From Pecten maximus (lineage: Eukaryota), in assembly GCF_902652985.1 (NCBI RefSeq), contig NC_047015.1, forward strand, positions 12,524,001 to 12,588,000: a stretch of 64,000 nt of DNA, written 5' to 3'. The translations under genes were made by a program, and so were the position numbers. Each line of letters opens with the position of its first letter. Position 1 is the first letter of the stretch. The notes beneath the pieces are model-generated. The model had not been told where the DNA came from. It saw nothing but the letters and a program-made list of their open reading frames with translations, and searched no databases. This document shows positions 1-64,000 of this stretch, in pieces.

Positions 1-287
1 CTAGGGGTGAGGAAAAACCCCATGGCCTATTTTTATATAATGACTGTGTTTTTTATAAGGTGGGGATTTCAGCAGTTTCAAAGATATAACAATATCAAAG
101 AATTAAGTCCCTAGGGGTGGGGAAAGACCCCCAGGGTCCATTTTCACAACAGGGTTGTATTTATATCTTGGTGCCTTTCAATGTTACATACAGTTATGGG
201 GTAGGGATATCATCAGGCAGGGTCAGGGTTACTTTTCATTCAATTCCCCTTCCCCTATATCATTTATATCTAAATCAATTAAATTAC

Positions 288-1325
288 CAGGCTAGCTTTC
301 TGCTTTTCTCGTAGGGTTTTACGAAGTTCAAGCAGGGCATCTCCTGACAGTATTGTATTGTTCACTTCTTTAGAGTTGCTCTTTGATCTTGTGGTTGACT
401 TTTCTTGTGAAACAAATGATGCAATATTCCCAAATGCCTCAGGAATCCTCTGTTTCTTAGTTTGTATGTGGTCCTCATTGTCAGAGTCATCCAAACTGGC
501 TTCAACCTTTTGATGAAAAATATACAGATAAATACATAGCTAATTCCTGGTCTCAAAGATCTTCTGAAGAAGCTTGGTATTCTAACATTTCACATACATG
601 TATTATAGGAGACTGGTCATGAGGAGAGTTATGGTAAACGTTTCAAATTTCGGAAAATTGTTCATGACGATTAAACCACTAGGATACATGCATTTGAAAA
701 TCACATTGTAGACAGAATAAGAGGCAACTCGCAAAAACTACAGAAATAATATAGACAGAATATACAAAAATATTCTTTTGAACTTAGAATCAGTACAGCT
801 CACCTGACTCGGTTGTACAGTCGACAATTGTTAAAGACTTTGAAATTAATTTGGACAACTACTGGAAATACTTAGAACTAAATTTTAGAATGGGGGTGAA
901 ATTTCAATTTTAACACAGTTATCATAGCAACCAAGGACATGGATTATGTACCCACCGACCATAACTCTCGCTTTTTGTCAGGTATGCCTTTTCTGACAGA
1001 CATGCTTCAATTTGCTACTGTTTATATAGCTATATATAGCTATCATAGTGGAATACCACTATAATAGTGAAATCAGGACGTCTCCGCTCACCTGAAAGCA
1101 CTCCAGTAAACCCTCTTCCACATATTAGATTAAGATTATAGTTTTATAACAGTGGGACTGACCATATATGTTTATTTTGACAGGTGCTACAAATAATTTT
1201 ATAAATCGTACCGCATCCACATCTTTAGCTAACTGAAGGAAAGCCACTGCTTTTCTCTTCTTGGACTCTATCCGCTTCATTTTCTTTGATGATTGGGAAT
1301 CCAATGATTTCTCTTCTGGTGTCAT
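288..1325 (-). CDS. 5' part of a spliced gene, probably RNA exonuclease 5 (REXO5/NEF-sp)-like; coding exon 1 = 1325-1212, exon 2 = 506-288; continues beyond the window start
   Basis: ATG at 1325, 38 codons (MTPEEK...KKMKRIESKKRKAVAFLQLAKDVDA), then a GT donor. AG acceptor before 506, 73 open codons (VEASLDDSDNE...LSGDALLELRKTLREKQKASL), then a GTAATT donor. Both junctions are phase 0. Identity is inferred from the recalled N-terminus of invertebrate REXO5 proteins and the head-to-head position with ERI2 as in vertebrates; no nuclease domain lies in the window. Confidence 0.65.
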
Positions 1326-1604
1326 GTTGTAAAAAGAAAACGAGGGAAATAGAATTTCAACTGCCAGTGTCTATTTCATTGTGAAAACTCCTTCAGTATT
1401 CATGTAGATTCTTAATTCTTGCTTTCACGTGTTATTATTTTTCTACATCTGTATCGCCCAAGTGTTTTTCATATACTTATCACCCCATACCATTTTAAAC
1501 ACTCTGCTGACTCAGATTTTAACAATCATGATCTAGTTGATGTTTTGCAAAACTTGTGTGCGGCATTTTCAAACCAGTGTATGCGCATTGTTTGTTTTGG
1601 TAGC
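1326..1604. promoter_or_regulatory. Putative bidirectional promoter between the REXO5-like gene and ERI2
   Basis: Only 279 bp separate the two divergent ATGs (1325 minus, 1605 plus); TGCGCA (NRF1-like core) at 1582. Confidence 0.55.
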
Positions 1605-4600
1605 ATGAAAACTACGAAGGAATTGGCCAGGTAACTAATACTACCGCCATAACCATAATTTTAGAATTGATCGAAAAGCATATAAGAGAAATGAAATGAT
1701 TTAAAACGGTATTTGTTAAAATCGCTGTTTTAAACAAGTGATAAATTTAAGTGACTGATCAGAGGCAAGTGAGTGTACATATTGAAAAACATATAACGTG
1801 AAATATATTCTGATCAATATTTTTCATTATCATATTGATGTAGGGGGACACTTCAACAATTTCTAATTGGGAAAATATGAACATGACTTTGGAAAAATAC
1901 AACAAATTTCACTAGGTAGGGGCAGGTTAGCCCGAGTTTTCTCTGGCCCTGTCACCATGTCTGGTGTAGGGCCAGAGCGCACTACTATATGAAAACGTGG
2001 AATTATCCGACACCGTTTGGTGTCGCTAAGAATTTGATGCAAAAACAATAAAATCGGGTGTGACATAACACCTACCTTACATATATGGATAAATGAGATG
2101 TTTATGTACCCCAAAACACCCATTTAGTCTCATCTAGGTGTTTTATTCCGTCCGTATAGACCCTCACTTTACACTAGTCAAAATTTCATACTTGACTCGA
2201 CGCCATATTGCTAACTATGTAGGTCGCGGTCCGCCTAATTACCCTAATCTGTGCGCGATGGAGCGAAAAGAAAAAAAAAATACAACATTTATTTTTATAT
2301 ATTTTACCGCTTATAATTTATAAATAATGATTTTTTTAATGGAATATAACATCTTTTGGGAAATAATCAACTTATTTTTCATAATTTAAACTTTGTAAGA
2401 AGAAAAACACAATAAATGATATGTGGTCTTTTCGGTCCATTGCGTTCCGATTTGGGTGGTTAGTCGTACTGTCACTTACAAAATGGCGGGTCAACAGTAT
2501 GAAATTTTGACTAGCGTAAAGCGAGGGCCTGTACGGACGAAATAAAACACCTAGATGCGACTAAATGGGTGTTTTGGGGTACATAAACATCTCATTTATC
2601 CATATATGTAAGGTAGGTGTTATGTCACACCCGATTTTATTGTTTTTGCATCAAATTCTTAGCGACACCAAACGGTGTCGGATAATTCCACGTTTTCATA
2701 TAGTAGTGCGCTCTGGCCCTACACCAGACATGGTGACAGGGCCAGAGAAAACTCGGGCTAAAGTGTACTAGTGGTCTAATATTTGGTAAGAAAGAAGTAT
2801 TTTTTAACATATTTTTAAGAGTTTTTAGAGTTGTCAAATCTAATGTAAAGTTTTATGAATATATACTGAGTACTCCTTATTTTTGTTAGGGTACGTAGGG
2901 CCTACATGTAAAATATTTGGTTTGAGGGTTGCTTTGTGAGTTCTATATAAGAGTGGTCAGTACATGTATATAAATATTATCTCTATGCCAACTAGTTGAT
3001 ATCAATAAATGACTTGTGTTGATTAGTAATTGTCAAAAAACTTTTGTATGAAAATTTGAGAAAAACTGACAAACAGATAAACATTTTGTCTGAATGGTAA
3101 CACGTGCACAGGTATAACATATAACCGGGTCATCTGTATCAAGAAACATGTTGAATACACAGGTTAGCCACATGCTTACCTATGTCTGGTCAACTTAATT
3201 ATATTTGCATGCCTTTTTAGCCTAGGCTACCATCATCAGATGGTGGGCTATTCAAATCACCTTGCGTCTGTGGTCCTTCGTCCGTCCGTAAACAATTTTT
3301 GTTATCGCTATTTCTGTGAAAGTACTGAAGGGATCTTTCTCAAATTTCATATGTAGGTTCCCCTTGGTGCCTAGTTATGCAGATTGCATTTTGGGACCGA
3401 TCGGAAAACAACATGGCCGACAGGCAGCCATCTTGGATTTTGACCATTGAAGTTTGTTATCGCTATTTCTGAGAAAGTACTGAAGGGATCCATCTTAAAT
3501 TTCATATGTAGGTTCTCCCTGGTCTGTAGTTATGCATATTGCATTTTGGGACCAATCGGAAAACAACATGGCCGACAGACAGCCATCTTATTTTGACAAT
3601 TGAAGTTTGTTACCGCTATTTCTCAGAAAGTACTGAAGGGATCTTTCTCAAATTTCATATGTAGGTTCCCCTTGGTGCCTAGTTATGCATATTGCATTTT
3701 GGGACCAATCGGAAAACAACATGGCCGACAGGCAGCCATCTTGGATTTTGACCATTGAAGTTTGTTAATCGCTATTTCTGAGAAAGTACTGAAGGGATCC
3801 ATCTCAAATTTCATATGTAGGTTCTCCTTGGTCTGTAGTTATGCATATTGCATTTTGGGACCAATCGGAAAACAACATGGCCGACAGGCAGCCATCTTAT
3901 TTTGACAATTGAAGTTTGTTATCGCTATTTCTCAGAAAGTACTGAAGGGATCTTTCTCAAATTTCATATGTAGGTTCCCCTTGGTGCCTAGTTATGCATA
4001 TTGCATTTTGAGACCAATCGGAAAACAACATGGCCAAAAGGCAGCCATCTTGGATTTTGATAATTGAAGTTTGTTATTACTATTTCTCAGAATGTAGTGA
4101 AGGGATCTTTCTCTAATTTCATATGTAGCTATAGGTTTCCCATGGTCCCTAGTTATGCATATTGCATTTTGAGACCAGTTGCAATTGGAAAACACATGGC
4201 CGACAGGCAGCCATCTGGGATTGTGACAATCAAAGTTGTTATCGCTATTTCTTAGAAAGTACTAAAGGGATCTTTCTCAAATTTCATATATAGGTTCCCC
4301 TTGTTTAAAAAGTACTCAGGGGATGTTTCTCAATTTGCACAGAATTAGGGAGAGGAAGGGAAAAATATAGATCAATCTGACATGGAACCTATAAAGATCA
4401 TTCAATGGTGGGCGCCAAGATCTCTCTGGGATCTCTTGTTAATTAATACGATAATGCTGTTCTTTTTGGCATGGGATGAGCATATATTAGTCTTATTGAA
4501 TTTGCTCATGGTCATTCAACAGTTACTTGAGTAGCAATAATATACTTTGTCATTGATTTAAATAGGGAACTTGGACTTTTGAGAAAACGGACACTCTCAT

Positions 4601-7600
4601 CATCTGGAAGCAATAAATATCCCAGTTCTTCAAGTAAGTTTTCATTATGATCATATTCCTATATTGTATATAGTTACAAAGTTCAGTAAAACCTGTATGA
4701 AGTGGTCACCCAGGGGACCGACAGAAATTGGGTGCTTAGACAGTTGGCTGCTAAAATCAGGTTCATCAGGACCACAAAAAAACAAAGTTTTCATAGATTT
4801 ATTGCTTCTGAAAGAAATTGATGATAATTATATCATTTGATAACGAGGGGAATTTAGGTATGAGATCTAGGAGATAAAATCTAATGCTAAAAAAATTGTG
4901 ATTTTGCAAAAATTTGTAATTTTGTTTATTGCAGTCCATCAATATTTACACATGTCTGTCGTCTACTTGCTTGATGTGCAAAGTTGCATTTGAGAAGCAT
5001 GTGAGCATATATACAGGCCCATTTGGCCTCTTGTACTAGTATTGTATACAAAATGGTGGCCGCGCGCTAGTGCAGAAAACATAAAATGAGGTAAGATATT
5101 GATAGTCATTACATGCGTTTTTAGCCCACCGTCATCAGATGGTGGGCTTTTCAAATCGCCTTGCATCCATGGACCTTCGTCTATCCCTCTGTCCTTTGTA
5201 AACAATTCTTGATATCGCTATTTCTGAGAGAGTTCTGAAGAAATCTTTCTCAAATTTCATATGTAGGTTCCCCTTGGTCATGCAGTTGTATTGCATTTTG
5301 GGACCGATCAGAAAACAAAATGGCTGACAGGCAGCCATCTTTGATTTTGACAATTGAAGTTTGTTACCACGTTTTCCCAGAAAGTACTGAAGGAATTTTC
5401 CTGAAATTTCATATGTAGGTTCTCCTTGGTCATTTGTATTGCATTTTGGGACCAGTCTGAAAACAACATGGTCGACAGACAGACATTATTGCTAAATCTC
5501 AAATAAGGACGCCTCTACCTTTTTTCAAGGAAATAAATCTTTAACCGAGTGTCAAATGGTGTTCAAAAATAATAATTCATGTGAAATGTTTTGCTACTTT
5601 ATGTGTTCAATTTTCTTCAGCAAATTAAGTAAGTGAAACACAAGTTTTCGCCACATTTTGTCTATTCCTACAGATGACATGTCAGTGCAAATTAAAGAGC
5701 ACCCAAAACTAAACACACATACAAATAATAACTTACCATCTTTATATGAAGATAGGGTAAAAGACTTCATTCTTGTTGTTAACTAACTGTTGTTAAGAAC
5801 AGAAAGCTAGTAAAAGACATTGTAAATCAATTACTAGGTCAAAGAAAACGATGTCTGATATGATTTGGGAAATCATCTTTGCCTATATAAATAAAACACA
5901 AAAGAGTTCCATTTAAACATAAATGGTGGAAAACACGTTCTCTGGTCTAAAGTTCAGCTGGCATGGTTTACAAGTTTGCAGGATTATTCAAGTGATGTTT
6001 AAGCTTAATATATGATACTGAATAGATATCTTCATCTGGAATATTTTTATGACAGAATATTTTACCGTTTCCACAGCCTTGGTTATTCTGCTAAAAGGTA
6101 TAGTCTGTTTCATATATAACTGTCAATTACCTACACCCTGCGCCCTTATTAGGTCAAATATGGTATATTTCCCTCTTGTTTGAAAGTACTGGAGGGATGT
6201 TTCTCAATTTACACAGATTAGAAAGAGGAAGGGAAAAATAGAGAAAAGATCAATCTGACATAGAGTCTATAAAGATCATTTAATGGTGGACGCCAAGAAC
6301 CCCAGATCTGGGATCTCTTGTTTATTGTAACGAGCATATGTCATACTATAATCGCGACATATCCATGCCTCATGTGTGCTGGGACAGTTTGTAGGTATAT
6401 TTTATCCGTAACATTCTCACCAAAATTTCGAATCAAAGGATTCCACTGACGAATTTGATTCAAAATTTTGGTCAGAATGTTACGGAAAACTAGACTGTTC
6501 TAGCATACATGAGGTATGGATATGTCTAAATTAAATATAGCATATGCTCGCGACAATGAAAAGCCTATGTAATGATTGTTTTCAGTGTCTTACCTCATTT
6601 TATGCTTTCTTCACTGGTGGCCACCATTTTGAATTCGTATCTTCTGATCACGTGATTCCCCTCCGTGTATAAGTGAAGGTTTTCTTCATTGGTTGTTTTT
6701 AGAAAAGATATCAAATTTTTTGAGTTTGCTAAAGCTTACTATGCTGATAGATTTAAAGCAAAAATTATAAGCGTGCAAGTTTTGTTCGTATATTCAAGTG
6801 AAAACCTGTCACTTTATTAAGTTTTGATAATTGATTAATTATTCAATGTACGACTTCTTGATCATGATCATAAAGACCCATGAACATGCATTGTTGTTAA
6901 ACCAGTAACACATTTATTCACAAATAAGCCTTTTTTTCATTTTTGCAGAATCATCAATTTAAAAAGAGTATAAGCTGAAAGTCAGGTTCGAATTCACATA
7001 ATTATAAATAATTATTATAATTATAAACCTTCCCTTATTTAATTACTTTACTACTGAACTTGTGAATTAGAAGGATAAAGACAGAAATACATTCATACTA
7101 ATGCAGTTATTTTATACTGTGTAACTATAGCAAAAACTTTCTTTTTTTTCCACAGGACAGCCATTTGGATACCTTATAGTTCTGGACTTTGAATCCACCT
7201 GTTGGAAGGAGAAAAAATTCCAAACTCAAGAAATAAGTAAGATTGTTGGACTAAAAATAAATTAGTATAATATACCCAACACAACAATGCTCCAATAAAC
7301 TGGATAGGAAAAATATCTAATGCAGTTGCTATATATATATACTGTGTGTACCATATTGATACGGTAACAATGTACTTGTAATGCAGTAATGGACATGTAC
7401 TAATTAAAGATACAAATATAATACTGTGTTATCATGATAATTTCAATGTTGCATCACAACAGCATAAAGAGCTAGCACCATATATGTATCTATCAGACGT
7501 TAGACCCTTGTACCTTTGCCCTGCAGGTGGAGGGTAAGATAAGAATTGTACCTATACTGCCCCTGTTGCATGATTGTAAGAGACAACTAAATTTGGGATC

Positions 7601-10600
7601 TTTTCTCTTCCCTATGAGGAAGGCTTTTGGTTCTGTACCCTGGCGAGACATACCAGAGTCTTTGAAAATGATAGTTGTTTCTCCTGCTTACCACTCATCA
7701 TTTTGGAAGTGGGATGACTGGTTAGCCTGTTGTCAGTTTAATGTGACAGGGTGGGATGTTCTGATGGGTGTCTCCTGTTACATGCTTCAGTGAGGTAGCA
7801 CTTCAAAGTCAGCATTATTTCCACGTTATCACAAGATGAACATAAACATACTGCAGCCTCCCAAAATACACATGCATACACCTCACTAATGTATCCTGCA
7901 CATGGGAGACGTTATGAAATGATGTTAAACAATACTAAACCAAACCAAATCTTGCACCTCTCGTTTATATTGTACTTTTGCCATTTTTTTGAAATTTTAC
8001 ATTTGGTTATTTTCCAGTTGAGTTCCCAGCAGTGCTCTTAAACACGACCACAGGTGATATTGAGAGTGAATTCCACTACTATGTTCAGCCACAGGAACAG
8101 CCCATACTAAGTGACTTTTGTCATGAACTGACAGGCATCACACAGGTAAATTCTAAAATAACAAACCTCACTCAGGTAAACTAGACTCTAGAATGACAAA
8201 CATCACTCAAGTAAACTCTAGAATAACAAACCTCACTCAGGTAAACTCTAAAATGACAAACCTCACTCAGGTAAACTCTAGAATAACAAACATCACTCAG
8301 GTAAACTCTAAAATGACAAAACTCAGGTAAACTTTAAAATGACAAACATCACTCAAGTAAACTCTTGAATAACAAACAACACTCAGATAAATTGTAGAAT
8401 GACACTCCAAACAGGTAAATTTGAGAATGACATTTGTCACATAAGTAAAATACAAAATGACACACACCAGACAGGTAAATTCTAAAAGGATGCATACCAC
8501 ATATGGAAAACAGCTTTCTCAAAAAATAAAACTGAATGCAGCGGACATCAGCTTAAGTTTTTAGTCCACCGTCATCCAAAGTTCTTTATAGTTCTTTCTC
8601 AAACTATCTTGTGTAGATAAACCTAAAACACAAAATTAAGAAATCATATGTGTATAATAATCAACACAATACATATTGTAAATGCAATGCTCACCTTTTA
8701 TTTAATGAAACCTTGGTAATGTAATGTCTAATACAATTGCATTGTTGTAATTTTCAAAATTTGATACAATTGCCACCCTCGTTATACCGCCTTAACTGTT
8801 GTGGATGAAATGTGGTGTTATAACAAGGGTAGACAGTATTTAAAATTTTATGTACATTTGTATGAAAACAAGACAAATTTCCTCTTGGACAGGAACAAGT
8901 TGATGAAGGAATTCCTCTTAGACTGTGCTTGAAGAAATTCTCCAAGTGGTTAGAAAGCCTATGTAAAGACAAAGGGATAACATTTTCACCTGTTCTGGGC
9001 CAACAGTCTAGCTCAAAGGCAGCTACGTTTGTAACATGGTCAGGTAAATAATATTTAATAAGATTTTTTCAATGTTCCATATTCTAGTAACTGTTGATGC
9101 TGAGTTTATGAATATGATGGTTTAATGTTAAACTTGTGTAGACTTATTAGCACACCTGTGGAACCATACTCATAAAATGCTATCTTCAGAGATAAAGATT
9201 TTCATACGAATATCAGACCTACATTTGGGTACAGCTTGTAAGATCTAGAGTTATTCCCCCCTGTGATTGCAGACACATTCGATGTAGCCAGGAGGCTTTT
9301 GGGACTTCTGAAATTCATTTTCATGACTATCTGTTTCATTATTTCCTGAAGGTGCATGTAGTATTCCCTTAAAGTCTGTAGACCACCTAATTATTGGTCT
9401 GCCAATGAAACCTGCAGGCAAGGCCAAAACACTCTTTAAAAATCTTTGTTGGTTTAACATTGAAACTTTTTTCCTGTTGATTGTTTTTTAAGTGCATACC
9501 TTTTTGTGTTTGTTGAAAAATCCCAACACTCTTACTAGATGGAAAATGGGGAAATATTGAATTAAAAAGCGCATAATGAATTGTTAGTCTACTGTAAAAA
9601 CACTGGAACAATTAAGGCTGGAACAATTTTAATTGGATTTTCCTTTACATTTATTTCAGACTGGGACCTGGGTGTTTGTCTTTTCAATGAATGCAGAAGA
9701 AAGCAGCTGCTGAAGCCATCACAACTGAACAGCTGGATAGATCTGAGAGCAACATACAGGAAATTTTACAACCGTCGACCGCAGGGATTAAATGGAGCTC
9801 TTCAGGACCTTGGTATCACATTTGAGGGGCGGGAACATTCAGGTGAATGCCATACCAATGCATACACAATAGACATAGTGCACGTGATGGGCCATAAGTT
9901 ATTTGCCCACAATGGCAGTATTTTAAAAACAAAGTTACTAAAGCCAGGGGTTCTTTTTTTTATTGTTGAGCAAAGGATTGCCATAAGGTAAAGACAAACA
10001 TTGTTATTGCTTTTTCTTAAAAAGTACTGGAGGAATATTTCTCAAACTTCATATGTAGGTTCCTGTTGGTCCCAAGTTGTGCTTATTCAGTTTTTAATCG
10101 GATTAAAAAAACAAAATGGCCATCTTTTATATTGACAATGGAAATATGTTATTGATTTGGAGATTCTACCTTATTTCCTAGACTTCGTATATAGGTTCCC
10201 CAGGTTATCTAATGACTTAGAGAAAGAGGGGAAGGTAGGGAAAGATCACTCTTTCATAGGCAACTGATAAAGATCGTCCAATGATGAAACAGGTGGCCAT
10301 CTTTAATTTTGACCGTTGAAATTTGTTATCACTGGAAGGATTTCTCTTTAACTTCATATGTAGGTTCTCCTTGGTCCCAAGTTGTGTACATTTGATTTAA
10401 CAGTTGAAGATTGAAGATCTGATGGTGGCTGATTAGGGGGTCAGTTATTGGTATAGACAAAAAAACTCCTGAAAAGTTACATTGTTATTATAAGAATAAA
10501 TGCCATTAATCAAAATTCTGTTAAATGTTAAGAACCTTACAACTGGACATCTGTAAGTTCTATGCAATAATTACTGCAAAAATAAGAAATCTATCATAAT

Positions 10601-12354
10601 CTCATGAAATTGAGAGATACCATTAATGTTTGGTTGCTTTATTTCAAGGGTTGCATGATTCCCGTAACACTGCCCGACTGGCCTGGAGAATGACCAGGGA
10701 TGGATGTATACTGACCACCACTAAAACGCTACAGCTGGTATGACTATTTGTTTGTGAACCACCATATAATATCATACAAAACTAAAGTGTGCAATGTGTT
10801 TTACTGCCCAGATAAAGGCTTAAGAATTAGTTTCGAAGATTGGTAATCATTATACTTTTACAGATTTTAAATTGATTTTTCTTTTAGCACATACATGTAC
10901 TTAAATTTTATCCTGAGTAATTGTAACAATTTTTGTCTCACCTACAATGAAGTCATCTTCAACATTTCACTTAAAGTTTGCTTTTAGATCTGAAGCTCTA
11001 AAAGTATAAGTTCAATTTTAACCAAACTTAGTATATATAGTAGTGGACTTCTCAATACACTCTTAATTTATGGATTATCTTCCAGTCTGAGAATTTATGG
11101 GCGGGGCATATAGTGTTTCCCATGCCCGTTCCGTCCTGTGCTGTCCTCATGCAATGTAAATTAAGAAATAAATAAGAAATTAAAATGTTATTACTTTTGA
11201 ATCATCTTTATTCAATGTATTTGAATTTTTGTGATATGAGTATGATTTTATAAAATAAAGCTTGATAACCTGTGGACCTGTTTGTTGTTTGTTACCAGAT
11301 AGGTGAGGCCAGTGGTAAGACAGAATTACCTACAGCTGTGGACAGTAGTAGGACAAACCGTGGCAATGGGGAGCACTATAATGCTGTCCACAAGACCATC
11401 CCAACTGTCCAAGTCTTAAACAGTCCCAGCAGAAGTCCATGTCACAAGAAGAGGAAAACCGATACATGTGTATCACCCACTAAAAACCCTAGTCACAGTC
11501 GAGATATAGATAAGTTGGTCTCTAGTCCAAGGATTGCTCGCAGTAAAATCCCTGTAAGGTCCCCAAAGTCTGGAGACAATAGAAAGACTGCAACCACAAC
11601 AAAACAATCCATAGTAGATCAGATTTATAGAGATCCTTCTCCTGAGGAAATACCAACAGGAAACCTATTACCAAGAGCAAGTGATAAAAAACAGCTCACT
11701 ATGACGGGTCTTAGAACCAGGAATAACATTATTCCTTGTAATAATCAACAACTGAACCACACATCAACCAGAAATAACACAGCACTCAAAACACCACAGG
11801 GCTTCAAGGCAAATCCAAATGTTCAGGGTAATATTTCTTTTAAGAACCCGTCAAATTATTCCTCATTCAAAACTCCAATCCATGTTGACCACCCTCAGTC
11901 TAGGACATCATGCTGTTATTTGGATTCCTCCAAAAACTCAACAGGGCAAGAAAATATGACATCAATCTCTGGTGATATAACCCCAACCAATTTCTCCACC
12001 AAATTGTCAAAGGGCACAATAAGCAGTATGAAGGTAACACCACCTTTATGTAGATGTGGCAAACGATCAAAGAGACGCATGGCTCAAACGCCAGGGCCTA
12101 ATATGGGCCGATTCTTCTTCACTTGTGGAGCTGGATCACGTCAAAATAATCCTCAGGACAAAAGGAAAGGCTGTGATTATTTTAAGTGGGAATCAACACT
12201 TGGGATAGAAACTAATTCTAGATACAACTGTTCCTTCCAAAGTAGCAGATCAAATACTAGCTTGCCGTTTAAGCAGGTCGGACAGAAAAGTAGATTTTCA
12301 CAACGGAAAAGTCTGGGTGTGAGATCTGCCACATTTAAAACACCAATTAGGTAA
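1605..12354 (+). CDS. ERI2: ERI1 exoribonuclease family member 2 (DEDDh 3'-5' exonuclease plus C-terminal GRF zinc finger), 8 coding exons, about 593 aa
   Basis: Exons 1605-1630, 4566-4633, 7156-7236, 8018-8145, 8893-9043, 9660-9842, 10649-10737, 11299-12354. All introns are GT-AG, phases are consistent, total 1782 nt. Translation MKTTKELARELGLLRKR...YLIVLDFESTCW...EIIEFPAVLLN...LTGITQEQVDEG...FVTWSDWDLGVCL...WIDLRATY...GREHSGLHDSRNTARLAW matches ERI2 motifs. The last exon has the GRF finger CRCG...GPNMGRFFFTC...C. Confidence 0.95.
1928..2760. mobile_element. 833-bp MITE with long (about 260 bp) terminal inverted repeats, hAT-like, in ERI2 intron 1
   Basis: Ends are TAGCCCGAG...CTCGGGCTA. 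Arms are near-perfect reverse complements (identical spurious ORFs on both strands). A near-identical inverted copy lies at 17196-18028. Confidence 0.9.
3217..4441 (+). mobile_element. Helentron-associated (HINE/pearl/DTC84-type) non-autonomous element with about 6.5 internal 155-bp tandem repeats
   Basis: 5' TTAGCC..ACCATCATCAGATGGTGGGCT hairpin, (GTCC)n microsatellite, 155-bp array, 3' ATGGTGGGCGCCAAGATC..GATCTCTTGTT stem-loop. Same family as 21888-24013. Confidence 0.85.
5050..6630. mobile_element. Palindromic foldback element (arms about 190 bp) interrupted by nested insertions
   Basis: 5050-5120 plus 6323-6440 is the reverse complement of about 6450-6630 (AAAATGGTGGCC...CATAAAATGAGGTAAG...GAGCATATG). 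Confidence 0.75.
5121..6322 (+). mobile_element. HINE-type element (155-bp family) nested in the foldback element, itself interrupted by a DNA-transposon fragment at about 5503-6165
   Basis: Starts TTAGCCCACCGTCATCAGATGGTGGGCT and ends GGATCTCTTGTT. The internal foreign segment ends CTGCGCCCTTATTAGGTCAAATATGGTA (TIR-like). Confidence 0.8.
7156..7236 (+). CDS. ERI2: ERI2 exon 3 (ExoI motif DFE)
   Basis: ttccacag acceptor, YLIVLDFESTCWKE, gtaag donor. Confidence 0.9.
7520..7950 (+). mobile_element. Diverged SINE (Meta/Nin-domain-like), same family as 20205-20720
   Basis: TTGCATGATTGTAAGAGACAACTAAA, GACTGGTTAGCCTGTTGTCAG..GCTTCAGTGAGGTAGCACT, (AAACC)n tail. Confidence 0.7.
8018..8145 (+). CDS. 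ERI2: ERI2 exon 4
   Basis: tttccag acceptor, EFPAVLLNTTTGDIESEFHYYVQPQEQPILSDFCHELTGITQ, gtaaa donor. Confidence 0.92.
8146..8490 (+). repeat. About 30-bp degenerate minisatellite starting at the ERI2 exon 4 splice donor
   Basis: Unit approximately AAATGACAAACCTCACTCAGGTAAACTCTA, about 11 copies. Confidence 0.85.
8893..9043 (+). CDS. ERI2: ERI2 exon 5
   Basis: EQVDEGIPLRLCLKKFSKW...ATFVTWS, flanked by ag/gtaaa. Confidence 0.9.
9660..9842 (+). CDS. ERI2: ERI2 exon 6
   Basis: DWDLGVCLFNECRRKQLLKPSQLNSWIDLRATYRKFY...GREHS, flanked by tttcag/gtgaa. Confidence 0.92.
10000..10400 (+). mobile_element. Degraded fragments of the 155-bp HINE family in ERI2 intron 6
   Basis: TTTCTCAAACTTCATATGTAGGTTCC and AAAATGGCCATC motifs shared with 3217-4441. 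Confidence 0.6.
10649..10737 (+). CDS. ERI2: ERI2 exon 7 (ExoIII catalytic Asp)
   Basis: GLHDSRNTARLAWRMTRDGC, flanked by tttcaag/gtatg. Confidence 0.9.
11299..12354 (+). CDS. ERI2: ERI2 terminal exon (disordered S/T-rich linker plus GRF zinc finger)
   Basis: gttaccag acceptor, 352 codons ending in TAA, GRF-type zinc finger near the C-terminus. Confidence 0.9.
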   Translation: MGEASGKTELPTAVDSSRTNRGNGEHYNAVHKTIPTVQVLNSPSRSPCHKKRKTDTCVSPTKNPSHSRDIDKLVSSPRIARSKIPVRSPKSGDNRKTATTTKQSIVDQIYRDPSPEEIPTGNLLPRASDKKQLTMTGLRTRNNIIPCNNQQLNHTSTRNNTALKTPQGFKANPNVQGNISFKNPSNYSSFKTPIHVDHPQSRTSCCYLDSSKNSTGQENMTSISGDITPTNFSTKLSKGTISSMKVTPPLCRCGKRSKRRMAQTPGPNMGRFFFTCGAGSRQNNPQDKRKGCDYFKWESTLGIETNSRYNCSFQSSRSNTSLPFKQVGQKSRFSQRKSLGVRSATFKTPIR

Positions 12355-12866
12355 TTCAGTTCAGGTAAGGATGTATGTAGACATTTAGTATACCTGTAAA
12401 ATTAGCAACCTGTTCAAACAAAAGAGTTTATAAACTTGTGTAAAATGTACAATGCTTAAAAATACTGTACCTTTATCAGGTATTTTATTTTTCTTTATCA
12501 TTTTGATAAAAAAAAAATACAAGAAAATTAGAATTTCTCATATCAAAGTCTTAATGGTGTGTACTGGAATCTATTGGAAATCCTACAAAAAGTAATTTTG
12601 ATTGTCTTTTGACATTTTTGTAAGTAAGAGCTTTTGTCAATTTTTAACAATGTTAAGTTGTGAAGTGTTTACAATCGAGTGGTTTTTATTGGCCTTGAAA
12701 TAATTTATAGAACTTGTATTACTGTATGAAGGATATATAATTCTAACTTGATGGTGGAATTTCCCACCATATTCTCTAATATGAAAATAATTTGTATAAT
12801 TATAAGCATAAAATTTTGAAAAAAATGGAGATTTGTAATGACTCTTACTGCATTACCAGTAGTTTA

Positions 12867-15775
12867 TTAGCTCACCTGCCGTGGTGCGTTTAAACACAGA
12901 CTTGATATTGGGCCTGTAGCATGCTCTGGTGAAGGGCTACAAAGTTTGTTCAAATAAATGACCTTTACCTTCATTCAAGGTCATGTTGGTCTAATAGGCT
13001 ATAATCTTCAAACGACTTCTTCTCATTAACCAAGAGGCCCATGGTCTTGATATTGGGCCTGTAGCATGCTGGGGTGAAGGCTACAAAGTTTGTTCAAATA
13101 AATGACCTTGACCTTCATTTAAGGTCACATGGGTCAAATAGGCCATAATTTTCAAACGACTTCTCAATAACTAAGAGGCCCTGGGACTTGATATTGGGTC
13201 TGCAGCATGCTGGGGTGAAGCGCTACAAAGTTTGTTCAAATAAATGACCTTGGCCTTCATTCAAGGTCACATGGATCAAATAGGCTATAATTTTCAAACA
13301 ACTTCTTCTCAATAACCAAGAGGCCCAGAGACTTGATATTGGGCCTGTAGCATGCTCAGGTAAAGGGCTACAAAGTTTGTTCAAATGAATGACCTTAACC
13401 TTCATTCAAGGTCACATTGGTCAAATACACTTTTATCTTCAAACGACTTCTTCTCAATAACCAAGAGGCCCAGGGACTTGATATTGGGCCTGTAGCATGC
13501 TTGGGTGAAGGGCTACAAAGTTTGTTCAAATAAATTACCTTGACCTTCATTCAAGGTCACATAGGTCAAATAGGCTATAATCTTCAAACGACTTCTTCTC
13601 AATAACTAAGAGGCCCAGGGACTTGATATTGGGCCTGTAGCATGCTTGGGTGAAGGGCTACAGAGTTTGTTCAAATAAATTACATTGACCTTCATTCAAG
13701 GTCACATGGGTCAAATAGACTATAATCTTCAAACAACTTCTTCTCAATAACCAAGAGGCCCAGGGACTTGATATTGGGCCAATAGCATGCTGGGGTGAAG
13801 GGCTACAAAGTTTGTTCAAATAAATGACCTTGACCTTCATTCAAGGTCACATGGGTCAAATAGGCTATAATCTTCAAACGACTTCTTCTCAATAACCAAG
13901 AGGCCCTGGGACTTGATATTGGGCCTGTAGCATGCTGAGGTGAAGGGCTACCAAGTTTGTTCAAATAAATGACCTTGACCTTCATTCAAGGTCACATGGG
14001 TCAAATAGGCTATAATCTTCAAACAACTTCTTCTCAATAACCAAGAGGCTCAGAGACTTGATATTGGGCCTGTAGCATGCTCTGGTGAAGGGCTACAAAG
14101 TTTGTTCAAATAAATGACCTTTACCTTCATTCAAGGTCATGTTGGTCTAATAGGCTATAATCTTCAAACGACTTCTTCTCATTAACCAAGAGGCCCATGG
14201 TCTTGATATTGGGCCTGTAGCATGCTGGGGTGAAGGCTACAAAGTTTGTTCAAATAAATGACCTTGACCTTCATTTAAGGTCACATGGGTCAAATAGGCC
14301 ATAATTTTCAAACGACTTCTCAATAACTAAGAGGCCCTGGGACTTGATATTGGGTCTGCAGCATGCTGGGGTGAAGCGCTACAAAGTTTGTTCAAATAAA
14401 TGACCTTGGCCTTCATTCAAGGTCACATGGATCAAATAGGCTATAATTTTCAAACAACTTCTTCTCAATAACCAAGAGGCCCAGAGACTTGATATTGGGC
14501 CTGTAGCATGCTCAGGTAAAGGGCTACAAAGTTTGTTCAAATGAATGACCTTAACCTTCATTCAAGGTCACATTGGTCAAATACACTTTTATCTTCAAAC
14601 GACTTCTTCTCAATAACCAAGAGGCCCAGGGACTTGATATTGGGCCTGTAGCATGCTTGGGTGAAGGGCTACAAAGTTTGTTCAAATAAATCACCTTGAC
14701 CTTCATTCAAGGACACATGGGTCAAATAGGCTATAATCTTCAAACGACTTCTTCTCAATAACTAAGAGGCCCAGGGACTTGATATTGGGCCTGTAGCATG
14801 CTTGGGTGAAGGGCTACAGAGTTTGTTCAAATAAATTACATTGACCTTCATTCAAGGTCACATGGGTCAAATAGACTATAATCTTCAAACAACTTCTTCT
14901 CAATAACCAAGAGGCCCAGGGACTTGATATTGGGCCAATAGCATGCTGGGGTGAAGGGCTACAAAGTTTGTTCAAATAAATGACCTTGACCTTCATTCAA
15001 GGTCACATGGGTCAAATAGGCTATAATCTTCAAACAACTTCTTCTCAATAACCAAGAGGCTCAGAGACTTGATATTGGGCCTGTAGCATGCTCTGGTGAA
15101 GGGCTACAAAGTTTGTTCAAATAAATGACCTTGACCTTCATTCAAGGTCATGTGGGTCTAATAGGCTATAATCTTCAAACAACTTCTTCTCATTAACCAA
15201 GAGGCCCATGGTCTTGATATTTTGGGCATGTAGCATGCTGGGGTGAAGGCTACAAAGTTTGTTCAAATAAATGACCTTGACCTTCATTTAAGGTCACATG
15301 GGTCAAATAGGCTATAATTTTCAAACGACTTCTCAATAACTAAGAGGCCCAGGGACTTGATATTGGGTCTGCAGCATGCTGGGGTGAAGCGCTACAAATT
15401 TTGTTCAAATAAATGACCTTGGCCTTCATTCAAGGTCACATGGGTCAAATAGGCTATAATCTTCAAACAACTGCTTCTCAATAACCAAGAGGCCCAGAGA
15501 CTTGATATTGGGCCTGTAGCATGCTCAGGTAAAGGGCTACAAAGTTTGTTCAAATGAATGACCTTAACCTTCATTCAAGGTCACATTGGTCAAATACACT
15601 TTTATCTTCAAACGACTTCTTCTCAATAACCAAGAGGCCCAGGGACTTGATATTGGGCCTGTAGCACGCTTGGTTGAAGCTTCATATTCATATTTGAATA
15701 AAGAGGTAATCAGCATAGTATCTGTAGAAATGACCTCGATCAACTTCAAAGTTGCTGCCATTGGGCCTCTTGTTT
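12867..15775 (+). mobile_element. HINE-type element carrying about 19 copies of a 145-bp satellite
   Basis: Starts TTAGCTCACCTG and ends GGGCCTCTTGTT. 145-bp unit ACTTGATATTGGGCCTGTAGCATGC...GACCTTCATTCAAGGTCAC. Confidence 0.85.
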
Positions 15776-15999
15776 AAACTTCTTCTCAAGTTTCCCCAGT
15801 GGGATTCAGCTCTAACTTACCTGAAATGATCCTGAGATGGTCCTGATGAAGTGTTGTTATTTTTTGGGTCAGTGCAAAAGCCAGAATGGCCTCCATGGCC
15901 AACAGTATAAGGGTCTTTAGAGTCAGTATTTTTCTTTAATCAACCATGGTTTACTTGTTAATTCTTTTAGAACAACACAAACTTCTTATTAATTGTTTA

Positions 16000-16840
16000 G
16001 CTATAGTTCACCTACTGATGTTGGGGTGGTTCACCTACTGATGTAGGATGGATTTGGTTCACATATTGATGTAGTTCACTTGCTGATGTAGGATGGATGT
16101 GGTTCACATACTGATGTAGGATGGATTTGGTTCACATATTGATGTAGTTCTCTTTCTGATGTAGGATGGATGTGGTTCACATACTAATTTTTTTAGGTTA
16201 GTTTTTCTTTTTTTAAGCTACTATGATTTACTTGTAAATTCTTTTAGAACATACATATACGTCTTATTAATTGTTAAACTAAGGTTCAAATACTGATGTA
16301 CATGTAGGTTATATATGGTTCAGGTACTGATGTAGGATTAAAGTGTTTTATTTACTAAGGCAGGATGGATGTGGTTCACTTACTGATGTAGGATGGATGT
16401 TGTTCATTACCAATGTAGAAGGTGGTTCTTTAACTTTTTTAAGGTCATTATTTTTTTTAAGCTACTATGGTTTACTTGTAAATTCTTTTAGAACATACAC
16501 TCTTACTTATTAATTGTTTAACTATGGTTCACATACTGATGTAGGAGATGGTTCACATACTGATGTAGGAGATGATTCACATACTGATGTAGGAGATGGT
16601 TCACATACTGATGTAGGAGATGATTCACATACTGATGTAGGAGATGGTTCACATACTGATGTAGGAGATGGTTCACATACTGATGTAGGAGATGGTTCAC
16701 TGACTGATGTAGGAGATGATTCACATACTGATGTAGGAGATGGTTCACATACTGATGTAGGAGATGGTTCACTGACTGATGTGGGAGATGGTTCACTGAC
16801 TGATGTAGGAGATGGTTCACTGACTGATGTAGGAAGTAGT
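16000..16840 (+). repeat. 24-bp minisatellite (GGTTCACATACTGATGTAGGAGAT), near-perfect at 16527-16840
   Basis: Direct tandem repeat; explains the spurious HTDVGDGS ORF. Confidence 0.9.
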
Positions 16841-17195
16841 TCATATTTTTATGTAGGGTGTTGGGTATTATAAACGAGCCTGTCCCATTAAACATTAGTT
16901 CTGTGTGTGTTATTGTACAGCATTTGTTTCTATTTTTGATTGTGACACTAACAAATTAGTTTGTTTTAATCAATCCTTTAAAATGGAGCTATGGACTTCT
17001 GACATAGTCATAATCATGGATTTTGATGGTGATTGAGAAACGATAACCTCGTACCATATTTTATTACGAATCAAACATGGACCGTACATTGAAGTTATGT
17101 GAACTGTATTGGAAATAAAGGAATAGAAATGTGGCTTAATTCAACATCATTTTGTTAGCTCACCTGATCCAAAGGGCCGGTGAGCTTATGCCATG

Positions 17196-18028
17196 TAGCC
17201 CGAGTTTCCTCTGGCCCTGTCACCATGTCTGGTGTAGGGCCAGAGCGCACTACTATATGAAAACGTGGAATTATCCGACACCGTTTGGTGTCGCTAAGAA
17301 TTTGATGCAAAAACAATAAAATCGGGTGTGACATAACACCTACCTTACATATATGGATAAATGAGATATTTATGTACCCCAAAACACCCATTTAGTCGCA
17401 TCTAGGTGTTTTATTTCGTCCGTACAGGCCCTCGCTTTACGCTAGTCAAAATTTCATACTGTTGACCCGCCATTTTGTAAGTGACAGTACGACTAACCAC
17501 CCAAATCGGAACGCAATGGACCGAAAAGACCACATATCATTTATTGTGTTTTTCTTCTTACAAAGTTTAAATTATGAAAAATAAGTTGATTATTTCCCAA
17601 AAGATGTTATATTCCATTAAAAAAATCATTATTTATAAATTATAAGCGGTAAAATATATAAAAATAAATGTTGTATTTTTTTTTTCTTTTCGCTCCATCG
17701 CGCACAGATTAGGGTAATTAGGCGGACCGCGACCTACATAGTTAGCAATATGGCGTCGAGTCAAGTATGAAATTTTGACTAGTGTAAAGTGAGGGTCTAT
17801 ACGGACGGAATAAAACACCTAGATGAGACTAAATGGGTGTTTTGGGGTACATAAACATCTCATTTATCCATATATGTAAGGTAGGTGTTATGTCACACCC
17901 GATTTTATTGTTTTTGCATCAAATTCTTAGCGACACCAAACGGTGTCGGATAATTCCACGTTTTCATATAGTAGTGCGCTCTGGCCCTACACCAGACATG
18001 GTGACAGGGCCAGAGAAAACTCGGGCTA
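17196..18028. mobile_element. Second copy (inverted) of the 833-bp long-TIR MITE with an 8-bp TSD, nested in a HINE 5' end
   Basis: ATGCCATG at 17188-17195 and 18029-18036. The host sequence TTAGCTCACCTG...GTGAGCTTATGCCATGG...CGTCCGTCC begins at about 17156. Confidence 0.92.
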
Positions 18029-18883
18029 ATGCCATGGTGCAGCGTCCACCGTGCCTCGTCCGTCCGACATCCGTTAACAATTCCTTTAAATCCATACTAA
18101 GGCCTGGATGGATTTTGATGAAATTTGGTCTCGAGCATTATTGGGCAAAAACGGCTCCCCTGGGGCGAGGCCTAGTAGGGGAACTTGAGGGTAATCCTTT
18201 AAATCCCTACTAGTCCTGAACGCTTGAATGGATTTTTACAAAATTTAGTCTTGAGCATAATTGGAGATAAGGGATATCAAACATGTAAACAAAGGATGTG
18301 GTTAAAAGTAGTTTCCATCCATCCTTTGTATGGTTGGATCCTCACTTATTGTATTCATACAAATACGCCGATATACCACAACGTTGGTTAAGTAACTGTC
18401 ATTAGTTGTAGTTGTGTTAAGACCAAAATGAGCCATGGATGTTTTTTTTCAGTGTTTGTTTAGTCTCTACTTAAAACAGTTTACACTTGGTGCCGAGACT
18501 TCATCCTCTGCCAAGTTATTCCAAGGCAAGACACAAATGACGAAGGAAGACAATTTTATGACTCGTGCCCTGACCGGGCCTCCATCTCACGATCTATGGC
18601 ACCAAATGGCCTAGCCAGAAATACTCACAGCTTAATATACCGCTGTGCCACATCCACATTCTTAAAAGGAACGTTTCCACGGCACAGTGATGGTCAACCC
18701 GATAACTTGTCATTATCATAGTGACAAGTCGTCTATAAGATGATATGAATACCTGGATCGCAATGTATAATTGTACATTCATCACCGTACAACTACGACA
18801 GGAAATTCGAATTTTTACCTTCAGATCACCAGCTCATATATATGATAAATGAAGTCAAGTCCTTGCCAAGGGTTAACTGTAAG

Positions 18884-19008
18884 GAAAATAAAACAAAATC
18901 CAAAATGTACCGTGAGGTCTTTCTGTCCTCTCCGGCTACTTCGGGCGCCTAAAGATGCCGAAGAGGGCAGAAAGGCCTTATGGTAAATGTGGGTCTTGTT
19001 TTATTTTC
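18884..19008. repeat. Imperfect hairpin (arms about 53 bp), likely an internal palindrome of an old non-autonomous DNA element
   Basis: GAAAATAAAACAA...CTTTCTGTCCTCTCCGGC / GCCGAAGAGGGCAGAAAG...TTGTTTTATTTTC. Confidence 0.7.
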
Positions 19009-19544
19009 TTATATCCCATAAACGGTATAGACATTTACCAATAAGCCGACACACATCGGAATGCAATGACGACTTTTTTTCAAATCTTCCCATCGTATAG
19101 TTTTTCATCTGAAACCAATCGGATGCAAAGAGAGGCTAAAGAATCTGAAATTTTGAACATTTTAAAACCGGTGTAACGAAGAATACATTTATTTTGTTGA
19201 GGAAGTTATTCGTTGCATTTTAATGCCCACTTCAATGATGCGGACACGGATACCTCGAAATTACAAAACCTTGCAACCAAGAGCGCAAAACTCACAATAA
19301 ATCAATCCCGCTCTTTTTATGTATACATTATTTGTATTTACAATATCATATTTGAATCAGAATAAATATCGAACTGTGTTGTATTATCGTGAACACCGCT
19401 GGTAAAGCGCCCTAACACCCAGTTGTTCAAAAGGTGATCTTATTTCTCCTTTACTATAAAATCTGCGTGCGTGTGTGTGAAATTATATCTGTGACATGAT
19501 TATGTCCTCAAGAAATTTACAGAGGTTACTGTTTAACCACAGGC

Positions 19545-20200
19545 ATGTCTGTATATAACTTTGAAAATATATAAATCCACGGAAATGCCTGTATATAACT
19601 TTGAAAATATACAAATTCACGGAAATGCCTGTATATAACTTTTAAAAAAGAAATATAAATCCACGGAAACCTAGGTATATTACTTTGAAAACGATATATA
19701 AATCCGCCTACACGCATGCATATAACTTTGAAAATCCACTGAAATTCCTGCATTAAACTCTGAAAAACGATATATAAATCCATGGACACCTAGGTATATA
19801 ACTGAAAAAAATAGCTTTGAAAATATATAGAATCCACGCACGTGTGAATTTCCTGTCGTAGTTGTACCGAGAGAAATATAAATAAAAAAACATGTGTATA
19901 TATATATATAGAAAATGTTTAAGTTGACGACATGCAAGTAAAATATATATATTACTGATACAATGTAATTGACAAAAGAAGACGTTACATTATGCACCTG
20001 AAGATCTAATAGAGTGAAAGCGCTAGTGCAAAATGTAAAGTCTTTTGTCAATTGTCAAATTTATATATATATATATATGTATATTATATCACATTGTAAA
20101 TATATAAATTCACGGAAATGTCTATATAACCTTGAAAATATATGAATCCATGCACATATCTGTATTTCACTTTGAAAAAGAAATATATATCCAGGGACAC
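19545..20200 (+). repeat. Degenerate minisatellite of about 40 bp
   Basis: ATATAACTTTGAAAATATATAAATCCACGGAAATGCCTGT-like units, interrupted. Confidence 0.7.
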
Positions 20201-20204
20201 GTAC

Positions 20205-20720
20205 GTAAGAATTGTACCTGCTGCCCCCATTGCATGATCGTAAGAGGCGACTAAACTTGGGATCTTATCTTTTCTCTTCTTTCTTGATAACTTTCTTCTT
20301 CCTAATGTCTCCCTTGACAATGCCTCACTTTTGGCCTTTAGTTGAGCGTTCGCCGCTGTGAGGAAGGCTTTGGGTTCTGTACCCTAGCCGAAACATACCA
20401 GAGTCTATAAAAATGGTAGTAGCTACTCCTGCTTATCGCTCAGCATATTTGGAGTGGGACGACTGGTTGGCCCGTTGTCAGTATAATGTGACCGGGTGGG
20501 GTGTGCTGCTTGGTGTCTTCGGCAGTATGCTTCAGTGAGATAGCACTTTAAATCGGCAAAAGTTCCGGCCTATCACAAGGAGACTTAACACGAACATACC
20601 ACAGCCTCCCAAAACACACATACGCACCCACCACACACATGCATGTCGCACGCACGGGAGGCCGTCCTTAAATGACCTTGGCTGTTAATAGGACGTTAAA
20701 CAAAATAAACCAAACCAAAC
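20205..20720 (+). mobile_element. 5'-truncated composite SINE (Meta-domain-like, internal tRNA-like remnant, Nin/Deu-domain-like, AAACC tail)
   Basis: TTGCATGATCGTAAGAGGCGACTAAA; TAGTTGAGCG..GGGTTCTGTACC box-like remnants; GACTGGTTGGCCCGTTGTCAGTATAATGTGAC; tail AAACCAAACCAAAC; short ACGTAC direct repeat at the flanks. Confidence 0.75.
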
Positions 20721-21072
20721 GTACTTATATAACTTAATGATTTATAAAAGTCCGTGATAAATCAAATAATGCATTTGCCAACTTTCAAACAAGTGTTATT
20801 TGTCCCGATACAATGAAACCCTGTGTAAAGCTTAATTTCTATTTGAATGCCATTCAACATCATACGTGGAAATTTTCTCCATATTTACTCTGCAACATGC
20901 CAAATAAATGAGAAATTCTAATGGATTAATCTTGGAAATGGGTAATGATATCACGTAAAGATGTGTTAAATCCTCTGTATATTTATTTACAAATCACATC
21001 GATTAAATGGTCAATTTGTAGCGTACAGCAGCATACCTGGTTATGCCCCCTGTTACAACAGTCACCACCTGG

Positions 21073-21093
21073 TGACGTGTATCGGAGTATAAA
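21073..21093 (+). promoter_or_regulatory. TATA box (21088) with upstream TGACGTG element, conserved 64 bp before the ATG of all four ARF copies
   Basis: CACCTGGTGACGTGTATCGGAGTATAAATACC is identical upstream of 21152, 27627, 31663 and 35920. Confidence 0.6.
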
Positions 21094-21151
21094 TACCACA
21101 GGTACACAATACACTAGGTAATGTGTAAGGGCCGGGTGTCTGTCCGCAGCA

Positions 21152-21799
21152 ATGGGAGGCATATTCGGTAAGTTATCCCGGAAACGTCAAATGAGAGTGT
21201 TGTTAAACGGGCTTGATGCTGCAGGTAAAACAACAACTCTATACAAACTCAGACTGGGGGAAGTCGTCACGACAATTCCTACAATCGGTTTGAACATTGA
21301 GACGGTGGAGTGTAAAAAAATACAGTTGGTGACTTGGGACATTGGAGGCAGGGGCTTCTTGCGGCCCCTATATAGAAATTACTATGCCGAGACTGATGCG
21401 GTTGTTTTTGTGGTTGACAGCAATGATAAAGTACGAACTGAACAAGCCCAGAAGCTACTTCTCGCTATCGTGAATGAAGACATGCTCAAGAAAGTGATTA
21501 TTGTCATAATGGCTAACAAACAGGATTTACCCGGATCTATGACTCCAGAGGAGGTCCACGAGAAACTGGACGTGGATTCTATCTGTAAAACTCACACGTG
21601 TAAAGTGTTTGGTACCTCAGCCACCACCGGTGAGGGACTGTATGACATGCTCGATTGGCTTGTAGAGGCTGTCAATAAGAAACAAGCAACAGCGTTACTG
21701 AGAGGAAAGGACGAGTGTGTAACTGTTGAAAAGGATTCTAAGTCATCATACTTTACAACGCCTTTGTCATATATCAAACACGTGTTTTCAAAAGTGTAA
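21152..21799 (+). CDS. Intronless ADP-ribosylation factor-like small GTPase, copy 1 (215 aa, most divergent)
   Basis: MG myristoylation start, GLDAAGKT P-loop, PTIG switch I, WDIGGR (G3), NKQD (G4), TSAT (G5). Confidence 0.95.
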
Positions 21800-21887
21800 G
21801 GAAAGTTAAGTTCGATTATATCACCAACGTCACAGTCACAATACTGGAATAATTTACATATGGCCATTTTTAGTTTAAGCTGTATTT

Positions 21888-24013
21888 TTAGCCCACCATC
21901 ATCAGATGGTGGGCTATTCAAATCGCCCTGCGTCCGTGGTCCGTCGTCCGTCCGTCCGTCCGTCCGTCCTTAAACAATTCTTGTTATCGCTAATCCTCAG
22001 AAAGCACTGAAGAGATCTTTCTCAAACTTCATATGTAGGTTCCCCTTGGTGCCTAGTTATGCATATTGCATTTTGGGACCGATATAAAAACAACATGGCC
22101 GACAGGCAGCCATCTTGGATTTTGACAATTGAAGTTTGTTATCGCTATTTCTGAGAAAGTACTGAAGGGATCTTTCTCAAATTTCATATGTAGGTTCCCC
22201 TTGGTGCCTAGTTATGCATATTGCATTTTGGGACCGATCGGAAAACAACATGGCCGACAGGCAGCCATCTTGGATTTTGACCATTGAAGTTTGTTATCGC
22301 TATTTCTGAGAAAGTACAGAAGGGATCTTTCTCAAATTTCATATGTAGGTTCCCCTTGGTGCCTAGTTATGCATATTGCATGTTGGGACCGATCGAAAAA
22401 CAAGATGTCCGACAGGCAGCCATCTTGGATTTTGACCATTGAAGTTTGTTATCGCTATTTCTGAGAAAGTACTGAAGGGATCTTTCTCAAATTTCATATG
22501 TGGGTTCCCCTTGGTGCCTAGTTATGCATATTGCATTTTGAGACCAATCGTAAAACAACATGGCCGACAGGCAGCCATCTTGGATTTTGACAATTGAAGT
22601 TTGTTATGGCTATTTCTGAGAAAGTACCCAAGGGATCTTTCTCAAATTTCATATGTAGATTCCCCTTGGTGCCTAGTTATGCATATTGCATTTTGAGACC
22701 AATCGGAAAACAACATGGCCGACAGGCAGCCATCTTGGATTTTGACAATTGAAGTTTGTTATCGCTATTTCTGAGAAAGTACTGAAGGGATCTTTCTCAA
22801 ATTTCATATGTAGGTTTCCCTTGGTGCTTAGTTATGCATATTGCATTTTGAGACCTATCGGAAAACAACATGGCCGACAGGCAGCCATCTTGGATTTTGA
22901 CAATTGAAGTTTGTTATCGCTATTTCTGAGGAAGTACTGAAGGGATCTTTCTCAAATTTCATATGTAGATTCCCCTTGGTGCCTAGTTATGCATATTGCA
23001 TTTTGAGATCAATCGGAAAGCAACATGGCCGACAGGCAGCCATCTTGGATTTTGACAATTGAAGTTTGTTATCGCTATTTCTCAGAAAGCACAAAAGGGA
23101 TCGTTCTCAAATTTCAGATGTAGGTTCCTCTTGGTGCCTAGTTATACATATTGCATTTTGAGACCAATCGGAAAACAACATGGCCGACAGGCAGCCATCT
23201 TTGATTTTGACAATTGAAGATTGTTATCGCTATTTCTCAGAAAGTAATGAAGGGATCTTTCTCAAATTTCATATGTAGGTTTCCCTCGGTGCCTAGTTAT
23301 GCATATTGCATTTTGAGACCAATCGGAAAACAACATGGCCGACAGGCAGCCATCTTGGATTTTGACAATTGAAGTTTGTTATCGCTATTTCTGAGAAAGT
23401 ACTGAAGGGATCTTTCTCAAATTTCATATATATGTTCCCCTTGGTGCCTAGTTATGCATATTGTATTTTGAGACCAATCGGAAAACAACATGGCCGACAG
23501 GCAGCCATCTTGGATTTTGACAATTGAAGTTTGTTATCGCTAATTCTCAGAAAGCACAAAAGGGATCTTTCTCAAATTTCAGATGTAGGTTCCTCTTGGT
23601 GCCTAGTTATGCATATTGCATTTTGAGACCAATCGGAAAACAACATGGCCGACAGGCAGCCATCTTGGATTTTGACAATTGAAGTTTGTTATCGCTATTT
23701 CTCAGAAAGTAATGAAGGGATCTTTCTCAAATTTTATATGTAGGTTCCCCTCAGTGCCTAGCTATATATAGTTTTGCATATTGGGACCAATCGGAAAACA
23801 ACATGGCCGACAGACCGCCATTATCGCTAAATCTTAAATTTTATATATAGGTTCCCCTTGTTGGAAAAATACTAGCTATAGAGGGCTGTTTCTGAATTTA
23901 CACAGATTAGTAAGACTTAGAGGAAGGGAAAAGTAGAGAAAAGATCAATCTGACATGGAACCTATAAAGATCATTCAATGGTGGGCGCCAAGATCCCTCT
24001 GGGATCTCTTGTT
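21888..24013 (+). mobile_element. Full-length HINE-type element with about 12 copies of the 155-bp repeat, inserted about 90 bp downstream of ARF copy 1
   Basis: TTAGCCCACCATCATCAGATGGTGGGCT, (GTCC)n, array, 3' stem-loop CCAAGATCCCTCTGGGATCTCTTGTT. Absent at the paralogous T-run after copies 2-4. Confidence 0.92.
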
Positions 24014-24225
24014 TTCAATAGTATATGTATGTTATAAATTGATTTACTAGTATCCTACTTGGTACTTGTATATTGTTACATGTATATGGTTTTGTTTCAT
24101 TTACTTACTGATTCTTGTTTTGATCATGATACTGTTGACCACATGAAATTGCATTATCTTACTACATGTATTATCTTATTTCAATATCATGTTATGTTTG
24201 TTATTTTATCAAAAGATACATTAAA

Positions 24226-24600
24226 GGATCTATATGTCCCATTATTTGTAATTAACCTGATGTTATAGGATCTAGATCTATATGTCTCAATATTTGTAAT
24301 TAACCTGATGTTATAGGATCTAGATCTATATGTCCCATTATTTGTAATGAACCTGATCTCATAGGATCTAGATCTGTATGTCCCATTATTTGTAATTAAC
24401 CTGATCTCATAGGATCTAGATATATGTCCCATTATTTGTAATTAACCTGATGTTATAGGATCTAGATATATATGTCCCATTATTTGTAATTAACCTGATG
24501 TTATAGGATCTAGATCTATATGTCCCATTATTTGTAATTAACCTGATGTTATAGGATCTAGATCTGTATGTCTCATTATTTGTAATTAACCTGGTGTTAC
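24226..24600 (+). repeat. 48-bp minisatellite (about 8 copies), ARF unit 1
   Basis: AGGATCTAGATCTATATGTCCCATTATTTGTAATTAACCTGATGTTAT. Confidence 0.9.
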
Positions 24601-24609
24601 AAGTTACAG

Positions 24610-25205
24610 ATGTAGGAGATGGCTTACTTATTGATTCAAGAGATGATTGACTTACTGATGTAGTAGGTGGTTCACGTGATGATGTTGTAGGTGGTTCACA
24701 TACTGATGTAAGAGGAGACTCGCATACTAATCTAAGATGTGGTTCACATACTGATGTAGGATATGGCTTACTTATTGATTCAGGAGGTGGTTAACCTGCT
24801 ACAGATCTCTGTATGTAGGAAGTGGTTTACTTACTGATGTAGTAGGTGGTTCACATGCTGATGTAAGAGGAGACTCGCATACTAATCTAATATGTGGTTC
24901 CCTTACTGGTGTAGTAGGTGGTTCACTTGCTGATGTAGGGTATGGCTTACCTATTAATTCAGGAGACGGTTGACTTACTGATGAAGTAGGTGGTTCACAT
25001 GCTGATGTAGTGGGTGGTTCACATGCTAATGTAGTGGGTGGTTCACATGCTAATGTAGTAGGTGGTTCACATGCCGATGTAGTGGGTGGTTCACATGGTG
25101 ATGTAGTAGGTGGTTCACATGGTGATGTAGTAGGTGGTTCACACGCTGATGTAGTAGGTGGTTCACTTACTGATGTAGGAAGTATACATAGTTCACGTTA
25201 TGATG
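24610..25205 (+). repeat. 24-bp GGTTCAC..CTGATGTAG minisatellite block
   Basis: Same family as 16000-16840. Confidence 0.85.
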
Positions 25206-25359
25206 TAGTATGTAGTATTATAAAGAGCCGGACCCATTGAACAGTAATTGGGTGTGTTTTATTATATTGCATTCGATTTTTAGAAATAATTTTTAATTGT
25301 GTTACTACGTTTATGAGATTACATGAGCCAATTGGTGAAGTACGACGTTGTCATTACGA

Positions 25360-25820
25360 TACAAAGGGTTATTTCCTCTGTATCTTATTCAAGAAATGTC
25401 AAATATGGGTGTTTAACGGACCTGATCGCCCTGATAAAACAACAGTTCTTTTAAACACAGACTGGGGAAAGTTGTTAAAACAAAAGGCTTAACGTGTAGG
25501 AGGTGGAACATGAACATTGGAGGCAGAGATCTCCCTATAGTGGATACTTTGTTGACACTGACATCTTAGTCTTCTTAGATGAGAGTTTTGACATGGGTCG
25601 AATTGAAGACGCCCAGAAAGCAGCACTGAATGATATGAATTTGTCTGGAGGTATGACTCCAGTAGATAAACTGGACATGGAGGATGTCCACTACCCCAGG
25701 GTTACCCTGATTACCGAGAATGGGCTATCCATAAAACCCACACCTACACGCCTGTGAATTATAGTATGAGATACCTCAGCCACCACCCGGGAAGAATTGT
25801 ACTGGGTTGTAAAGGCTGCT
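25360..25820 (+). pseudogene. Heavily decayed ARF-like pseudogene A
   Basis: Collinear nucleotide remnants of the ARF CDS (TTAACGGACCTGAT, TAAAACAACA, AGACTGGGGAA, TTGGAGGCAG, ATGACTCCAG, AAACTGGACATGG, TACCTCAGCCACCACC) with deletions and frameshifts. Confidence 0.75.
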
Positions 25821-26630
25821 GAGATTCGATATTAATGTCGTTTTGTTACAGTTGAACTAAATGTTCATAAAACCTTCTTTACGTCTTCTGACTCGATTGT
25901 ACTGTTACATCTCTATCATTATTGGTATTCTGTACCGAAGTTTATTTGAGGTTTCAGTTATATGAACAATTTACAAACCACCCGCCTACAACCAAAAATG
26001 GCATATCATCAGTATTTTTGTTAAGTAATCCGTGTTACGAATCATACATAATGTATTTACGTGTATAATGTTTGGGGAAGTTATGCGTTGCATCTAAGAG
26101 TCCACTTTATTGAATGGGATACGGATATATCGACATAACAAAACCTTACAATCATGGGTACTTGTAAACGTTTTGACAGTCACCTATAGTAACCTGTATC
26201 AAAATGTAAATGATAACCACGATTGAGCAAAGCTCACAATTAACCTAAACTGTTCTAAATTGGTATGGAAATATTTCTACGTACAAGATCAAAGTGTGTT
26301 CGGAATAGATATCGAGCTGTTTTGTTGTATAAATTACGTTAAAAGTCCTAGATACATGCGAACATGTGTTTGTGTAAAAGTATAAAAGTCAGCTGATGGT
26401 GTCCTGAAGACAGTACCAAGAGTGATTGTATACCACACTGTTGTGGTCTGTAGATGATGCAAAAATACATAAATCCACGGACATGTTTAAATCATATTAT
26501 CATGTATTTGCCAACTTTCAAACATCTGCTATCTGTCCCGATACTGATAAAATCTAACCATTTAAAATTGTGTAAAGCTTATTTTTGTATTTGAATGCCG
26601 TTCAGCATTATGCCTGAAAATTTCTCCTTT

Positions 26631-27345
26631 TTAGCTCGTCTCTTCGAAGAAGAGTGAGAGCTTATGTCGTCACTCCGGCGTCGGCGTTGGTTTTTCAAAT
26701 TTTAAATGTTTGGTGCAAGAGTAGTAATAGTAATTTATGGTAATATAGTCCTTCTGGGGGTTAAACTATCCCCTGCCGGAGTTAAACTTAAAGATTTTTT
26801 TTGGGAGGAAAAAGACAGATTTTGAAAATGTTTGCGTTAAGTTTTTGTGCAAATGTTGAAAGCTAATAACACATCACTTTATGATTGTACTAGGGTGCTG
26901 ATGTTTGGTAAAAGAGTCCATATGGAGTTACACCATCACTTCTTGTGATGTAACTGAAAATAAAACAATGTGAAAATTCTCACATTAGACAATTTAGTCC
27001 ACAGTCCAGTCCACATTTTTCAAGGTAAACAACTCTCATAAGGATAATATTTAATCAAAAAATTGAAGAAATATGTCCAAAAGCAATTACATTTGTATTT
27101 GATATATTCATTTAATCAACAACAGCATAACTAATCTCCCGAATGTTTTTCAATAAATAATTGATATATATATATAAATTGATATGGTTTTGAAAATTGC
27201 ATGAATTCACAAAACATAATCTGATCAAGTAAACAATATAAATATTATTTATGCAATTTGCGAAACCATTCCAATTGATGTATTTTAATTATTTATTGAC
27301 AAATGTTTGCGAGACGAGCTATGCTGTTCTCCAACAGCTTTTGTT
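26631..27345 (+). mobile_element. HINE-type element without a satellite array, upstream of ARF copy 2
   Basis: Subterminal inverted repeat AGCTCGTCTC/GAGACGAGCT, (GGCGTC)n, 3' stem-loop then TTGTT. Absent upstream of copies 1 and 3. Confidence 0.85.
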
Positions 27346-27626
27346 TACTCTGCAACTTGTAAGTTTAAATGGAAAATTCTGTTGGATTAGTTCAGAGTAG
27401 GTAATCATGTGCCATCAAGGTGTAATAAATCTTCTGTATATACTTATTTACTAAACTCAAATTTGTAGCGTGTAGCGACATACCTGATTATGCCCCCTGC
27501 TTCAATAGTCATTTGGAACAGCGTGGCCTTGTTTACACATCACCTGGTGACGTGTATCGGAGTATAAATACCACAGGTACACAATACAATAGGTAATGTG
27601 TAAGGGCCGGGTGTCTGTCCGCAGCA

Positions 27627-28274
27627 ATGGGAGGCATATTCTGTAAATTATTCCGGAAACGTCAAATGAGAGTGTTGTTAAACGGGCTTGATGCTGCAGG
27701 TAAAACAACAACTCTATACAACCTCAGACTTGGGGAAGTCGTCACGACAATTCCTACAATCGGTTTTAACGTTGAGACGGTGGAGTATAAAAAAATACAG
27801 TTGGTGACTTGGGACGTTGGAGGCAGGGACAAAATGCGGCCCCTGTATAGACATTACTACACCGGGACTGATGCGGTTGTTTTTGTTGTTGACAGTAATG
27901 ATAAAGAACGAACTGAAGAAGCCAAGAAGGAACTTCATGCTATCATGAAGGAAGACATGCTCAATGAAGTGATTATTGTCATAATGGCTAACAAACAGGA
28001 TTTACCCGGATCTATGACTCCAGAGGAGGTCCACGAGAAACTGGACGTGGATTCTATCTGTAAAACTCACACGTGTAAAGTGTTTGGTACCTCAGCCACC
28101 ACCGGTGAGGGACTGTATGACATGCTCGATTGGCTTGTAGAGGCTGTCAATAAGAAACAAGCAACAGCGATACTGAGAGGAAAGGACGAGTGTGTAACTG
28201 TTGAAAAGGATTCTAAGTCATCATACTTTACAACGCCTTTGTCATATATCAAACACATGTTTTCAAAAGTGTAA
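27627..28274 (+). CDS. Intronless ARF-like small GTPase, copy 2 (215 aa)
   Basis: [42 protein letters not shown]. Confidence 0.95.
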
Positions 28275-28679
28275 GGAAAGTTAAGTTCGATTATATCACT
28301 AACGTCACAGTCACAATACTGGTATAATATAAATATTGCCATTTTTAGTTTAAGCTGTATTTTTTTTTTCAATATATAGTATATGTATACTATAAATTGA
28401 TTTACTAGTAGCCTACTTGGTACTTGTATATTGTTACATGTATATGGTTTTGTTTCATTTACTTACTGATACTTGTTTTTATCATGATACTGTTGAACAC
28501 ATGAAATTGCATTATCTTACTACATGTATTATCTTATTTCAATATCATGTTATGTTTGTTGTTTTATTAAAACATACATTAAAGGATCTGTATGTCTCAT
28601 TATTTGTAATGAACCTGATGTTATAGGATCTAGATCTATATGTCCCATTATTTGTAATTAACCTGGTGTTACAAGTTAC

Positions 28680-29730
28680 AGATGTAGGAGATGGCTTACT
28701 TATTGATTCAGGAGATGATTGACTTACTGATGTAGTAGGTGGTTCACGTGATGATGTAGTAGTTGGTTCACATACTGATGTAAGAGGAGACTCGCATACT
28801 AATCTAATATGTGGTTCACTTACTGGTGTAGTAGGTGGTTCACTTGCTGATGTAGGGTATGGCGTACCTATTAATTCAGGAGATGGTTGACTTACTGATG
28901 AAGTAGGTGGTTCACATGCTGATGTAGTGGGTGGTTCACATGCTAATGTAGTAGGTGGTTCACATGGTGATGAAGTAGGTGGTTCCCATGGTGATGTGGT
29001 AGGTGGTTCACACGCTGATGTAGTAGGTGGTTCACTTGCTGATGTAGGGTATGGCTTACCTATTGATTCAGGAGATGGTTTACCTGCTACATATCTCTGT
29101 ATGTAGGAGATGGTTCACTTACTGATGTAGGAAGTATACATAGTTCACGTTATGATGTAGTATGTAGTATTATAAAGAGCCGGACCCATTGAACAGTAAT
29201 TGGGAGATGTAGGAGATGGCTTACTTATTGATTCAGGAGATGATTGACTTACTGATGTAGTAGGTGGTTCACGTGATGATGTAGTAGGTGGTTCACATAC
29301 TGATGTAAGAGGAGACTCGATTACTAATCTAATATGTGGTTCACTTACTGGTGTAGTAGGTGGTTCACTTGCTGATGTAGGGTATGGCGTACCTATTAAT
29401 TCAGGAGATGGTTGACTTACTGATGAAGTAGGTGGTTCACATGCTGATGTAGTGGGTGGTTCACATGCTAATGTAGTAGGTGGTTCACATGGTGATGAAG
29501 TAGGTGGTTCACATGGTGATGTGGTAGGTGGTTCACACGCTGATGTAGTAGGTGGTTCACTTGCTGATGTAGGGTATGGCTTACCTATTGATTCAGGAGA
29601 TGGTTTACCTGCTACATATCTCTGTATGTAGGAGATGGTTCACTTACTGATGTAGGAAGTATACATAGTTCACGTTCTGATGTAGTATGTAGTATTATAA
29701 AGAGCCGGACCCATTGAACAGTAATTGGGT
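28680..29730 (+). repeat. 24-bp minisatellite block, itself tandemly duplicated (about 525 bp x2)
   Basis: 28680-29204 is repeated at 29205-29730. Confidence 0.85.
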
Positions 29731-30109
29731 GTGTTTTATTATATTGCATTTGATTTTGAGAAATAATTTTTAATTGTGTTACTAACAAATTCGTTATTTG
29801 AATCAGTCTTTGAAAAATGGAGCTATATACTACGAACATAGTCATAATCATAGGACAAGAAGGAGGAGGATGTAGGCCATCACCTCGTGACACATTTTAT
29901 AAAGAATCAAACAAAGAGAGAGTAATGTTGCTTAATTCAACAACATTTTGTTTACATGTCCTTATGTAGTATAGTTTTTGATCTGCCGATGAAAGATGAT
30001 TTTCTCACACATATAACGTATTGTTTTTATTTGCAAAAACATTGTCTGTATGTGTGCGTTTATGAGATTACATGAGCCAATTGGTGAAGTACGACTTTGT
30101 CATTACGAT

Positions 30110-30572
30110 ACAAAGGGCTATTTCCTCTGTATCTTATTCAAGAAATGTCAAATATGTGTGTTGTTTAACGGACCTGATCGCCATGATAAAACAACAGTTC
30201 TTTTAAACACAGACTGGGGAAAGTTGTTAAAACAAAAGGCTTAACGTGTAGGAGGTGAAACATGAACATTGGAGGCAGAGATCTCCCTATAGTGGATACT
30301 TTGTTGACACTGACATCTTAGTCTTCGTAGATGAGAGGTTTTACATGGGTCGAATTGAAGACGCCCAGAAAGCAGCACTGAATGATATGAATTTGTCTGG
30401 AGGTATGACTCCAGTAGATAAACTGGACATGGAGGATGTCCACTACCCCAGGGTTACCCTGATTACCGAGAATGGACTATCCATAAAACCCACACCTGTA
30501 CGCCTGTGAATTATAGTATGAGATACCTCAGTCACCACCCGGGAAGAATTGTACTGGGTTGTAAAGGCTGCT
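30110..30572 (+). pseudogene. Heavily decayed ARF-like pseudogene B
   Basis: Near-identical to pseudogene A; residual translation ICVLFNGPDRHDKTTVL is a degraded P-loop. Confidence 0.75.
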
Positions 30573-31662
30573 GAGATTCGATATTAATGTCGTTTTGTTA
30601 CAGTTGAACTAAATGTTAATAAAACCTTCTTTACGTCTCCTGACTCGATTGTACTGTTACATCTCTATCATTATAGATATTCTGTACCGAAGTTTATTTG
30701 AAGTTTCAGTTATGTGAACAATTTACAAACCACCCGCTTACAAACAAATAATGGCATATCATGAATATTTTTCTTTAGTAATCTGTGTTACAAATCCGTG
30801 TGGTTTTCCATCAATTACAGGTACATAATGCATTTACGTGTATAATGTTTTGGGAAGTTATGCGTTGCATCTAAGAGTCCACTTTATTGAATGGGATACG
30901 GATATATCGACATAACAAAACCTTACAATCATGGGTACTTGTAAACGTTTTGACAGTCACCTATAGTAACCTGTATCAAAATGTAAATGATAACCACGAT
31001 TGAACAAAGCTCACAATTAACCTAATCTGTTCTAAATTTGTATGGAAACATATCTACGTACAAGATCAAAGTTGATTCGGACTAGATATCGAGCTGTTTT
31101 GTATAGATTACGTTAAAATCCTAGATACATGCGAAAATGTGTTTGTAAAAGTATAACTGTCAGCTGATGGTGTCCTGAAGACAATACCAAGAGTGACTGT
31201 ATAACACTGTTGTGGTCTGTAGATGATTGAAAAATTTATAAATCCACGGACATGTCTTAATTATCCTGTATTTGCTAACTTTCAAACGTGGTATCTGTCT
31301 CGATACTGATAAAATCTAACCATTTAAAATTGTTTAAAGCTTAATTTCTATTTGAATGCCGTTCAACATCATACGTGAACATTTCTCATTGTTTTTACTC
31401 TACAACATGCAAGGTTAAATAGAAAATTATATTGGATTAATTTTAGAATTTGTAACGATGTCACGTAACGGTGTAATACATCTTCTGTATATACGTATTT
31501 ACTAAACGCAAATTTGTAGCGTGCAGCGACATATCTGATTATGCCCCCTGTTTTCAGTCTGGCCTTGTTTACACATCACCTGGTGACGTGTATCGGAGTA
31601 TAAATACCACAGGTACACAATACAATAGGTAATGTGTAAGGGCCGGGTGTCTCTCCGCAGTA

Positions 31663-32310
31663 ATGGGAGGCATATTCTGTAAATTATTCCGGAAACGTCA
31701 AATGAGAGTGTTGCTGAACGGACTTGATGCTGCAGGTAAAACAACAATTCTTTACCAACTCAGACTTGGGGAAGTCGTCACGACAATTCCCACAATCGGT
31801 TTTAACGTTGAGACGGTGGAATATAAGAACGTGCAGTTGGTAACATGGGACGTTGGAGGCAGGGACAAAATGCGGCCCCTATTTAGACATTACTATCCGG
31901 GGACTGATGCGGTTGTTTTTGTGGTTGACAGTAATGATAAAGAACGAACTGAACAAGCTCAGAAGGAACTTCATGCTATCATTAAGGAAGACTCGGTGAA
32001 GGAAGTTATAATTGTCATAATGGCCAACAAACAGGATTTACCCGGATCTATGACTCCAGAGGAGGTCCACGAGAAACTGGACGTGGATTCTATCTGTAAA
32101 ACTCACACGTGTAAAGTGTTTGGTACCTCAGCCACCACCGGTGAGGGACTGTATGACATGCTCGATTGGCTTGTAGAGGCTGTCAATACGAAACAAGCAA
32201 CAGCGATATTGAGAGGAAAGGACGAGTGTGTAACTGTTGAAAAGGATTCCAAGTCATCATACTTTACAACGCCTTTGTCATATATCAAACACATGTTTTC
32301 AAAAGTGTAA
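31663..32310 (+). CDS. Intronless ARF-like small GTPase, copy 3 (215 aa)
   Basis: [47 protein letters not shown]. Confidence 0.95.
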
Positions 32311-32615
32311 GGAAAGTTAAGTTCGATTATATCACCAACGTCACAGTCACAATACTGGAATAATTTACATATGGCCATTTTTAGTTTAAGCTGTATTTTT
32401 TTCAATATATAGTATATGTATGTTATAAATTGATTTACTAGTAGCCTACTTGGTACTTGTATATTGTTATATGTATATGGTTTTGTTTCATTTATTTACT
32501 GATACTTGTTTTTATTAAGATACTGTTGAACACATCAAATTGCATTATCTTACTACATGTATTATCTTATTTCAATATCATGTTATGTTTGTTATTTTAT
32601 TAAAAGATACATTAA

Positions 32616-32993
32616 AGGATCTGTATGTCTCATTATTTGTAATTAACCTGATGTTATAGGATCTAGGTATATATGTCTCATTATTTGTAATTAACCTGAT
32701 GTTATAGGATCTAGATCTATATGTCCCATTATTTGTAATTAACCTGATGTTATAGGATCTAGATCTATATGTCTCAATATTTGTAATTAACCTGATGTTA
32801 TAGGATCTAGATATGTATGTCCCATTATTTGTAATTAACCTGATGTTATAGGATCTAGATCTATATGTCCCATTATTTGTAATTAACCTGATGTTATAGG
32901 ATCTAGATTTGTATATCCCATTATTTGTAATTAACCTGATCTCATAGGATCTAGATCTGTATGTCCCATTATTTGTAATTAACCTGGTGTTAC
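32616..32993 (+). repeat. 48-bp minisatellite (about 8 copies), ARF unit 3
   Basis: Same unit as 24226-24600. Confidence 0.9.
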
Positions 32994-33609
32994 AAGTTAC
33001 AGATGTAGGAGATGGCTTACTTATTGATTCATGAGATGGTTGGACTTACTGATGTAGTAGGTGGTTTACGTATGGTTTACCTGCAGCGCTACAGATCTCT
33101 GTATGTAGGAGATGGTTCACTTACTGATGTAGGAAGTATACATAGTTCACGTTCTGATGTAGTATGTAGTATTATAAAGAGCCGGACCCATTGAACAGTA
33201 ATTGGGTGTGTGTTATTGTATTGCATTTGTTTTTTAGAAATAATTTTTAATTGTGTTACTAACAAATTCGTTATTTGAATCAGTCTTTGAAAAATGGAGC
33301 TATAGACTACGAACATAGTTATAATCATAGGACAAGAAGGAGGAGGATGTAGGCCATCACCTCGTGATACATTTTATAAAGAATCAAGCAAGAAGAAAGT
33401 AACGTTGCTTAATTCAACAACATTTTGTTTATATGTCCGAGGTAGTATAGCTTTTGATCTGCTGACACTTTTCGCACGAATATAATGTAGTTTTTTTGGT
33501 GTTTTTTTTTCTAAAACATTATCTATATGTGTGCGTAAATTAGATTACATTGGCAGCCCCTGACCCAATTAGTGACATACTGTTATTACTGGAATTTGTT
33601 ATTACGATA

Positions 33610-34115
33610 CAAAGGGTTATTTCCTCTGTATATTCATGTACGACAGGTATGGTATATTTGTAAATTATTCCTTATTGGAAAAAAAAAAGTCAAATATGGG
33701 TGCTGTTAAACGGACCTGATCGCCCTGGTAAAACAACAGTTTTCTGAAACTCGGACTGGGGACTGGAAATTTAAAACAAAGGGCTTAACGTGTAGGAGTT
33801 GGAACATAAGCATGGGAGGCAGAGATCTCCCTAAAGTGGATACTTTGTTGACACTGATATCTTTATTTTCTTAGATGAGAGTTTTGACATGGGTCGAATT
33901 GAAGACGCCCAGAAAGCAGCACTGAATGATATGAATTTGTCTGGAGGTATGACTCCAGTAGATAAACTGGACGTGGAGGATGTCCACTACCCCAGGGAAC
34001 CCTGGTTACCAAGAATGGGCTATCCATAAAACCCACACCTACACGCCTGTGCGTTATAGTATGAGATACCTCAGTCACCACCCGGGAAGAATTGTACTGG
34101 GTTGTAAAGGCTGCT
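33610..34115 (+). pseudogene. Heavily decayed ARF-like pseudogene C
   Basis: GTGCTGTTAAACGGACCTGATCGCCCTGGTAAAACAACA (VLLNGPDRPGKTT) and the same downstream remnants as A and B. Confidence 0.78.
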
Positions 34116-34924
34116 GAGATTCGATATTAATGTCGTTTTGTTACAGTTGAACTAAATGTTAATAAAACCTCCTTTACGTCTTCTGACTCGATTGTACTGT
34201 TACATCTCTATCATTATAGATATTCTGTACCGAAGTTTATTTGAAGTTTCAGTTATGTGAACAATTTACAAACCACCCGCCTACAACCAAAAATGGCATA
34301 TCATCAGTATTTTTGTTAAGTAATCCGTGTTACGAATCATACATAATGTATTTACGTGTATATTGTTTGGGGAAGTTATGCGTTGCATCTAAGAGTCCAC
34401 TTTATTGAATGGGATACGGATATATCGACATTACATAACCTTACAATCATGGGTACTTGTAAACGTTTTGACAGTCACCTATAGTAACCTGTATCAAAAT
34501 GTAAATGATAACCATGATTGAGCAAAGCTCACAATTAACCTAATCTGTTCTAAATTTGTATGGAAATATTTCTATGTACAAGATCAAAGTGTGTTCGGAA
34601 TAGATATCGAGCTGTTTTGTTGTATAAATTACGTTAAAAGTCCTAGATACATGCGAACATGTGTTTGTGTAAAAGTATAAAAGTCAGCTGATGGTGTCCT
34701 GAAGACAGTGCCAAGAGTGATTGTATACCACACTGTTGTGGTCTGTAGATGATGCAAAAATATATAAATCCACGGACATGTTTAAATCATATTATCATGT
34801 ATTTGCCAACTTTCAAACATCTGCTATCTGTCCCGATACTGATAAAATCTAACCATTTAAAATTGTGTAAAGCTTATTTTCTATTTGAATGCCGTTCAGC
34901 ATTATGCATGAAAATTTCTCCTTT

Positions 34925-35638
34925 TTAGCTCGTCTCTTCGAAGAAGAGTGAGAGCTTATGTCGTCACTCCGGCGTCGGCGTTGGTTTTTCAAATTTTAAA
35001 TGTTTGGTGCAAGTGTAGTAATAGTAATTTAGGGTAATATAGTCCTTCTGGGGGTTAAACTATCCCCTGCCGGAGTTAAACAAAGATTTTTTTGGGGGGG
35101 GGGAAAAACAGATTTTGAAAATGTTTGCGTTAAGTTTTTGTGCAAATGTTGAAAGCTAATAACACATCACTTTATGATTGTACTAGGGTGCTGATATTTG
35201 GTAAAAGAGTCCCTATGGAGTTACACCATCACTTCTTGTGATGAAACTGAAAATAAAACAATGTGAAAATGCTCACATTAGACAATTTAGTCCACAGTCC
35301 AGTCCACATTTTTCAAGGTAAACAACTCTCATAAGGATAATATTTTATCAAAAAAATGAAGAAATATGTCCAAAAGCAATTACATTTGTATTTGATATAT
35401 TCATTTAATCAACAACAGCATAACTAATCTCCCGAATGTTTTTCAATAAATAATTGATATATATATATAAATTGATATGGTTTTGAAAATTGCATGAATT
35501 CACAAAACATAATCTGATCAAGTAAACAATATAAATATTATTTATGCAATTTGCGAAACCATTCCAATTGATGTATTTTAATTATTTATTGACAAACGTT
35601 TGCGAGACGAGCTATGCTGTTCTCCAACGGCTTTTGTT
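34925..35638 (+). mobile_element. Paralogous copy of the 26631-27345 HINE-type element, upstream of ARF copy 4
   Basis: Same insertion point and near-identical sequence. Confidence 0.85.
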
Positions 35639-35919
35639 TACTCTGCAACTTGTAAGTTTAAATGGAAAATTCTGTTGGATTAGTTCAGAGTAGGTAATCA
35701 TGTGCCATAAAGGTGTAATAAATCTTCTGTATATACTTATTTACTAAACTCAAATTTGTAGCGTGTAGCGACATACCTGATTATGCCCCCTGCTTCAATA
35801 GTCATTTGGAACAGCGTGGCCTTGTTTACACATCACCTGGTGACGTGTATCGGAGTATAAATACCACAGGTACACAATACAATAGGTAATGTGTAAGGGC
35901 CGGGTGTCTGTCCGCAGCA

Positions 35920-36568
35920 ATGGGAGGCATATTCTGTAAATTATTCCGGAAACGTCAAATGAGAGTGTTGTTAAACGGACTTGATGCTGCAGGTAAAACA
36001 ACAACTCTATACAAACTCAGACTTGGGGAAGTCGTCACGACAATTCCTACAATCGGTTTGAACATTGAGACGGTGGAGTATAAAAAAATACAGTTGGTGA
36101 CTTGGGACGTTGGAGGCAGGGACAAAATGCGGCCCCTGTATAGACATTACTACACCGGGACTGATGCGGTTGTTTTTGTTGTTGACAGTAATGATAAAGA
36201 ACGAACTGAAGAAGCCAAGAAGGAACTTCATGCTATCATGAAGGAAGACATGCTCAATGAAGTGATTATTGTCATAATGGCCAACAAACAGGATTTACCC
36301 GGATCTATGACTCCAGAGGAGGTCCACGAGAAACTGGACGTGAATTATATCCGTAAAACCCACACGTGTAAAGTGTTTCGGTACCTCAGCCACCACCGGT
36401 GAGGGACTGTATGACATGCTCGATTGGCTTGTAGAGGCTGTCAATACGAAACAAGCAACAGCGTTACTGAGAGGAAAGGACGAGTGTGTAACTGTTGAAA
36501 AGGATTCTAAATCATCATACTTTACAACGCCTTTGTCATATATCAAACACATGTTTTCAAAAGTGTAA
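35920..36568 (+). pseudogene. ARF-like copy 4 with a +1 frameshift (ORF 35920-36402, 160 aa)
   Basis: Extra C at 36379 (GTGTTTCGGTACC vs GTGTTTGGTACC). The rest of the CDS is intact in another frame up to the paralogous TAA at 36568. Confidence 0.85.
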
Positions 36569-36880
36569 GGAAAGTAAGTTCGATTATATCACCAACGTCA
36601 CAGTCACAATACTGGTATAATATAAATATTGCCATTTTTAGTTTAAGCTGTATTTTTTTTTCAATATATAGTACAGTATATGTATACTATAAATTGATTT
36701 ACTAGTAGCCTACTTGGTACTTGTATATTGTTACATGTTTATTGTTTTGTTTCATTTACTTACTGATACTTGTTTTTAATCATGATACTGTTGAACACAT
36801 GAAATTACATTATCTTACTACATGTATTATCTTATTTCATTATCATGTTATGTTTGTTATTTTATTAAAAGATACATTAA

Positions 36881-37548
36881 AGGATCTGTATGTCTCATTA
36901 TTTGTAATGAACTTGTTGTTATAGGATCTAGATCTATATGTCCCATTATTTGTAATTAACCTGATGTTATAGGATCTAGATATATATGTCCCATTATTTG
37001 TAATGAACCTGATCTCATAGGATCTAGATATGTATGTCCCATTATTTGTAATTAACTTGATCTCATAGGATCTAGATCTATATGTCCCATTATTTGTAAT
37101 TAACCTGATGTTATAGGATCTAGATCTGTATGTCCCATTATTTGTAATTAACCTGATGTTATAGGATCTAGATCTGTATGTCCCATTATTTGTAATTAAC
37201 CTGATCTCATAGGATCTAGATCTGTATGTTCCATTATTTGTAATTAACCTGATGTTATAGGATCTAGATCTGTATGTCCCATTATTTGTAATTAACCCGA
37301 TCTCATAGGATCTAGATCTATATGTCTCATTATTTGTAATTAACCTGATCTCATAGGATCTAGATCTATATGTCTCAATATTTGTAATGAACCTGGTGTT
37401 ATAGAATCTAGATATATATGTCTCAATATTTGTAATGAACCTGGTGTTATAGAATCTAGATCTGTATGTCCCATTATTTGTAATTAACCTGATGTTATAG
37501 GATCTAGATCTGTATGTCCCATTATTTGTAATTAACCTGTTGTTACAA
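36881..37548 (+). repeat. 48-bp minisatellite (about 14 copies), ARF unit 4
   Basis: Same unit; explains the spurious 239-aa ORF. Confidence 0.9.
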
Positions 37549-50750: not shown

Positions 50751-51839
50751 TGTTAAAAAGCCTAGACTGCGTGAGGCCTTGTTCTAATAGAGCAAGATGA
50801 AGTCAATATTAATTCAGCTTGAATTACTTGTACCAACAGTTACAATCGAGTCCCTGGTAGCGACAATACAACAGTGCGCAATGCGACAAAATGAATGCCC
50901 CATACGACAAAATGAATGCCCCATACGACAAAATGACGCGACAGCTAGATTTAACAAACAAACAAAAATGTGGTGCCCTGTCGCATTGGCGGGGTACTTT
51001 CGTCGCATGACACACTATTGCTCTTCGCCTGGCGGGTGCGCCAATACGACCATGCGACATGGGCGGGATCAGCCACCATAGGTAACACATCACATACGTC
51101 GCCTTAATATTTACCGGAAACTATTATAACCAGAATTGATGTGCCATAAATAATTGGTAAATATGTATGTTCTAGCTGGTTGGGATTATATACTCCTATT
51201 AACAGAATGTTGGAATGTTCAGAATCACAATAGATGCTCAGTATGATATTCATTCTATACATAAAAGAGATATTTAACTTGTAAAAGGTAGAAATGCGGA
51301 AAAAAAAATTATAAAAGGATAAAACATCGTGTTAAACGAATTGATGCTATCTTTTATCATTATTACATTTAACAATGTAATGTCAGCTCAAAGATGTTTT
51401 AAAAAATCACGGGCTGCATAGAAACGATTATCCTAAATGCAATTACTAGGAATTTTTTAAAAATAAATAGTTAATAAAAGTAATATGATGTTAAATATAA
51501 AGAAATTGTCTACTCTATGCATTAAACCCCATACTTCCAAACAAATATATATATAAATGTTTACATTTTGACCTCTTTACAGTTTTCAGACATAATATAT
51601 ACACGTATATACCTAACACATTATTGACAAAAAATGGGGGGAAATGTGTATTTATGAAAGTATACGGGAAGTTCCAAAAAATAATAATTCGGTCTGACAG
51701 ACCAAGTTTCAATGCAAATTAGTCCCACAATGCAACGCGGGTTATCAGTCAACACAAAATGGCGGAACGCCGAAAACGTGGGCCCGCCTAAACGCAGACA
51801 GATTCTGCCAAAACGAAACGTAAAGGTAATTCCGATATT

Positions 51840-52246
51840 TCAATTTTCAATTTCAAGACATTTTATTGTCATTTAATTCGACAAATGGATCTGACATCAG
51901 GCATAGCCTATTTAAGTCATCTCCATATAAACATATATACAGGTAACAATTTTCTAATCTCGAATATAACAGAAGTAGTATACATAATTTTATATATATT
52001 AACAGGAACATATATATGAATATATATATTAATTTACGTAGTTGATACATACAATTGCCAAATCACAAATTAACAGTAGATTAGAGTATAATTTAAATAA
52101 TGAAGTATATATCACTCCAGGTAGAATTTTTTTGGTGTGTATAAATTGAGTCAAATTATATGAATTTAGGTGTTGTCTGTACACCATATTTGTTGATAGA
52201 ATTTTCATACATTTTCATACATTACTTCCTTGGGCTGCAGGTCCTA
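51840..52246 (-). mobile_element. 5'-truncated non-LTR retroelement 3' end with a 13-bp TSD
   Basis: TAATTCCGATATT at 51827-51839 and 52247-52259; the minus strand ends AATAAAATGTC(TTGAAA)n. Confidence 0.75.
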
Positions 52247-53290
52247 TAATTCCGATATTGCTGGACGTCTATTGGATAGCTGGTTAGCCTTTTCACGGTA
52301 TTCCTCGAAAATTGGTTCAAAGGGGTATTAGAGACTGCACATTCAACTGCATGAGTTTCGTTGCCATAGAGACCACATTTGCATCTTCGTGAATATGTGA
52401 AACGTTTGGAGGACTTATGTAATGGTTTCCCATTACAATTAGTACTTTCATATAAAATTTATGTAATGGAATTTGAATTAAACTTACCGTGTGCGTAATC
52501 TATAAGAGGTAGAATTTACCTCCCCTATTAGGAAATTGACCCTGACCCTGTGTTACAAGACTGCAATTAAATTTTATTATTCTACAAACAATCTCATAAG
52601 CGGCGGCCGGGGGTATGAGTTGGCCCCCGGACGACAGTTCTGGTGTCAAGTGAATAACATTAGATAAAGCAATCGGAGCAAGTTAAATCATTTGATAGTT
52701 ATATGTGTGTACTGTTTGTAGTATTAATGTGGTGTCCCTGGTAACGCTAGATCACCTTCAGACTTCAGTCACTTCGTCACATTTGTCTAACCTAGTACAT
52801 TATATCCTTTTTACGACATGACCGAACCCACTAACCTGATAAAATCAGCAAACAACTATAGCAGACAATTATTGGAGACGTCATTATTTACAAACGCAAT
52901 AGAAAACCCGTAATTCAGCGTGATGTCGCTAGGTAACACAGTAAATACAATTTGTGTAGTTGGTTAATGCATCTCTGGACTAGATTGCCAGTCTCAGCGG
53001 TAAATATCACTATTTGTTTTAGCCTACCTTTCAACAATCCCTCTAGATCACTCACTGTTCTGTACAATTAAGTAATGGTCTATATCAATAGAGGTATTGG
53101 TTATTGGCGAGCAGCACATTATGGCCGATTCCTTTGTAAATCGACACACTACACTAAAGAGATATAGGTACTACATCAGTTAATGACGGAGAAACTTTGG
53201 TGACAAGCTACTGTTCCAGGAAAGGTTACACAGAATATCGATAGCTATATTTATGTTACCGTATGTGGAAATAGTCACATGCATATAAAA

Positions 53291-56189
53291 GACAGTCACA
53301 GACGACACACAAGTTACCGTCTGAGGAGACAGTCACAGGCGACACACAAGTTACTGTCTGAGGAGACAGTCACAGGCGACACAAGTTACCGTCTGAGGAG
53401 ACAGTCACAGAGGACACACAAGTTACTGTCTGAGGAGACAGTCACAGGCGACACAAGTTACCGTCTGAAGAGACAGTCACAGAGGACACACAAGTTACTG
53501 TCTGAGGAGACAGCCACAGGCGACACACAAGTTACCGTCTGAGGAGACAGTCACAGGTGACACAAGTAACCGTCTGAGGAGACAGCAACAGGCGACACAC
53601 AAGTTACTGTATCAGGAGACAGTCACAGGCGACACACAAGTTACTGTATCAGGAGACAGTCACAGGCGACACACAAGTTACCGTCTGAGGAGACAGTCAC
53701 AGGCGACACACAAGTTACTGTCTGAGGAGACAGTCACAGGCGACACAAGTTACCGTCTGAGGAGACAGTCACAGAGGACACACAAGTTACTGTCTGAGGA
53801 GACAGTCACAGGCGACACAAGTTACCGTCTGAGGAGACAGTCACAGAGGACACACAAGTTACTGTCTGAGGAGACAGCCACAGGCGACACAAGTTACCGT
53901 CTGAGGAGACAGTCACAGGTGACACAAGTAACCGTCTGAGGAGACAGCAACAGGCGACACACAAGTTACTGTATCAGGAGACAGTCACAGGCGACACAAG
54001 TTACTGTATCAGAAGACAGTCACAGGCGACACACAAGTTACTGTATCAGGAGACAGTCACAGGCGACACACAAGTTACTGTATCAGGAGACAGTCACAGA
54101 CGACACAAGTTACTGTATCAGGAGACAGTCACAGGCGACACAAGTTACCGTCTGAGGAGACAGTCACAGAGGACACGCAAGTTACTGTCTGAGGAGACAG
54201 CCACAGGCGACACAAGTTACCGTCTGAGGAGACAGTCACAGGTGACACAAGTAACCGTCTGAGGAGACAACAACAGGCGACACACAAGTTACTGTCTGAG
54301 GAGACAGTCGCAGGCGACACAAGTTACCGTCTGAGGAGACAGTCACAGGCGACACAAGTTACCGTCTGAGGAGATAGCAACAGGCGACACACAAGTTACT
54401 GTCTGAGGAGACAGTCGCAGGCGACACAAGTTACCGTCTGAGGAGACAGTCACAGGCGACACAAGTTACCGTCTGAGGAGATAGCAACAGGCGACACACA
54501 AGTTACCGTCTGAGGAGACAGCAACAGGCGACATAAGTTACCGTCTGAGGAGACAGTCACAGAGGACACACAAGTTACCGTCTGAGGAGACAGTCGCAGA
54601 CGACACACAAGTTACCGTCTGAGGAGACAGTCACAAGCGACAAAAGTTACCGTCTGAGGAGACAGTCACAAGCGACACACAAGTTACTGTCTGAGGAGAC
54701 AGTCACAGGCGACACAGGCTACTGTATCAGGAGACAGTCACAGGCGACACAAGTTACCGTCTGAGGAGATAGCAACAGGCGACACACAAGTTACTGTCTG
54801 AGGAGACAGTCGCAGGCGACACAAGTTACCGTCTGAGGAGACAGTCACAGGCGACACAAGTTACCGTCTGAGGAGATAGCAACAGGCGACACACAAGTTA
54901 CCGTCTGAGGAGACAGCAACAGGCGACATAAGTTACCGTCTGAGGAGACAGTCACAGAGGACACACAAGTTACCGTCTGAGGAGACAGTCGCAGACGACA
55001 CACAAGTTACCGTCTGAGGAGACAGTCACAAGCGACAAAAGTTACCGTCTGAGGAGACAGTCACAAGCGACACACAAGTTACTGTCTGAGGAGACAGTCA
55101 CAGGCGACACACAAGTTACCGTCTGAGGAGACAGTCACAGGCGACACAAGTTACCGTCTGAGGAGACAGTCACAGGCGACACAAGTTACTGTCTGAGGAG
55201 ACAGTCGCAGACGACACAAGTTACCGTCTGAGGAGACAGTCACAGGCGACACAAGTTACTGTCTGAGGAGACAGTCACAGGCGACACAAGTTACTGTCTG
55301 AGGAGACAGTCACATGCGACACCAGTTACCGTCTGAGGAGACAGTCACAGACGACACAGGCTACTGTATCAGGAGACAGTCACAGGCGACACAAGTTACG
55401 TCTGAGGAGACAGTCACAGGCGACACACAAGTTACCGTCTGAGGAGACAGTCACAGGCGACACACAAGTTACCGTCTGAGGAGACAGTCACAGGCGACAC
55501 AAGTTACTGTCTGAGGAGACAGTCACAGGCGACACAAGTTACCGTCTGAGGAGACAGTCACAAGCGACACAAGTTACTGTCTGAGGAGACAGTCGCAGAC
55601 GACAAAAGTTACTGTCTGAGGAGACAGTAACAGGCGACACAAGTTACCGTCTGAGGAGACAGTCACAGGCGACACAAGTTACCGTCTGAGGAGACAGTCA
55701 CAGGCGACACAAGTTACTGTCTGAGGAGACAGTCACATGCGACACAAGTTACCGTCTGAGGAGACAGTCACAGACGACACAGGCTACTGTATCGGGAGAC
55801 AGTCACAGGCGACACAAGTTACGTCTGAGGAGACAGTCACAGGCGACACACAAGTTACCGTCTGAGGAGACAGTCACAGGCGACACAAGTTACCGTCTGA
55901 GGAGACAGTCACAGGCGACACAAGTTACCGTCTGAGGAGACAGTCACAGGCGACACAAGTTACGTCTGAGGAGACAGTCACAGGCGACACAAGTTACCGT
56001 CTGAGGAGACAGTCACAGGCGACACAAGTTACCGTCTGAGGAGACAGTCACAGGCGACACAAGTTACCGTCTGAGGAGACAGCAACAGGCGACACACAAG
56101 TTACCGTCTGAGGAGACAGTCACAGGCGACACAAGTTACCGTCTGAGGAGACAGTCACAGGCGACACACAAGTTACTGTATCAGGAAAC
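53291..56189 (+). repeat. 35/37-bp minisatellite (about 80 copies) ending at the nAChR-like start codon
   Basis: GAGGAGACAGTCACAGGCGACAC(AC)AAGTTACCGTCT. Confidence 0.95.
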
Positions 56190-57482
56190 ATGTTACCATC
56201 AGTCATCATGTTAGTTCTGCGTATACTCAGTGTGTTCGTTGTGATCTCAAAAGTAACGGGACAATCATATGAGAATATGACTCGACTAAAGTTTGACCTC
56301 TTACAGGACTATACAAAGTCTAATCTCCCTGTTAGAAACCAGAACGATACCGTGTTTGTGAACGTCAGCATATATTTCCGTATGGTGAAAGAGTTTAACA
56401 TCGTAGAAAGCGTTTTAGGCACACATCTATTTTTCCAACTCCACTGGATTGACGAATATATACATTGGGACAGTGAGGACTATGACAATATCACAGCAGT
56501 TAACTTTCCCTTACTTGACGTGTGGGTTCCGCCGATGGTGGTGGTGAACCCAGCCGACAACTACGGCTTCATTGGCGAGAAGGATACCCTTCTTGTTGAA
56601 TACTCCTCGGTAGGGTTGGCGTCTTTGGTCTTCTCCGCTTACATCAAGAGCACATGTAAACCATTTATTAAATACTTCCCATTCGATTCTCACATCTGTC
56701 ATGTGATGATAAGCCAGATAGGCTACGGCATGGGCGATGTGATCCCCCTTCCGTCACAGATTTATAAACAGTATATAGTGGATAACGGGCAGTGGGTTGT
56801 GGACGCGTTGGATTTAACCCAGCAGCCGTTTATCCCAGGAGAAAACGAATCTGTGTATGTCGATCTTTCCATACAGTTGTCACGTCGTCCAGATTTTTTG
56901 CTTCTGAACCTGTTCATTCCCATTGCCTTTCTGATCTGTATGAATATGTTTGTGTTTTTCCTCCCGGCTGAATGTGGTGAGAAAGCAAGCTACTCCATTA
57001 CTGTTCTCTTGTCCCTGGCTATCTTTATGACTATTGTCATGGACCAGTTACCACCATTGTCCACTGAAGTCCCCGTTATCAGCATCATCCTTTGCATACA
57101 TCTCGCAAACAATGTCATTGTGTGTACGTGTACTATTCTGTCTTTGAATTACCACCATCGACGTGAATCACGTAAGATATCATGGCATCTTCGACTTATG
57201 ACTATGTTAGTTACCTGGCGGTCGTATAAGAGCGATTGTAAAGTTCCTAACAGAATATCACCAGAGAGCTTTCATACAAAGACGGAGGAGAAAGATCTAG
57301 GCATGACGGATACAGATGACGTCACACAGCGCGACGTCGTGTCCGGGGAGACAGATCGGCGCCCAGTGTTGACCTGGCAGAAAGTGAGTCATGCGATTGA
57401 CAGATGGAATTTCTTCATCTGTGTACTGATGACCATATTGGAAATGGGCCTTGTCTTCTACCATTCATCGTATGGTGAATAA
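56190..57482 (+). CDS. Intronless Cys-loop ligand-gated ion channel subunit (divergent nicotinic acetylcholine receptor-like, non-alpha), 430 aa
   Basis: Signal peptide; LHWIDEYIHW and VWVPP motifs; Cys-loop CKPFIKYFPFDSHIC; RRP pre-M1; GEKASYSITVLLSLAIF M2; four TM segments; IDRWNF before M4; AATAAA at 57611. Confidence 0.95.
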   Translation: MLPSVIMLVLRILSVFVVISKVTGQSYENMTRLKFDLLQDYTKSNLPVRNQNDTVFVNVSIYFRMVKEFNIVESVLGTHLFFQLHWIDEYIHWDSEDYDNITAVNFPLLDVWVPPMVVVNPADNYGFIGEKDTLLVEYSSVGLASLVFSAYIKSTCKPFIKYFPFDSHICHVMISQIGYGMGDVIPLPSQIYKQYIVDNGQWVVDALDLTQQPFIPGENESVYVDLSIQLSRRPDFLLLNLFIPIAFLICMNMFVFFLPAECGEKASYSITVLLSLAIFMTIVMDQLPPLSTEVPVISIILCIHLANNVIVCTCTILSLNYHHRRESRKISWHLRLMTMLVTWRSYKSDCKVPNRISPESFHTKTEEKDLGMTDTDDVTQRDVVSGETDRRPVLTWQKVSHAIDRWNFFICVLMTILEMGLVFYHSSYGE

Positions 57483-58130
57483 TTCTTCTTACCACAATAC
57501 ACTGTGTTATTCCACTCTCAAGCCGCCATTGCATAAATGTGCCGACTGTTGGATATTTATTTACATACATTGGTTATCTCCCTTCTACAGCTTTGTAAAT
57601 TCTGAATGCGAATAAATTAGCATATACGCAGTGAAAAAAGGCTCAGCGGAGTAATATGTACGGGAATCGGTGACATACTCATGCCGTCGTCTATTTACGA
57701 CGTTACCGATGATCTCTGAACAAAAAGCTAACGTCAAGTGAGTATTTTGACAAAAACTAAACTGAATATTGCGGAAATTGGTGCATGTTCAACTTCTCCA
57801 AGAGGTTAGTTGACAACAAATAGCTGAAGCGTACATGTACAGTTCCTATAGAGCATTCGACCACGTCATTACTAAATCTGTGTCATTACACGCTGTGATT
57901 GACAACCATAGTTAATCTGAGACGGAAATAGTGGATTGTGCATATATCATTTAATTTAAAACATAAAAGGGTTTAATTTTGTTAACAATACTGGTGTCTT
58001 TACGTACATGTAGATTCAATGGAACTATATGATCTTAGCAACCACGGCTGCCGTAGTTACCAACGTCGCAACATACCTTGAATTTGATTTTCTTCGTACT
58101 GTATTCAAAACGATTTGTTTGATGTCAATA

Positions 58131-58290
58131 TAAGGATTGTACCTCATTTTGATTGCGTATATGGTAGTGTGTGCCCGCAGTTGGTAACGAACATATCCTA
58201 TTGAGCGTTAACGCGCTAACCATAGGAAATGTTCGTTGCCAACTGCGGGCATACTACCGAATACGCAGTCGAAATGAGGTACACTCCTTA
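58131..58290. repeat. 160-bp palindrome (foldback/MITE core)
   Basis: TAAGGATTGTACCTCATTT...GCCCGCAGTTGGTAACGAACAT / ATGTTCGTTGCCAACTGCGGGC...AAATGAGGTACACTCCTTA. Confidence 0.85.
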
Positions 58291-58292
58291 AA

Positions 58293-58989
58293 ATATAGAG
58301 GATATCTAACAGTGTCTTCAGTAATACCAAATATATTTCACGAGTGGGGCTAATATTTTGATATTTTTCACTCGTGCGCAGTTTATTACATTTTTTATCA
58401 ACGAAAAACCTACCCCGTATGCTAACTAGGCCTAATGTAAACAAAAAAAGTAGTTCCCCCTGTCCAGGTGCTGACATATATGTCGGGCTTTCTGATTGGT
58501 CAATTATTTTGGTATTTTCTAATCATTAATTTGATTGGTCAAATCAGCAAAAGTGAATTTTTTTACTAGTGAAAAATATGAGGGAAAATATCACTTTTAT
58601 AGAATGAATAATTTTTGATATTTCACTGGTAAAAATGTAATAAAATGTTATATTTCACCAGTATTATACAAACTTTCGATCTTTTGATTGTTCTTGACGT
58701 CATCAATAATCGATTGACGTCACATCACCGGGTCCCGGCCGTCACCTGTACACCTTATTTGCATACTTGGCCACGTTTTCCTTTGATTTAAGCCGATGTT
58801 ATTGTGGTAGAAACAGGTCACACGACCCGTGGTTTTGGATATGGAATTTATTTCACACTCGTAAGTTATTTTTTAAAAGTTACAAAAGACACTCACGAAA
58901 GCTCGTGTATTTTTTAACTTAAAAAAAATAACTTACTCGAGTGAAATAAATTCCATATCCAACAACCACTCGTTGTGTAACCTCTATAT
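58293..58989. mobile_element. Non-autonomous DNA element with short TIRs and subterminal hairpins
   Basis: ATATAGAGG...CCTCTATAT ends; long hairpin at about 58830-58970 (TGGATATGGAATTTATTTCAC / GTGAAATAAATTCCATATCCA). Confidence 0.7.
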
Positions 58990-59287
58990 GTACTGATGTA
59001 TAAGCCACAATCCGACCATGTCAAGAAGGAAATTCAGTTGACCCTTGATTTTTAGCAATTTCAGAAGTCAAATAATCATTTCTAAAAAAATTTAAGGGCA
59101 TATGACAAATATACATATGCTTTCAAACTCCAGAGTCCAATCTGACTTGAGTAGTCAAAAGCATACTCTCATGGGTCTACTGGGTGCTCTGTGTTGTTAT
59201 CATCTATGCTATGATGGGATCCGTATCGTTTTGTATGATAATATCTGATATAGTTTGTGTCACTTGTTGTGATTAATATTACGTGTT

Positions 59288-59430
59288 GTGATTAGTACCA
59301 CGTGTTTCACGTGTTGTGATAAGTACCACGTGTTTCACGTGTTGTGATAAGTACCACGTGTTTCACGTGTTGTGATTAGTACCACGTGTTTCACGTGTTG
59401 TGATTAGTACCACGTGTTTCACGTGTTGTG
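59288..59430 (+). repeat. 28-bp minisatellite x5, two CACGTG per unit
   Basis: GTGATWAGTACCACGTGTTTCACGTGTT. Confidence 0.9.
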
Positions 59431-60543
59431 ATTAATATCACTTGTTTCTCATGTTACAATTAATTCCCATGGATAGCTTTTATTCTGCCTAACACGTAGA
59501 ATCAGGAACCAAATGTTCACACTTTATGTCATTCCAGTAACGTCATTATATCTTATGTCAGGGGTAATCATCTTTGTTTCGTTTACATGGCGTATACTAA
59601 ACGGAACCAATGGGTTTGGGGGCTACAGTTGTATGCAAATTAACTTCCGTATAAAGACTATATTCTTCTGGTACAATATAATGTAACCAGGTTAATAACT
59701 ATTTTAAACTTTTTGATAATGCCGATAGAAATTAGACAAAGTTATCATCAGTTAATCATACTCATAATTGTTAATTTTTAAAGCACCCAAAGTTCGAAAG
59801 TCATACTTTGAAAGTCATACTCTGACACAAATAACAAATATGTTAGAAAGATATAAATAGCCATTATGATGAGGATGTCATAACAACAGCCACCTTCAAG
59901 CAGAAAGGAAAATATATTCAGTCAACAACCAGTGTATCCGAGGGAAGACAGTGTTAATATCACTCTTTTAACAGGCACGGAAACCAGATAACACACCAGA
60001 AAAAAAAATTGTCTCAAAACATTATCAGTATGTTTACGATGTGGGAAATGGCGAGGCGAGATCCCAACCTCTTTTTGTGGATTTCACATAATGTAATTCT
60101 TCATAATTCTCAGGTAATTAAAAATATCGAGGGGGTGTTTGTCGTACATATTATTTTTTCGCTCTGCTGGCTGCTGAAACTATATATGCTATTTATAATG
60201 AATGTTATTCATTTATATGATCAATAACACGTGGCAAGTTTATCAAATGAAATAATCACAAACTTTGTCCTTCTATATTGATATTTATTGTTTGAAATCA
60301 GTTTGTATATTACTACAATAGTTTTTACTTGACAACTGATGTGAACACTTTAATATAACACGTACTAGTATCGTTATGTTATCAGTTTTCAATCCTAGTG
60401 AGTGTTTTTATGAGTATCGAATTACTCTGAAATGTATAATTACGTACATATGCAAACATAACATTGTCGGTTGGATAATAAAGACCATACAATCACATCT
60501 GGTATTTTGTTATTTGTGGTTTCCTAAGCGACGAATCACGTGT

Positions 60544-61680
60544 GTCATCATTACAGAGTGTCCATCTACGGTCATAGTCATCATTACAGAGTGTCCATCT
60601 ATGTCATGGTCATCATTACAGAGTGTCCATCTATGTCATGGTCATCATTACAGAGTGTCCATCTATGTCATGGTCATCATTACAGAGTGTCCATCTATGT
60701 CATGGTCATCATTACAGAGTGTCCATCTATGTCATGGTCATCATTACAGAGTGTCCATCTATGTCATGGTCATCATTACAGAGTGTCCATCTATGTCATG
60801 GTCATCATTACAGAGTGTCCATCTACGGTCAAGGTCATCATTACAGAGTGTCCATCTAAGGTCATGGTCATCATTACAGAGTGTCCATCTATGTCAAGGT
60901 CATCATTACAGAGTGTCCATCTATGTCATGGTCATCATTACAGAGTGTCCCTCTATGGTCATGGTCATCATTACAGAGTGTCCATCTATGTCATGGTCAT
61001 CATTACAGAGTGTCCATCTATGGTCAAGGTCATTATTACAGAGTGTCCATCTACGGTCATGGTCATTATTACAGAGTGTCCATCTATGCCATGGTCATCA
61101 TTACAGAGTGTCCATCAACGGTCATGGTCATCATTACAGAGTGTCCATCTACGGTCATGGTCATCATTACAGAGTGTCCATCTACGGTCAAGGTCATCAT
61201 TACAGAGTGTCCATCTACGTCATGGTCATCAGTACAGAGTGTCCATCTATGTCATGGTCATCATTACAGAGTGTCCATCTACGGTCAAGGTCATCATTAC
61301 AGAGTGTCCATCTATGTCATGGTCATCATTACAGAGTGTCCATCTACGGTCATGGTCATCATTACAGAGTGTCCATCTACGGTCATGGTCATCATTACAG
61401 AGTGTCCATCTACGGCCATGGTCATCATTACAGAGTGTCCATCTATGTCATGGTCATCATTACAGAGTGTCCATCTACAATAATGGTCATCATTACAGTG
61501 TGTCCATCTATGTCATGGTCATCATTACAGAGTGTCCATCTACGGCCATGGTCATCATTACAGAGTGTCCATCTACGGTCAAGGTCATCATTACAGAGTG
61601 TCCATCTATGCCATGGTCATCATTACAGAGTGTCCATCTATGTCATGGTCATCATTACAGAGTGTCAATCAACGGTCATG
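60544..61680 (+). repeat. 32/33-bp minisatellite (about 35 copies)
   Basis: GTCATCATTACAGAGTGTCCATCTATGTCATG. Confidence 0.95.
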
Positions 61681-61874
61681 ATATATGCTCCATATATTTT
61701 CCTATATACACGTGTTTTCAAAATAACAAGCTCTGAATCTTAAACATTTGAGTACAAATAGACTGTCCGACTGTTAAAATGGTGTCCCTATGCACTCTCG
61801 ACTGTCTGATTGATGTGGCTGGTGTCCCTGTGTTTCCTCGACTATTCCACCATTAGTTAGCTGATGTTCCAATG

Positions 61875-62770
61875 CTAACTCGATTGTCTGACTGTGAGGC
61901 TGGTGTCTCTAATCTTACTCGATTGTCTGACTGTGAGGCTGGTGTCTCTAAGCTTACTCGATTGTCTGACTGTGAGGCTGTTGTCTCTAATCTTACTCGA
62001 TTATCTGACTGTGTGGCTGGTGTCTCTAATCTTACTCGATTGTCTGACTTTGAGGCTGGTGTCTCTAATCTTACTCGATTGTCTGACTATGTGACTGGTG
62101 TCTCTAATCTTACTCGACTGTCTGACTGTGTAGTTGGTGTCTCTAATCTTACTCGATTGTCTGACTGTGAGGCTGGTGTCTCTAAGCTTACTCGACTGTC
62201 TGACTGTGTGGTTGGTGTCTCTAATCTTACTCGATTGTCTGACTGTGAGGCTGATGTCTCTAATCTTACTCGATTATCTGACCGTAAGGCTTGTGTCTCT
62301 AATCTTACTCGATTGTCTGACTGTGTGGTTGGTGTCTCTAATCTTACTCGACTGTCTGACTGTGTGACTGGTGTCTCTAAGCTTACTCGACTGTCTGACT
62401 GTGTGACTGGTGTCTCTAATCTTACTCGATTGTCTGACTGTGAGGCTGGTGTCTCTAATCTTACTCGACTGTCTGACTGTAAGGCTGGTGTCTCTAATCT
62501 TACTCGACTGTCTGACTGTGAGGCTGGTGTCTCTTAGCTTACTCAATTGTCTGACTGTGAGGCTGGTGTCTCTTAGCTTACTCGACTGTCCGACGGTAAG
62601 GCTGTTTTCTCTAATCTTACTCGACTGTCTGACTGTGTGACTGGTGTCTCTAATCTTACTCGATTGTCTGACTGTGTAGTTGGTGTCTCTAATCTTACTT
62701 GACTGTCTGACTGTGTGGCTGGTGTCTCTAATCTTACTCGACTGTCTGACTGTGAGACTGGTGTCTCTAT
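61875..62770 (+). repeat. 39-bp minisatellite (about 23 copies)
   Basis: TGTCTCTAATCTTACTCGATTGTCTGACTGTGAGGCTGG. Confidence 0.95.
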
Positions 62771-62773
62771 GCC

Positions 62774-63106
62774 TGTTTAGAGGAACAAGGACGTATCTCC
62801 AACATGGCGTGCTGAGAAGTAAAGGGCCGTATCTCAAATTTATCAATTTTTAGATTTTGATAAATTACAATTCCGACTGAGGTTTTCTTATAGAATATGT
62901 TCTTTATATGAATGGAAATTGTGTAATTCTTTGAAATCACACAGTATTTTAACAGAATTAGACCATTTCAATTGATATAATGTACAAATTCTAAAGAAAA
63001 TCTCACTCGTAGTTCTACTTTATTAAAATCTAAAAATGGATAAATTTGTGATACGGCCCTTTACTTCTAAGCACTCCATGTTGGATTTACGTCCTTCCTC
63101 TAAACA
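62774..63106. mobile_element. MITE with imperfect TIRs of about 90 bp
   Basis: TGTTTAGAGGAA..GGACGTA..AGAAGTAAAGGGCCGTATC / GATACGGCCCTTTACTTCT..TACGTCCTTCCTCTAAACA. Confidence 0.8.
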
Positions 63107-63480
63107 ATCGAATTATACTCCTGAGAGTACTACTAACATTTAATGGATATTAGTTCCTCTTGTCCCACGCTGTGCCCACGGATGAGACAGCGAACATTTC
63201 TATTGTTAAACTGAGCTGGTTCCCAGGATCACCCACCAGCCACTGCAGTGTTACGTATACGCGTCTATGCCTATTCTTCACTGCGTAAGAATAGTACTTC
63301 GTGCTCTAAATGGCAGCTCCGTCGCTTATGGTCGACCATGCCAGAAAGTTTTGTGGAAACGTTGCTGGGAAACCCATCAGCGGCTTCTTTTTCAAAAGTC
63401 CCAACGCATGACTGGTAAACTGTGTTATACGTGGTCACGGTGTAGTCCAGAGGCTCCGTAAAAATATCTAAGACTATCAT

Positions 63481-64000
63481 TCTGTTATAACACCCTCTAC
63501 AGTTCTCGTTAGCTTATTGACTAGGACGTAGGTCTAACCCTCTATTACAGTATACTTTACAGTTCTCGATAGCTTATTGGCTAGGACGTAGGTCTCTCCC
63601 TCTGTTATAACACCCTTTACAGTTCTCGTAAGCTAATTGGCTAGGACGTAGGTCTCTCCCTCTGTTATAACGCCCTTTACAGTTCTCGTTAGCTTATTGG
63701 CTAGGACGTAGGTCTAACCCTCTGTTACAACACACTTTACAGTTCTCGTTAGCTTATTGGCTAGGATGTAGGTCTATCCCTCTGTTACAACACACTTTAC
63801 AGCTCTCGTTAGCTTATTGACTAGGACGTAAGTCTACCCCTCTGTTACAACACCCTTTACAGTTCTCGTTAGCTTATTGACTAGGACGTAGGTCTAACCC
63901 TCTGTTGCAACACCCTTTACAGTTCTCGTTAGCTTATTGACTAGGACGTAAGTCTACCCCTTTGTTACAACACCCTTTACAGTTCTCGTTAGCTTATTGA
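63481..64000 (+). repeat. 60-bp minisatellite running off the window end
   Basis: TCTGTTACAACACCCTTTACAGTTCTCGTTAGCTTATTGGCTAGGACGTAGGTCTAACCC. Confidence 0.95.

What the first reader, a model, noticed from the sequence alone, without database searches (positions are those of the whole stretch)
21152..36568. Tandem array of ARF-like GTPases that all lack the catalytic switch-II glutamine (Q67R) and are predicted to be GTP-locked
Seen: all four copies read WD[VI]GGR instead of WDVGGQ (AGG codons at 21350, 27825, 31861, 36118), and the three decayed pseudogenes also keep GGAGGCAGA (GGR). The signature Trp of wDvGGqxxxRxxW is Tyr or Phe, while G1, G2, G4, G5 and the myristoylation Gly2 are intact in copies 1-3. 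Established: ARF6 Q67/ARF1 Q71 is required for GAP-stimulated hydrolysis, and Q-to-L mutants are constitutively active. Inference: this is a lineage-specific subfamily of membrane-anchored, hydrolysis-deficient ARFs, not housekeeping ARF1/6. Intronless structure, TATA promoters and birth-and-death turnover are typical of inducible defence or stress genes.
Basis: partly seen in the sequence, partly recalled or inferred. Interest (0 to 1): 0.85.

Follow-up and report, generated by a model that had tools for sequence, protein, structure and literature searches.

The report
Scallop tandem array of Arl20 GTPases
Four tandem, intronless ARF-type GTPase genes in a scallop genome do carry arginine in place of the catalytic glutamine, but this is the normal state of an old animal-wide ARF branch named Arl20 in 2021, so the array is a local expansion of a known, functionally unstudied family.

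Summary
Four same-strand ARF genes (three intact at 215 aa; one with a 1-bp insertion) all read WD[VI]GGR, with AGG at the stated coordinates. Three decayed fragments keep GGAGGCAGA.

The reading "lineage-specific subfamily" does not hold. In a careful tree the genes sit (99/96) in a clade with amphioxus, hemichordate, sponge and other mollusc proteins. These correspond to "Arl20" of Vargová et al. 2021 (PMC8358228). Arg at the Gln site is found in 33 of 33 undecayed members I sampled and in every Arl20 sequence of that paper that I saw.

What is particular to scallops:
- The Arl20b-type gene is intronless and sits next to an ERI2-like gene, also in Mizuhopecten.
- It was amplified separately in Pecten (4 genes and 3 fragments) and in Argopecten (4 genes).
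- The three fragments are copies of one older pseudogene carried along with the duplication unit.

RNA-seq contigs cover copy 3 without a splice. dN/dS against other scallops is 0.15-0.31.

"GTP-locked" is plausible but untested. K-Ras Q61R/K is inactive. Human TRIM23 has Lys at this site, shows GTPase activity, and its K458I mutant is called GTPase-dead.

No evidence bears on a defence role.

Verdict: new member of a known kind, moderate interest.

The parts
21152..21799 (+). Copy 1: intact intronless Arl20b-type ARF gene, 215 aa. Most divergent copy (Gly6 instead of Cys6; GGRGFL).
21350..21352 (+). AGG codon for Arg67 of copy 1. The same codon lies at 27825, 31861 and 36118 in copies 2-4.
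21981..23821 (.). 155-bp satellite, 11.9 copies, directly 3' of copy 1
25367..25901 (+). Pseudogene fragment psi1 (stops, frameshifts, internal deletion; GGAGGCAGA at 25519)
27627..28274 (+). Copy 2: intact, 215 aa. RNA-seq contigs cover 27648-28004.
30116..30653 (+). Pseudogene fragment psi2, 97.3% identical to psi1 (GGAGGCAGA at 30271)
31237..31242 (+). TATAAA 23-37 nt upstream of where RNA contigs of copy 3 begin (31260 and 31274). Possible core promoter.
31663..32310 (+). Copy 3: intact, 215 aa. RNA-seq contigs run unspliced from about 31274 to 32663; AATAAA/ATTAAA signals lie at 32599 and 32611.
32618..32992 (.). 48-bp minisatellite just 3' of copy 3. The same repeat lies at 24227-24599 and 36883-37545, with a partial copy at 28585-28749.
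33682..34200 (+). Pseudogene fragment psi3, about 90% identical to psi1 and psi2 (GGAGGCAGA at 33815)
35920..36568 (+). Copy 4: reading frame broken by one inserted C at 36379 after codon 153, otherwise 96% identical to copy 2
11272..12354 (+). Upstream neighbour: exon-sized ORF with a GRF zinc finger (ERI2-like). The same kind of neighbour lies upstream of the single Mizuhopecten gene.

Best explanation
The array is a Pecten-lineage tandem amplification of the scallop Arl20b-type gene. Arl20 is a branch of the ARF family derived from an Arf1-like ancestor. It occurs from sponges to amphioxus and was lost in vertebrates.

Shown:
- The proteins keep every nucleotide-binding element and a switch I and interswitch almost identical to ARF1.
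- Gly2 is kept, and Cys6 in copies 2-4. For the Lottia and Capitella Arl20 proteins published predictors call these myristoylated and palmitoylated.
- Arg67 replaces the catalytic Gln. This is an ancestral, family-wide trait, accompanied by Asp82, Ala83 and a C-terminal tail of about 40 residues.
- The scallop gene is intronless and lies next to an ERI2-like gene.
- A unit of old pseudogene plus gene was copied several times in Pecten, and separately in Argopecten.
- Copy 3 is present in RNA libraries as an unspliced message.

Inferred:
- The protein is loaded with GTP by Sec7-type exchange factors on membranes, as ARFs are.
- It cannot be switched off by the canonical ArfGAP mechanism, which needs the Gln. 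It therefore stays GTP-bound far longer than ARF1, and its activity is set mainly by expression, lipidation and turnover (about 45%).
- Alternatively it uses a non-canonical hydrolysis route (about 30%).
For: Identity:
- Pfam Arf at E 1e-58 to 1e-65; best solved relatives are ARF1 at about 55-59% identity.
- In the careful ML tree the clade of Arg-bearing, tailed proteins has support 99/96 and includes amphioxus P0296/P0317. These are near-identical to the paper's BflArl20b.
- The paper's Arl20 sequences from Saccoglossus, Adineta, Lottia a and b, Capitella, Branchiostoma and Amphimedon all carry Arg at this site.
- Arg67 is found in 33 of 33 members, and Asp82/Ala83 are diagnostic.

Scallop-specific history:
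- The four window copies are monophyletic (100/97), as are the four Argopecten genes (97/88).
- Mizuhopecten has a single intronless copy beside an RNase_T + GRF gene. Argopecten has four tandem intronless genes.
- Mercenaria and Haliotis relatives have introns.
- The only other Arg-bearing ARF locus in this genome is a multi-exon gene on C16 resembling LgiArl20a.

Function retained:
- dN/dS against other scallops is 0.15-0.31.
- RNA-seq contigs cover copy 3 from 31274 to 32663 without joints. Depth peaks on the gene and is zero in the flanks in four runs.

Hydrolysis:
- K-Ras Q61K/L/R is reported completely inactive, and NF1 has no effect on Q61R.
Against: - No biochemical data exist for any Arl20 protein.
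- Human TRIM23 has Lys at the same column (residue 458 by my count). It has measurable GTPase activity, and K458I is described as GTPase-dead. A basic residue here can therefore coexist with, or even serve, hydrolysis in an ARF fold.
- The strong conservation of both switches would also fit a protein that still cycles.
- The RNA evidence comes from assembled contigs in RNA libraries. These cannot prove transcript ends or exclude DNA carry-over.
- Copy 1 evolves fast (dN/dS 1.07 against copy 2) and has lost Cys6, so not every copy need be functional.
- The window genes lack the three introns that helped to define Arl20.
Confidence: 0.62

Rival explanations
1. The proteins hydrolyse GTP, by a route that does not need the Gln. 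Either Arg67 itself contributes to catalysis, as Lys458 appears to in TRIM23, or a dedicated partner supplies the missing catalytic residue in trans, as Rap1GAP does for Rap (which lacks the Gln; from my own knowledge). They would then be ordinary cycling switches with a private GAP.
For: - TRIM23 has WDVGGK. It has GTPase activity, and K458I is called GTPase-dead.
- Arg67 is invariant in 33 of 33 members over a clade reaching from sponges to chordates, rather than drifting among non-catalytic residues. This suggests a positive role for the side chain.
- Both switches and the interswitch are conserved as in cycling ARFs.
Against: - In K-Ras both Q61R and Q61K abolish intrinsic hydrolysis, and Q61R does not respond to NF1.
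- No partner or GAP is known for Arl20.
- The TRIM23 assay was an overnight bead assay from cell lysates, so its mechanism is not resolved.
Confidence: 0.3
2. The array is a set of decaying retrocopies without function, kept only by recent duplication. The Arg is then of no present consequence in this genome.
For: - The genes are intronless.
- One copy is frameshifted, and three fragments are dead.
- Copy 1 shows dN/dS of about 1 against copy 2.
- A very degenerate paralogue lies 550 kb away (L008).
Against: - Three copies have full open frames with all G motifs.
- dN/dS is 0.15-0.31 across scallop genera at dS 0.6-1.1.
- An orthologous intronless gene is kept at the same genomic position in Mizuhopecten.
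- No intron-bearing Arl20b-type gene was found elsewhere in the genome, so this array is the only source of that protein.
- RNA contigs lie on copies 2 and 3.
Confidence: 0.05
3. The copies are inducible immune or stress effectors, or decoys for pathogen factors that bind ARFs.
For: - Tandem amplification occurred independently in two scallop lineages.
- Amino-acid differences among copies lie mostly in switch I, switch II and helix 3.
Against: - Synonymous differences are concentrated in the same half of the gene (15:7 against 28:6, Fisher p 0.33). The 3' half is 97-99% identical between copies. The pattern therefore fits regional homogenisation as well as selection.
- No expression data under challenge were available.
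- TATA-like strings are not aligned between copies.
Confidence: 0.1

Closest known systems
Arl20 (Vargová et al. 2021, Genome Biol Evol, PMC8358228), in particular the type of Lottia LgiArl20b
   Same: - Same clade in my tree, through the amphioxus orthologues.
- WDxGGR, RPL[YFW]RHY[YF], T-D-A before strand 4, and a C-terminal tail of 35-45 residues ending in an aromatic/Lys/Phe motif.
- N-terminus MGxxxCKL with Gly2 and Cys6.
- Present in invertebrates only.
   Different: - The scallop genes have no introns, whereas three special intron positions helped to define the clade. The paper also lists single-exon Arl20 genes in Adineta.
- They are amplified in tandem.
- Asn precedes the P-loop (NGLDAAGKT).
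ARF1/ARF4/ARF6 (true Arfs)
   Same: - 55-59% identity.
- Identical switch I and interswitch, P-loop and NKQD.
- N-terminal myristoylation signal.
   Different: - Arg instead of the catalytic Gln (ARF1 Q71, ARF6 Q67).
- Tyr or Phe instead of the second Trp.
- Asp-Ala instead of Gln-Gly before strand 4.
- A C-terminal tail of about 40 residues.
- Outside the Arf group in the tree.
ARF domain of human TRIM23 (ARD1)
   Same: Arf1-derived GTPase domain with a basic residue (Lys458) at the Gln position and HYY after switch II. It shows that such a domain can still have GTPase activity.
   Different: - TRIM23 carries RING, B-box and coiled-coil domains and no myristoylation signal.
- It has Lys, not Arg.
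- A TRIM23-like exon in this scallop genome (C4:40689914) reads GGQ, so the basic residue is probably not a shared inheritance.
Ras Q61R/K oncogenic mutants and naturally GTP-bound atypical GTPases (Rnd, RhoH; from my own knowledge)
   Same: The catalytic Gln is replaced. Activity is expected to be set by abundance and location rather than by a GAP.
   Different: These belong to other subfamilies. For Arl20 the nucleotide state has never been measured.

Membership tests
ARF family (Pfam PF00025) | Profile match above the curated cut-off | tested here: met
   198-219 bits against a cut-off of 22.3 for copies 1-3, 190 bits for copy 4
ARF family (Pfam PF00025) | G1 GLDAAGKT, switch-I Thr, DxxG, NKxD, SAT/CAT, Gly2 | tested here: met
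   All present in copies 1-4
True Arf (Arf1/4/6) | Catalytic Gln in WDVGGQ | tested here: not met
   Arg (AGG) in all four copies
True Arf (Arf1/4/6) | Groups with Arf1/4/6 in a phylogeny | tested here: not met
   Separated from the 11 ARF1/4/6 rows; the window genes lie in the 37-row clade with support 99/96
Arl20 (Vargová et al. 2021) | Monophyly with recognised Arl20 sequences, separate from Arf1 | tested here: met
   Clade 99/96 includes P0296/P0317, the Branchiostoma orthologues of the paper's BflArl20a/b as judged by eye against the supplement text. The paper's own sequences were not put in the tree.
Arl20 (Vargová et al. 2021) | Three family-specific intron positions | tested here: not met
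   The window genes are single-exon and RNA contigs show no joints. The C16 paralogue has exon breaks near codons 46, 70/71 and 150, but I did not compare these with the published positions. The paper itself counts single-exon Adineta genes as Arl20.
Arl20 (Vargová et al. 2021) | Found in unicellular holozoans and invertebrates, absent from vertebrates | tested here: met
   Named relatives with GGR plus a tail come from molluscs, hemichordates, amphioxus and sponges. No vertebrate protein was among the Arg-bearing proteins of the lists.
Arl20 (signature derived here) | Arg67, Asp82, Ala83 and a C-terminal extension | tested here: met
   R67 in 33/33, D82 in 29/33, A83 in 27/33 members against Q, Q, G in 11/11 ARFs. 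A tail is present in all.
Constitutively GTP-bound GTPases | No intrinsic or GAP-stimulated hydrolysis; GTP-bound when isolated | not testable with these tools
   Only analogies are available: K-Ras Q61R inactive; TRIM23 with Lys458 active

The most novel reading that the evidence does not exclude
Arl20 as a whole, conserved from sponges to amphioxus and lost in vertebrates, is a natural ARF switch without a canonical off-step. Arg67 either locks it in the GTP form or replaces the Gln/GAP-finger pair by a built-in basic residue. The protein would then be governed by dual lipidation, its C-terminal tail and gene dosage. The independent retrogene arrays in scallops would be dosage expansions of such a switch.
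Probability: 0.35. Interest if true: 0.6.

Novelty: new member of a known kind. Interest (0 to 1): 0.4.

Why it matters
The local finding is ordinary: a lineage-specific tandem expansion of a gene family that already has a name.

The wider point may be useful to ARF researchers. Every sampled member of Arl20 lacks the catalytic glutamine and has arginine there. In the library I could search, the family appears only in the 2021 survey (held there as preprint and journal version). The main text of that paper mentions neither "glutamine" nor "catalytic". Arl20 therefore offers a natural, conserved test case for how an ARF fold works with a basic residue at the catalytic position. It can be set beside TRIM23 (Lys) and the Ras Q61R/K mutants.

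Scallops, with several expressed intronless copies, give easy material for cloning.

Tried and rejected
- The many 350-410 aa "double ARF" proteins at the top of both homology searches are merged or tandem ARF1 models with GGQ, not relatives of interest. This includes Amphimedon P0008, which I first took for the paper's Arl20a+b.
- Amphipathicity of the tail: the hydrophobic moment of the last 11 residues is 0.53-0.55, and 9-16% of shuffles reach it. Inconclusive.
- The AlphaFold2 model gives a confident GTPase core but pLDDT below 50 for residues 186-215, so nothing can be said on where the tail docks. I did not run a fold search, because the fold is not in question.
- An alignment of the regions about 430-460 nt upstream of the four start codons did not show a TATA box conserved in register. 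The bacterial-type promoter scan is irrelevant to this eukaryote.
- The cluster look-up for unnamed Arg-bearing proteins gave no taxa except Oscarella pearsei.
- A literature search for ARF-family papers on a missing catalytic glutamine found nothing on this clade.
- The exons of the C16 gene were searched one by one.
- Copy 4 entered the tree as its two pieces joined by X. In one script the inserted base was skipped only to count differences, and nothing was printed.
- Read laying was used once on 6000 letters. Copies 1 and 4 were therefore not examined for RNA, and the 36379 insertion was not checked against reads.
Full report
**The observation**

The + strand between 21 and 37 kb holds four ARF-type open frames.
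- 21152-21799, 27627-28274 and 31663-32310 are each 215 codons in a single exon.
- 35920-36402 is 160 codons. It continues in another frame to 36565.

All four match Pfam Arf (PF00025) at E 1e-56 to 1e-65. The proteins read WDIGGR (copy 1) or WDVGGR (copies 2-4). The residue in the place of the second signature Trp is Tyr in copies 1, 2 and 4 and Phe in copy 3. Gly2, GLDAAGKT, the switch-I Thr, NKQD and SAT are intact.

Copy 4 is broken by one inserted C at 36379 after codon 153.

Three strongly decayed fragments lie at about 25367-25901, 30116-30653 and 33682-34200. They carry GGAGGCAGA at 25519, 30271 and 33815.

**The genome**

The assembly has 918,306,378 bases in 3983 contigs, and the window is C1:12524001-12588000. 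Contig C15 is 38,817,130 bases long. That is the length of the contig that carries NCBI proteins labelled Pecten maximus. I take the organism to be the king scallop.

**What the genes are**

The nearest proteins are 65-72% identical. They come from other scallops (Argopecten, Mizuhopecten, Ylistrum), are 215-218 residues long, and have GGR and the same C-terminal ending.

At 44-55% identity the same two features (GGR and a C-terminal extension of 35-45 residues) recur widely:
- unionid mussels, Mercenaria, abalone and a chiton;
- the hemichordates Ptychodera and Glandiceps;
- amphioxus;
- homoscleromorph, calcareous and demosponges.

Vargová et al. 2021 (PMC8358228) named two new holozoan ARF branches, Arl19 and Arl20. 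They describe Arl20 as first mistaken for Arf1, marked by three special introns, present in unicellular holozoans and invertebrates, and lost in vertebrates.

The sequences in their supplement labelled Arl20 all have Arg at the Gln position and a C-terminal extension. These come from Branchiostoma a and b, Amphimedon a and b, Saccoglossus, Adineta, Lottia a and b, and Capitella. Most read GGR; Lottia a and Amphimedon b read GSR. My amphioxus proteins P0296 and P0317 are near-identical to their BflArl20b.

I built a careful maximum-likelihood tree of 54 proteins.
- All Arg-bearing, tailed animal proteins form one clade (99/96), apart from ARF1, ARF4 and ARF6.
- Scallops form a clade within it (98/82).
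- The four window copies are each other's closest relatives (100/97).
- The four Argopecten genes are likewise monophyletic (97/88).

Comparing the clade with the true Arfs gives a short signature:
- Thr/Ala/Ser61;
- Arg67 in 33 of 33 undecayed members, against Gln in 11 of 11 Arfs;
- Asp82;
- Ala83;
- Leu/Met120.

The library I could search holds "Arl20" only in that paper (held as preprint and journal version). Its main text never uses the words "glutamine" or "catalytic". As far as I can see, the family has a name but no described function, and the Arg has not been discussed.

**What is special to scallops**

The genome holds only one other ARF locus with Arg at this site: a multi-exon gene on C16. 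Its exons read [17 protein letters not shown] and NKCD, and closely resemble Lottia Arl20a. I searched its exons one by one and did not join them.

The window array is of the Lottia Arl20b type (MGxxxCKL, GGR). It is the only source of that type in the genome.

Gene structure differs among relatives.
- Mercenaria and Haliotis genes span 2.8 and 4.4 kb for about 227 codons, so they have introns.
- The genes of the three scallops examined and the Sinanodonta gene are exactly as long as their coding sequence.
- A retrocopy, or complete intron loss, therefore replaced the parent. Whether this happened once for scallops and unionids is not resolved by the tree.

Mizuhopecten has a single copy 3 kb downstream of a gene with RNase_T and GRF zinc-finger domains. 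In the window a GRF zinc-finger exon lies at 11272-12354. The position is therefore ancestral for scallops.

Pecten and Argopecten amplified the gene independently.

**Structure of the array**

In Pecten the repeated unit was "old pseudogene plus gene".
- Each fragment lies 1.5-2.3 kb upstream of copies 2, 3 and 4.
- The fragments are 97% (psi1-psi2) and about 90% (psi3) identical to each other, but only about 76% identical to the live gene.
- So there was one ancient death and one very recent frameshift, not repeated turnover.

Each gene is followed by a 48-bp minisatellite. Copy 1 is followed by a 155-bp satellite.

**Are the genes alive?**

dN/dS between the Pecten copies and the Mizuhopecten or Argopecten genes is 0.15-0.31 at dS 0.6-1.1.

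I laid contigs from two RNA-seq runs and two further runs of other studies, recorded only as probable RNA, on 27400-33399.
- They cover copy 3 continuously from 31274 to 32663 with no joint.
- Depth peaks over 31800-32600 in all four runs.
- There is nothing at 27400-27599 or 33000-33399.
- Copy 2 is covered at 27648-28004.

A TATAAA at 31237 and polyadenylation signals at 32599 and 32611 fit these limits. Contigs cannot prove transcript ends, and DNA carry-over cannot be excluded. The on-gene, off-flank pattern nevertheless favours transcription.

Copy 1 has many private replacements (Gly6, GGRGFL, helix 3), and its dN/dS against copy 2 is 1.07.

Differences among copies crowd into codons 1-114. 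Nonsynonymous differences split 28:6 between the two halves. Synonymous ones do the same (15:7, Fisher p 0.33). The 3' halves are 97-99% identical. The crowding on the switch face noted elsewhere in this scan therefore need not reflect selection. Homogenisation of the 3' half explains it as well.

**How it probably works**

Shown:
- The nucleotide pocket is complete.
- Switch I and the interswitch are almost letter for letter those of ARF1.
- Gly2 is present, and Cys6 in copies 2-4. For the Lottia and Capitella Arl20 proteins, published predictors call Gly2 myristoylated and the early Cys palmitoylated.
- The AlphaFold2 model has a confident ARF core, a long last helix (163-187) and a low-confidence tail with a short terminal helix.

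Inferred:
- The protein is loaded with GTP on membranes like an ARF.
- Canonical ArfGAP catalysis needs the Gln together with the GAP's arginine finger (established for ARF1 Q71 and ARF6 Q67). It should therefore fail.
- In K-Ras, Q61R and Q61K abolish intrinsic hydrolysis, and NF1 does not help Q61R (bioRxiv 10.1101/2025.11.04.686643).

Against certainty:
- Human TRIM23 reads WDVGGK. The Lys is residue 458 by my count.
- The protein has GTPase activity, and K458I is described as GTPase-dead (PMC12075517).
- The absolute conservation of Arg, rather than any non-catalytic residue, also hints at a positive role.

My odds:
- slow or absent canonical hydrolysis with control by abundance, lipidation and turnover: about 45%;
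- a non-canonical hydrolysis route: about 30%;
- something else: the rest.

I found nothing that bears on a role in defence or stress.

**Verdict**

The sequence observation is right. The evolutionary reading is wrong in scope, and the biochemical reading is a reasonable but untested inference. The array is a new, scallop-specific expansion of a known kind.

Noticed in passing
G000:C1:13136432-13137070 (- strand; locus L008:1501-2139): About 550 kb from the array lies an open, intronless 213-aa frame. It still passes Pfam Arf (57 bits) and keeps the family's C-terminal ending (..SFKGMFSKI), but its motifs are degenerate (GPDGAGKT, WNMFG, NQRS). It is either a pseudo-GTPase or a very old decaying copy.
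   Followed up: partly
G000:C16:37234778-37239224 (loci L033, L035): Multi-exon gene of the Arl20a type ([21 protein letters not shown]) resembling Lottia LgiArl20a, with exon breaks near codons 46, 70/71 and 150. The exons were not joined.
   Followed up: partly
G000:C15:26068702-26136604 (loci L016-L030): At least eight tandem multi-exon ARF1-type genes (GGQ) within about 70 kb. NCBI models of this region merge neighbours into 358-408 aa 'double ARF' proteins, one of them labelled TRIM23-like.
   Followed up: partly
G000:C3:16088140-16098113 (loci L012-L015): Cluster of Arl19-like exons (..VSPCKGVSFTVWDVGGQ..) on both strands, some with stop codons.
   Followed up: no
window 21592-21921, 28067-28372, 32103-32405, 36295-36552 (- strand): Antisense open frames of 85-109 aa overlap the 3' part of each ARF gene and are conserved between copies. 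Most simply they are a by-product of the conserved sense sequence.
   Followed up: no
window 24187-24432 and 36843-37562 (- strand): The 48-bp minisatellite 3' of the genes is open on the minus strand and produces repetitive ORFs (up to 239 aa, ..ITNNGTYRSRSYEIRL..). This is almost certainly not a gene.
   Followed up: no
window 47158-48900 (+) and 56190-57482 (+): Downstream neighbours: an intronless BTB-BACK-Kelch gene (580 aa) and a Cys-loop ligand-gated channel ORF (430 aa).
   Followed up: partly
G000:C4:40689914-40690030 (locus L040): An exon resembling the TRIM23 ARF domain (KNVKFTIWDVGGQHK) reads Gln where human TRIM23 has Lys458. The Lys of vertebrate TRIM23 may therefore be a later change.
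   Followed up: no
locus L037 (Haliotis asinina) and L031 (Argopecten irradians): Abalone has three tandem intron-bearing genes with Arf-family (Pfam) products; the one I looked up (P0054) is Arl20-type. Bay scallop has four tandem intronless ones, two of them decaying (175 aa; 204 aa with Ser for Arg67). Tandem amplification of this family seems to recur in molluscs.
   Followed up: partly
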